Origin: Eledone cirrhosa | Lineage: Eukaryota | Direction of reading: 5' to 3' | Assembly: GCA_964016885.1 (NCBI GenBank) | Contig: OZ024740.1 | Coordinates: 14,012,001 to 14,076,000 of the forward strand | DNA length: 64,000 nt | Shown: one piece after another, positions 1-64,000 of the stretch | Layout of the letters: each line of letters starts with the position of its first letter | How positions within the stretch are numbered: the first letter of the stretch is position 1 | Program-made: the position numbers and the translations under genes | The notes under the pieces: model-generated | What the model saw: the letters and a program-made list of their open reading frames with translations, nothing else | What the model was told of the DNA's origin: nothing | Database searches by the model: none

Positions 1-3000
1 GTGGTAGAGATAGGGTGGTGTGGTAGAGATAGGGTGGTATGGTAGAGATAGGTTGGTGTGGTAGAGATAGGGTGGTGTGGTAGAGATAGGGTGGTGTGGT
101 AGAGATAGGGTGGTGTGGTAGAGATAGGGTGGTATGGTAGAGATAGGGTGGTGTGGCAGAGTAAGGGTGGTATCGTAGAGATAGGGTGGTATGGCAGAGA
201 TAGGGTGGTGTGGTAGAGATAGGGTGATATGGTAGAGATAGGGTGGTATGGCAGAAAAAGGGTGGTATGGCAGAGATAGGGTGGTATGGTAGAGATAGGG
301 TGGTGTGGTAGAGATAGGGTTATATGGTAGAGATAGGGTGGTGTGGTAGAGAAAGGGTGGTATGGCAGAGATAGCGTGGTATGGTAGAGATAGGGTGGTG
401 TGGAAGAGATAGGGTGATATGGTAGAGATAGGGTGGTATGGCAGAGATAGGGTGGTATGGCAGAGATAGGGTGGTATGGCAGAGATAGGTTGGTGTGGTA
501 GAGATAGGGTGGTGTGGTAGAGATGGGGTGGTGTGGTAGAGATAGGGTGGTGTGGTAGAGATAGGGTGGTGTGGTAGAGATAGGATGGTTTGGTAGAGAT
601 AGGGTGGTATGGTAGAGATAGGGTGGTATGGCAGAGATAGGTTGGTGTGGTAGAGATAGGGTGGTGTGGTAGAGATGGGGTGGTGTGGTAGAGATAGGGT
701 GGTGTGGTAGAGATAGGGTGGTGTGGTAGAGATAGGATGGTTTGGTAGAGATAGGGTGGTATGGTAGAGATAGGGTGGTGTGGTAGAGATAGGGTGGTAT
801 GGTAGAGATAGGGTGGTTTAGTAGAGATAAGGTGGTCTGTTAGAGATAGGGTGGTATGGCAGAGATAGGGTGGTATGGTAGAGATAGGGTGGTGTGGTAG
901 AGAAAGTGTGGTATGGTAGAGATAGGGTGGTATGGCAGAGTTAGGGTGGTGTGGTAGAGATAGGGTGGTATGGTAGAGATAGGGTGGTGTGGTAGAGATA
1001 GGGTGATGTGGTAGAGATAGGGTGGTATGGCAGAGATAGGGTGGTGTGGCAGAGATAGGGTGGTGAGGTAGAGATAGGGTGGTGTGGTAGAGATAGGGTG
1101 GTATGGTAGAGATAGTGTGGTGTGGTAGATATAGGGTGGTATGGCAGAGATAGGGTGGTGTGGCAGAGATAGGGTGGTGTGGCAGAGATAGGGTGGTATG
1201 GCAGAGATAGGGTGGTGTGGCAGAGATAGGGTGGTATGGTAGAGATAGGGTGGTATGGTAGAGATAGCGTGGTGTGGTAGAGATAGGGTGGTATGGCAGA
1301 GTTAGGGTGGTGTGGTAGATATAGGGTGGTATGGAAGAGATAGGGTGGTGTGGTAGAGATAGGGTGGTGTGGTAGAGATAGGGTGGTATGGCAGATATAG
1401 GGTGGTGTGGCAGAGATAGGGTGGTGTGGTAGAGATAGGGTGGTGTGGTAGAGATAGGGTGGTATGGTAGAGATAGGGTGGTGTGGTAGAGATAGGGTGG
1501 TGTGGTAGAGATAGGGTAATATGCTAGAGATATGGTGGTATGGCAGAGAAAGGGTGGTATGGCAGAGATAGGGTGGTATGGTAGAGATAGGGTGGTGTGG
1601 TAGAGATAGGGTGATATGGTAGAGATAGGGTGGTGTGGTTGAGAAAGGGTGGTATGGCAGAGATAGCGTGGTATGGTAGAGATAGGGTGGTGTGGTAGAG
1701 AAAGGGTGGTAGGGTAGAGGTAGGGTGGTATGGTAGAGATAGGGTGTTGTGGCAGAGATAGGGTGGTATGGTAGAGATAGGGTGGTATGATAGAGATAGC
1801 GTGGTGTGGTAGAGATAGGGTGGTATGGTAGAGATAGGTTGGTGTGGTAGAGATAGGGTGGTGTGGTAGAGATAGGGTGGTATGGTAGAGATAGGTTGGT
1901 GTGGTAGAGATAGTGTGGTGTGGTAGAGATAGGGTGGTGTGGTAGAGATAGGGTGGTGTGGTAGAGATAGGGTGGTATGGTAGAGATAGGGTGGTGTGGC
2001 AGAGTAAGGGTGGTATCGTAGAGATAGGGTGGTATGGCAGAGATAGGGTGGTGTGGTAGAGATAGGGTAATATGCTAGAGATATGGTGGTATGGCAGAGA
2101 AAGGGTGGTATGGCAGAGATAGGGTGGTATGGTAGAGATAGGGTGGTGTGGTAGAGATAGGGTGATATGGTAGAGATAGGGTGGTGTGGTTGAGAAAGGG
2201 TGGTATGGCAGAGATAGCGTGGTATGGTAGAGATAGGGTGGTGTGGTAGAGATAGGGTGGTATGGTAGGTATAGGTTGGTGTAGTAGAGATAGGGTGGTG
2301 TGGTAGAGATAGGGTGGTGTGGTAGAGATAGGGTGGTGTGGTAGAGATAGGTTGGTGTGGTAGAGATAGGGTGGTATGGTAGAGATAGGATGGTGTGGTA
2401 GAGAAAGGGTGGTATGGTAGAGATAGGGTGGTTTGGCAGAGTTAGGGTGGTGTGGTAGAGATAGGGTGGTATGGTAGAGATAGGGTGCTGTGGTAGAGAT
2501 AGGGTGGTGTGGTAGAGATAGGGTGGTATGGCAGAGATAGGGTGGTGTGGCAGAGATAGGGTGGTGTGGCAGAGATAGGGTGGTATGGTAGAGATAGGGT
2601 GGTATGGTAGAGATAGGGTGGTGTGGTAGAGATAGGGTGGTATGGCAGAGTTAGGGTGGTGTGGTAGAGATAGGGTGGTATGGTAGAGATAGGGTGGTGT
2701 GGTAGAGATAGGGTGGTGTGGTAGAGATAGGGTGGTATGGCAGAGATAGGGTGGTGTGGCAGAGATAGGGTGGTGTGGTAGAGATAGGGTGGTGTGGTAG
2801 AGATAGGGTGTTGTGGCAGAGATAGGGTGGTATGGTAGAGATAGGGTGGTATGATAGAGATAGCGTGGTGTGGTAGAGATAGGGTGGTATGGTAGAGATA
2901 GGTTGGTGTGGTAGAGATAGGGTGGTGTGGTAGAGATAGGGTGGTATGGTAGAGATAGGGTGGTATGGTAGAGATAGGGTGGTGTGGTAGAGATAGGTTG

Positions 3001-6000
3001 ATATGGTAGAGATAGAGTGGTATGGTAGAGATAGGGTGGTGTGGTAGAGAAAGTGTGGTAGGGTAGAGATAGGGTGGTATGGTAGAGATAGTGTGTTGTG
3101 GCAGAGATAGTGTGGTATGGTAGAGATAGGGTGGTATGATAGAGATAGCGTGGTGTGGTAGAGATAGGGTGGTATGGTAGAGATAGGTTGGTGTGGTAGA
3201 GATAGGGTGGTGTGGTAGAGATAGGGTGGTATGGTAGAGATAGGTTGGTGTCGTAGAGATAGGGTGGTGTGGTAGAGATAGGGTGGTGTGGTAGAGATAG
3301 GGTGGTATGGTAGAGATAGGGTGGTGTGGCAGAGTAAGGGTGGTATCGTAGAGATAGGGTGGTATGGCAGAGATAGGGTGGTGTGGTAGAGATAGGGTGG
3401 TGTGGTAGAGATAGGGTGATATGGTAGAGATAGGGTGGTGTGGTAGAGAAAGGGTGGTATGGCAGAGATAGCGTGGTATGGTAGAGATAGGGCGGTGTGT
3501 TAGAGATAGGGTGGTTTGGTAGACATAGGGTGGTGTGTTAGAGATAGGGTGGTATGGCAGAGATAGGGTGGTATGGTAGAGATAGGGTGGTGTGGTAGAG
3601 AAAGGGTGGTATGGTAGAGATAGGGTGGTATGGCAGAGTTAGGGTGGTGTGGTAGAGATAGGGTGGTACGATAGAGATAGGGTGGTGTGGTAGAGATAGG
3701 CTGGTATGGCAGAGATAGGGTGGTGTGGCAGAGATAGGGTGGTGTGGTAGAGATAGGGTGGTGTGGTAGAGATAGGGTGGTATGGTAGAGATAGGGTGGT
3801 GTGGTAGAGATAGGGTGGTGTGGTAGAGATAGGGTGGTATGGCAGAGATAGTATGGTGTGGCAGAGATAGGGTGGTGTGGCAGAGATAGGGTGGTGTGGC
3901 AGAGATAGGGTGGTATGGCAGAGATAGGGTGGTGTGGCAGAGATAGTATGGTGTGGCAGAGATAGCGTGGTATGGCAGAGATAGGGTGGTGTGGCAGAGA
4001 TAGGGTGGTGTGGCAGAGATAGGGTGGTGTCGTAGAGATAGGGTGGTGTGGTAGAGATAGGGTGGTATGGTAGAGATAGGGTGGTGTGGTAGAGATAGGG
4101 TGGTGTGGTAGAGATAGGGTGGTATGGCAGAGATAGGGTGGTGTGGCAGAGATAGGGTGGTGTGGCAGAGATAGGGTGGTGTGGTAGAGATAGGGTGGTG
4201 TGGTAGAGAAAGGGTCGTAGGGTAGAGATAGGGTGGTATGGTAGAGATAGTGTGTTGTGGCAGAGATAGGGTGGTATGGTAGAGATAGGGTGGTATGATA
4301 GAGATAGCGTGGTGTGGTAGAGATAGGGTGGTATGGTAGAGATAGGTTGGTGTGGTAGAGATAGGGTGGTGTGGTAGAGATAGGGTGGTGTGGTAGAGAT
4401 AGGGTGGTGTGGTAGAGATAGGGTGGTATGGTAGAGATAGGGTGGTGTGGCAGAGTAAGGGTGGTATCGTAGAGATAGGGTGGTATGGCAGAGATAGGGT
4501 GGTGTGGTAGAGATAGGGTGATAGGGTAGAGATAGGGTGGTATGGCAGAGAAAGGGTGGTATGGCAGAGATAGGGTGGTATGGTAGAGATAGGGTGGTGT
4601 GGTAGAGATAGGGTGATATGGTAGAGATAGGGTGGTATGGTAGAGATAGGGTGGTATGGTAGAGATAGGGTGGTGTGGTAGAGATAGGGTGGTGTGGTAG
4701 AGATAGGTTGGTGTGGTAGAGATAGGGTGGTATGGTAGAGATAGGGTGGTATGGCAGAGATAGGGTGGTATGGCAGAGATAGGGTGGTATGGTAGAGATA
4801 GGGTGGTGTGGCAGAGATAGGGTGGTGTGCTAGAGATAGGGTGGTATGGCAGAGATAGGGTGGTGTGGTAGAGATAGGGTGGTATGGTAGAGATAGGGTG
4901 GTGTGGCAGAGATAGGGTGGTATGGCAGAGATAGGGTGGTGTGGCAGAGATAGGGTGGTGTGGTAGAGATAGGGTGGTGTGGTAGAGATAGGGTGGTATG
5001 GTAGAGATAGGGTGGTGTGGTAGAGATAGGGTGGTGTGGTAGAGATAGGGTGGTATGGCAGAGATAGGGTGGTGTGGCAGAGATAGGGTGGTGTGGCAGA
5101 GATAGGGTGGTATGGCAGAGATAGGGTGTTGTGGCAGAGATAGGGTGGTATGGCAGAGATAGGGTGGTGTGGCAGAGATAGGGTGGTGTGGTAGAGATAG
5201 GGTGGTGTGGTAGAGATAGGGTGGTATGGTAGAGATAGGTTGGTGTGGTAGAGATAGGGTGGTGTGGTAGAGATAGGGTGGTATGGCAGAGATAGGGTGG
5301 TGTGGCAGAGATAGGGTGGTGTGGCAGAGATAGGGTGGTGTGGTAGAGATAGGGTGGTGTGGTAGAGAAAGGGTGGTATGGCAGAGATAGGGTGGTATGG
5401 CAGAGATAGGGTGGTATGGCAGAGATAGAGTGGTGTGGCAGATATAGGGTGGTGTGGTAGAGATAGGGTGGTATGGTAGAGATAGGGTGGTGTGGTAGAG
5501 ATAGGGTGGTGTGGTAGAGATAGGGTGGTATGGTAGGGATAGGGTGGTGTAGTAGAGAGAGGGTGGTGTGGTAGAGATAGGGTGGTGTGGTAGAGATAGG
5601 GTGGTGTGGTAGAGATAGGGTGGTGTGGTAGAGATAGGGTGGTATGGTAGAGATAGGGTGGTGTGGTAGAGATAGGGTGGTGTGGTAGAGATAGGGTGGT
5701 ATGGTAGGGATAGGGTGGTGTAGTAGAGATAGGGTGGTGTGGTAGAGATAGGGTGGTGTGGTAGAGATAGGGTGGTGTTGTAGAGATAGGTTGGTGTGGT
5801 AGAGATAGGGTGGTATGGTAGAGATAGGGTGGTATGGCAGAGATAGGGTGGTGTGGCAGAGATAGGGTGGTATGGTAGAGATAGGGTGGTGTGGCAGAGA
5901 TAGGGTGGTGTGCTAGAGATAGGGTGGTATGGCAGAGATAGGGTGGTATGGTAGAGATAGTGTGGTATGGTAGAGATAGGGTGGTGTGGTAGAGATAGGG

Positions 6001-9000
6001 TGGTGTGGTAGATATAGGGTGGTGTGGTAGAGATAGGTTGGTATGGTAGAGATAGGGTGGTATGGCAGCGATAGGCTGGTGTGGCAGAGATAGGGTGGTA
6101 TTGCAGAGATAGGGTGGTGTGGCAGAGATAGGGTGGTATGGCAGAGATAGGGTGGTATGGTAGAGATAGGGTGGTATGGTAGAGATAGGGTGGTGTGGTA
6201 GAGATAGGGTGGTGTGGTAGAGATAGGTTGGTGTGGTAGAGATAGGGTGGTATGGTAGAGATAGGGTGGTATGGCAGAGATAGGGTGGTATGGCAGAGAT
6301 AGGGTGGTATGGTAGAGATAGGGTGGTGTGGCAGAGATAGGGTGGTGTGCTAGAGATAGGGTGGTATGGCAGAGATAGGGTGGTGTGGTAGAGATAGGGT
6401 GGTATGGTAGAGATAGGGTGGTGTGGCAGAGATAGGGTGGTATGGCAGAGATAGGGTGGTGTGGCAGAGATAGGGTGGTGTGGTAGAGATAGGGTGGTGT
6501 GGTAGAGATAAGGTGGTATGGTAGAGATAGGGTGGTGTGGTAGAGATAGGGTGGTGTGGTAGAGATAGGGTGGTATGGCAGAGATAGGGTGGTGTGGCAG
6601 AGATAGGGTGGTGTGGCAGAGATAGGGTGGTATGGCAGAGATAGGGTGGTGTGGCAGAGATAGGGTGGTATGGCAGAGATAGGGTGGTGTGGCAGAGATA
6701 GGGTGGTGCGGTAGAGATAGGGTGGTGTGGTAGAGATAGGGTGGTATGGTAGAGATAGGTTGGTGTGGTAGAGATAGGGTGGTGTGGTAGAGATAGGGTG
6801 GTATGGCAGAGATAGGGTGGTGTGGCAGAGATAGGGTGGTGTGGCAGAGATAGGGTGGTGTGGTAGAGATAGGGTGGTGTGGTAGAGAAAGGGTGGTATG
6901 GCAGAGATAGGGTGGTATGGCAGAGATAGGGTGGTATGGCAGAGATAGAGTGGTGTGGCAGAGATAGGGTGGTGTGGTAGAGATAGGGTGGTATGGTAGA
7001 GATAGGGTGGTGTGGTAGAGATAGGGTGGAGTGGTAGAGATAGGGTGGTATGGTAGGGATAGGGTGGTGTAGTAGAGATAGGGTGGTGTGGTAGAGATAG
7101 GGTGGTGTGGTAGAGATAGGGTGGTGTGGTAGAGATAGGGTGGTGTGGTAGAGATAGGGTGGTATGGTAGAGATAGGGTGGTGTGGTAGAGATAGGGTGG
7201 TGTGGTAGAGATAGGGTGGTATGGTAGGGATAGGGTGGTGTAGTAGAGATAGGGTGTTGTGGTAGAGATAGGGTGGTGTGGTAGAGATAGGGTGGTGTTG
7301 TAGAGATAGGTTGGTGTGGTAGAGATAGGGTGGTATGGTAGAGATAGGGTGGTATGGCAGAGATAGGGTGGTGTGGCAGAGATAGGGTGGTATGGTAGAG
7401 ATAGGGTGGTGTGGCAGAGATAGGGTGGTGTGCTAGAGATAGGGTGGTATGGCAGAGATAGGGTGGTATGGTAGAGATAGGGTGGTATGGTAGAGATAGG
7501 GTGGTGTGGTAGAGATAGGGTGGTGTGGTAGATATAGGGTGGTGTGGTAGAGATAGGTTGGTATGGTAGAGATAGGGTGGTATGGCAGCGATAGGCTGGT
7601 GTGGCAGAGATAGGGTGGTATTGCAGAGATAGGGTGGTGTGGCAGAGATAGGGTGGTGTGGTAGAGATAGGGTGGTATGGCAGAGATAGGGTGGTATGGT
7701 AGAGATAGGGTGGTATGGTAGAGATAGGGTGGTGTGGTAGAGATAGGGTGGTGTGGTAGAGATAGTGTGGTGTGGTAGCGATAGGGTGGTGTGGTAGAGA
7801 TAGGGTGGTGTGGTAGAGATAGGGTGGTATGGTAGAGATAGGGTGGTATGGTAGAGATAGGGTGGTGTGGTAGAGATAGGGTGGTATGGTAGAGATAGGC
7901 TGGTATGGCAGCGATAGGCTGGTGTGGCAGAGATAGGGTGGTATTGCAGAGATAGGGTGGTGTGGCAGAGATAGGGTGGTGTGGTAGAGATAGGGTGGTA
8001 TGGCAGAGATAGGGTGGTATGGTAGAGATAGGGTGGTATGGTAGAGATAGGGTGGTGTGGTAGGGATAGGGTGGTGTGGTAGAGATAGTGTGGTGTGGTA
8101 GCGATAGGGTGGTGTGGTAGAGATAGGGTGGTGTGGTAGAGATAGGGTGGTATGGTAGAGATAGGGTGGTATGGTAGAGATAGGGTGGTGTGGTAGAGAT
8201 AGGGTGGTATGGTAGAGATAGAGTGGTATGGCAGAGATAGGTTGGTGTGGTAGAGATAGGGTGGTCTGGTAGAGATAGGGTGGTGTGGTAGAGATAGGGT
8301 GGTGTGGTAGAGATAGGGTGGTTTGGTAGAGATAGGGTGGTATGGTAGAGATAGGGTGGTGTGTTAGAGATAGGGTGGTATGGTAGAGATATGGTGGTGT
8401 GGTAGATATAGGGTGGTATGGTAGGGATAGGGTGGTGTGGCAGAGAATGGGTGTTGTTGCAGAGATAGGGTGGTGTGGCAGAGAATGGGTGGTGTGGTAG
8501 AGATAGGTTGGTTTGGTAGAGATAGGGTGGTATGGTAGAGATAGGGTGGTGTGGTAGTGATAGGGTGGTATGGTAGAGATAGGGTGGTATGGCAGAGATA
8601 GTGTGGTATGGTAGGGATAGGGTGGTATGGTAGAGATAGGGTGGTGTGGCAGAGATGGGGTGGTGTGGTAGAGATAGGGTGGTATGGTAGAGATAGTGTG
8701 GTGTGGCAGAGATAGGGTGGTATGGTAGGAATAGGGTAGTATGATAGAGATATGGTGGTGTGGCAGAGATAGGGTGGTGTGGCAGAGAATGGGTGGTGTG
8801 GTAGAGATAGGTTGGTATGGTAGAGATAGGGTGGTGTGGTAGAGATAGGGTGGTATGGTAGAGATAGGGTGGTGTGGCAGAGATAGGGTGGTATGGCAGA
8901 GATAGGGTGGTGTGGTAGAGATAGGGTGGTGTGGTAGAGATAGGGTGGTATGGTAGAGATAGGGTGGTATGGTAGAGATAGGGTGGTATGGTAGAGATAG

Positions 9001-12000
9001 GGTGGTATGGTAGAGATAGAGTGGTGTGGTAGAGATAGGGTGGTATGGTAGAGATAGGGTGGTATGGTAGAGATAGGGTGGTATGGTAGAGATAGGGTGG
9101 TATGGTAGAGATAGGGTCGTATGGTAGAGATAGGGTGGTATGGTAGAGATATGGTGGTGTGGTAGAGATAGGGTGGTATGGTAGAGATAGGGTGGTATGG
9201 TAGAGATAGGGTGGTATGGTAGAGATAGGGTGGTATGGTAGAGATAGGGTGGTGTGGTAGAGATAGGGTGGTATGGTAAAGATAGGGTGGCATGGAAGAG
9301 ATAGGCTGGTGTGGTAGGGATAGGGTGGTATGGTAGGGATAGGGTGGTATGGTAAAGATAGGGTGGTATGGAAGAGATAGGCTGGTGTGGTAGGGATAGG
9401 GTGGTATGGCAGAGATAGGATGGTGTGGTAGGGATAGGGTGTTGTAGTAGAGATAGGATGGTGTGGTAGAGATAGGGTGGTGTGGTAGAGATAGGGTGGT
9501 ATGGTAGAGATAGGGTGGTGTGGCAGAGATAGGGTGGTATGGCAGAGATAGGGTGGTGTGGTAGAGATAGAGTGGTGTGGTAGAGATAGGGTGGTATGGC
9601 AGAGATAGGGTGGTGTGGCAGAGATAGGGTGGTGTGGCAGAGATAGGGTGGTATGGCAGAGATAGGGTGGTGTGGCAGAGATAGGGTGGTATGGCAGAGA
9701 TAGGGTGGTGTGGCAGAGATAGGGTGGTGTGGTAGAGATAGGGTGGTGTGGTAGAGATAGGGTGGTATGGTAGAGATAGGTTGGTGTGGTAGAGATAGGG
9801 TGGTGTGGTAGAGATAGGGTGGTATTCCAGAGATAGGGTGGTGTGGCAGAGATAGGGTGGTGTGGCAGAGATAGGGTGGTGTGGTAGAGATAGGGTGGTG
9901 TGGTAGAGAAAGGGTGGTATGGCAGAGATAGGGTGGTATGGCAGAGATAGGGTGGTATGGCAGAGATAGAGTGGTGTGGCAGAGATAGGGTGGTGTAGTA
10001 GAGATAGGGTGGTGTGGTAGAGATAGGGTGGCGTGGTAGAGATAGGGTGGTGTTGTAGAGATAGGTTGGTGTGGTAGAGATAGGGTGGTGTGGTAGAGAT
10101 AGGTTGGTATGGTAGAGATAGGGTGGTATGGCAGCGATAGGTTGGTGTGGCAGAGATAGGGTGGTATTGCAGAGATAGGGTGGTGTGGCAGAGATAGGGT
10201 GGTATGGCAGAGATAGGGTGGTATGGTAGAGATAGGGTGGTATGGTAGAGATAGGGTGGTGTGGCAGAGATAGGGTGGTGTGGTAGAGATAGTGTGGTGT
10301 GGTAGCGATAGGGTGGTGTGGTAGAGATAGGGTGGTGTGGTAGAGATAGGGTGGTATGGTAGAGATAGGGTGGTATGGTAGAGATAGGGTGGTGTGGTAG
10401 AGATAGGGTGGTATGGTAAAGATAGGGTGGTATGGAAGAGATAGGCTGGTGTGGTAGGGATAGGGTGGTATGGTAGGGATAGGGTGGTATGGTAGAGATA
10501 GGGTGGTGTGGCAGAGATAGGGTGGTATGGCAGAGATAGGATGGTGTGGTAGAGATAGGGTGGTATGGTAGAGATAGAGTGGTATGGTAGAGATAGGGTG
10601 GTATGGTAGAGTTAGGTTTGTATGGTAGAGATAGGGTGGTGTGGTAGAGATAGGATGGTATGGTAGAGATAGGGTGGTATGGCAGAGATAGGGTGGTATG
10701 GTAGAGATAGGGTGGTATGGTAGGGATAGGGTAGTATGGTAGAGATAGGGTGGTGTGGCAGAGATAGGGTGGTGTGGCAGAGAAAGGGTGGTATGGCAGA
10801 GATAGGGTGGTATGGCAGAGATAGGGTGGTATGGCAGAGATAGGGTGGTGTGGCAGAGATAGGGTGGTGTGGTAGAGATAGGGTGGTATGGTAGAGATAG
10901 GGTGGTATGGCAGAGATAGGGTGGTGTGGCAGAGATAGGGTGGTGTGGTAGAGATAGGTTGGTATGGTAGAGATAGGGTGGTGTGGTAGAGATAGGGTGG
11001 TGTGGTAGAGATAGGATGGTATGGTAGGGATAGTGTGTTGTAGTAGAGATAGGGTGGTGTGGTAGAGATAGGGTGGTGTGGTAGAGATAGAGTGGTGTGG
11101 TAGAGATAGGGTGGTATGGTAGAGATAGGGTGGTGTGGTAGAGATAGGGTGGTGTGGTAGAGATAGGGTGGTATGGTAGAGATAGGGTGGTGTAGTAGAG
11201 ATAGGGTGGTGTGGTAGAGATAGGGTGGTGTGGTAGAGATAGGGTGGTGTGGTAGATATAGGTTGGTGTGGTAGAGATAGATTGGTATGGTAGAGATAGG
11301 GTGGTATGGTAGAGATAGGGTGGTGTGGTAGAGATAGGGTGGTGTGGTAGAGATAGGGTGGTATGGTAGGGATCGGGTGGTGCAGTAGAGATAGGGTGGT
11401 GTGGTAGAGATAGGGTGGTGTGGTAGAGATAGGGTGGTGTGGTAGAGATAGGTTGGTGTGGTAGAGATAGGGTGGTATGGTAGAGATAGGGTGGTATGGC
11501 AGAGATAGGGTGGTATGGCAGAGATAGGGTGGTATGGTAGAGATAGGGTGGTGTGGCAGAGATAGGGTGGTGTGCTAGAGATAGGGTGGTATGGCAGAGA
11601 TAGGGTGGTGTGGTAGAGATAGGGTGGTATGGTAGAGATAGGGTGGTGTGGCAGAGATAGGGTGGTATGGCAGAGATAGGGTGGTGTGGCAGAGATAGGG
11701 TGGTGTGGTAGAGATAGGGTGGTGTGGTAGAGATAGGGTGGTATGGTAGAGATAGGGTGGTGTGGTAGAGATAGGGTGGTGTGGTAGAGATAGGGTGGTA
11801 TGGCAGAGATAGGGTGGTGTGGCAGAGATAGGGTGGTGTGGCAGAGATAGGGTGGTATGGCAGAGATAGGGTGGTGTGGCAGAGATAGGGTGGTATGGCA
11901 GAGATAGGGTGGTGTGGCAGAGATAGGGTGGTGTGGTAGAGATAGTGTGGTGTGGTAGAGATAGGGTGGTATGGTAGAGATAGGCTGGTGTGGTAGAGAT

Positions 12001-15000
12001 AGGGTGGTGTGGTAGAGATAGGGTGGTATGGCAGAGATAGGGTGGTGTGGCAGAGATAGGGTGGTGTGGCAGAGATAGGGTGGTGTGGTAGAGATAGGGT
12101 GGTGTGGTAGAGAAAGGGTGGTATGGCAGAGATAGGGTGGTATGGCAGAGATAGGGTGGTATGGCAGAGATAGAGTGGTGTGGCAGAGATAGGGTGGTGT
12201 AGTAGAGATAGGGTGGTGTGGTAGAGATAGGGTGGTGTGGTAGAGATAGGGTGGTGTTGTAGAGATAGGTTGGTGTGGTAGAGATAGGGTGGTATGGTAG
12301 AGATAGGGTGGTATGGCAGAGATAGAGTGGTGTGGCAGAGATAGGGTGGTATGGTAGAGATAGGGTGGTGTGGCAGAGATAGGGTGGTGTGCTAGAGATA
12401 GGGTGGTATGGCAGAGATAGGGTGGTATGGTAGAGATAGGGTGGTATGGTAGAGATAGGGTGGTGTGGTAGAGATAGGGTGGTGTGGTAGATATAGGGTG
12501 GTGTGGTAGAGATAGGTTGGTATGGTAGAGATAGGGTGGTATGGCAGCGATAGGCTGGTGTGGCAGAGATAGGGTGGTATTGCAGAGATAGGGTGGTGTG
12601 GCAGAGATAGGGTGGTGTGGTAGAGATAGGGTGGTATGGCAGAGATAGGGTGGTATGGTAGAGATAGGGTGGTATGGTAGAGATAGGGTGGTGTGGTAGA
12701 GATAGGGTGGTGTGGTAGAGATAGTGTGGTGTGGTAGCGATAGGGTGGTGTGGTAGAGATAGGGTGGTGTGGTAGAGATAGGGTGATATGGTAGAGATAG
12801 GGTGGTATGGTAGAGATAGGGTGGTGTGGTAGAGATAGGGTGGTATGGTAGAGATAGGCTGGTATGGCAGAGACAGGGTGGTGTGGTAGAGATAGGGTGG
12901 TATGGTAGAGATAGGGTGGTATGGCAGAGATAGGTTGGTGTGGTAGAGATAGGGTGGTGTGGTAGAGATAGGGTGGTGTGGTAGAGATAGGGTGGTGTGG
13001 TAGAGATAGGGTGGTTTGGTAGAGATAGGGTGGTATGGTAGAGATAGGGTGGTGTGTTAGAGATAGGGTGGTATGGTAGAGATATGGTGGTGTGGTAGAT
13101 ATAGGGTGGTATGGTAGGGATAGGGTGGTGTGGCAGAGAATGGGTGTTGTTGCAGAGATAGGGTGGTGTGGCAGAGAATGGGTGGTGTGGTAGAGATAGG
13201 TTGGTTTGGTAGAGATAGGGTGGTATGGTAGAGATAGGGTGGTGTGGTAGTGATAGGGTGGTATGGTAGAGATAGGGTGGTATGGCAGAGATAGGGTGGT
13301 ATGGTAGGGATAGGGTGGTATGGTAGAGATAGGGTGGTGTGGCAGAGATGGGGTGGTGTGGTAGAGATAGGGTGGTATGGTAGAGATAGTGTGGTGTGGC
13401 AGAGATAGGGTGGTGTGGCAGAGATAGGATGGTGTGGCAGAGAATGGGTGGTGTGGTAGAGATAGGGTGGTATGGTAGAGATAGGGTGGTGTGGTAGAGA
13501 TAGGGTGGTATGGTAGAGATAGGGTGGTATGGCAGAGATAGGGTGGTATGGTAGGGATAGGGTGGTATGGTAGGGATAGGGTGGTATGGTAGAGATAGGG
13601 TGGTGTGGCAGAGATAGGGTGGTATGGCAGAGATAGGGTGGTGTGGTAGAGATAGGGTGGTGTGGTAGAGATAGGGTGGTATGGTAGAGATAGGGTGGTA
13701 TGGTAGAGATAGGGTGGTATGGTAGAGATAGGGTGGTATGGTAGAGATAGTGTGGTGTGGTAGAGATAGGGTGGTATGGTAGAGATAGGGTGGTATGGTA
13801 GAGATAGGGTGGTATGGTAGAGATAGGGTGGTATGGTAGAGATAGGGTCGTATGGTAGAGATAGGGTGGTATGGTAGAGATAGGGTGGTGTGGTAGAGAT
13901 AGGGTGGTATGGTAGAGATAGGGTGGTATGGTAGAGATAGGGTGGTATGGTAGAGATAGGGTGGTATGGTAGAGATAGGGTGGTGTGGTAGAGATAGGGT
14001 GGTATGGTAAAGATAGGGTGGTATGGAAGAGATAGGCTGGTGTGGTAGGGATAGGGTGGTATGGTAGGGATAGGGTGGTATGGTAGAGATAGGGTGGTGT
14101 GGCAGAGATAGGGTGGTATGGCAGAGATAGGATGGTGTGGTAGAGATAGGGTGGTATGGTAGAGATAGAGTGGTATGTTAGAGACAGGGTGGTATGGTAG
14201 AGATAGGGTGGTGTTGTAGAGATAGGTTGGTGTGGTAGAGATAGGGTGGTATGGTAGAGATAGGGTGGTATGGCAGAGATAGGGTGGTGTGGCAGAGATA
14301 GGGTGGTATGGTAGAGATAGGGTGGTGTGGCAGAGATAGGGTGGTGTGCTAGAGATAGGGTGGTATGGCAGAGATAGGGTGGTATGGTAGAGATAGGGTG
14401 GTATGGTAGAGATAGGGTGGTGTGGTAGAGATAGGGTGGTGTGGTAGATATAGGGTGGTGTGGTAGAGATAGGTTGGTATGGTAGAGATAGGGTGGTATG
14501 GCAGCGATAGGTTGGTGTGGCAGAGATAGGGTGGTGTGGTAGAGATAGGGTGGTATGGTAGAGATAGGGTGGTGTGGTAGAGATAGGGTGGTATGGTAGA
14601 GATAGGGTGGTGTGGCAGAGATAGGGTGGTGTGGTAGAGATAGGGTGGTATGGTAGAGATAGGGTGGTGTGGTAGAGATAGGGTGGTATGGTAGAGATAG
14701 GGTGGTATGGCAGAGATAGGGTGGTATGGTAGGGATAGGGTGGTATGGTAGGGATAGGGTGGTATGGTAGAGATAGGGTGGTGTGGCAGAGATAGGGTGG
14801 TATGGCAGAGATAGGGTGGTGTGGCAGAGATAGGGTGGTGTGGCAGAGATAGGGTGGTATGGCAGAGATAGGGTGGTGTGGCAGAGATAGGGTGGTATGG
14901 CAGAGATAGGGTGGTGTGGCAGAGATAGGGTGGTGTGGTAGAGATAGTGTGGTGTGGTAGAGATAGGGTGGTATGGTAGAGATAGGTTGGTGTGGTAGAG

Positions 15001-18000
15001 ATAGGGTGGTGTGGTAGAGATAGGGTGGTATGGCAGAGATAGGGTGGTGTGGCAGAGATAGGGTGGTGTGGCAGAGATAGGGTGGTGTGGTAGAGATAGG
15101 GTGGTGTGGTAGAGAAAGGGTGGTATGGCAGAGATAGGGTGGTATGGCAGAGATAGGGTGGTATGGCAGAGATAGAGTGGTGTGGCAGAGATAGGGTGGT
15201 GTAGTAGAGATAGGGTGGTGTGGTAGAGATAGGGTGGTGTGGTAGAGATAGGGTGGTGTTGTAGAGATAGGTTGGTGTGGTAGAGATAGGGTGGTATGGT
15301 AGAGATAGGGTGGTATGGCAGAGATAGGGTGGTGTGGCAGAGATAGGGTGGTATGGTAGAGATAGGGTGGTGTGGCAGAGATAGGGTGGTGTGCTAGAGA
15401 TAGGGTGGTATGGCAGAGATAGGGTGGTATGGTAGAGATAGGGTGGTATGGTAGAGATAGGGTGGTGTGGTAGAGATAGGGTGGTGTGGTAGATATAGGG
15501 TGGTGTGGTAGAGATAGGTTGGTATGGTAGAGATAGGGTGGTATGGCAGCGATAGGCTGGTGTGGCAGAGATAGGGTGGTATTGCAGAGATAGGGTGGTG
15601 TGGCAGAGATAGGGTGGTGTGGTAGAGATAGGGTGGTATGGCAGAGATAGGGTGGTATGGTAGAGATAGGGTGGTATGGTAGAGATAGGGTGGTGTGGTA
15701 GAGATAGGGTGGTGTGGTAGAGATAGTGTGGTGTGGTAGCGATAGGGTGGTGTGGTAGAGATAGGGTGGTGTGGTAGAGATAGGGTGATATGGTAGAGAT
15801 AGGGTGGTATGGTAGAGATAGGGTGGTGTGGTAGAGATAGGGTGGTATGGTAGAGATAGGCTGGTATGGCAGAGACAGGGTGGTGTGGTAGAGATAGGGT
15901 GGTATGGTAGAGATAGGGTGGTATGGCAGAGATAGGTTGGTGTGGTAGAGATAGGGTGGTGTGGTAGAGATAGGGTGGTGTGGTAGAGATAGGGTGGTGT
16001 GGTAGAGATAGGGTGGTTTGGTAGAGATAGGGTGGTATGGTAGAGATAGGGTGGTGTGTTAGAGATAGGGTGGTATGGTAGAGATAGGGTGGTATGGCAG
16101 AGATAGGGTGGTGTGGCAGAGATAGGGTGGTATGGTAGAGATAGGGTGGTGTGGCAGAGATAGGGTGGTGTGCTAGAGATAGGGTGGTATGGCAGAGATA
16201 GGGTGGTATGGTAGAGATAGGGTGGTATGGTAGAGATAGGGTGGTGTGGTAGAGATAGGGTGGTGTGGTAGATATAGGGTGGTGTGGTAGAGATAGGTTG
16301 GTATGGTAGAGATAGGGTGGTATGGCAGCGATAGGCTGGTGTGGCAGAGATAGGGTGGTATTGCAGAGATAGGGTGGTGTGGCAGAGATAGGGTGGTGTG
16401 GTAGAGATAGGGTGGTATGGCAGAGATAGGGTGGTATGGTAGAGATAGGGTGGTATGGTAGAGATAGGGTGGTGTGGTAGAGATAGGGTGGTGTGGTAGA
16501 GATAGTGTGGTGTGGTAGCGATAGGGTGGTGTGGTAGAGATAGGGTGGTGTGGTAGAGATAGGGTGATATGGTAGAGATAGGGTGGTATGGTAGAGATAG
16601 GGTGGTGTGGTAGAGATAGGGTGGTATGGTAGAGATAGGCTGGTATGGCAGAGACAGGGTGGTGTGGTAGAGATAGGGTGGTATGGTAGAGATAGGGTGG
16701 TATGGCAGAGATAGGTTGGTGTGGTAGAGATAGGGTGTTGTGGTAGAGATAGGGTGGTGTGGTAGAGATAGGGTGGTGTGGTAGAGATAGGGTGGTTTGG
16801 TAGAGATAGGGTGGTATGGTAGAGATAGGGTGGTGTGTTAGAGATAGGGTGGTATGGTAGAGATATGGTGGTGTGGTAGATATAGGGTGGTATGGTAGGG
16901 ATAGGGTGGTGTGGCAGAGAATGGGTGTTGTTGCAGAGATAGGGTGGTGTGGCAGAGAATGGGTGGTGTGGTAGAGATAGGTTGGTTTGGTAGAGATAGG
17001 GTGGTATGGTAGAGATAGGGTGGTGTGGTAGTGATAGGGTGGTATGGTAGAGATAGGGTGGTATGGCAGAGATAGGGTGGTATGGTAGGGATAGGGTGGT
17101 ATGGTAGAGATAGGGTGGTGTGGCAGAGATGGGGTGGTGTGGTAGAGATAGGGTGGTATGGTAGAGATAGTGTGGTGTGGCAGAGATAGGGTGGTGTGGC
17201 AGAGATAGGATGGTGTGGCAGAGAATGGGTGGTGTGGTAGAGATAGGGTGGTATGGTAGAGATAGGGTGGTGTGGTAGAGATAGGGTGGTATGGTAGAGA
17301 TAGGGTGGTATGGCAGAGATAGGGTGGTATGGTAGGGATAGGGTGGTATGGTAGGGATAGGGTGGTATGGTAGAGATAGGGTGGTGTGGCAGAGATAGGG
17401 TGGTATGGCAGAGATAGGGTGGTGTGGTAGAGATAGGGTGGTGTGGTAGAGATAGGGTGGTATGGTAGAGATAGGGTGGTATGGTAGAGATAGGGTGGTA
17501 TGGTAGAGATAGGGTGGTATGGTAGAGATAGTGTGGTGTGGTAGAGATAGGGTGGTATGGTAGAGATAGGGTGGTATGGTAGAGATAGGGTGGTATGGTA
17601 GAGATAGGGTGGTATGGTAGAGATAGGGTCGTATGGTAGAGATAGGGTGGTATGGTAGAGATAGGGTGGTGTGGTAGAGATAGGGTGGTATGGTAGAGAT
17701 AGGGTGGTATGGTAGAGATAGGGTGGTATGGTAGAGATAGGGTGGTATGGTAGAGATAGGGTGGTGTGGTAGAGATAGGGTGGTATGGTAAAGATAGGGT
17801 GGTATGGAAGAGATAGGCTGGTGTGGTAGGGATAGGGTGGTATGGTAGGGATAGGGTGGTATGGTAGAGATAGGGTGGTGTGGCAGAGATAGGGTGGTAT
17901 GGCAGAGATAGGATGGTGTGGTAGAGATAGGGTGGTATGGTAGAGATAGAGTGGTATGTTAGAGACAGGGTGGTATGGTAGAGATAGGGTGGTGTTGTAG

Positions 18001-21000
18001 AGATAGGTTGGTGTGGTAGAGATAGGGTGGTATGGTAGAGATAGGGTGGTATGGCAGAGATAGGGTGGTGTGGCAGAGATAGGGTGGTATGGTAGAGATA
18101 GGGTGGTGTGGCAGAGATAGGGTGGTGTGCTAGAGATAGGGTGGTATGGCAGAGATAGGGTGGTATGGTAGAGATAGGGTGGTATGGTAGAGATAGGGTG
18201 GTGTGGTAGAGATAGGGTGGTGTGGTAGATATAGGGTGGTGTGGTAGAGATAGGTTGGTATGGTAGAGATAGGGTGGTATGGCAGCGATAGGTTGGTGTG
18301 GCAGAGATAGGGTGGTGTGGTAGAGATAGGGTGGTATGGTAGAGATAGGGTGGTGTGGTAGAGATAGGGTGGTATGGTAGATATAGGGTGGTGTGGCAGA
18401 GATAGGGTGGTGTGGTAGAGATAGGGTGGTATGGTAGAGATAGGGTGGTGTGGTAGAGATAGGGTGGTATGGTAGAGATAGGGTGGTATGGCAGAGATAG
18501 GGTGGTATGGTAGGGATAGGGTGGTATGGTAGGGATAGGGTGGTATGGTAGAGATAGGGTGGTGTGGCAGAGATAGGGTGGTATGGCAGAGATAGGGTGG
18601 TGTGGCAGAGATAGGGTGGTGTGGCAGAGATAGGGTGGTATGGCAGAGATAGGGTGGTGTGGCAGAGATAGGGTGGTATGGCAGAGATAGGGTGGTGTGG
18701 CAGAGATAGGGTGGTGTGGTAGAGATAGTGTGGTGTGGTAGAGATAGGGTGGTATGGTAGAGATAGGTTGGTGTGGTAGAGATAGGGTGGTGTGGTAGAG
18801 ATAGGGTGGTATGGCAGAGATAGGGTGGTGTGGCAGAGATAGGGTGGTGTGGCAGAGATAGGGTGGTGTGGTAGAGATAGGGTGGTGTGGTAGAGAAAGG
18901 GTGGTATGGCAGAGATAGGGTGGTATGGCAGAGATAGGGTGGTATGGCAGAGATAGAGTGGTGTGGCAGAGATAGGGTGGTGTAGTAGAGATAGGGTGGT
19001 GTGGTAGAGATAGGGTGGTGTGGTAGAGATAGGGTGGTGTTGTAGAGATAGGTTGGTGTGGTAGAGATAGGGTGGTATGGTAGAGATAGGGTGGTATGGC
19101 AGAGATAGGGTGGTGTGGCAGAGATAGGGTGGTATGGTAGAGATAGGGTGGTGTGGCAGAGATAGGGTGGTGTGCTAGAGATAGGGTGGTATGGCAGAGA
19201 TAGGGTGGTATGGTAGAGATAGGGTGGTATGGTAGAGATAGGGTGGTGTGGTAGAGATAGGGTGGTGTGGTAGATATAGGGTGGTGTGGTAGAGATAGGT
19301 TGGTATGGTAGAGATAGGGTGGTATGGCAGCGATAGGCTGGTGTGGCAGAGATAGGGTGGTATTGCAGAGATAGGGTGGTGTGGCAGAGATAGGGTGGTG
19401 TGGTAGAGATAGGGTGGTATGGCAGAGATAGGGTGGTATGGTAGAGATAGGGTGGTATGGTAGAGATAGGGTGGTGTGGTAGAGATAGGGTGGTGTGGTA
19501 GAGATAGTGTGGTGTGGTAGCGATAGGGTGGTGTGGTAGAGATAGGGTGGTGTGGTAGAGATAGGGTGATATGGTAGAGATAGGGTGGTATGGTAGAGAT
19601 AGGGTGGTGTGGTAGAGATAGGGTGGTATGGTAGAGATAGGCTGGTATGGCAGAGACAGGGTGGTGTGGTAGAGATAGGGTGGTATGGTAGAGATAGGGT
19701 GGTATGGCAGAGATAGGTTGGTGTGGTAGAGATAGGGTGGTGTGGTAGAGATAGGGTGGTGTGGTAGAGATAGGGTGGTGTGGTAGAGATAGGGTGGTTT
19801 GGTAGAGATAGGGTGGTATGGTAGAGATAGGGTGGTGTGTTAGAGATAGGGTGGTATGGTAGAGATATGGTGGTGTGGTAGATATAGGGTGGTATGGTAG
19901 GGATAGGGTGGTGTGGCAGAGAATGGGTGTTGTTGCAGAGATAGGGTGGTGTGGCAGAGAATGGGTGGTGTGGTAGAGATAGGTTGGTTTGGTAGAGATA
20001 GGGTGGTATGGTAGAGATAGGGTGGTGTGGCAGAGATGGGGTGGTGTGGTAGAGATAGGGTGGTATGGTAGAGATAGGGTGGTGTGGCAGAGATAGGGTG
20101 GTATGGCAGAGATAGGGTGGTGTGGTAGAGATAGGGTGGTGTGGTAGAGATAGGGTGGTATAGTAGAGATAGGGTGGTATGGTAGAGATAGGTTGGTTTG
20201 GTAGAGATAGGGTGGTATGGTAGAGATAGGGTGGTATGGTAGAGATAGGGTGGTATGGTAGGGATAGGGTGGTATGGTAGAGATAGGGTGGTGTGGCAGA
20301 GATAGGGTGGTATGGTAGGGATAGGGTAGTATGGTAGAGATAGGGTGGTGTGGCAGAGATAGGATGGTGTGGCAGAGAATGGGTGGTGTGGTAGAGATAG
20401 GGTGGTATGGTAGAGATAGGGTGGTGTGGTAGAGATAGGGTGGTATGGTAGAGATAGGGTGGTATGGCAGAGATAGGGTGGTATGGTAGGGATAGGGTGG
20501 TATGGTAGGGATAGGGTGGTATGGTAGAGATAGGGTGGTGTGGCAGAGATAGGGTGGTATGGCAGAGATAGGGTGGTGTGGTAGAGATAGGGTGGTGTGG
20601 TAGAGATAGGGTGGTATGGTAGAGATAGGGTGGTATGGTAGAGATAGGGTGGTATGGTAGAGATAGGGTGGTATGGTAGAGATAGTGTGGTGTGGTAGAG
20701 ATAGGGTGGTATGGTAGAGATAGGGTGGTATGGTAGAGATAGGGTGGTATGGTAGAGATAGGGTGGTATGGTAGAGATAGGGTCGTATGGTAGAGATAGG
20801 GTGGTATGGTAGAGATAGGGTGGTGTGGTAGAGATAGGGTGGTATGGTAGAGATAGGGTGGTATGGTAGAGATAGGGTGGTATGGTAGAGATAGGGTGGT
20901 ATGGTAGAGATAGGGTGGTGTGGTAGAGATAGGGTGGTATGGTAAAGATAGGGTGGTATGGAAGAGATAGGCTCGTGTGGTAGGGATAGGGTGGTATGGT

Positions 21001-21432
21001 AGGGATAGGGTGGTATGGTAGAGATAGGGTGGTGTGGCAGAGATAGGGTGGTATGGCAGAGATAGGATGGTGTGGTAGAGATAGGGTGGTATGGTAGAGA
21101 TAGAGTGGTATGTTAGAGACAGGGTGGTATGGTAGAGTTAGGTTTGTATGGTAGAGATAGGGTGGTGTGGTAGAGATAGGATGGTATGGTAGAGATAGGG
21201 TGGTATGGCAGAGATAGGGTGGTATGGTAGAGATAGGGTGGTATGGTCGAGATAGGGTGGTATGGTAGAGATAGGGTGGTGTGGTAGAGATAGGATGGTG
21301 TGGTAGAGATAGGGTGGTATGGTAGAGATAGGGTGGTATGGTAGAGATAGGGTGGTATGGTAGAGATATGGTTGAATGGTAGAGATAGGGTGGTGTGGTA
21401 GAGCTAGGGTGGTATGGTAGAGATAGGGTGGT
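1..21432 (+). repeat. 19-bp G-rich minisatellite/satellite array, consensus RTGGYAGAGATAGGGTGGT
   Basis: The unit is directly visible. A unit starts at base 1 and the last ends at 21432 = 1128 x 19. The array runs off the left edge of the window. Confidence 0.98.
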
Positions 21433-21477
21433 AAAGAACAAGAAATATTACTCTCAGTCGAAATATGAGATATAATT

Positions 21478-21628
21478 GTTTCTACGTTCGGCACAAGGTC
21501 AGCAAATACACAGTACATTACTGGTACTTTATTTTATCGACCCCTTAAGGATGAAAGGCAAAGTTAACCTCGGTGGGATTTGAACTCAGAATGGCAAGGG
21601 ACGTAATTCTTTGCTACAAAGCATATTG
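21478..21628 (-). mobile_element. Degenerate SINE fragment (octopus/cephalopod-type)
   Basis: CTGGTACTTTATTTTATCGACCCC..AAGGATGAAAGGCAAAGTTAACCTCGGTGGGATTTGAACTCAGAA matches the recalled octopus SINE core. A reverse-complement homolog is at 51517-51690. Confidence 0.65.
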
Positions 21629-21629
21629 A

Positions 21630-21930
21630 GTTTGGGTATTTTAGTGAGTGGGGTGGGGATTTGGAGTATTTTAGTAAGTGGTTGGGGATGGGGGTATTTT
21701 AGTGAGTGGGATAGGGGTTTTTTGTGGGTGGGGTGGGCTTATTTTAGTGGGTGGGACGGTGTGTTTTGTGGGTGAGGCGGGGATGTTTTAGTGGGTGGAG
21801 TGGGGGTATTTTGGTGGGTGGTGGTGGGTGGGGTTTTTTGTAATGGGTGGTGTGGGGGTATTTTAGTGGCTCAGATGGGGGTATTTTAATGGGTGGGACG
21901 GAGGTGTTTTAGTGGGTGTTTTAGGGGTGG
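21630..21930 (+). repeat. Degenerate G/T-rich tandem repeat (GGGGTATTTTAGTGRGTGG-like)
   Basis: Recurrent TATTTTAGTG motif between G runs. Confidence 0.7.
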
Positions 21931-22185
21931 TCATTCCTTACTAAGAGGACCAGGTAAAATGTCACAGAGTTCCGCATGTCAAGGTTCATGCTAGTTTTTA
22001 AGTCGATTACAGGAAAATATTCGAAGTCTCCCAAACATTTCCCAGCGAAATAAAATATTTACTCTACTCGAACGTATTGAGTACTACCTAGCTTCATATC
22101 TAGATATAGTTTACCATTGATAAATATCTGGCACTCTATTGATCTTTCTCTTTTTATCTCGATGTCTTCCACTCAATGGAAATTA

Positions 22186-22425
22186 ACACACACATACACA
22201 TACACACGCACACACACAGGCACACAGACAGGCACACATACACACACATACACAGGCACATACACACACATACACACACACATACATATACACACACACA
22301 TGCATACACACACAGGCACGCACACATACATACGCATACACACAGGCACACATACGCACACACGGGCACGTACACAGAGGCACACACACGGAGGCACACA
22401 CACAGACACACACAGACACACACAT
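22186..22425. repeat. (CA)n-type microsatellite
   Basis: Direct inspection. Confidence 0.95.
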
Positions 22426-22469
22426 AATGTAGACGTCACCAGGTGTTGTTATTAAATTATACATGTCCT

Positions 22470-22738
22470 GGGCCAACACCGGCTGAAACCTATCAAACTT
22501 ATCAAAGTATACATAATATACACGCGTGCACATACACACATAAACACGCACATACACACACATATAACATGTGTGTTTATGTGTGTATGTTCATCTGTGT
22601 GTGTGTGCGTGTGTATATTATGTATACTTAGAAAGGTTTCAGCCAGTGTTGACCCGGTTTCAGCCAGTGTTGACCCGGTTTCAGCCAGTGTTGACCCGGT
22701 TTCAGCCATTGTTGACCCGGTTTTAGCCATTGTTGAAC
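22470..22738. repeat. Fold-back (22470-22655) running into a 21-bp tandem repeat GGTTTCAGCCAGTGTTGACCC, about 5 copies
   Basis: GGCCAACACCGGCTGAAACC and AAGTATACATAATATACAC are mirrored by GTGTATATTATGTATACTT and GGTTTCAGCCAGTGTTGACC. Tandem copies lie at about 22635-22738. Confidence 0.8.
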
Positions 22739-22752
22739 TATAACACTGGGTG

Positions 22753-23028
22753 AACTATTTAAGGAGACCCTGACATTACTTAGGTGGGGGGTATATAATG
22801 TTACGGCGTGAAAACCAGCTGTCATAAGGCAAAAAATATCGTAGTGTGTATCAATTTTAAATTATAAAGATCAGCTAGTTTTTACAGTCTTTCTCCTCAT
22901 CTTCAACAGTATACATGAGTGGGACCACTGTCAAAGCTCAATAGTTGTAGAGTTAATACAGAGGTTAACGAATTAATATACACCCCCCCCCCCACACCTA
23001 AGTAATGTCAGGGTCTCCTTAAATAGTT
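22753..23028. mobile_element. Small element with 34-bp perfect inverted repeats (MITE or fold-back)
   Basis: AACTATTTAAGGAGACCCTGACATTACTTAGGTG at 22753-22786 and its reverse complement at 22995-23028. Confidence 0.7.
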
Positions 23029-23136
23029 TATTGATAGCATTGTTGTAATAATTGTTGTTATTGTTCTAATTGAATGCCATAACTACTCCATATTTTCTTT
23101 TCTTTTCTTGCCTGTGTATTTTCTTCATTCTCGCAT

Positions 23137-23242
23137 GCTCCGAAGATATGACTGGTTATAATTCTGTATTGGCGATCGAGTGACGCAAAATTAGGCGGAT
23201 AGCGATCTCTAGACATACCAGTTCAGTGAAACAAATGTAAGC
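23137..23242 (+). ncRNA. Hammerhead-like motif with CCGAAGA core variant and long stem II
   Basis: gct-CCGAAGA(23140)-tgactggt...accagttca-GAAA(23228)-caaatg-TA-agc. The frame is the same as the PLE-D pLTR motif at 59417. Confidence 0.55.
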
Positions 23243-23523
23243 TATGTGATTAAAAACTTTTTTGTATAGCAAACCATGTAAACCTTCTTTCCTGATTTAT
23301 ATATATATATATATATATTGTTATACTTGGGGAGGGTCATATTTGTGTAATATTGCCAGAATTAATAACGGAACACACTCACTGTTTGGTTGGTTTTCGC
23401 TTTTCACTTCTGTGTTTTTTATATCGGTAATCTAATTTATTCGGTCCTCAATGTTGCCATTGACTGACCAACGGTCAAAAATAATACAGATACAATTTAG
23501 ACACAAACACATATATATAGTTT

Positions 23524-23565
23524 ATCAAAGTTCTTTCGTTGCACATCTGCAACATCGTCAGTGGT
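23524..23565 (-). ncRNA. Minimal type I hammerhead ribozyme motif in inverted pLTR (family A)
   Basis: Minus strand: acca-CTGACGA-t-gttgca/tgcaac-GAAA-gaac-TT-tgat. Confidence 0.7.
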
Positions 23566-23863
23566 GCTATTGTTTCCTCCCGTTGCATTGTATTTTCTAC
23601 GCCATCTTTATTTAGTCTGTTTATATATTTATTTATTGTTTATTTTATTTTGTCTATGCGCATGCGTTTGCGTGTGTGTATAGTGTTTTGTTTGATGTGT
23701 GTTCGTGATTGGGTGACTGTGTATTGGTTAATGTATTCTATCTTTACTAGTGTGTGTTTATATGTGTTTGTTGTTATTGTGCTTGCGTATGTATTTATTT
23801 ATTTATTTATGTATATATATATATATATGGCAATAGAAGAGGTAAATATTTAAATCGTATGGC

Positions 23864-25305
23864 TAAAAAGACTCCCATGGGAAGGTGGATTGGGTGGACC
23901 AAAGCTATAAGGACCCCCCAAAACAATGATCAGGTAAGAAAAATGGTCGCACATGCAATAGGGGCTAGTATCAAAACTACCCTAAAGGGCCACATATTCA
24001 AGTTCAACGAGATCTACACCCAAAATGAGGGAGCAGCCATTGGCGTCAGCATAGCTGGTGATGTTGCCAACCTTTTTATGGTATGGTGGGAAAGGAGACT
24101 TAAAGATCTCCTTAATGAGAGCTCCATAGACCTCATCATGTACTCTCGTTACGTAGACGATATCAATATAGTTATAAGAACATCCCCACTAGAGAGCACT
24201 AACTAGTTTGATTTAGAACGTAGCACAATGGAAAGCATCCAGCAGATAGCTAATTCCATACACCAGAGTATAACTGTAACTATCGACTACCCTTCCAAAC
24301 ACCCTAACAATAGACTACCTGTATTAGACACGGAACTCTGGATTAACACTATAGACGAGAGAGCCCAAATTCTCCACTCACACTATGCTAAACCCATGGC
24401 CTCCAAATACCTGATACTCAAAAACTCAGCAATGTCCAGTAGTGCTAAGTTTAATATTCTGATCGCAGATTTGGTACGAGTGATGAAGAATGTGTCCCGC
24501 ATGTGCGACCAACAGAAATGGAAAGACACATCCAACACTTCATCAACCGCATGCAGTTCTCTGGCTACAACCAAAGAGACAGAGTCAGAGTATACGAAGG
24601 AGCCATGGAGAATTATAAGACCCTCATAGAACTGGACATGAAAGGAATTTGCCCATTACACAGGAGCAAATCATGGAATAGCTTAGATAGGGCTAGACAT
24701 AAGATAGGGAAAGCCACCTCATGGTACGACAACCAAAGATACCAGAGTGTCATGTTTGTGGACGCTACCCCTTGAGGGAAATTAGCTAACCAGTGTAGAA
24801 AGGCCCTGAGAAAGACCCACTTAAAGATTAAGGTGGTAGAAAAGCCAGGAACCACCATAAAATCCCTGATCAGCAAAACCTACCGTTTTAAGAAAACCCA
24901 CTGTACCAATAGGAAATGTATCATATATAAGGTGAACCCCCGGATAAACTGTAAAACTAGAAACGTAGTCTATAGCATAAGATGTACAGAGGGTACTTGC
25001 AGAAACATGACAACAACATACATAGGTGAGACAGCTCGTAGCATAGGTGAAAGGATAGACCAACACTGGGGGGAACTAAAAGGACGAAAAACGGGTCAAT
25101 ACTATACGAACATGCTAGACAACAACATGACGGTAACATAGACAACATAGAAATTAGAATAATATCTAAACATAGAAATGACCCAGCAGATAGGCAAATC
25201 AGAGAGGCCAATGAAATAGAACTTAGAAGGCCAAGACTAAACAGAAAGAATGAATGGAATAACAACAACACCCAAACAAACAACACTGACCTAAGAGAAG
25301 TATAA
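23864..25305 (+). pseudogene. PLE reverse transcriptase C-half plus GIY-YIG endonuclease, disrupted by stops and frameshifts
   Basis: ORF pieces carry GAAIGVSIAGDVANLFM, YSRYVDD, LPVLD, a Cys-rich linker and NVVYSIRC...YIGETARSIGER. Confidence 0.92.
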
Positions 25306-25561
25306 ATAAATAAATAAATAAATAAATAAATACATACACAAGCACAATAACAACAAACACATAAACACACACTAGTAAAGATAGAATACATTAACCAATA
25401 CACAGTCACCCAATCACGAACATACATCAAACAAAACACTATACACACACGCAAACGCATGCGCAAAGACAAAATAAAATAAACAAATAAATAAATATAT
25501 AAACAGACTACATAAATAAAGATGGCGTAGAAAATACAATGTAACGGGAGGAAACAATAGC

Positions 25562-25603
25562 ATCACTGACGATGTTGCAGATGTGCAACGAAAGAACTTT
25601 GAT
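25562..25603 (+). ncRNA. Minimal type I hammerhead ribozyme motif in pLTR (family A)
   Basis: atca-CTGACGA(25566)-t-gttgca gatg tgcaac-GAAA(25590)-gaac-TT-tgat. Confidence 0.75.
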
Positions 25604-26189
25604 AAACTATATATATGTGTTTGTGTCTAAATTGTATCTGTATTATTTTTGACCGTTGGGCAGTCAATGGCAACATTGAGGACCGAATAAATTAGAATAC
25701 CGATATAAAAGACACAGAAGCGAAAAGCGAAAACCAACCAAACAGTGAGTGTGTTCTGTTATTAATTCTGGCAATATTACACAAATATGACCCTCCCCAA
25801 ATATAACAATATTTGCTTCGACACACGATTTCATATAAAAAACCTTGCAAAACTAATTCATCGCCGTTATATATACATATATATATATATGAGCGGAACA
25901 AGTAAACATTAACCAATCTTTTAAATAAATTAAAATAAGATTTAAATATTTACCTCTTCTATTCCCATGACCGACGCTTCCGCTTATCAAAAGATTGGAA
26001 ATCAGAGAATTTCCAATGGAAAGATATAGCTCTTCAGATAGCTTTTCCACACTTACTAGATATAAATCCAAGTAAGTAGATGTATCGCTTTCTGCCCGGT
26101 GAATGAATCAAGCCGTTAAAATGACCCACACACAAATAGGCCGTAAGGAAAGCGGGAACTATAGACTCGTTGATATTTCATGTTACTAG

Positions 26190-26432
26190 AAATCGTAAGG
26201 GACCATATTCGCTAGGGTGAAAAATATACTAACTATTAACAATATGGTTTGCCAGACTTTATTTTAAATTGAGGACTGGCAAACCATATTGTTAATACTT
26301 AGTATTTTTTTCACCCTAGCGAATATGGTCCTTTACAATTTGAACACATGTATGTTTATATCTGTGTTTATCTCTCTTTTATATTCAATTATATTACACG
26401 GCTCAGAAAAACCTCTTTCTTTAAGCTATTTA
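26190..26432. mobile_element. Fold-back remnant of family F (same family as 42315-42755)
   Basis: Hairpin at 26190-26341 (AAATCGTAAGGGACC..CGCTAGGGTGAAAA and its reverse complement). 26290-26432 matches the reverse complement of about 42315-42456. Confidence 0.75.
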
Positions 26433-26449
26433 AGATATAATTTTATATA

Positions 26450-26523
<74 letters not shown>

Positions 26524-26532
26524 CATATATAT

Positions 26533-26990
26533 GAAAAAAGTTTGTCCTTCATCAGTGATCTTCCAACCATCATAGGCATTTCATCGCTTTAAAGACCATA
26601 TACCTCCGGTTGGTGCGAGCGACGGCTAAAAAAAGACGTTGGGACACGTAAATAAAGGGGACGCGAGGGTAAACAAACAAAATGGTGAAGCAACAGAAAG
26701 TGAGGAAGAAAGAGACAAATCCAAGATTTCTATGAATTTAATTCGGTGAAATCGTGAACGAGAGAATAAAGACCATCAAACCTGGTTGAAATGTAAGCAA
26801 GGAAGGAATTTCGCATAGGTCTAATGGGAGGAAGAAGGGGTCTGGTCTGCGAATTCGGTAAACATAAGTTCTGTGAAATCGTAGACGAGAGAGAGAAAAA
26901 ATTCATACCAGCTTGGTCAGAGTGTGGGAGAAAAGAATTACACACAGGTCAAACGGGAAGAAAGAGGAGGAGGAGAAGTAGTGACAGCGA
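26533..26990 (-). mobile_element. Non-coding repeat family E, copy 1 (pLTR-like, partial HHR core)
   Basis: Reverse-complement match to 28190-28650. TCATCAG lies near 26550 and the element abuts (TA)n. Confidence 0.75.
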
Positions 26991-27127
26991 ATGAGTGAGT
27001 GAAGGGTGAGGAAGAGGCTAACAGAGAGAGAGAGACTGCTAGAAAGGGTAAAGATACATAGAACGAAAAAGACATGTAGCAGCAGAGGAAAAAATATGTG
27101 TAAATATGAAAATAAGGGCGCTGCGGA

Positions 27128-27543
27128 CATACACACACGCATACACACACACACACACACACACACATACACACACACACACACACACATATATATACAT
27201 ACATACACACACATACACACACATACATACACACACACATACACACACACATACACACACAAACACATACACACACACATATACACACGCACACACACAC
27301 ACACACACGCATACACACATACATACACGCACACATACACAGACACATACAAACACATACACACATACACACACGCATACATACACATACACATACACAC
27401 ACACATACACACACATACATACATACACACATATACACACATACATACACACACATACACACACACATACACACACATACACACATACACACATACCTAC
27501 ACACCTACAGACACACACACACGGTCACACATACACACACACA

Positions 27544-27589
<46 letters not shown>

Positions 27590-27890
27590 AGATATACACA
27601 CACACATAGATATATATATATATATGTTTATGTGTGTGAGTGTGCGTATATGTGCGTGTGAGAGTATGTGTGAGCGTGCGTGTGTAGGTGTGTATGTATG
27701 TGAGAGTGTGTGTAGGTGTGAGTAGGTGTGTATGTGTATGTGTGTATGTGTGTATGTGTATGTGTGTATATGTGTGTGTATGTGTATATGTGTGTATGTG
27801 CATGTGTGTGTGTGTGTGTGTATATGTGTGTGTGTATGTGTGTTTGCATGTATGTGTGTGTATGTGTGTGTATGTGTGTGTGTGTGTATG
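27128..27890. repeat. Compound microsatellite (CA)n-(TA)n-(TG)n
   Basis: Direct inspection. Confidence 0.95.
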
Positions 27891-27968
27891 GGTGGCCTTT
27901 AGTGTCAGGAAATGTCATTGACATGTGTCACAGAAGAGAGTAAATGCCAGATTTGTATAACAGTGTCA

Positions 27969-28008
<40 letters not shown>

Positions 28009-28030
28009 TTTTATATATATATATATATAT

Positions 28031-28650
28031 GAAAAAGTTTGTCCTCATCAGTGGCCATCCAACCGTCGTAGGCATTTCGTCGCATTAAAGGCCATATACC
28101 TCAGGTTGGTGCGAGCAACGGCTAAAAAAAGGTCGTTGGGACACGTAAATAAAGGGGACGCTAGGGTAAACAAACAAAATGGTTTAAGCTGTCACTACCT
28201 CTCCTCCTCCCCTTTCTTCCCGTTTGACATGTCCGTAATCCTTTTCTCGCGGGCACTTGGCCAAGCCGGTATGAATTTTTTTCTCTCTCTTTCGTCTGCG
28301 ACTTCACAGAACTTATGTTTACCGAATTCGCAGACCAGACCCCTTCTTCCTCCCGTTAGACCTGTGCGAAATTCCTTCCTTGCTCACATTTCAACCAGGT
28401 TTGATGGTCTTTATTCTCTCGTTCACGATTCCACCGAATTTATATTCATAGAAATCTGGGACTTGTTTCCTTCTTCATCAGTTTCTGCTGCTTAAACCAT
28501 TTTGTTTGTTTATCCTAGCGTCCCCTTTATTTACGTGTCCCAACGACTTTTGTTTAGCCGTTGCTCGCACCAACCTGAGGTATATGGCCTTTAATGCGAC
28601 GAAATGCCTACGACGGTTGGATGGCCACTGATGAGGACAAACTTTTTCAT
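28031..28650 (+). mobile_element. Non-coding repeat family E, copy 2, with about 155-bp inverted terminal duplication
   Basis: 28031-28187 is the reverse complement of about 28492-28650. The body is homologous to 26533-26990. Confidence 0.8.
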
Positions 28651-28690
28651 ATGTAACCCATTTGCAGCGCCGCAGCTCCATTATTATCAT

Positions 28691-28836
<146 letters not shown>

Positions 28837-28885
28837 GTATATATATATATATACATACATACATATATATATATATATACATACT

Positions 28886-28931
<46 letters not shown>

Positions 28932-28960
28932 CTACATACATATATATATATATATATATA

Positions 28961-29156
28961 TAGGAACGTGTAGGATCCCGACGGCTGAGCTCAAGCCGAT
29001 TCGACGGCTAATTTTGGACGCCAGAATTAGCTGTCGAAATGGCTTGAGGTCAGCCGTCTTGGTCCTACTCGTTCCTATTACCCACTCTACTACCCCAAGT
29101 ATTGAGTACTTTGGTGCGTTATGGTCCACCTGGTTCCTTACCACATTTCCTTCGTT
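28961..29156 (+). mobile_element. Hairpin-headed short element (family G copy 1)
   Basis: An imperfect palindrome at 28961-29077 is followed by the tail ACTCTACTACCCCAAGTATTGAGTACT..GGTCCACCTGG shared with 41006-41205. It sits in (TA)n. Confidence 0.75.
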
Positions 29157-29167
29157 ACATATATATA

Positions 29168-29200
<33 letters not shown>

Positions 29201-29454
29201 GCAAAAGTTTTATTTAAATTGTTGGGATACAACAAACAAATACTTTTTATAACTGATATAAAGCACTCGACAAATATTTGCAGTAGATATACGATATTAA
29301 TAAATGGAAACTATATTTATAAAACCATATTTATTTCATTATATATATTTCAAGGATACCAAGTTACATTATGGTATGCCTTCATCAGACAAAATACAAT
29401 ATATAACAGTTTTATAAATAGACATTGATGTACCCCTTTAAAAAATTGACCGTT

Positions 29455-29488
29455 GTTTTTGGAGGCCATCAGGATGGCCTCCAAAAAC
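29455..29488. repeat. Perfect 16-bp-arm hairpin GTTTTTGGAGGCCATC-AG-GATGGCCTCCAAAAAC
   Basis: Direct inspection. Confidence 0.85.
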
Positions 29489-29799
29489 CTGTTGAGAAAG
29501 TGGCTTCCTTGTTCAATCATCTTACCAGAAGCCTGACATTATTTATGTAAGCGGACGGTACTTGATTTAGGAGCCGCAGAAACCCAAATACTGGATTTTA
29601 CCAACCTTCCAGGGGTCCGGGTAAATTTTCAATACCCGAATTACTTGATCGTTTTTTTTGGCTATGCGAATGATTGTTTAACCACCGTCTCAGTGTGTTT
29701 GGCTCTGGTTCATCTGAATCATTGAGCACTTGCCACACATCACGGAGGTTGTTTTTCGTTATTTCGTGGGCCGAAATGCGAATCTCGATAATTTATGTT

Positions 29800-29853
<54 letters not shown>

Positions 29854-29900
29854 TACGCTTAACCACGAGATGAAACACAATATGAGTAACAGTCTCAGGG

Positions 29901-30955
29901 GTGACGCTAACCACCCCAGGACCGACGACCCCAACCGCAGGACACGTGGGGGGGGGGGGGGTACCACCCCACGATAGATCTCCCAGCGCGGGCGACGACC
30001 ACCCCATAGATTCGGGCCGTGAAGATAACAAAAAGCATAGCTCCCAAAGGGGAAGCAACAGTGCGGGAACCACCAGCAACTCAACAAATCTCCAACAAAT
30101 CATGACGCACCCGACCCCCACATATAGGAGGAGACACCGAAAAATCATGTGGTACAACCCACCCTACTCAGCGGCCCTAAAGAACAGCTTGGCCCGATCA
30201 TTCTTTGGAGCACTTGATAAATGCTTCCTGAGGGACCATAGATACCACAGGATCTTCAACAGACACACTGTGAAGTTCTCGTATTCCACCACGAGAAATC
30301 TGGCCCAACACATAGCTAGCATCAACAGGAGTAGGCTTAAAAACCACACACAACCAGAAGATGGCAAAACAAGCACTCAGCAGAACCATGTGAAAGGAGG
30401 GAAGGAGGGACCCAGAGCCACCCAAGAAACCCAAACAGACCCGGGGACCCCCCACCGTGCCTGGGGGAAGACCAACATATAACACATAACGGGAACCCTA
30501 ATCTAGGCACGCAGAGGTCGACCACCCTCTGCAACTGCAGAAACCTCGAATCATGCCCCCTTGGTAATGAATGCCTCAAGAAGAACCTAGTATACGGTTG
30601 TAGGGTTAAAACCTCCAACTCCTAACACCTCTACATAGGAGCCACATCAACGAGCTTTAAAGACCGCTGGTACAACCAACGCGATTCATTCAATAAGGAG
30701 GCCGAAAGGAAAAGCACGGCTCTCTCCGACCTGATCTGGAAGCTTAAGCTGGACAGGACCCCGTACTCTCTGGCCTGGTACATAATCAGGAAAGTACCAC
30801 CCGATAAAGGGGGATCTTGCATATGCAAACTATGCCTGAACGAGACCCTCGAGATACTAAGAGGTGGAAGCGGCCTGATAAACCTCAGAACCGACTTCTT
30901 CGGGACATGCAGACACCTTAGAGCCGGGACCTTCCTCAAGATATATGGACAGTAG
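29901..30955 (+). pseudogene. PLE thumb/linker plus GIY-YIG endonuclease remnant
   Basis: WYNPPYS...HRIFNRHTVKFSYSTTRN. In another frame from 30530, my translation gives CNCRNLESCPLGNECLKKNLVYGC..*..YIGATSTSFKDRWYN...CKLCLNE, with a stop at 30953-30955. Confidence 0.88.
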
Positions 30956-32143
30956 CAACACAAGAAGATGTGAACTCCCCCAAGCTATAGGGACTTCTAC
31001 AGAAAATGTAAACACCTCTCGGCCAGACCCCCCTCAAGCTATATGGGCAGTAACAACACCCTAGGTTGTGAACTCCCCTCAAGCCATAGGGAACAACCCA
31101 GGCTGAGCAGACACCATGATAGCCTAGAGATTGAATCGGACACAGCCATTATAATTTGGCCAACATCTATATAACACAAACACATTTTAATTTACTTGAT
31201 TTCTGATTTTCAAGTTCCAATTTTAAATCTTGATTTCTCTTTATTAATTTGTTATTTGTTTTCTGCCCTCTTCACTGTATCACCTTATATTTATTTTTAA
31301 GTTGAGATTGATTATAATACAAACACATTTAGTTTGATTATCTTATTTTAACATCTTGTCCCTCATACCAATCTATCCAACATATTTCTGACCTTGAGAT
31401 TGGTTATAGCACACACACACTTTATCCTACTTTATTTTAATCTTCATTTTATTTTTCACTTCTCCATATTCATTTTCATTACTTTTTCCCCAATTTTTCA
31501 TTTATTCTTTATTCTTTATTCTCTATTTATTATTTATTTTCTGTTTTCTTCATTTATTGCCTTATATTTCTTCATATACATGGAAGAACCCCCCCCACCA
31601 CCACCACCACCACCACCACTATGAGAGATGGTGGCAGGAGGGATGAAGAAAAAACACACACAGATACATCTAAATTGTCAGCAGCAGCAGCAAGACATAA
31701 GCTGACCACAACACCAACAACACTACCGAAATAATGGTAGAGGTCAAATGTACTTAACAATAGCAAACACAAACACCACAGAGAGCCTCACCCCAAAAAG
31801 AATTCTATAGACTTCCGACTGAGGAATGCTCTCAAAACTGACCAATGGGAAGTTTGACACTTTTTTTTTGTTATTTTGTTCCTTTACCACCTTGTTCCTT
31901 CTACCAATTTATCAATTTTTTAAGCTAACTCCAACAATAACAACACTTAGAATGAGGAATGTTCTAACAACTGACCAATGAGAGGAAAAGAGGCCCTTTG
32001 ACACTGAAATTCGTTTGTTTGAATTCATATGATTCCAGTTCCTCAGAGAAATAACAGCCTAACCAGGAACTGGACATATCAGAGTATTGACAAAATTATA
32101 CACCTCAACAACATATGTACTTGTCTATACCACACTAATTCGG

Positions 32144-32198
32144 ACTGCCTGAAGAGGTCACAGCCAAAGATGGCTGTCACTGAAATATATATAGCAGT
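32144..32198 (+). ncRNA. Type I hammerhead ribozyme motif
   Basis: actgc-CTGAAGA(32149)-..acagcca aaga tggctgt..-GAAA(32182)-tatata-TA-gcagt. Confidence 0.75.
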
Positions 32199-32248
32199 AA
32201 TAAACGAAGCTAAATTTAAAACATTTGACTTTTTATTTAACTTTATTT

Positions 32249-32307
<59 letters not shown>

Positions 32308-32312
<5 letters not shown>

Positions 32313-35300
32313 TAAGTTAAAGTGTACATCTACATATGTATACGGAAGTATTAGTATGCATATAAATACACACATGTATACATATGTACATGTACTCAGC
32401 TTTTCACTAGACACTTTACAGTGAGTGTCAGCTAGTCTGTATGTAACCACACAGGCGGACCGGGTTTTAGAGTCATACGAGTTTTCAAGGAAACACATTT
32501 CCTCTATTCTCCAGAGGGCCAGACAGGAATATTGGACTAGTTTCGATGTTATTACATCTCATCAGCAATATTTACCCATCTTCCGGCTTCTCTGGAGAAT
32601 TGTAAAAGCACATATCGTTATATGATATTTCTATGAAAATTAGTAGTGGGTAGACTAATTTGCATAGAACGTGAGTCATTGTACGCACCGGTTCAGCGGA
32701 AACGATAAAAACAAATAACGAAACGAAATTAAATTTCGTTTCGCTTCTAACTCACTTTTGTATGACTGACGCTTAAATAATTAAGTTAAAGTGTACATCT
32801 ACATATGTATACGGAAGTATTAGTATGCATATAAATACACACATGTATACATATGTACATGTACTCAGCTTTTCACTAGACACTTTACAGTGAGTGTCAG
32901 CTAGTCTGTATGTAACCACACAGGCGGACCGGGTTTTAGAGTCATACGAGTTTTCAAGGAAACACATTTCCTCTATTCTCCAGAGGGCCAGACAGGAATA
33001 TTGGACTAGTTTCGATGTTATTACATCTCATCAGCAATATTTACCCATCTTCCGGCTTCTCTGGAGAATTGTAAAAGCACATATCGTTATATGCTTTTTC
33101 TATGAAAATTAGTAGTGGGTAGACTAATTTGCATAGAACGTGAGTCATTGTACGCACCGGTTCAGCGGAAACGATAAAAACAAATAACGAAACGAAATTA
33201 AATTTCGTTTCGCTTCTAACTCACTTTTGTATGACTGACGCTTAAATAATTAAGTTAAAGTGTACATCTACATATGTATACGGAAGTATTAGTATGCATA
33301 TAAATACACACATGTATACATATGTACATGTACTCAGCTTTTCACTAGACACTTTACAGTGAGTGTCAGCTAGTCTGTATTTAACCACACAGGCGGACCG
33401 GGTTTTAGAGTCATACGAGTTTTCAAGGAAACACATTTCCTCTATTCTCCAGAGGGCCAGACAGGAATATTGGACGAGTTTCGATGTTATTACATCTCAT
33501 CAGCAATATTTACCCATCTTCCGGCTTCTCTGGAGAATTGTAAAAGCACATATCGTTATATGCTTTTTCTATGAAAATTAGTAGTGGGTAGACTAATTTG
33601 CATAGAACGTGAGTCATTGTACGCACCGGTTCAGCGGAAACGATAAAAACAAATAACGAAACGAAATTAAATTTCGTTTCGCTTCTAACTCACTTTTGTA
33701 TGACTGACGCTTAAACAATTAAGTTAAAGTGTACATCTACATATGTATACGGAAGTATTAGTATGCATATAAATACACACATGTATACATATTTACATGT
33801 ACTCAGCTTTTCACTAGACACTTTACAGTGAGTGTCAGCTAGTCTGTATGTAACCACACAGGCGGACCGGGTTTTAGAGTCATACGAGTTTTCAAGGAAA
33901 CACATTTCCTCTATTCTCCAGAGGGCCAGACAGGAATATTGGACTAGTTTCGATGTTATTACATCTCATCAGCAATATTTACCCATCTTCCGGCTTCTCT
34001 GGAGAATTGTAAAAGCACATATCGTTATATGCTTTTTCTATGAAAATTAGTAGTGGGTAGACTAATTTGCATAGAACGTGAGTCATTGTACGCACCGGTT
34101 CAGCGGAAACGATAAAAACAAATAACGAAACGAAATTAAATTTCGTTTCGCTTCTAACTCACTTTTGTATGACTGACGCTTAAATAATTAAGTTAAAGTG
34201 TACATCTACATATGTATACGGAAGTATTAGTATGCATATAAATACACACATGTATACATATGTACATGTACTCAGCTTTTCACTAGACACTTTACAGTGA
34301 GTGTCAGCTAGTCTGTATTTAACCACACAGGCGGACCGGGTTTTAGAGTCATACGAGTTTTCAAGGAAACACATTTCCTCTATTCTCCAGAGGGCCAGAC
34401 AGGAATATTGGACGAGTTTCGATGTTATTACATCTCATCAGCAATATTTACCCATCTTCCGGCTTCTCTGGAGAATTGTAAAAGCACATATCGTTATATG
34501 CTTTTTCTATGAAAATTAGTAGTGGGTAGACTAATTTGCATAGAACGTGAGTCATTGTACGCACCGGTTCAGCGGAAACGATAAAAACAAATAACGAAAC
34601 GAAATTAAATTTCGTTTCGCTTCTAACTCACTTTTGTATGACTGACGCTTAAACAATTAAGTTAAAGTGTACATCTACATATGTATACGGAAGTATTAGT
34701 ATGCATATAAATACACACATGTATACATATTTACATGTACTCAGCTTTTCACTAGACACTTTACAGTGAGTGTCAGCTAGTCTGTATGTAACCACACAGG
34801 CGGACCGGGTTTTAGAGTCATACGAGTTTTCAAGGAAACACATTTCCTCTATTCTCCAGAGGGCCAGACAGGAATATTGGACTAGTTTCGATGTTATTAC
34901 ATCTCATCAGCAATATTTACCCATCTTCCGGCTTCTCTGGAGAATTGTAAAAGCACATATCGTTATATGCTTTTTCTATGAAAATTAGTAGTGGGTAGAC
35001 TAATTTGCATAGAACGTGAGTCATTGTACGCACCGGTTCAGCGGAAACGATAAAAACAAATAACGAAACGAAATTAAATTTCGTTTCGTTTCTAACTCAC
35101 TTTTGTATGACTGACGCTTAAATAATTAAGTTAAAGTGTACATCTACATATGTATACGGAAGTATTAGTATGCATATAAATACACACATGTATACATATG
35201 TACATGTACTCAGCTTTTCACTAGACACTTTACAGTGAGTGTCAGCTAGTCTGTATGTAACCACACAGGCGGACCGGGTTTTAGAGTCATACGAGTTTTC

Positions 35301-38300
35301 AAGGAAACACATTTCCTCTATTCTCCAGAGGGCCAGACAGGAATATTGGACGAGTTTCGATGTTATTACATCTCATCAGCAATATTTACCCATCTTCCGG
35401 CTTCTCTGGAGAATTGTAAAAGCACATATCGTTATATGCTTTTTCTATGAAAATTAGTAGTGGTTAGACTAATTTGCATAGAACGTGAGTCATTGTACGC
35501 ACCGGTTCAGCGGAAACGATAAAAACAAATAACGAAACGAAATTAAATTTCGTTTCGCTTCTAACTCACTTTTGTATGACTGACGCTTAAACAATTAAGT
35601 TAAAGTGTACATCTACATATGTATACGGAAGTATTAGTATGCATATAAATACACACATGTATACATATGTACATGTACTCAGCTTTTCACTAGACACTTT
35701 ACAGTGAGTGTCATCTAGTCTGTATGTAACCACACAGGCGGACCGGGTTTTAGAGTCATACGAGTTTTCAAGGAAACACATTTCCTCTATTCTCCAGAGG
35801 GCCAGACAGGAATATTGGACTAGTTTCGATGTTATTACATCTCATCAGCAATATTTACCCATCTTCCGGCTTCTCTGGAGAATTGTAAAAGCACATATCG
35901 TTATATGCTTTTTCTATGAAAATTAGTAGTGGGTAGACTAATTTGCATAGAACGTGAGTCATTGTACGCACCGGTTCAGCGGAAACGATAAAAACAAATA
36001 ACGAAACGAAATTAAATTTCGTTTCGCTTCTAACTCACTTTTGTATGACTGACGCTTAAACAATTAAGTTAAAGTGTACATCTACATATGTATACGGAAG
36101 TATTAGTATGCATATAAATACACACATGTATACATATGTACATGTACTCAGCTTTTTACTAGACACTTTACAGTGAGTGTCAGCTAGTCTGTATGTAACC
36201 ACACAGGCGGACCGGGTTTTAGAGTCATACGAGTTTTCAAGGAAACACATTTCCTCTATTCTCCAGAGGGCCAGACAGGAATATTGGACTAGTTTCGATG
36301 TTATTACATCTCATCAGCAATATTTACCCATCTTCCGGCTTCTCTGGAGAATTGTAAAAGCACATATCGTTATATGCTTTTTCTATGAAAATTAGTAGTG
36401 GGTAGACTAATTTGCATAGAACGTGAGTCATTGTACGCACCGGTTCAGCGGAAACGATAAAAACAAATAACGAAACGAAATTAAATTTCGTTTCGCTTCT
36501 AACTCACTTTTGTATGACTGACGCTTAAATAATTAAGTTAAAGTGTACATCTACATATGTATACGGAAGTATTAGTATGCATATAAATACACACATGTAT
36601 ACATATGTACATGTACTCAGCTTTTCACTAGACACTTTACAGTGAGTGTCAGCTAGTCTGTATGTAACCACACAGGCGGACCGGGTTTTAGAGTCATACG
36701 AGTTTTCAAGGAAACACATTTCCTCTATTCTCCAGAGGGCCAGACAGGAATATTGGACGAGTTTCGATGTTATTACATCTCATCAGCATTATTTACCCAT
36801 CTTCCGGCTTCTCTGGAGAATTGTAAAAGCACATATCGTTATATGCTTTTTCTATGAAAATTAGTAGTGGTTAGACTAATTTGCATAGAACGTGAGTCAT
36901 TGTACGCACCGGTTCAGCGGAAACGATAAAAACAAATAACGAAACGAAATTAAATTTCGTTTCGCTTCTAACTCACTTTTGTATGACTGACGCTTAAACA
37001 ATTAAGTTAAAGTGTACATCTACATATGTATACGGAAGTATTAGTATGCATATAAATACACACATGTATACATATGTACATGTACTCAGCTTTTCACTAG
37101 ACACTTTACAGTGAGTGTCAGCTAGTCTGTATGTAACCACACAGGCGGACCGGGTTTTAGAGTCATACGAGTTTTCAAGGAAACACATTTCCTCTATTCT
37201 CCAGAGGGCCAGACAGGAATATTGGACTAGTTTCGATGTTATTACATCTCATCAGCAATATTTACCCATCTTCCGGCTTCTCTGGAGAATTGTAAAAGCA
37301 CATATCGTTATATGCTTTTTCTATGAAAATTAGTAGTGGGTAGACTAATTTGCATAGAACGTGAGTCATTGTACGCACCGGTTCAGCGGAAACGATAAAA
37401 ACAAATAACGAAACGAAATTAAATTTCGTTTCGCTTCTAACTCACTTTTGTATGACTGAGGCTTAAACAATTAAGTTAAAGTGTACATCTACATATGTAT
37501 ATGGAAGTATTAGTATGCATATAAATACACACATGTATACATATTTACATGTACTCAGCTTTTCACTAGACACTTTACAGTGAGTGTCAGCTAGTCTGTA
37601 TGTAACCACACAGGCGGACCGGGTTTTAGAGTCATACGAGTTTTCAAGGAAACACATTTCCTCTATTCTCCAGAGGGCCAGACAGGAATATTGGACTAGT
37701 TTCGATGTTATTACATCTCATCAGCAATATTTACCCATCTTCCGGCTTCTCCGGAGAATTGTAAAAGCACATATCGTTATATGCTTTTTCTATGAAAATT
37801 AGTAGTGGGTAGACTAATTTGCATAGAACGTGAGTCATTGTACGCACCGGTTCAGCGGAAACGATAAAAACAAATAACGAAACGAAATTAAATTTCGTTT
37901 CGCTTCTAACTCACTTTTGTATGACTGACGCTTAAACAATTAAGTTAAAGTGTACATCTACATATGTATACGGAAGTATTAGTATGCATATAAATACACA
38001 CATGTATACATATGTACATGTACTCAGCTTTTCACTAGACACTTTACAGTGAGTGTCAGCTAGTCTGTATGTAACCACACAGGCGGACCGGGTTTTAGAG
38101 TCATACGAGTTTTCAAGGAAACACATTTCCTCTATTCTCCAGAGGGCCAGACAGGAATATTGGACTAGTTTCGATGTTATTACATCTCATCAGCAATATT
38201 TACCCATCTTCCGGCTTCTCTGGAGAATTGTAAAAGCACATATCGTTATATGCTTTTTCTATGAAAATTAGTAGTGGGTAGACTAATTTGCATAGAACGT

Positions 38301-39210
38301 GAGTCATTGTACGCACCGGTTCAGCGGAAACGATAAAAACAAATAACGAAACGAAATTAAATTTCGTTTCGCTTCTAACTCACTTTTGTATGACTGAGGC
38401 TTAAACAATTAAGTTAAAGTGTACATCTACATATGTATATGGAAGTATTAGTATGCATATAAATACACACATGTATACATATTTACATGTACTCAGCTTT
38501 TCACTAGACACTTTACAGTGAGTGTCAGCTAGTCTGTATGTAACCACACAGGCGGACCGGGTTTTAGAGTCATACGAGTTTTCAAGGAAACACATTTCCT
38601 CTATTCTCCAGAGGGCCAGACAGGAATATTGGACTAGTTTCGATGTTATTACATCTCATCAGCAATATTTACCCATCTTCCGGCTTCTCTGGAGAATTGT
38701 AAAAGCACATATCGTTATATGCTTTTTCTATGAAAATTAGTAGTGGGTAGACTAATTTGCATAGAACGTGAGTCATTGTACGCACCGGTTCAGCGGAAAC
38801 GATAAAAACAAATAACGAAACGAAATTAAATTTCGTTTCGCTTCTAACTCACTTTTGTATGACTGACGCTTAAACAATTAAGTTAAAGTGTACATCTACA
38901 TATGTATACGGAAGTATTAGTATGCATATAAATACACACATGTATACATATGTACATGTACTCAGCTTTTCACTAGACACTTTACAGTGAGTGTCAGCTA
39001 GTCTGTATGTAACCACACAGGCGGACCGGGTTTTAGAGTCATACGAGTTTTCAAGGAAACACATTTCCTCTATTCTCCAGAGGGCCAGACAGGAATATTG
39101 GACTAGTTTCGATGTTATTACATCTCATCAGCAATATTTACCCATCTTCCGGCTTCTCTGGAGAATTGTAAAAGCACATATCGTTATATGCTTTTTTATG
39201 AAAATTAGTA
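32308..39210 (-). repeat. 469-bp tandem array, about 14.7 near-identical units, each carrying a hammerhead ribozyme (retrozyme-like)
   Basis: The ORF track recurs every 469 bp (32425 to 38991, 15 times) and there is an HHR in each unit on the minus strand. Confidence 0.95.
32528..32572 (-). ncRNA. Type I hammerhead ribozyme (first of 15; others at +469n)
   Basis: Minus strand: aatattg-CTGATGA-gatgt aata acatc-GAAA-ctag-TC-caatatt. The core is canonical with a GUC site. Predicted cut is between 32535 and 32534. Confidence 0.9.
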
Positions 39211-39212
39211 TG

Positions 39213-39451
39213 ACTCGTATGACTCTAAAACCCGGTCCGCCTGTGTGGTTACATACAGACTAGCTGACACTCACTGTAAAGTGTCTAGTGAAAAGCTGAG
39301 TACATGTACATATGTATACATGTGTGTATTTATATGCATAGTAATACTTCCGTATACATATGTAGATGTACACTTTAACTTAATTGTTTAAGCCTCAGTC
39401 ATACAAAAGTGAGTTAGAAGCGAAACGAAATTTAATTTCATTTCGTTATTT

Positions 39452-39455
<4 letters not shown>
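39213..39455 (+). repeat. Inverted partial copy of the 469-bp unit capping the array
   Basis: ACTCGTATGACTCTAAAACCCGGTCC...TTCGTTATTTGTTT is the reverse complement of array sequence and is followed by (TA)n. Confidence 0.92.
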
Positions 39456-39489
<34 letters not shown>

Positions 39490-39498
<9 letters not shown>

Positions 39499-40045
39499 GA
39501 TAAATAAATAAATAAATAAATACATACACAAGCAAAATAACAACAAACACATATAAACACACACTGGTAAAGATAGAATACATTAACCAACACACAGCCA
39601 CCCAATCACGAACACACATCAAACAAAACACTATACACACACGCAAACGCATGCGCAAAGCAGACAAAATAAAATAAACAAATAAATAAATATATAAACA
39701 GACTAAATAAAGATGGCGTAGAAAATACAATGCAACGGGAGGAAACAATAGCACCACTGACGATGTTGCAGATGTGCAACGAAAGAACTTTGATAAACTC
39801 GGTGCCCCAGCATGGCCTCAGCCGGATGGCTGAAACAGGTAAAAGAGTAAAAGAGAATATGTGTTTGCGTCTATATTGTATCTGTATTTTTGACCGTCGG
39901 TCAGTCAATGGCAACATTGAGGACCGAATAAATTAGATTACCGATATAAAAGACACATAAGCGAAAAGCGAAAACCAACCAAACATTGAGTGTGTTCTGT
40001 TATTAATTCTGGCAATATTACACAAATATGACCCTCCCCAAGTAT

Positions 40046-40051
<6 letters not shown>
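39490..40051 (+). mobile_element. Solo pLTR of PLE family A with HHR (39753-39794) and a SINE-tail insertion (about 39800-39858)
   Basis: Matches 25305-25810, with CTGACGA at 39757 and GAAA at 39781. The inserted GGTGCCCCAGCATGGCC..CTGAAACAGGTAAAAGAGTAAAAGAG is absent from the other copies. Confidence 0.9.
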
Positions 40052-40138
<87 letters not shown>

Positions 40139-40191
40139 ATTGTTAAATTTCGATTACATGATGATGTATATTAAAATTTGGTAAATTTCGA

Positions 40192-40249
40192 ATACCTGAA
40201 GATGTCACCGGATTCATACTGAACCCGGTCACTGAAATGATCATAGTAT
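40192..40249 (+). ncRNA. Type I hammerhead ribozyme motif
   Basis: atac-CTGAAGA(40196)-..accgg...ccggt..-GAAA(40234)-tgatca-TA-gtat, with palindromic stem III. Confidence 0.7.
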
Positions 40250-41005
40250 AATAACCCTTTTGAGAAATTACACCAGTCCAGCCTCTTGTTATTTTATAAT
40301 AATTAACTCTGTACTCGCACCACCAACAACACAAACGAAGACGGGTGAGTTGCATTACGTCGAGTGCTCTCCCTAATATTACATGGAGGTTGACCATACG
40401 GAATGACCAGTTCTATCCAGTGGTGAACCAACAAACCTAAATAAATAAATATGTAGTGTTAGATAATTTGATTGAAAAACACCCTGCCATTATATACTCA
40501 TCAAAGGTCAGCTAATGAAATAAAACCAGCAGGAGGGGATGTTTACAACAACCTTCTCAAACACCCTTATCTTGATGTCAACCTCACCATTTTCTGAGTG
40601 TATATGTGTGTGTGTGTGGGGGGGGGGGGGCGTGTATGTGTGTGTATGTGTGTGCGTGTGTGTATGTGTGTGTGCGTATGCTTTAATTCCTCCAAATCTT
40701 CATCAACACTCATTAACACCACACCCCACACCCAAGACACATCCAAATCTCCCTTATATATAGTCACACATCTCAACACAACCTGATCTCAGTTTGACAA
40801 TCGCCACCGACGAATGCGAGAAAGTTCTCCAACAAAGTTAACCAGGAATCTTTAAAATTCTCCCCACCGAAATTAACAAAGAACTTACTAGATCTACCAG
40901 ACGAGTATTACAATTAAAAAGAATTAATAAGAATTAAAAACTAAAAATTAAAGATTTAAAATTAAGAGGTAAGTTTTTTTCATCTTCCTTGTTGAGAAGA
41001 AGACT

Positions 41006-41205
41006 GGAAAAGAGTCAAGACCCCGACTGCTGAGCTCCGGCCGTTTCGACAGCTGGATCTGAACGTTCGGATCTAGCTGTCGAAAAGGCCGGAGCTCAGC
41101 CGTCGGGGTCCTGACTCTTTTCCTATTACTCACTCTACTACCCTAAGTATTGAGTACTCTGGTGCGTTATGGTCCACCTGGTATCTTACCAAACCCTCTT
41201 TGTTT
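41006..41205 (+). mobile_element. Hairpin-headed short element (family G copy 2)
   Basis: Imperfect palindrome at 41006-41123 plus a tail homologous to 29078-29156. Confidence 0.75.
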
Positions 41206-41239
41206 TATATATATATATATATATATGTGTGAATATATA

Positions 41240-41432
41240 TACGCGCAGCTCAGTTAAAAAGTTCATAGGCTGACCAAGATACTCTCATGGAATGACCAAA
41301 TGAGGTCAACATAGTCCCTGGAAAGAAACAATGCAGTTATTAATAAGAATTGAAATCAATGCATGCTAGATGTAACAGGTCTAGAATCACCCCTTCATAG
41401 TCAGGCTATGAACTTTTCAACCGACGCTCGTA
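41240..41432. mobile_element. Tc1/mariner-like MITE
   Basis: Imperfect TIRs TACG..GTTAAAAAGTTCATAGGCTGAC / GTCAGGCTATGAACTTTTCAAC..CGTA with TA at both ends. Confidence 0.6.
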
Positions 41433-42314
41433 TATCTATATATGCACATATGAAAATAAAAAATAATCAAATCGTGCGAAACCATTTTTCTGGTTTGTGA
41501 GCTGATGGGGTAAAGATGTATGTGTGTGTGTAAACTCGTCTTGTACACTGTTTCTTTATTTCCTTCTAGTCACTTCTATGCGCCAACACACTTCTCCTTA
41601 TCCTCTTTCAATCTTTTCTATATTTCATTTACCTGTCACTGTCATCCACCTTGTGGATTGTCTCTTTGTTGACCACTGGCCGTTGAGCTCTGTCCGCTGA
41701 GGCAGTTTTGCCCATCGCTGTCTTTGACAGTATTTAGCTGTTTTAACGGCTGTTCAAGCGATGAGTTTTCTCAATTTTATACGTATTCAAATACACTCCC
41801 GCTTCGTCTCGATCAGAAACTACATTGCTTCGGGAATTGAATAAGCGGTATGTCGCATATCCAATCTCTCATATATTTTATCTGATGAAAACATACTGAA
41901 ACACCATTGTACCTTTGAAATATGTATAATAAAATATATATTTTGGTTATGAGAATATTTTTCATTTATTAATATTTTGAATAATATTATATTTATATAT
42001 ATATATATATGGTTTTATATGTTTTTTATATATATATTATCCTTATCGACCCCTCTTCGGATTTTACTCTTCACATTTATTATTATTACTATATATATAT
42101 GTTTTAGGTAATTCCGAAGGAAAAGCAAAGGAAAAAAGAGTGCTCTATGTATAGAACACTGACAACCGATCCAGACGTATATTATTATTGTCTGTGATCC
42201 AGAAACGTTTGTTAATGGAGTAGTTATATTTAGTGTTGTTCACTTTCCAATTAAATATATATATATATTAAAGGTATATATTGAGTGAGGAACTCAAATA
42301 GTCTCTTATAACAA

Positions 42315-42749
42315 AATAGCTCTAAGAAAGAGATATTTCTGAGCCGTATATTATAATAGAATATAAAAGAAAAACGAACACAGATATATAGATATATGTG
42401 TTCAAATCGTAAGGGACCTGATTCGCTAAGGTGAAAAGAATACTAACTATAGACAATATTTTATATATATAGCATACATAGATGTGTCTAGGATACTAAT
42501 TCATCACCCACTGATGAGCTTGGATTGGTATTTCTATTCACAATTAACTTTGCGAAACAACAACAAGTTGTCTGGGTGATTGGTAGTTAGCACAATTCCA
42601 GTTTGTATTTATTTTCTTAATTTTTTCTTAAATTGACACAAGCGAACGCAATTGTCTATAGTTAGTATTCTTTTCACCTTAGCGAATCAGGTCCCTTACG
42701 ATTTGAACACATATATCTATATATCTGTGTTCGTTTTTCTTTTATATTC

Positions 42750-42755
<6 letters not shown>
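42315..42755 (+). mobile_element. Non-coding family F element: about 100-bp inverted arms enclosing a hammerhead
   Basis: About 42352-42456 is the reverse complement of 42652-42755, with the HHR in between. Confidence 0.82.
42503..42580 (+). ncRNA. Canonical type I hammerhead ribozyme
   Basis: atcaccca-CTGATGA(42511)-gc...gc-GAAA(42554)-caac aacaa gttg-TC-tgggtgat. It has an 8-bp stem I, a 4-bp stem III and a GUC site. Confidence 0.85.
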
Positions 42756-42819
<64 letters not shown>

Positions 42820-42889
42820 GAAAGTTAGAGTTAATAACTCTTACCGAAACCCTGTAATCAATAAGCTCCAAGTATAAATACTGAGCATT

Positions 42890-43345
42890 ATAATAATAAT
42901 ATATATGTAGTAAGAAACACAGTAAATCGTGTGTCTAATATTACGAGGGTTGAAAGACCACATTTGTTTGAAATATTTAACCATGAAGCAGACAGAATGA
43001 TAAAATAAAATAAAATTATATTATACAAACCGCCCCAATAACAATTATATCTCTCGGACAGATTAGGGATAATCTGTTTCGCCCTGAGTGTATTTGTAAC
43101 AGATAATCCTGGGCATCATCAGCGAGAGAATCTGATTAAATGCAACAAACACCTAGTACCAACGTTCACACAGAAAGATGAATTTATCACCTCGTGCGCC
43201 GCAAGTCAAAAGTGGTATGAGTGTATTGGTTAGAAACAACAGTCCAACATACGCAACTTAATAAGCTCACCTCATGAGGGAGCCGAAATATTTCAACCCT
43301 CGTAATATTGGACACACGATTTACTGTGTTTCCTACTACATATAT

Positions 43346-43360
<15 letters not shown>
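42890..43360 (-). mobile_element. Non-coding element with about 65-bp inverted arms enclosing a hammerhead
   Basis: 42890-42955 is the reverse complement of 43291-43360. The element is flanked by AT microsatellite. Confidence 0.75.
43051..43128 (-). ncRNA. Canonical type I hammerhead ribozyme
   Basis: Minus strand: ctctcg-CTGATGA-t-gccc...gggc-GAAA-cagatta tccc taatctg-TC-cgagag, with a 7-bp stem III and a GUC site. Confidence 0.88.
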
Positions 43361-43410
<50 letters not shown>

Positions 43411-43586
43411 AAAAAAGGAAATTTCATTTCTCACTCTAAGTACGGCTGATACTTAAATGTAAGTATGTTAATTATAATAAATGTTCGGTAAACCCATACG
43501 TACATATATATATGTGTGCATGTATGTATATACATACTACTGTACGTCTGTATACATATATGTATGTACGTATACATACTTACATT

Positions 43587-43617
<31 letters not shown>

Positions 43618-43769
43618 TATAAGGGGCTCGCTTTCACCAGATTTTGTGTAACAGCAAACCCTAAGTCTTTTGTTTATTGTAATATTTCTTCGTGTAAGAG
43701 AAGATAAAAACCCTTCACTATCAAACAACTGCAATCTTGTGTATTTTAGTGATTGTATGTTTAGTTACT

Positions 43770-43920
43770 GCCGTTGTTGTTGTTGTTGCTGTTGCTGTTG
43801 TTGTTGTTGTTGCTATTGTTGTTGTTGCTGTTGTTGTTGTTGTTGTTGTTATTGCTGCCGTTGTTGTTGTTGTTGATGTTGCTGCTGCTGCTGTTGTTGC
43901 TGCTGTTGTTGTTGTTGCCG

Positions 43921-43969
<49 letters not shown>

Positions 43970-44058
43970 CGTCGTTGATGTTGTTGTTGTTGTTGTCGTT
44001 GTTATTGCTGCTGTTGTCATTGTTGTTGTTTTCGTTGTTGTTGTTGCTGTTGTTGTTT
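43770..44058. repeat. (GTT)n microsatellite
   Basis: Direct inspection. Confidence 0.95.
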
Positions 44059-44475
44059 TACTGATTTATTTCTCTATTCCTATCTCCAATAACTGGTAAA
44101 TCTTATTAAGCTTCAATGTTACAACAGTTGGTCCAACACAGACGTGATTTATAACAGCCGCCATCTTGTGTAGGGAGCATTTTCTTCTTTCACTTCAGTT
44201 TTATTATTATTACTATTATTATTGTTATTGTTGTTGTTGTTGTTGTTACTATTATTATATTGACTGCTGATATTGTTTGCCAAACTTCACTTAGTCGGAC
44301 TTGATCCGTTCTACATAAATTATATTCCCTAAACTGTGCATTTGTTTGGCAAGTAATTTGATATGTGATGCTGGATGTGTGGGGAACTAAAACAACAGGA
44401 TTCTCATAGAATCACTACTGCAGACGTAACAAACATATGGCGATTATATTAAAAAACATCATATATATATGTATC

Positions 44476-44559
<84 letters not shown>

Positions 44560-45303
44560 CATATATATATATATATATATATGTGTGTGATATATATATG
44601 TATATATATATAATATATATATGTGTGTGTGTGTATATATATATATATGCATATATATGTGTGTGTTCGTATATATATAGTTATATATATACATATATTT
44701 ATATATATACATATATATGTACATATACGTATATGTATATATTTATGGCGGCGATGATTTAGTTTTGCGAGTTTTTTTTTTATATGAAATCGTGTGTCGA
44801 AACAAATATTGTTATACTTGGGGAGGGTCATATTTGTGTAATATTGCCAGAATTAATAACAGAACACACTCACTGTTTCGTTGGTTTTCGCTTCTTGCTT
44901 CTGTGTCTTTTATATCGGTAATCTAACCTACTCGGTCCTCAATATGGCCATTGACTGACCGACGGTCAAAAGTAATACAGATACAATATAGACACAAACA
45001 CATATATATAGTTTATCATAAATCTTTCGTTGCACATCTGCAACATCGTCAGTGGTGCTATATTTTCCTCCTGTTGTATTGTATGTCTACGCCATTTTTA
45101 TTCAGTCTGTCTATATATTTATTTATTTATTTTCTTGTTTGTTTATTTTATTTTGTCTTCTTTGCGCATGCGTTTGCGTGTGTGTATAGTGTTTTGTTTG
45201 TTGTGTGATGAGTGACTAGTGTGTGTTTATGTGCTTGTTGTTATTGTGCTTGTGTATGTATTTATATATTTATTTATTTATTTATTTTATTTTATTTATT
45301 TAT

Positions 45304-46751
45304 TTATACTTCTCTTAGGTCAGTGTTGTTTGTTTGGGTGTTGTTGTTATTCCATTCATTCTTTCTGTTTAGCCTTGGTCTTCTAATTTCTATTTCACTG
45401 GCCTCTCTGATTTGCCTATCTGCTGGGTCATTTCTATGTTTAGATATTATTCTAATTTCTATGTTGTCTATGTTACCGTCATGTTGTTGTCTAGCATGTT
45501 CGTATAGTACTGACCCAATTTTTCGTCCTTTTAGTTCCTCCCAGTGTTGGTCTATCCTTTCACCTATGCTACGAGCTGTCTCACCTATGTATGTTGTTGT
45601 CATGTTTCTGCAAGTACCCTCTGTACATCTTATGCTATAGACTACGTTTCTAGTTTTACAGTTTATCCGGGGGTTCACCTTACATATGATACATTTCCTA
45701 TTGGTACAGTGGGTTTTCTTTAAAGGGTAGGTTTTGCTGATCAGGGATTTTATGGTGGTTCCTGGCTTTTCTACCACCTTTATTTTCAAGTGGATCTTTC
45801 TCAGGGCCTTTCTACATTGGTTAGCTAATTTCCCTCCAGGGGTAGCGTCCACAAACATGACACTCTGGTATCTCTGGTTGTCGTACCATGAGGTGGCTTT
45901 CCCTATCTTATGTCTAGCCCTATCTAAGCTATTCCATGATTTGCTCCTGTATAATGGGCAAATTCCTTTCATGTCCAGTTCTATGAGGGTCTTATACTTC
46001 TCCATGGCTCCTTCGTATACTCTGACTCTGTCTCTTTGGTTGTAGCCAGAGAACTGCATGCGGTTGATGAAGTGTTGGATGTGTCTTTCCATTTCTGTTG
46101 GGTCGCACATGCGGGACACATTCTTCATCACTCGTACTAAATCTGCGATCAGAATATCAAACTTAGCACTACTGGACATTGCTCAGTTTTTGAGTATCAG
46201 GTATTTAGAGGCCATGGGTTTATCATAGTGTGAGTGGTGAATTTGGGCTCTCTCGTCTATAGTGTTAATCCAGAGTTCTGTGTCTAATACAGGTAGTCTA
46301 TTGTTAGGGTGTTTGGAAGGGAAGTCGATAGTTACAGTTATACACTGGTGTATGGAATTAGCTATCTGCTGGATGCTTTCCATCGTGCTACGTTCTAAAT
46401 CAAACTTGTTAGTACTCTCTAGTGGAGGTGTTCTTATAACTATATTGATATCGTCTACATAACGAGAGTACATGATGAGGTCTATGGAGCTCTCATTAAG
46501 GAGATCTTTAAGTCTCCTTTCCCACCATACCATGAAAAGGTTGGCAAGATCACCAGCTATGCTGACGCCGATGGCTGCTCCCTCATATTGGGTGTAGATC
46601 TTCTCGTTGAACTTAAATATGTGGCCCTTTAGGGTAGTTTTGATACTAGCCCCTATTGCATGTGCGACCATTTTTCTTACCTGATCATTGTTTTGGGGGG
46701 TCCTTATAGCTTTGGTCCACCCAATCCACCTTCCCATGGGAGTCTTTTTTG
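45304..46751 (-). pseudogene. PLE RT C-half plus GIY-YIG, 5'-truncated and interrupted near 46183
   Basis: ORFs carry YSRYVDD, LPVLD, CTNRKCIIC, NVVYSIRC..YIGETARSIGER and RQIREASEI..PRLN. Confidence 0.93.
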
Positions 46752-47365
46752 GTAGACATAAGATAGGGAAAGCCACCTCATGGTATGACAACCAGAGATA
46801 CCAGAGTGTCATGTTTGTGGACGCTACCCCTGGAGGGAAATTAGCTAACCAGTGTAGAAAGGCCCTGAGAAAGACCCACTTGAAAATAAAGGTGGTAGAA
46901 AAGCCAGGAACCACCATAAAATCCCTGATCAGCAAAACCTACCGTTTTAAGAAAACCCACTGTACCAATAGGAAATGTATCATATATAAGGTGAACGCCC
47001 GGATAAACTGTAAAACTAGAAACGTAGTCTATAGCATAAGATGTACAGAGGGTACTTGCAGAAACATGACAACAACATACATAGGTGAGACAGCACGTAG
47101 CATAGGTGAAAGGATAGACCAACACTGGGGGGAACTAAAAGGACGAAAAACGGGTCAATACTATACGAACATGCTAGACAACAACATGACGGTAACATAG
47201 ACAACATAGAAATTAGAATAATATCTAAACATAGAAATGACCCAGCAGATAGGCAAATCAGAGAGGCCAGTGAAATAGAAATTAGAAGATCAAGGCTAAA
47301 CAGAAAGAATGAATGGAATAACAACAACACCCAAACAAACAACACTGACCTAAGAGAAGTATAAA
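46752..47365 (+). pseudogene. Inverted duplicate of the PLE linker/GIY-YIG region, frameshifted
   Basis: HKIGKATSWY...YIGETARSIGER in ORF 46688-47200. Confidence 0.9.
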
Positions 47366-47857
47366 TAAGTAAATAAAATAAAATAAATAAATAAATACAT
47401 ACACAAGCACAATAACAACAAGCACATAAACACACACTAGTCACCCATCACACAACAAACAAAACACTATACACACACGCAAACGCATGCGCAAAGAAGA
47501 CAAAATAAAATAAACAAACAAGAAAATAAATAAATAAATATATAGAGAGACTGAATAAAAATGGCGTAGACATACAATACAACAGGAGGAAAATATAGCA
47601 CCACTGACGATGTTGCAGATGTGCAACGAAAGATTTATGATAAACTATATATATGTGTGTGTGTCTATATTGTATCTGTATTACTTTTGACTGTCGGTCA
47701 GTCAATGGCAACATTGAGGACCGAGTAAGTTAGATTACCGATATAAAAGACACAGAAGCGAGAAGCGAAAACCAACCATACAGTGAGTGTGTTCTGTTAT
47801 TAATTCTGGCAATATTACACAAATATGACCCTCCCCATATATATTTATGTATTTATG

Positions 47858-47993
<136 letters not shown>

Positions 47994-48082
47994 AAGATTA
48001 AACAAGGTTCAATGAATAAATCAAAGAATGAGTTTTAAAATAGATTGGAAGCACTCAACAGAATTGGTTTTCCGGAGTTATT

Positions 48083-48251
48083 AATATTAATTCAAAATAT
48101 TAACAAAATAGATATTCTTGTGATCAAGTATATTATATTATACATATTTCAGAGGTACTGAGTTAACTTGAACAGTTAACTCAGTACCTCTGAAATATAT
48201 ATAATAAAATATACTTGATCACAAGAATATCTATTTTGTTAATATTTTGAA

Positions 48252-48258
<7 letters not shown>
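48083..48258. repeat. Near-perfect palindrome with arms of about 85 bp (fold-back remnant)
   Basis: The centre is GAGGTACTGAGTTAAC-TTGAACA-GTTAACTCAGTACCTC and the arms extend to AATATTAATTCAAAA / TTTTGAATTAATAT. Confidence 0.9.
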
Positions 48259-48326
<68 letters not shown>

Positions 48327-48480
48327 TTGAGCAAGACATTTTATTTCACGTTGTCCCTTCTACCTGGAGTTGCGACCGATAGATAGTATTAGCAATTGGA
48401 AAGACCAATGGAAACATTGTTTCCTCGGTCCGATTTGACGAAAGTCGATCGTTCCTTATGTGTGTATATATATATATAAA

Positions 48481-51295
48481 TCTATATATATATTTCATAA
48501 TGATTAATTTCGAAGTCACAAACTTCGATTTTATAATCTTATAGGCTTTTGCACTAACAAGTTCCATGACGGCCATTAAAGAGAGAGAGCGTTCCTTTTA
48601 CACAGTTCTTAACTCTCCCCCTTCCACAACACGACGTTATGGGATTGTATGTGTATGTGCGTGTGTATATGTGTGTGTATGTGTTTGTGTGTGTATGTGT
48701 GCGTGCATGTGTGTGTGTGTGTGTGTGTAATTTCCATAACGGCCAGAGAGAAGGATGTGTGAGAGGGAGATAGAAAGAGAGGAGGGAGAGAGAGAGAGTA
48801 AAATAAAGAAAGAGAGGAGTGTGTGTGACGCGAATATGATAAATACAGAGTTTATAATTTTAACTTATTTATTACACTTCTTAACTCTCCCCCTTCCACA
48901 ACGTCACGTCTTGGGATTGTGTGTGTATGTGTGTGTGTGTATGTGTGTGTGTTTGTGTGTATGTGTGTATGTTTGTGTGTGTATGTGTTTGTGTGTGTGT
49001 GTACGTGCGTATGTGTGTGCGTGTGTGCATGTGTGTGTATAAATGTGTTAATTGTAAGAAATAACAGACGATACTTTTTATTCAAAAAAATTAAACTCTA
49101 AAGCAGTTTTGATGTCATAAATCATATTTTCAAAGTGAAAATCGTCATTTCTTTAATACTTATTCAGAGGTTGAAATATATTTACTGTTTGTCTTTTGGT
49201 TTTTAATCAAATATTTACACATTGCTCAACCGACACTGCTAAACACGATATTAGCAAAATTATTTTGTAAGTATGAAAATCTAATATATAATTCCCGTGT
49301 AGAAAAAGTAGATGATAAAATATACTTTTTCGTCTTGCTTATTATTACAAAAATTTACACATTGTACACAACTATTTATTTCTTTTAATTGATTTGTATC
49401 AGCTTTATTCAATTACATATTTTCGGTAGAATGCCTCGAAAAAGAAAGAGTAACATTGGAAAAAAAACAAAAAATGCTTTTGCTTTGCGTTCTTTGCGCG
49501 CAAGCGAAACAGAAGAACAATGTGTGCTACGGCGTGCTCGCAATGCTGCTTCTACCTCGATCGCCAGAGCATTACAAACAACTGAACAAGCAGAACTCCG
49601 GCGTGCTCACAATGCTGCCTCTACTTTGAACATCAGAGCATTACAGAAAGCTGAACAAGCAGAACTCCGGCGTGCTCGCAATGCTGCTTCTAATTCCAAT
49701 AGCCGTGTTTTAGAGACTGTTGACCAAAGGGCAACAAGGCTTGCGGCTGATTCTCAACGGAAAATGCGTACTTATGTCTTTCCGAGGGATTCTTCCTGTT
49801 ACTGGTCTAAGAAAGGTTTTCAATACAACCCCCAAGAGGACTACGCATCCCATCCACATATCATCATTGGTAGTATGTCAACTGTTTGCGTCCATTGTAA
49901 TGCAATGAGGTGGCCAGCGGAATCTACCGGTATATGTTGCTCCAATGGAACGGTTAGATTGCCTTATTTACAAGTCGGTGCCGAACCTTTGAATTCTTTG
50001 CTGCTTGGAGACCACCCTGATTCTAAACACTTTTTCAGAAATATAAGAGCCTACAATTCGGCATTCCAAATGACAAGCTTTGGTCATACACCAATAAAAG
50101 ATGGGAATTATATGCCCACATTTAAAGTGCAAGGCCAAATTTACCATCAAATAGGATCACTTATTCCACAAGATGGCAAAGAACACAGTTTTCTCCAGAT
50201 CTACTTTATGGGCAACGGACCTGAAGAAATTGCACGAAGGGCTTCAGTTGCTAAAGGAACGACACCTCTTCTGCAGCCCCTTCAATATATGCTTCATTCC
50301 ATAAACCCGTACATCACCATTTTCAAAACTGCTTTACAACGTAGAGATGCTAACAACAATCAATACGAGGTTGTCATTCGAAATGACCGCGCTCCACCAG
50401 GGCAGCATCAGGGTTGCTTTAATAGACCCCAAACCGATGAAGTTGCGGTGATTATAACATGTCCTAATCAGAGCGCTTCAAACCGTGATATTATTATTGA
50501 ATGGCAGGACTCGCATCTTCAAAAAATAAATGAACTTCATCCCGCATATGATGCTCTCCAGTATCCATTGCTGTTCCCCTTTGGCGACGATGGCTACCGC
50601 ATTGATTTGCAAAAGTGTAATCCTGTAAGTTTAATGCATCTTACACCAGGGAAAACCATTTCACAAATGGAATTTTATGCATTTAGACTTATGTTTCGCA
50701 AAAACGACGTCAACATTCTGCATAGAACACGGATGCTCCTCAATCAATACTGTGTAGACATATTTGCTAAGATTGACACTGAACGCCTCCAATGGATAAG
50801 ACATCATCAAAAGGAACTGCGTTCAGAAGAATACGGCAATCTACGTGACGAAGTAAACCGAAATGATCAGGCTAATGCTTCGGATGTTGGGCTTTCTGTC
50901 ATTATCCCATCATCATACACTGGAGGCCCCCGTTACATGCATGAAAAAATGCAGGATGCTCTGACCTATGTCCGCCATTGTGGCCGTCCTGATCTTTTTA
51001 TCACCTTTACATGACATCCAGTCTCATTTACTGTTTGTCTTTCGGTTATTAATAAAAAAAATTACACATTGTTCAACCGACACGGCTAATGATACATTTC
51101 TCTATGTTCACATTTTAATGACACATATCTGTAAATAAAACTTGCTCTTTTTGAATACCGTCTCATTTTGTTTTATTGAAAGAGTTGATCAGGTAAAATT
51201 ATCCTCCAAGTTAAACATACAACACAGAAATTGACCATTAACATTGCAGCCCTACCAAGAACTGACACCGTCCAATGGACGGGGGTCATTTGCTA

Positions 51296-51296
<1 letters not shown>
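48481..51296 (+). mobile_element. Internally deleted Helitron
   Basis: A|TC start at 48481 (tentative). The 3' hairpin GACACCGTCC-AAT-GGACGGGGGTC is followed by CTAG|T at 51293-51297. A RepHel N-terminal ORF lies inside. Confidence 0.82.
49431..51014 (+). pseudogene. Helitron RepHel protein, N-terminal part only (truncated at the start of the Rep domain, no helicase)
   Basis: Motifs CVHC..CC, NIRAYNSAFQMTSFG, FKVQGQIYH, YDALQYPLLFP and PSSYTGGPRYM..DA..GRPDLFITFT. The first ATG (MPRKRK) is at 49431. Confidence 0.9.
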
Positions 51297-51379
<83 letters not shown>

Positions 51380-51516
51380 CCATGTGTGTGGTGAACTGAA
51401 AGAGTAAGCGGCAAGACAAGATAAGAAGAGATGTACTCCTCCTTTCGGGAGTAAAACAGATCATATATTATCAACATTCAATATTTCTTTAACTTCCTGT
51501 ATTGATTAGTGAGGGG

Positions 51517-51690
51517 GCGGCGGCGACACATTGACACAACCATTAGAGTGTCCGACGAAATACTTGCCGCCATTTTGTTACCACTCTTTTGGTTGTAAGT
51601 TATAAAATCGCTCATGTTCGCCTTTCATCGTTCCGTGGTCGATGAAATAAAGTACCAGACAACTCCTGGGATTAATTGGGTCAGATTTGC
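51517..51690 (+). mobile_element. Degenerate octopus-type SINE
   Basis: GCCTTTCATCGTTCCGTGGTCGATGAAATAAAGTACCAG, homologous to the reverse complement of 21520-21560. Confidence 0.6.
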
Positions 51691-51699
51691 ATCCCCATG

Positions 51700-51840
51700 C
51701 ACATGGCTTAGTGGCTAGAGCATTGGGCTTGCAATCGAAAGGTTGTGAGTTCAATTCTCGGACCGGGTGAATAGTTGTTTCCTTGGGAAAGACATTTTAT
51801 TTCACGTTGCTCCAGTTTACTCAGCTGTAGAAATGAGATG
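51700..51840 (+). mobile_element. tRNA-derived SINE
   Basis: A-box TGGCTTAGTGG and B-box GAGTTCAATTC, then CCTTGGGAAAGACATTTTATTTCACGTTG, which is also seen at about 48325. Confidence 0.7.
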
Positions 51841-52088
51841 ATAGGACTGGGGTCCCTATCATTAAATCACCAAAGACACCTCCTACGAGATATACCTTGG
51901 AGGAGGCCAGCTAAACCTGCATAGGTGTGAGCTGTCACACACAAACACACACACATCCCCAAATTTCCCGTCTTCCCGCCTAAATTTATAATCAATATTT
52001 AGATTACTATATTAGCACTAAGTTCAATTTTTTTGCTATAGTTTTCCTTGTTCCTAACAATACACACAGATACACATACATACACACG

Positions 52089-52126
<38 letters not shown>

Positions 52127-52605
52127 TACACAAACACACATACACACATACACACAGACATACACAAACACACACACGCACACACACAAACACACACACA
52201 GACACACGCACATACACACACATATATTATAGAGAGTCCGTTCAAGAGAACCGACTTCGGCTATGATGACATCATTTCTATCCGTTCCCTTGTCTTTAGA
52301 TTAGGATTGCCTCGGAAACGTAACCTTATTACATAAAGATGTTGTCTGATGATCTCGCGTGAACTGTGATGTGATTGAACAATGGTGTAGCCTCGATCGT
52401 CATTGAAATATGTGTCTCAGCTTTGTTAATAAAGGATTCTTTAACATCTACACCGAACTTTTTACATGTTCCTTATTCTACATATACTCCGCCACTGACA
52501 AATCCTGTTTGAATGAAAAAACATGACGTTGAATCGAATTACATCATTATTTAGTGGTTTGTGTATTGCGTGCGCAACCACGTTTAGTCAACATGTTTAC
52601 TCTAA

Positions 52606-52729
<124 letters not shown>

Positions 52730-52827
52730 TTATATATATATTACCGTGTCGGTTGTCACAATCAGTTATGACCGGCATGGGCTGGTGTTTGAATTCTGTC
52801 GATCGATTGGTTATTGATTAGGCGATA

Positions 52828-52937
52828 CCCGCTGATGAAGCCGCATAAGCCGATTGTGCATTGTTGCATAATATATGCAGACAGATGGTGCAGTGCACCT
52901 TACTGCTGCATTAGTGCGGCAGAAACTCGAGTCCGGG
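52828..52937 (+). ncRNA. Type I hammerhead ribozyme with extended stem II
   Basis: cccg-CTGATGA(52832)-a-gccgcat...gtgcggc-a-GAAA(52922)-ctcgag-TC-cggg. Confidence 0.8.
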
Positions 52938-53081
52938 ACCTTATAGGCACCCGTTTTACGTGTGTTGTGTTGAGGCAAATAATTATGTGTATACTCTGGT
53001 AATATATCTTACATTGCCTATTGAGTGCGCTGAGATACAACCGGTACTGGCATTGATAAATATGCTGGGTCCGTCAACCCT

Positions 53082-53152
<71 letters not shown>

Positions 53153-53520
53153 TAGATTCAGCGAGAATCGCATTTCGGCGGGTAGAAATGGCGAAACGAA
53201 ACGCATAAATCAGATATGATACTGGCAAGCGCTCAATAGTTTAAAAACCAGAGCTAAACAATATGTTAAGAGGCCATACAAAACTGAAACACAATCGGTA
53301 CAGTATATGGAAGGGATATATTAGGTTAACGCTTGATATAGCAGGAAGAGGGTCTTAACGTTTTGGACGCTAGTCTTTCACCAGAAGAAAGAATGAGAAA
53401 TAAGATAGATTGAGGGGAAGGGCGGGTTGGAATTGGAAAACATGTCTTTAGATAAGAATAACAGGTCCATTAATGTTGGAGAGTAGTATTGAAGGTACAA
53501 GGGTGGGAGTGAAAAATAGA

Positions 53521-53550
<30 letters not shown>

Positions 53551-53559
<9 letters not shown>

Positions 53560-53979
53560 TGTATATATAGTGTATTTTGCAATACACTGTATGCTTAATT
53601 AAAAGCATTTCGAAGACCTTACGCTATTGTTTTAGAGTAGTGACAGTCTCACTTACTTTAATTTTCAGCAAAGAGGGGAGATAAAGCTGACAGAGCTCCG
53701 TTTCGCACTTTTTGGTGCTTATCAAAGCTAACTACTCCTCCTGTTTGCTGAAAATCATGAATGTTTGATTCTTATAGAATTCTAGTAATAATCAGGAACT
53801 GATTATACAGAGCGGTTGCCGGTCGAGCAGAAATTGAAAATTAGAATTGGTGCTCTGAAATAGCGATATATATAAAACAATAGCGTAAGGTCTTCGAAAT
53901 GCTTTTACTTAAGCATACAGTGTATTGCAAAATACACTATATATACATTCATATATATATCGCTATTTCAGAGCACCAA

Positions 53980-53986
<7 letters not shown>
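53551..53986 (-). mobile_element. Non-coding element with 84-bp inverted arms and a decayed hammerhead (53685-53729)
   Basis: 53551-53634 is the reverse complement of 53873-53956. Minus strand: agct-TTGATAA-gcac caaaaa gtgc-GAAA-cggagctctg-TC-agct. A second short inversion pairs 53840-53870 with 53956-53986. Confidence 0.72.
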
Positions 53987-54064
<78 letters not shown>

Positions 54065-54065
<1 letters not shown>

Positions 54066-54267
54066 GTTTTAATATAGATGAGATTCTACAGGACTAGAAC
54101 TGTTTCATTCATTAGAAATCATCAGGAATCTCAGGGATTCCTGATGATTTCTAATGAATGAAACAGTTCTAGTCCTGTAGAATCTCATCTATATTAAAAC
54201 TGTTATACTCTGCTATGTATTGAGTACCTTACTTACTGTGGTTACCTCCGATTCAACCCGGAATAAC

Positions 54268-54270
<3 letters not shown>
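54065..54270 (+). mobile_element. Fold-back pLTR fragment with an HHR-like motif in both arms
   Basis: Palindrome at 54065-54201 centred on 54131-54135, with CTGATGA(54141)-tttc taat gaat-GAAA(54160). Confidence 0.75.
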
Positions 54271-54347
<77 letters not shown>

Positions 54348-54654
54348 CACTATATTTTTCTAGTTTATGAGTTTTTCTTTATCCTTGTTCTTTCTGTTTT
54401 TGCCTTAAAACTTGTATTTCTTATAAATAAGAGGTAAAGGTATGGGCAGTACATTGCTTTAGCAAGGTGTTTACAGTTAGAGGCAGTGTGAGGTTTGAGT
54501 TTTTTAGGCTGTGGAATGATACAAGTTGAGATATCTTCACTCACATCTATGTATATCAATCCATTAAAATAGTTCAAAATAAGACGTTGTTACCAGGAAT
54601 AAGAGGAGAAATTAATAGTTGTATGTAAAAGGTAAACAGAAATAATAACACAGA

Positions 54655-54755
54655 TGGTACAGTATATAGAAGGAATATTTTAGTTTAACGCTTGAAATAG
54701 CAGGAAGATGGTTTTAACGTTTCGGACGCTAGTCCTTCATCAGAAGAAAAAATGA
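54655..54755 (-). ncRNA. Minimal hammerhead motif (54712-54748) in a short repeat; decayed paralog at 53297-53395
   Basis: Minus strand: CTGATGA-a-ggac tagc gtcc-GAAA-cg-TT/TA. Stem I is weak. Confidence 0.55.
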
Positions 54756-55406
54756 GGTTGTATGGAGATGAGGCAAGCATAGAATCTATTGATGTTCACG
54801 TCAACTTATATGAAAATAAAGAAAGAGAATTCAGGTGGGAATTGAAAGCGGGCCTTTACTTTGGAGTTGTATTTATTTCCGTTTGAAATCGATTACGGTG
54901 AAATGACCATTCCGGTACGTTTGAGACATTAGCCCTTGGAGGAGATAACCGCTGTCAACCTCTCGTGACCGCTGTTGACCGCTGGCTTCTGTAATGTAAC
55001 CAATTGTGACCTCTAACATAGGTTAGTAGACTGTGCAATCTTTGACATGGTTCACATACCAACCACAATCTATGGAAGATTAAGGAAAGTCAAATGATAA
55101 ACGCAAACGTCAGCTTATATAAGTATATGGATGGTTATATACATGTGTATCATTGTATATTAATACACAGACAATATATGTCTTTGAGTATGTGTGTGTG
55201 TGTGTGTGTTTACATATATATAAAACCAGTGGATATGTGCACGTATATATATATGCACATATAAATGTGCACATCCAAACGCACTCACACACTCACACAC
55301 TCACACACGTATTTATATATAATATATATATGCGCATATATATATTCTATAATAATACATATATATGTCTATATCTATATCTATCTAATCTATAATATAT
55401 ATATAC

Positions 55407-55494
<88 letters not shown>

Positions 55495-55965
55495 CGTTTC
55501 TGAATTTGTTTAGCAAGATTCTTTATCTGAAATCGTGTGTTGAAACCGATATTGTTATACTTTGGGAGGGTCATGTTGCCAATAAGAAACACACGCACCA
55601 GTTGCTTTCACTTCAATTTATTATATATTTATAAATTTATAAATTTACAAATCTACAAACTTATACATTTCTGGTTGGTTGGTTGGTTCCACAACCAGAT
55701 AGTTGTTTATATATAGTCATAGTCCTTTCGTCACACACTCTGTGACCTCTTCAGTGACTGGGGATTCCTTTCTTTGTTTCTGTGCCTTTCCTTTCTTCTG
55801 TCCTACGCCATTTTGTTTCTGTGTGTGTGTGTTGTGCGCTCAGTTTGCGCATGCGCCACATCCGGGTGTCTGTGTGTGTTTGTGTTCATTTATCTATTTG
55901 TTTATTTATTTATTTATTGTTGGTTGGTTGTTTGTTCTATGTGTGTGTGTGTTTTCATTTTGTCC

Positions 55966-57330
55966 TTAATTGTAAGTTGTGATGTTGCTGTTCCACTCAT
56001 ATTTTCTATTTAATTTTGGTTGTAATTCTTTTATGCTTACTGCCTCTGTAATTTGCCTAAACATTGCATCCTTTCTGTGTGTGGATGCTATTTTTATTTC
56101 TATGTTCTCTAATTTACCCCTGTGCTCTATCTTAGCATGTTGGTAGAGCACAGATGATTCTTTATTATCTTGAAGGTCTCGCCAGTGTTCATTTATTCGT
56201 TCCCCTATGCTACGAGCTGTCTCACCTATGTACACTATATTTTTGTTTCTACATTATCCTTCAGTACATCTTATGCTATACACTACATTTCTAGTTTTAC
56301 AGTTAATATGGGGGCTTATTTTACAGGTTATACATTTCTTATCTATACATGAGGGTCTTTGGAACGGGTATGTCTTGCTAATAAGTGTTTTTACAGAGGT
56401 ACCTGGTCTTTCTACTATCTTAATATTGAGTTTATGTTTATTTAGGGCCCTTCTAAATTTGTAGGCTAGTTCGCCTCTAGGGGTTGTATTGATGAACATT
56501 ACACTCTGGTATTTATTGCTATCATACCATGAGTTTATTCTATTGGCCTTGTTCCTAGTTCTTTCTATTCTATTCCAAAATTTGCTCCTATACAAGGGGC
56601 AGGTCCCATTTATGTCATTATTTACCATTTTTTCCCATTTGGTTCTGGCTCCTCTATACACTCTGATTCTATCTCTCTGATTATAGCCAGAGAACTGCAT
56701 ACGGTGGATGAAGTGTTGTATGTGTCTCTCTAGTTCTTCGGGGTTGCACATGCGGGACACATTTCTCATCACCCGTACGAAATCCGCAATCAGTATGTTG
56801 ATTTTGGTATGGTTCGAAATGGCCGAGTTTCGGTGGATCAGATGTTTGGAAGTCATGGGTTTGGCATAATGGGAATGGAGGATTTGTTTTTGGTTGTTAA
56901 TGGTATCTAACCAGAGCTCTGTGTCTAGTACAGGTAATCGATGGTTGGGGTGTCTACTTGGGTAGTCTATAGTAACTCTAATGCTCTGGTGGATGGAGTT
57001 TGCTATTTGCTGGATGCTTTCCATTGTGTTTTTCTCTAGTTCCTGACTGTTCTTTAGTGGGGGTGTCTTAACTACGATGTTTATATCATCTACGTAGCGG
57101 GAGTACATTATCAGGGTTAAGCTGTCTTCTAATTGTTCTTTAAGTTTTTGTTTAAGTCTATTGTCCCACCATACCATGAATAAGTTAGCTATGTCGCCTG
57201 CAATGCTAACAGCAATGGCTGCTCCTTCCTCTTGGGCATATGTTTTACCATTAAATTTGAACATATGTTCCTTAAGGGTTAATTTTATGCTGGCCCCTAC
57301 CGCATGTGCAATCATTTTCTTCAGTTCATC
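55966..57330 (-). pseudogene. PLE RT C-half plus GIY-YIG, with an in-frame TAA at 56254
   Basis: GAAIAVSIAGDIANLFM, YSRYVDD, LPVLD, NVVYSIRC*..YIGETARSIGER. Confidence 0.93.
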
Positions 57331-57397
57331 GTATGTTAGCTCAACAGTATGGAGCAGTTAATACTATCAGAGAGATAGAATCAGAGCAGTTAATACT

Positions 57398-58113
57398 ATC
57401 AGAGAGATAGAATCAGAGTGTATAGAGGAGCCAGAACCAAATGGGAAAAAATGGTAAATAATGACATAAATGGGACCTGCCCCTTGTATAGGAGCAAATT
57501 TTGGAATAGAATAGAAAGAACTAGGAACAAGGCCAATAGAATAAACTCATGGTATGATAGCAATAAATACCAGAGTGTAATGTTCATCAATACAACCCCT
57601 AGAGGCGAACTAGCCTACAAATTTAGAAGGGCCCTAAATAAACATAAACTCAATATTAAGATAGTAGAAAGACCAGGTACCTCCTTAAAAACACTTATTA
57701 GCAAGACATACCCGTTCCAAAGACCCTCATATATAGATAAGAAATGTATAACCTGTAAAAGAAGCCCCCATATTAACTGTAAAACTAGAAATGTAGTGTA
57801 TAGCATAAGATGTACTGAAGGATAATGTAGAAACAAAAATATAGTGTACATAGGTGAGACAGCTCGTAGCATAGGGGAACGAATAAATGAACACTGGCGA
57901 GACCTTCAAGATAATAAAGAATCATCTGTGCTCTACCAACATGCTAAGATAGAGCACAGGGGTAAATTAGAGAACATAGAAATAAAAATAGCATCCACAC
58001 ACAGAAAGGATGCAATGTTTAGGCAAATTACAGAGGCAGTAAGCATAAAAGAATTACAACCAAAATTAAATAGAAAATATGAGTGGAACAGCAACATCAC
58101 AACTTACAATTAA
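57398..58113 (+). pseudogene. Inverted duplicate of the family B linker/GIY-YIG
   Basis: ORFs 57418-57825 and 57844-58113 mirror the minus-strand copy, including the same stop. Confidence 0.9.
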
Positions 58114-58319
58114 GGACAAAATGAAAACACACACACACATAGAACAAACAACCAACCAACAATAAATAAATAAATAAACAAATAGATAAATGAACACAAA
58201 CACACACAGACACCCGGATGTGGCGCATGCGCAAACTGAGCGCACAACACACACACACAGAAACAAAATGGCGTAGGACAGAAGAAAGGAAAGGCACAGA
58301 AACAAAGAAAGGAATCCCC

Positions 58320-58364
58320 AGTCACTGAAGAGGTCACAGAGTGTGTGACGAAAGGACTATGACT
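58320..58364 (+). ncRNA. Minimal type I hammerhead in family B pLTR (mirror copy at 55715-55759 on the minus strand)
   Basis: agtca-CTGAAGA(58325)-g-gtcaca gagtg tgtgac-GAAA(58350)-ggac-TA-tgact. Confidence 0.82.
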
Positions 58365-58535
58365 ATATATAAACAACTATCTGGTTGTGGAACCAACCAA
58401 CCAACCAGAAATGTATAAGTTTGTAGATTTGTAAATTTATAAATTTATAAATATATAATAAATTGAAGTGAAAGCAACTGGTGCGTGTGTTTCTTATTGG
58501 CAACATGACCCTCCCAAAGTATAACAATATATATA

Positions 58536-58584
<49 letters not shown>

Positions 58585-59416
58585 CACAGGAATCAAAGCT
58601 ATGTTCAAAGCATTTATTTGCTTACAATTGTTTCATCCAAACCGAGGCTTGATCTCTTCGGAGCATTTTTCAATGTTTGTACACATACATGACCTCCTTT
58701 CCAACGCAACAGACATACAGATACATATGTATATATTGATGTACAGTGGGGTGACATATATTATATTATTTCTGAATGGCAATTTAAATTCAAAAACAAA
58801 ATTATAGCAACAAGCTATAATAATTTAACTTAATACATCAAACATCCAATATGGAATCATCGTTAATTATGTGAAGGACATATAAACTATATATTACGTT
58901 TCCTGAATGTGAAAATGGTGGTGTATACAAAAACCATAACTTTATTTTGCTTCTCATTTATACTATTTTTCTGCACACAAGCTTCTTTCTCATATATAAA
59001 AAAATGCCTTACCACTACAACCTCCATAATACTCTTGATTACTCGCTTAAAGTGCTTGTATTACATGTAACACCCTGCCGAACAATAATCATATATAAAT
59101 AAGACACACGTGCATGCCCCACGTGTAACTAATGCATACAATAACTACTACAACTGACTAACAAACTATCCTCTTGTATTATCTACGTTAACTGCCGATT
59201 GTATTTTAATTTTGTATTTTAATTTTGCATTGATGTTGCATTTTAATTTTAATTGTGCTTTGATTCTGTTTTAATGTGATTTTGTTTTTGAATTTAAATT
59301 GCCATTCAGAAATAATATAATATATGTCACCCCACTGTACATCAATATATACATATGTATCCGTATGTCTCTTGCGTTGGAAAGGAGGTCATGTATGTGT
59401 ACAAACATAGAAAAAT

Positions 59417-59461
59417 GCTCCGAAGACTCCAAGCCTCGTTTTGGATGAAACAATTGTAAGC
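59417..59461 (+). ncRNA. Hammerhead-like motif with CCGAAGA core in the D pLTR (copies at 63674-63720 +, 58619-58665 -)
   Basis: gct-CCGAAGA(59420)-c-tccaa..ttgga-t-GAAA(59447)-caattg-TA-agc. Confidence 0.72.
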
Positions 59462-59712
59462 GAATAAATGCTTTGAACATAGCTTTGATTCCTGTGAATT
59501 CTATATAACTGCTCTGTAGAACAACTGATGTTATTACATTGAGCTATTTATGTTACTGGTAATAAGGTAGTAAAAAATTACTGACTTTCACTGTTTAGGG
59601 TTTAAAATATATATAACTATAAAAAGTTTTAGTATATACATAACCATAAATAGTGTCCTTAATAGTATTAACTGCTCCATACTGTTGAGCTAACATACAA
59701 TAAATTGCCAGT

Positions 59713-62146
59713 ATGCTGATCAAAGACCAACTCCCTATGTCAACCAAGAACATACCAATACCATCCAAGAATACATATGAGAAATTATTGATCAACAGTG
59801 TCAACTCCTTTATAAATAGAGTGAGATGGAGGACATTCCATTGTGATAGAAACAAATCTAACAAGGTTGATAATACTAACAAATTCGACTCCTTCGGCTT
59901 TAAAACTTTTAGAAACCCCCCTCACAACACACTACTAAACTCCTTTGAAAATGACCTAATAAAACTAGCATCGTAATAAAAACAACACCCTCTTAAACAA
60001 ACTTAACACCTCTATTAATGAATTCAAAATAAGTAATAAAATTATTGTACATGCGGACAAAACTAATAACATATACAGCCTAGATTATAATACATATAGA
60101 AAGTTTATATATAATGAACTACATAAAAGCTACATGAAAACTATGAAAAACTTGGAAGTAATTAATATAGAAGGCTGTAATATAGTGTCCAAACTAGGAC
60201 TTCAGAGACATACACAACCATATACCCCAAACTCCCCTAGATTCTCTCTGAAGGACCATAAGGAGGTCTTCATTAGCAACTCCTCGATTAGACTAATCTG
60301 CCCTTCCAAGTCTGACATTGGCATTATCAGTAAGAAAGTTTTAGATAAAATCATCCCACAGATTAAAGACAAGATATACCTTAAACAATGGGGAAATACG
60401 GATGAAGTTATTGAATGGTTCAAGGATATCAAGGAAAACAAAGATAAAAAATTTATTCAATTTGATATCAATTCATACTACACCTCTATTTCCCCTATCC
60501 TATTAAATAAGGCACTAATCATGGCCATGAACAATAGTGACCTGACTAGACCCCAGATTGATGTCATACTTGCGGCCCGTAAAATCGTAATCACCTTTGA
60601 AGACCAATTATGGACCCGCAAGGATACGCAAAACAACTTCGACATAACCATGGGATCTAGTGACTCGGCGCAGGTCACTGATTTGGTCGGCCTATATTTA
60701 CTAAACGAAATCCATAAGGACCTTCCATACCTCAACGGTGGTTCGTACCGCGATGATGCACTTCTACTTATAGACTATAAAAAATTCAATATAGAAAGAA
60801 CTAGAAAACTATTGCACAAGACTTTCAAAAACTATAACCTAAGTATCACCATAGACAAAAACACTAAAAACGTTAACTTCCTAGACGCCACCCTCTACCT
60901 AGACTCAAGGATATATACACCATTCCATAAACCTAACGAAAAACTGATTTACGTAGATACCATGTCTAACCACCCTAGATCAATATTAAACTCTATCTCT
61001 AAGGGAATATCCAATAGAATCTCTAATCTATCCTATGACGAAAACATATTTAGCAAAAACTCGCAATATTATAATCAAGCATTAGCTAGATCAGGCCACA
61101 ATAAGGAGATCGAATTCCTACCTACAAAAACACATAGCTACAACATTATTTCGCACAATATGGTCCATGAGGAAAAATAGTAATAAGAATAGCAACCACA
61201 CACACACTAATACGAAGGATGCCAACAAACGTAACCCACACCACAGAAGTCACCATAATACCATAAACGGAAGCATCTCACCAGACATAAAAAACAAAAA
61301 TAGAAGAAGAAATAATACATTTTTCAACTCTCCTTTCAATCTAAACGTCTCTACCACCCTACCTAAGGCTTTCTTCTCACTCCTGGACAAAAACTTCCCA
61401 TCTGGCCACAAGTACCATAGCCTTTTAAACAAAAACACAATTAAAATCTCCTACTCTACCACGCCTAACATAGCATACCACATAGCTAGTAGCAATAAAA
61501 GAAACATTAATTCTTACTTCCAACAAACTAAATCACAATAGGGGTAAACCTTCAAAATAACATTATATCAACTAACCCTGATAACAATAGTAATAATAGT
61601 AATAGCACTAATGTAAGCAATAACGCTGAGAGCGACAACCCCATAACCATAATGCAACAACCACCATCCAGACTTCTATACAACATAATAACCGGCAGGC
61701 TAACATCCAAAATAATTGTAACTGTAGATCTAATAGAACCTGCCCTTTAGATAAAAAATGCTTAATCTAGGATATCATATACTCATGCAACGTCACAACT
61801 AGCAACTCTTCTGAAACCTATATAGGCTCTACTTCAAACTGCTTCAAAACCAGATACAATTCGCACTTCCATTCTTTCAAAAAACACAGTCTAGCCAACT
61901 CCACTTCACTATCTAGCTACATACACTATCAAAAACCTAAAAATAGATCTTATACACTTAAATGGGAAGTGATAGGTAAGGCGACATCGTACAAACCACC
62001 TAATAAATTTTGTAACCTCTGTCTACTAGAGACCCATACTATTATCTTCTCAAACCATAACCTCCTTAATAAAAAATCGGAAGTGTTCTCGTCATGCCAG
62101 CACCGCTTCCGACACTCCTTCCAAAACTTTAAACCCAATATATAGC
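59713..62146 (+). pseudogene. PLE RT plus GIY-YIG polyprotein with several frameshifts and stops
   Basis: STKNIPIPS..FINRVRWR, FDINSYYTSI, MGSSDSAQVTDLVG, YRDD, VNFLD, SNHP and NSPFN..KISYS. My translation near 61715-61860 gives CNCR..CPL..IIYSC..YIGST..FKTRY. Confidence 0.92.
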
Positions 62147-63929
62147 AATGTCAGACTTGAACCCATCACCACTTCTAGCACTACACCTCAAGGGCACACC
62201 TTACACCACAACCCCACACTCACTGATCCACCCTATCTTAACACAATTCGTTCCATCTATCTATAAACTTTTACCCTATAAATATCCCCATGTACACCTA
62301 CTTTAAGTATAATTACTTTCAATTACTTAGACTGTATTATATTACTATATAATTATATGTAAACTTTAAACACCGAATTCATCAATGAATTATTTGTGCA
62401 AATGTAGCTGTATGTTTGGAGTGCTATCATTAGATAAATAGAGAATTAATTTATTAACATAAGAGAGCTGTATAACCTATATGTTGAGTACAGTGAATTA
62501 TGTACAAGTGGTACGTGAGTTATATATGCATGTATAACTTGATAGGTGGATTAATGACATTGTAAGTGAGAAATGTTTTTGGTCTACCCTAGAGATATTT
62601 AGCTTTGCCATGCAGTCAACCATACGCTGACCCAGAGCTTACCAGGGGTTATATAGACGTGGTTCTAATAAGGCCCCTGACAAGTTCTGTGAGTAGACTA
62701 CATTTACAAAGAACTTTGATATGAAGATCTGGCTCTTCGTATGGAATATTCAGTTGTAGCACTCTATGATAGGGAGTAATCATCCTAATATAGATACCTT
62801 TAGTTCTTCATGATAGAGTAGACTCTAATTAAAGATAGGATACTTAAAATTGGAAACTGTATATAACCGGCTATATAAGGGACTCAATTGAGACACCTTT
62901 TAATGTATGTTGGAATAATAAATTTAGTTATAGAAATCAGCTAGTTACCTCCCCTTACGCATTAACTCCCCTTAATCACACACATACTTCCGGATAATAA
63001 AACGATGTAAATTCTCGCAACAGAAACAACCTGCTCTATAAAATTGGATTAAAGAACACTGAGCCGCAACAAGCTATAATAATTTAACTTAATACATCAA
63101 ACATCCAATACGGAATCATCGTTAATTATGTGAAGGACATATAAACTATATATTACGTTTCCTGAATGTGAAAATGGTGGTGTATACAAAAACCATAACT
63201 TTATTTTGCTTCTCATTTATACTATTTTTCTGCACACGAGCTTCTTTCTCATATACAAAAAATACCTTACAACTACTACCTCCATAATACACTTGATTAC
63301 CCGCTTAAAGTGCTTGTATTACATGTAAAACCCTGCCGAACAATAATCATATATAAATAAGACACACGTGCATGCCCCACGTGTAACTAATGCATACAAT
63401 AACTACTACAACTGACTAACAAACTATCCTCTTGTATTATCTACGTTAACTGCCGATTGTATTTTAATTTTGTATTTTAATTTTGCATTGATGTTGCATT
63501 TTAATTTTAATTGTGCTTTGATTCTGTTTTAATGTGATTTTGTGTTTGAATTTAAATTGCCATTCAGAAATAATATAATATATGTCACCCCACTGTACAT
63601 CAATATATACATATGTATCTGTATGTCTGTTGCGTTGGAAAGGAGGTCATGTATGTGTACAAACATAGAAAAATGCTCCGAAGACTCCAAGCCTCGGTTT
63701 GGATGAAACAATTGTAAGCAAATAAATGCTTTGAACATAGCTTTGATTCCTGTGAATTCTATATAACTGCTCTGTAGAACAACTGATGTTATTACATTGA
63801 GCTATTTATGTTACTGGTAATAAGGTAATAAAAAATTACTGACTTTCACTGTTTAGGGTTTAAAATATATATAACTATAAAAAGTTTTAGTATATACATA
63901 ACCATAAATAGTATCCTTAATACTATATG

Positions 63930-64000
63930 TATAGTTTTGCGAGGTTTTTGATATGAAGAGAAGTATAAATAAATAAATAAATACACAAGCACAATAACAA
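63930..64000 (+). mobile_element. Start of another family A pLTR, preceded by a short inverted tail fragment
   Basis: AAGAGAAGTATAAATAAATAAA..CACAAGCACAATAACAA matches about 25293-25352. TAGTTTTGCGAGGTTTTTGATATGAA matches the tail at about 44760-44788. Confidence 0.7.

Follow-up and report, generated by a model that had tools for sequence, protein, structure and literature searches.

Two-armed insertions of a non-LTR retrozyme in Eledone cirrhosa point to mobilisation by a Penelope-like element

The 64,000-nucleotide stretch of the Eledone cirrhosa genome analysed here (the window) contains a non-LTR retrozyme, an element of a known class, and 32309-39455 is a single insertion of it, composed of two back-to-back arms. 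The original prediction of a retrozyme was supported by the anatomy of the insertions, by covariation of the hammerhead stems and by genome-wide dispersal. The element shows the features of the class: a type I hammerhead core in each unit, short tandem non-coding units, dispersal in many copies and no LTRs. Because the anatomy of the insertions is identical to that of coding insertions of Penelope-like elements (PLEs), we assign the enzyme that made them to the PLE class, with high confidence. The complete account, in which a young, non-autonomous retrozyme is mobilised by a PLE through priming of two target strands on a circular RNA, is in our judgement likely.

The class and the PLE hypothesis are already in print. 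So far, arguments on the mode of spread of animal retrozymes (by PLE, by LINE or by satellite drift) have drawn on co-occurrence and on the similarity of terminal repeats, and the formation of tandem, inverted and tailed PLE insertions is called unresolved in the accessible PLE literature. Here, thousands of young insertions fit a precise model with one start site per strand, read-through of the cleavage site and one template for both arms.

The hammerhead array in the window

TRF described the tandem array (32308-39210) as 14.7 copies of a 469-bp period with 99% matches. All 15 predicted minus-strand hammerheads were recovered as type I cores (CTGATGA-stem II-GAAA, at 32565+469n) with a stem II of 5 bp and an AATA loop, and the cut site proposed at 32535/32534 agrees with the position predicted on re-examination. 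The palindromic stem III stood in 11 of the 15 cores, which carry ACTAGT, but not in units 3, 5, 7 and 10, which carry ACTCGT; the self-duplex of the 6-mer amounts to -4.8 kcal/mol for ACTAGT versus +0.3 kcal/mol for ACTCGT, and unit 10 has a mismatch in stem I besides. Rfam Hammerhead_HH9 matched every core, each under the gathering score of 52 (11 cores at 31.8 bits, E 4.6e-4; three at 29.1; one at 24.1). The further hairpins that had been proposed are present in 14-15 units, and the unit has indeed no credible ORF, the longest ATG ORF of the looped 469-nt monomer being 64 aa. The GC content of the unit is ~36%. Folded from cut to cut, the monomer has a z-score of -9.6, and stem I closes it end to end. 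The features of the insertion are listed in Table 1.

Table 1. Features of the retrozyme insertion and of two-armed PLE fragments in the window
Feature	Position	Strand	Remarks
(TA)n tract, left target flank	32249-32308		Preceded by an unrelated PLE fragment (its 3' end)
Long arm, 14.7 retrozyme units of 469 nt	32309-39210	-	Fixed site A at the outer end
Extended stem I around the first hammerhead	32495-32610	-	Fold z = -5.1
First hammerhead (type I), with core, inner stem I, stem II of 5 bp and palindromic stem III	32528-32572	-	Rfam, pattern, covariation
Hammerhead repeats every 469 bp	up to 39094-39138	-	Core pattern
A-to-B segment ("tail", ~72 nt) of one unit	32705-32778	-	Contains the hairpin preceding site B
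Head-to-head junction	39211-39212		2 nt assignable to neither arm
Short inverted arm, unit positions 53-295	39213-39455	+	Fixed site B at the outer end
(TA)n tract, right target flank	39456-39489		Then the terminal repeat of another PLE
Two-armed PLE fragments	23295-25891, 44722-47870, 55471-58530		Minimal hammerheads in terminal repeats; one short and one tailed end each

Private variants in the window array recur with a period of two units. An older-subfamily array elsewhere (L126, G000:C1:69.497-69.506 Mb), with ~16+2.5 units of 463 bp, shows a six-unit duplication periodicity. These periodicities indicate later block duplication in both arrays, and the 15 window copies are partly later local duplications rather than all the product of one copying event.

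The window also holds an isolated hammerhead-like motif at 54743 (minus strand) with a 4-bp stem II and an AACGTT palindrome, a degenerate second copy of which lies at ~53340-53375. A 19-bp G-rich satellite with more than 1,100 copies and a GC skew of 0.92 occupies 1-21432, interrupted near 21138, and a 541-aa open frame at 49389-51014 (plus strand) contains Helitron_like_N (E 1.3e-26). Perfect or near-perfect long palindromes at 54090-54176, 26195-26336 and 48084-48258, with Rfam miRNA matches below gathering, are probably fold-back junctions or MITE-like elements; we dismissed the Rfam miRNA matches in the window as noise from TA hairpins.

Two hammerhead families in the genome

The core pattern had 3,313 matches genome-wide and none in the reversed control, and the hammerhead core is therefore not a chance occurrence. 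The 469-bp unit matched at least 372 places in the 3.0-Gb genome (39 loci on many contigs scored, of 526 candidates). Restriction to this single locus would have refuted the original prediction, and with 3,313 cores the family is clearly not so restricted. Its subfamilies (family 1) range from 99% to 87% identity. A sister family (family 2) is far more numerous, with 30,240 cores versus four in the control, which brings the two families together to more than 33,000 hammerheads in this genome. Family 2 is colinear with family 1 at ~60% identity; it has units of 422-538 bp (e.g., L200:1500-1923 and L189:1994-2477), a GUA cleavage triplet and a variable (TA)n loop within a long hairpin. The core had no match in JGI metagenomes, and none of 33 loose matches in IMG/VR was similar to the element.

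Stems I and II covary between the families, with both-sided changes in 10 of 22 pairs among 10 units. The covariation score was reached by none of 500 shuffles (0.37, versus 0.03-0.11 in slid controls); the structure was drawn from the same alignment, and most of the changes are inherited family differences that amount to a handful of events.

Anatomy of the insertions

The original prediction overlooked a 243-bp inverted arm directly beyond the array. With unit positions counted from the cut along the ribozyme strand, the long arm of the window insertion has its outer end at position ~226 and its inner end at 359, and both outer ends of the insertion adjoin (TA)n tracts. We mapped insertions in 38 top-scoring loci, in 30 further stretches (29 of them in order along C1) and in the window, leaving out of the count four pieces at locus edges. 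All 55 two-armed insertions are head-to-head. Their inner ends are random, whereas their outer ends are fixed ~72 nt apart, A at unit position 222-232 and B at 291-301. The ends are paired A+B in 45 cases and A+A or B+B in none, the other 10 having one non-standard end; since L111 and L112 represent one duplicated event, A+B pairing holds in 44 of 54 independent insertions. A further 16 insertions, including two tiny fragments, are one-armed. End coordinates alone gave 35 A+B and one A+A among 36 divergent pairs less than 10 kb apart on C1 up to 67 Mb, a sample that overlaps the mapped loci, and the median span of divergent pairs was 1.0 kb. Forward matches to the end patterns (1,198 for A and 1,193 for B) show that the two ends are equally frequent; the reverse-strand counts were inflated by overlapping matches. 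By these patterns, family 1 comprises roughly 2,400 insertions. Family 2 uses homologous A and B ends (L179, L183) with a tail of ~60 nt, and the motifs at the ends of the tail are conserved in it. A tiny head-to-head family 2 insertion lies in the window at 43440-43590, consisting of a B-arm stub and ~100 bp of A arm with no hammerhead.

Most ends are flanked by TA, and target duplications of 12-16 bp were found at L048, L051 and L106, whose flanks are not pure TA. Of 35 junctions between arms, 16 have 1-3 nt of microhomology, four are blunt, 13 contain short inserts and two are mapping artefacts; the inserts are mostly retrozyme pieces and not DNA from a source flank. Inner breakpoints vary from locus to locus without recurrence, showing that the junctions were made anew. 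Either arm may be the longer one, both can exceed four units, and the inner breakpoint of one arm bears no relation to that of the other. On each side, the flank strand reads straight into the complement of the ribozyme strand, from which we infer priming from each nicked strand on ribozyme RNA. With an inverted 5'-truncated copy, a tail confined to one end, a (TA)n target and target duplications, the retrozyme insertions show the features of elements mobilised by PLEs.

The template

Of the 114 A or B arms, 104 extend across the cleavage site, 54 at least twice. In young loci, four of the 80 inner ends fell no more than 12 nt from the cut, compared with 4.1 expected; in the same loci, an apparent pile-up at the cut (nine at position 1) was a BLAST edge artefact that vanished on refinement. 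Because arms run through the cut and no excess of inner ends occurs at it, linear monomers did not serve as the template, which was either circular or an uncut multimer. Among 15 older loci, arms diverged by 1.3% internally and by 1.5% from each other, compared with 4.9% between loci, and 11 locus-private variants were present in every lap covered, most of them in both arms. These figures and shared variants indicate that both arms usually derive from one sequence variant. Another 28 private variants were confined to some laps only, and such variants would not be explained by a single circle without later duplication or template jumps.

RNA circles as the template are supported indirectly, through the anatomy of the insertions, and we favour a circle over an uncut multimer with moderate confidence. 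Stem III is palindromic in 3,243 of the 3,313 family 1 cores, which gives indirect support to the predicted cleavage as dimers. We hold it quite probable that the hammerhead cleaves.

Coding PLEs and hybrid insertions

The 469-nt unit contains no RT or GIY-YIG ORF, and such ORFs were found elsewhere in the genome. The element is therefore not an autonomous PLE, and the term replicon used for it earlier was too strong, given that it codes for nothing and that its ends point to reliance on the enzyme of a PLE. In the same genome, PLEs that code for RT plus GIY-YIG are built in the same way as the retrozyme insertions. All three two-armed PLE copies in the window obey the A+B rule, as does L171, and the two-armed build recurs at two Poseidon-like loci. 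In a Neptune-like family with ~6,000 A ends, 41 of 42 divergent pairs were A+B. The names Neptune-like and Poseidon-like are our presumed clade assignments, based on motifs. The window also contains PLE fragments with a C-terminal GIY-YIG at 29886-32249 and 59969-62145; the former carries, at 32149, a hammerhead whose stem III is palindromic, and it stops at the TA tract that received the retrozyme. The PLE family at 45304-46182 has many copies with 97-98% protein identity, some with open frames of more than 1,000 aa.

Three loci appear to combine arms of two elements. At L105 (1653-4901, with L232), a retrozyme B arm is joined head-to-head, without TA, to a 5'-truncated Neptune-like PLE copy that is 96% identical to L165 and ends at its A site, a reading that spans 350 bp unseen between L105 and L232. 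L125 (1567-4581) joins the retrozyme to the same Neptune-like family, but as B+B, and L058 (2977-3795) pairs a family 1 A arm with a family 2 B arm. Any of these hybrids could instead be an insertion with a target deletion beside an older element. L113, which joins another PLE family, was not counted because it is the inverted copy of its neighbour, and L044 was rejected, not being a clean chimera in register. When C1 was screened by coordinates from 0 to 63 Mb, no retrozyme end was paired divergently with a PLE end; the screen passes over L105 because the PLE end there is one letter off the pattern.

Among ~8 PLE families (150 of 10,597 GIY-YIG candidates scored), we found no terminal repeat that resembles the unit significantly at the DNA level. 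Searches with blastn and nhmmer of the unit against the masked window, 43 GIY-YIG loci and 30 Poseidon-like loci returned only separate retrozyme copies and TA-rich noise. Local alignment of the A-B region with nine PLE ends gave best p values of 0.004 and 0.012 in 27 tests, not significant after correction, and these two alignments involve families other than the hybrid-forming one. That Neptune-like PLE shows no canonical hammerhead in its 3' region. Three abundant Neptune-like families (L155, L144, L157, L147) show no canonical core of a hammerhead in those 3' regions that we examined, whereas other families here have one. The Neptune-like family of the hybrids is a tentative candidate for the helper, at somewhat less than even odds.

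Proposed mechanism and alternative explanations

In the model that we propose, arrays would be transcribed into the ribozyme strand, where, as in known retrozymes, adjacent hammerheads would pair through ACUAGU and cut 469-nt monomers that are ligated into circles. A PLE RT-GIY-YIG protein, probably a dimer, would then bind this RNA near A-B, and both strands of a (TA)n target would be nicked ~12-14 bp apart; the target and its duplication are observed, and the enzyme class is the one that we propose. With the ribozyme strand as template, reverse transcription would be primed by one nicked strand at A and by the other at B, and each cDNA would run through the cleavage site and stop at varying distances beyond it, in line with the observed geometry. 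Joining of the inner cDNA ends by microhomology would give the back-to-back arms with a tail at one end only that are seen in the genome. Some arrays, including that of the window, later grew through local block duplication, as the variant periodicity shows. In a stricter version, to which we give an even chance, an RT-endonuclease dimer simultaneously starts synthesis from both target strands on a single circular ribozyme RNA, with one subunit obligately at each start site and each rolling round the circle. If this is true, one mechanism would cover the inverted repeat, the one-end tail and the partial tandems of all endonuclease-bearing PLEs; the insertions would record the PLE integration step and provide direct evidence that the circles of animal retrozymes serve as the intermediate of transposition. 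For work in vitro, the family offers a substrate of 469 nt, two start sites that have been mapped and a candidate for the helper protein.

The same two-strand PLE insertion could have used an uncut linear multimer from a genomic array, with a weak or later hammerhead and no circle, which we consider unlikely. Variants confined to some laps would agree with such a template; for example, 175T>C occurs in laps 1-2 of both L060 arms and is absent from lap 3. In vitro, cleavage is dispensable for PLE insertion, and no reads end at the PLE cut site in the results given in the available text (PMC11167929); only one of nine Xenopus retrozyme dimers was reported to cleave in vitro (bioRxiv 10.64898/2026.07.22.740005). 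However, most genomic arms have 1-3 units, yet the junction inserts are mostly retrozyme pieces rather than source flank and breakpoints do not recur. Retention of the palindrome and stems across families with ~60% identity implies selection for cleavage, and the partial sharing of variants also fits later duplication, as seen with period 6 in L126 and period 2 in the window.

Priming from a single strand, with the inverted arm arising by fold-back self-priming of the cDNA, from an antisense template or by LINE-type twin priming, appears very improbable. A fold-back or antisense origin of the inverted arm has been suggested for PLEs (PMC3846280). The junctions of L113 and L125 do contain short fold-back palindromes, but each arm has its own fixed end, either may be longer, both can pass four units, and their inner breakpoints are unrelated rather than mirror images. 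LINE products are expected to carry a poly(A) or tandem tail, and the insertions have neither. Hybrids with arms of two elements, if they are single insertions, would need two priming events. We allow a slighter chance still that the array is an ordinary satellite or minisatellite that derived from a PLE terminal repeat and grew by unequal crossover, with the hammerhead as a relic; a model of local satellite amplification is discussed in bioRxiv 10.64898/2026.07.22.740005. The two longest arrays, those of the window and L126, show block-duplication patterns, and the palindrome is gone from four of the 15 window cores, both of which speak for this explanation. It is already largely refuted by thousands of dispersed short insertions (median span 1.0 kb) with fixed ends, new junctions and target duplications, and unequal crossover accounts for secondary growth only. 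Two-strand priming by a PLE enzyme on a circular retrozyme RNA is our preferred explanation.

Comparison with known systems

The two-armed, one-A-one-B anatomy was not found for a retrozyme in the open-access literature, although closed-access papers may hold it, and we did not find a strict one-A-one-B pairing rule stated for PLEs in the open-access texts available (PMC8557442, PMC3846280, PMC11167929). The LTR retrozymes of plants, which have type III hammerheads in LTRs and a 4-bp duplication, were rejected as a match because our element has type I topology, tandem units and longer duplications. The metazoan non-LTR retrozymes are similar to it in having tandem non-coding units with one type I hammerhead each, GC below 45%, strong self-pairing and thousands of copies, and axolotl HHR_Amex1 has the same stem III of one pair plus a palindromic tetraloop (PMC7229834). 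Their units are ~170-400 nt, compared with 469 nt here, and their expression and circles have been demonstrated (PMC7229834), whereas those of our element are predictions. However, the unit is not unusually long as first supposed: the cricket Dolichopoda pDo500, a hammerhead unit described as satellite DNA and comparable to ours in length, measures 463-505 bp (PMC2808323), and consensus lengths of vertebrate retrozymes are 51-972 bp (bioRxiv 10.64898/2026.07.22.740005).

PLEs were proposed as candidates for mobilising retrozymes from co-occurrence (Cervera and de la Pena 2020, PMC7229834), in a paper whose main text contains neither "inverted" nor "target site". Vertebrate retrozymes, considered PLE derivatives (Li, Clavereau, Pollet, bioRxiv 10.64898/2026.07.22.740005), belong to the same class and have the same PLE link; there, in the available text, the link rests on homology of terminal repeats and on co-distribution, with no analysis of insertion ends, whereas here it rests on insertion anatomy. 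The non-autonomous Chlamys elements, such as MRC1, travel as passengers of PLEs and form multicopy head-to-tail insertions; their 3' end is similar to that of the autonomous partner, and their clade is described as lacking canonical hammerheads (PMC8557442).

The closest resemblance is to endonuclease-bearing PLEs themselves. Their insertions have an inverted 5'-truncated copy, a tail often at one end only and a microsatellite bias (PMC8557442), and they share with our element partial tandems, (TA)n bias, target duplications and a hammerhead upstream of two RT start sites (PMC8557442, PMC3846280, PMC11167929). In assays with a PLE protein in vitro, both strands were cut and extended, from two start sites that bound the tail, and the protein has been modelled as a dimer (PMC11167929). 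The start site did not differ between strands in vitro (PMC11167929); that result leaves the A/B pairing of single events unaddressed and gives it no support. The PLE tail is quoted as 30-40 bp, compared with ~72 nt here and ~60 nt in family 2, and our element has no ORF (PMC8557442, PMC3846280, PMC11167929). In contrast to these PLEs (PMC8557442, PMC3846280, PMC11167929), the retrozyme arms run for several laps, so that two priming events can be read from a single insertion.

Follow-up and report, generated by a model that had tools for sequence, protein, structure and literature searches.

Ends of Penelope-like elements and of hammerhead repeats

Insertions of Penelope-like elements (PLEs) are described, in the openly available portions of the literature, as carrying an inverted, 5'-truncated copy together with a 30–40-bp tail at one end (PMC8557442; PMC3846280), and a (TA)n target is regarded as a PLE hallmark (PMC8557442). 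A CX4CX2C linker is reported in Neptune, Nematis and Naiad elements and has been hypothesised to mediate their microsatellite bias (PMC8557442). In vitro work on PAc, a PLE of the anole, assigns the tail to two internal RT start sites; on AT-rich DNA the PAc protein cuts both strands and extends each of them, with no need for cleavage by the ribozyme (PMC11167929). The minimal hammerhead of PLEs has a short helix I, a long helix II and a 5' bulged base, and circle-templated copying of more than one unit was proposed in 2014 (PMC4209133). Non-autonomous multicopy PLEs in head-to-tail arrangement are known in Chlamydomonas, for example MRC1 of Chlamydomonas reinhardtii (PMC8557442; PMC9977147).

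Which enzyme moves animal retrozymes is a question that the PLE-type ends of the array reported here address at a single locus. Mobilisation of retrozymes by PLEs has already been proposed from their co-occurrence and from pLTR homology in Xenopus (PMC7229834; bioRxiv 10.64898/2026.07.22.740005). A 2020 review states that retrozyme repeats show no motif revealing the partner (PMC7761336), and the accessible text of a 2026 preprint describes the mechanism as remaining to be elucidated, with local amplification from a pLTR offered as well (bioRxiv 10.64898/2026.07.22.740005). In that preprint, self-cleavage in vitro failed for eight out of nine retrozymes predicted in Xenopus, so ribozyme activity of the array described below cannot be assumed. 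The word 'inverted' does not occur in the main text of PMC7229834, nor do 'inversion' and 'tail' in the accessible text of bioRxiv 10.64898/2026.07.22.740005. Inverted caps, tails or TA targets at the ends of retrozyme arrays were not found in the open literature that was searched, and a search on Octopus, Penelope and hammerheads returned nothing on such ends; supplements and subscription papers may show them.

The hammerhead array, its ends and its units

The DNA analysed (the window) is a stretch of 64,000 nucleotides from Eledone cirrhosa (assembly GCA_964016885.1, contig OZ024740.1, positions 14,012,001 to 14,076,000), and all coordinates refer to it. The array and its surroundings comprise the following features:

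32258..32308, no strand: (TA)n tract bordering the array at its short end, on the 3' side of the RNA; it is also at the 3' end of PLE fragment O (29851-32248)
32309..39210 (start 32308 or 32309), minus strand: tandem array, 14.7 x 469 bp with 99% matches, non-coding, retrozyme-type body
39079..39149, minus strand: type I hammerhead of the terminal unit, predicted cleavage at 39101, recurring every 469 bp down to 32535
39208..39225, no strand: inversion junction, with 3-nt microhomology and a 9-nt direct duplication (39208-39216 / 39217-39225)
39213..39455, plus strand: whole inverted cap, 243 bp, reverse complement of unit positions 402-469 plus 1-174
39213..39386, plus strand: part of the cap mirroring the left end of the array (32309-32482), 99.4% identity
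39387..39454, plus strand: 68-nt tail, a one-sided extension of the cap past the left-end stop, ending just beyond a strong hairpin
39455..39490, no strand: (TA)n tract at the outer end of the cap, followed by a solo A-family pLTR fragment (39491-40049)

The array resembles retrozymes in consisting of small tandem units, each with a type I hammerhead and with at least two consecutive complete motifs, that are non-coding, have a GC content below 50% (0.36-0.37) and specify an RNA predicted to be highly self-paired. The folding z-score of the unit was -9.4 against 100 shuffles, and the unit folded as a circle is predicted to reach -155 kcal/mol with 69% of bases paired. The hammerhead combines a 7-bp stem I, an intact core, a 5-bp stem II without a bulge and a 2-bp stem III with a palindromic hexamer, and does not have the minimal form of PLE hammerheads. 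In a strict scan it was recovered on the minus strand in 14 of the 15 units, the unit-10 copy, in which stem I is changed, being missed. The Rfam model Hammerhead_HH9 (RF02275) aligned to it with the core intact and a score of 31.8 bits (E 7.9e-7 in a 111-base search), short of the gathering score of 52; at gathering thresholds, Rfam gave no matches in the window. A scan by E-value returned mostly miRNA models on palindromes and TA repeats, which were judged to be chance matches (best 150 of 269 listed). A change at unit position 231, common to units 3, 5, 7 and 10, breaks the stem III palindrome and would weaken dimeric cleavage in these units.

The longest stop-free frames of the concatenated unit are just 72 and 84 aa, and tblastn with 79 PLE proteins against the unit gave a best E of 0.022. 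The array contains no RT or endonuclease ORF, which sets it apart from autonomous EN+ PLEs, and no LTR-internal-LTR layout is visible in it.

Because the hammerhead lies on the minus strand, the inversion is on the 5' side of the RNA. A sequence-only reading of this stretch had described the array as turning into a 243-bp inverted copy at the 5' end of the ribozyme strand, with both outer ends abutting (TA)n; its coordinates are right, and each outer end lies 1 nt from a tract. The tracts on both flanks hide any TSD. Two features go beyond that reading, namely the 68-nt one-sided tail and the junction with its 3-nt microhomology and 9-nt duplication. Within the unit, 68 nt separate the two outer ends, the cap reaching further along the RNA than the body; they are located 226 nt (short end) and 294 nt (tail end) downstream of the predicted cleavage site. 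The body ends at 39210 and the alignment of the cap starts at 39213, and unit positions 339-401 are absent from both the cap and the terminal partial unit. Since the body crosses the cleavage site and positions 339-401 are present in neither end piece, the template would have been longer than one unit. Given an RNA origin, this anatomy suggests a founding insert of at least one full unit plus a partial one (~1.7 units), copied from an uncleaved multimeric or circular RNA and not from a cleaved monomer. The ends argue for PLE-type seeding because they display three published hallmarks, a 5' head-to-head inverted truncated copy, a tail at one end and a (TA)n target; in its cap, tail and TA ends, the array likely works like a PLE insertion.

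Variants were compared among the 14 full units, the terminal unit being left out since its apparent variants stem from a 1-nt deletion. The 28 differences from the majority sequence represent just 14 distinct variants, seven of which are shared. The 26 shared variant pairs observed compare with a mean of 0.27 under independent mutation or 5.5 with 30-fold CpG hotspots, and this number was reached in none of 20,000 simulations under either mutation model. When monomers are phased on the ribozyme, m11 equals m13, m2-m3 equals m4-m5, and m6-m7 resembles m9-m10; two older variants are common to both of these pairs of dimers, forming a nested dimer pattern. No single period explains the shared variants. 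The cap has 463G, like units 11 and 13, but without the linked 36T and 79T, so that its haplotype (463G, 36C, 79G) occurs in no unit; 79T is also found without 463G. These combinations imply exchange or recurrence. Dating of the cap relative to the array was dropped, as 2 private changes in 241 nt are too few to compare with the units.

The nested sharing between non-adjacent units requires duplication at the DNA level, here or at a donor array, and the unit pattern records mutate-then-duplicate steps in DNA. We infer that the expansion occurred at this very locus; the assembled unit number could be imperfect. Repeated copying around one circle, which the sequence-only reading had raised as a possible source of the 15 units, is not supported, given the nested dimers and the variants shared between non-adjacent units, while its wording that the array arose 'not only by DNA slippage' stands. 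Because the units here record DNA-level duplication, their number is not to be read as rounds of a rolling circle.

Inverted elements and TA tracts across the window

Window positions 1-21432 are filled by ~1128 copies of a 19-bp G-rich satellite, strongly strand-skewed, with multi-kb exact internal duplications at lags of 3781 and 3002 bp that represent recent expansion or assembly duplication. Beyond 21432, (TA)n tracts lie densely together with PLE-type fragments, of which many are inverted, and the genome is microsatellite-rich. The window contains 63 TA tracts of at least 10 nt, and tracts cover 5.4% of the non-array bases; because they are so common, TA flanks at a single locus are weak evidence. 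This region also contains a Helitron-like ORF fragment at 49389-51014 (Pfam Helitron_like_N, E 1.3e-26) with a 69-bp internal repeat, an imperfect palindrome at 22470-22736 with 4.9 terminal copies of a 21-bp unit, and two solo A-family pLTR pieces (39491-40049; from 63930) that start in or near a (TAAA)n stretch. The first of these pieces is joined directly to the right TA tract of the array and has no tail.

Local inverted pairs were surveyed after masking of TA tracts, taking all pairs of at least 40 nt and at least 80% identity under span rules set to admit the array and element E. An arm end was located 1 nt from a TA tract in 10 of the 15 pairs, against 3.5% expected (binomial 7e-12, with pairs that are not independent). 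Among the five pairs off a tract, B is 15 nt from one; the others are F2, H2, a pair formed by two separate copies of G, and an insert at a junction. Elements used for comparison with the array were the following:

23319..25868, plus strand: A, truncated coding PLE with RT, CX4CX2C linker, GIY-YIG-type region and a broken ORF; inverted cap; hammerhead at 25566
44747..47838, minus strand: B, same family as A; inverted cap, 72-nt overhang
55493..58526, minus strand: D, coding PLE related to these, with arms of 99.6% identity, a 60-nt tail and flanking TA at each end; hammerheads at 55754 (minus) and 58325 (plus)
42269..42752, plus strand: F, short, without a visible ORF; the loop separating the arms contains a hammerhead; 87-nt tail, flanking TA at each end
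42817..43359, minus strand: N, short, without a visible ORF; the loop separating the arms contains a hammerhead; 70-82-nt tail, flanking TA at each end
58582-63926: E, PLE-like, protein type unlike A, B and D; direct repeat of ~860 bp, inverted cap
29851-32248: O, PLE-like, protein type unlike A, B and D; ends at the left TA tract of the array; hammerhead at 32149

Elements A, B and D are identified as PLEs by their RT motifs, the CX4CX2C linker carried by all three, their architecture and 79 mostly unnamed homologues. The only species-named protein among these 79, which are homologues of D, is from Octopus bimaculoides, with 55% identity to D. Pfam gave sub-threshold RT and GIY-YIG matches in two of seven PLE ORF pieces; judged by motif alone, A, B and D would be Neptune/Nematis-like. 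The sequence-only reading had ascribed the architecture of the array to three coding PLEs, A, B and D, without coordinates, and we took them to be the intervals listed. All three possess head-to-head inverted arms (96.4% identity in A, 96.6% in B, 99.6% in D), and A and D abut (TA)n, but the likeness is incomplete for B, whose ends lie in degenerate TA-rich sequence, with strict tracts 20 and 38 nt away.

Hammerheads of the bulged, long-stem-II form are present in A and D. Distances from the cleavage site to the short end and the tail end, obtained by subtraction, are ~209 and 269 nt in A, 167 and 227 nt in D, and 180 and 267 nt in F; set beside these values, the distances in the array indicate that its polarity and geometry match those of the coding elements. 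An unequal overhang was found in 14 of 14 hand-delimited inverted elements, the array included. Overhangs measure ~60-64 nt in A, 72 in B, 60 in D, 87 in F, 46 in G, 83 in H, 82 in H2, 68 in J, 97 in K, 34 in M, 82 in N, 165 in E, 102 in F2 and 68 in the array, with uncertain boundaries for M, E, F2 and H2; automatic segmentation of M gave 0 and 0.

The junctions of A and D are rougher than that of the array. In A (23829-23860), a short (TA)n run accompanies a 25-nt exact inverted copy of the element's own right flank (25939-25963), and in D (57322-57418), a 37-nt exact inverted copy from element E, ~1.1 kb rightward (59662-59707), accompanies a 32-bp tandem duplication. Such templated inserts and duplications would fit template jumping or end-joining repair at the final step. 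The junction of D also supplies non-homologous residues at the start of its ORF. A and B are 92% alike and are truncated at almost the same 5' base (23865; 46749), and this suggests that both derive from a master copy that was already truncated, and not that each was truncated separately.

Nine short elements have inverted arms, mostly with a one-sided overhang and TA flanks, and in two of them, F and N, the arms enclose a hammerhead; the nine may represent truncated pLTRs or additional families of non-autonomous elements. Another TA-bounded element, at 52742-53084, has no inversion; by eye it contains a hammerhead-like motif with an unusually long stem II (~85 nt), a motif that was missed by the hammerhead scan and is not recovered by MFE folding. 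A short motif is common to the tails of this element and of H, H2, J and K (pairwise p 0.01-0.025 uncorrected, leaving out the H/H2 pair, since H and H2 are one family). The positions are:

42269-42752, 42817-43359, 28031-28694, 28963-29158, 40975-41205, 47991-48254, 53557-53984, 54066-54268 and 26186-26443: short inverted-arm elements
29075-29158 (H), 41124-41205 (H2), 54201-54268 (J), 47991-48087 (K) and 52950-53084 (the 52742 element): tails sharing the motif

The unit was compared with pLTRs and tails of window elements by local alignment against shuffles, and none of nine regions was significant; the best tail comparison was that of the array with O (p 0.035, uncorrected). BLASTN, nhmmer and tblastx of the unit against the window returned TA-rich low-complexity matches only, among the matches listed. 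Similarity to the pLTR or 3' end of a partner, by which a PLE derivative would be recognised, was thus not found within the window. Two resemblances noticed by eye were set aside: a 13-nt match between stem II of the unit and the pLTR of E was dropped as chance, E being non-significant, and a motif that the array, F and N seemed to share close to their short ends was unsupported (p 0.97 against F, 0.91 against N). Tail length and target make A, B and D plausible partners.

Origin of the array and comparison with known systems

Taken together, these results make it very probable that the array was seeded by PLE machinery from an RNA longer than one unit. The full account toward which we lean adds local expansion at the DNA level after this seeding. 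Seeding is better supported than the sequence-only reading had argued because of the PLE tail and the PLE-like distances from the ribozyme. That reading had a PLE RT/endonuclease acting in trans; tail and distances uphold the seeding, while mobilisation in trans is suggested by the lack of coding capacity and no partner was found in the window.

The founding copy of a non-autonomous hammerhead repeat would have been inserted by the RT/GIY-YIG protein of a (TA)n-targeting PLE. This protein would bind uncleaved multimeric or circular unit RNA, of more than one unit by the anatomy above, and would nick both strands of (TA)n, two cDNAs starting 68 nt apart, one 226 nt and the other 294 nt beyond the site of cleavage. 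Where the ends lie is observed, and the biochemistry of PAc suggests the enzyme. A long cDNA of at least 1.7 units and a short one of 243 nt may then have joined head to head with 3-nt microhomology and a 9-nt slip; twin priming and fold-back copying of the first cDNA predict the same junction. Unequal exchange, duplication and conversion could have produced the ~15 units. In favour of this account we count the array overhang of 68 nt alongside those of A (~60-64), B (72) and D (60), the comparable distances from the cleavage site to the ends, the 10 of 15 inverted pairs that border TA tracts, and the templated inserts or duplications that the junctions of A and D also have. Against it we count the missing pLTR homology, the canonical hammerhead, tails that are longer than the printed 30-40 bp and not obviously AC-rich at their ends, unlike PAc, the single locus, the frequency of TA and a variant pattern that could have been inherited from a donor array.

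Several other explanations predict some of these features. An unrelated, structure-mimicking ribozyme RNA might parasitise the PLE protein, with two fixed internal primings on an endless circle from both strands of nicked (TA)n, which would produce the multimeric body and the tailed inverted cap, and the shared variants a later overlay; we consider this doubtful, but if true, the array would be a direct footprint of PLE-driven integration of a retrozyme circle, and recognition would need RNA structure rather than pLTR sequence. It is rather unlikely that a single PLE event copied most of the 6.9 kb, variants included, from a long transcript that had read through a donor array and been cleaved incompletely. 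The same PLE-type ends would result, the 2-bp stem III predicts poor cleavage of monomers (PMC4209133), and unprocessed RNA was the main substrate of PAc in vitro (PMC11167929); however, a 6.9-kb cDNA through 15 ribozymes would be required where the coding PLEs of the window are truncated at ~2 kb, and the cap haplotype absent from every unit suggests exchange after insertion. A single pass in which RT ran ~15 times around one monomeric circular RNA, a model proposed in PMC4209133 and PMC7229834, agrees with the stable circular fold predicted for the unit and with ends away from the cleavage site, as expected from internal priming. Such a pass predicts private variants only, whereas 7 of the 14 distinct variants are shared and no single period fits, and DNA-level exchange would have to be added later; one-pass circle copying is largely refuted for this locus, and we regard it as very improbable.

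The unit could also be the deleted pLTR of an autonomous PLE outside the window, inserted in cis in partial tandem and then amplified locally as a satellite, a scenario put forward in bioRxiv 10.64898/2026.07.22.740005. It predicts the same ends, and the unit is close in length to the pLTR of A (~510 bp), but it is improbable: no coding remnant appears in the stop-free frames or by tblastn, the hammerhead has the canonical and not the PLE-minimal form, structure extends over the whole unit, and a clean head-to-tail unit demands a prior precise deletion. Microhomology and a short duplication at a junction are typical of end-joining repair. Both are present here, TA tracts make up ~5% of the region and the 19-bp satellite has multi-kb exact duplications, which would accord with a hammerhead satellite that gained a fold-back inversion through break repair (microhomology-mediated template switch), TA tracts serving as fragile or annealing sites. 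Such a DNA-only origin is quite improbable, as it leaves unexplained why both ends are on the downstream side of the ribozyme, why their distances from it and the tail resemble those of PLEs, and why nearby coding PLEs and short hammerhead elements have the same layout. Palindromes and arrays are error-prone in assemblies (PMC8557442), and the inversion might be a sequencing or assembly artefact (fold-back chimera). However, comparison of the cap with its neighbouring arm (38806-39046) shows 3 mismatches in 241 nt, two of them private to the cap; this, the duplication at the junction and the unrelated sequence beyond each end render an artefact exceedingly improbable. The other inverted pairs of the window, at 89 to 100% identity, also speak against it.

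With PLE-type seeding as the preferred reading, the retrozyme-PLE link, a concept that is not new, gains a concrete and testable footprint, at one locus. Any long-read assembly can be screened across the whole genome for non-coding ribozyme arrays with such a tail and inverted cap, and the array ends name two candidate start sites for PLE priming.

Among known systems, EN+ PLEs of the Neptune/Nematis/Naiad type share with the array a partial-tandem body, a 5' head-to-head inverted truncated copy, a tail at one end, a (TA)n target, a microhomology junction and a hammerhead upstream of the ends. The array differs from them in having no RT/endonuclease ORF, ~15 rather than 1-2 units, a tail of 68 nt instead of 30-40 and a canonical rather than minimal hammerhead. 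In L1 twin priming, two cDNAs from opposite target strands are joined by microhomology, leaving an inverted 5' segment; the inverted piece derives from another segment of a single RNA, located further upstream, and poly(A) forms the 3' end. The array likewise has an inverted 5' segment attributable to a microhomology join of two cDNAs, but its two ends originate within a single part of the unit, at sites separated by 68 nt. The non-autonomous PLEs of Chlamydomonas, as far as the accessible accounts go, generally have a 3' sequence in common with the autonomous partner; their targets are (C)n or (CA)n, and most of them have no hammerhead, whereas the array has a hammerhead, a (TA)n target and no partner homology found in the window. 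Non-LTR retrozymes, in the available text of PMC7229834 and bioRxiv 10.64898/2026.07.22.740005, are likewise non-coding tandem type I hammerhead units of low GC content that are highly self-paired; the unit and repeat number of the array are within the reported range (units of 51-972 bp), and its genome also has PLEs. The evidence differs, consisting here of an insertion footprint (cap, tail and TA target), while pLTR homology was not found in the window. Judged by the features that can be read from sequence, the array would best be filed among the non-LTR retrozymes, with a PLE footprint.
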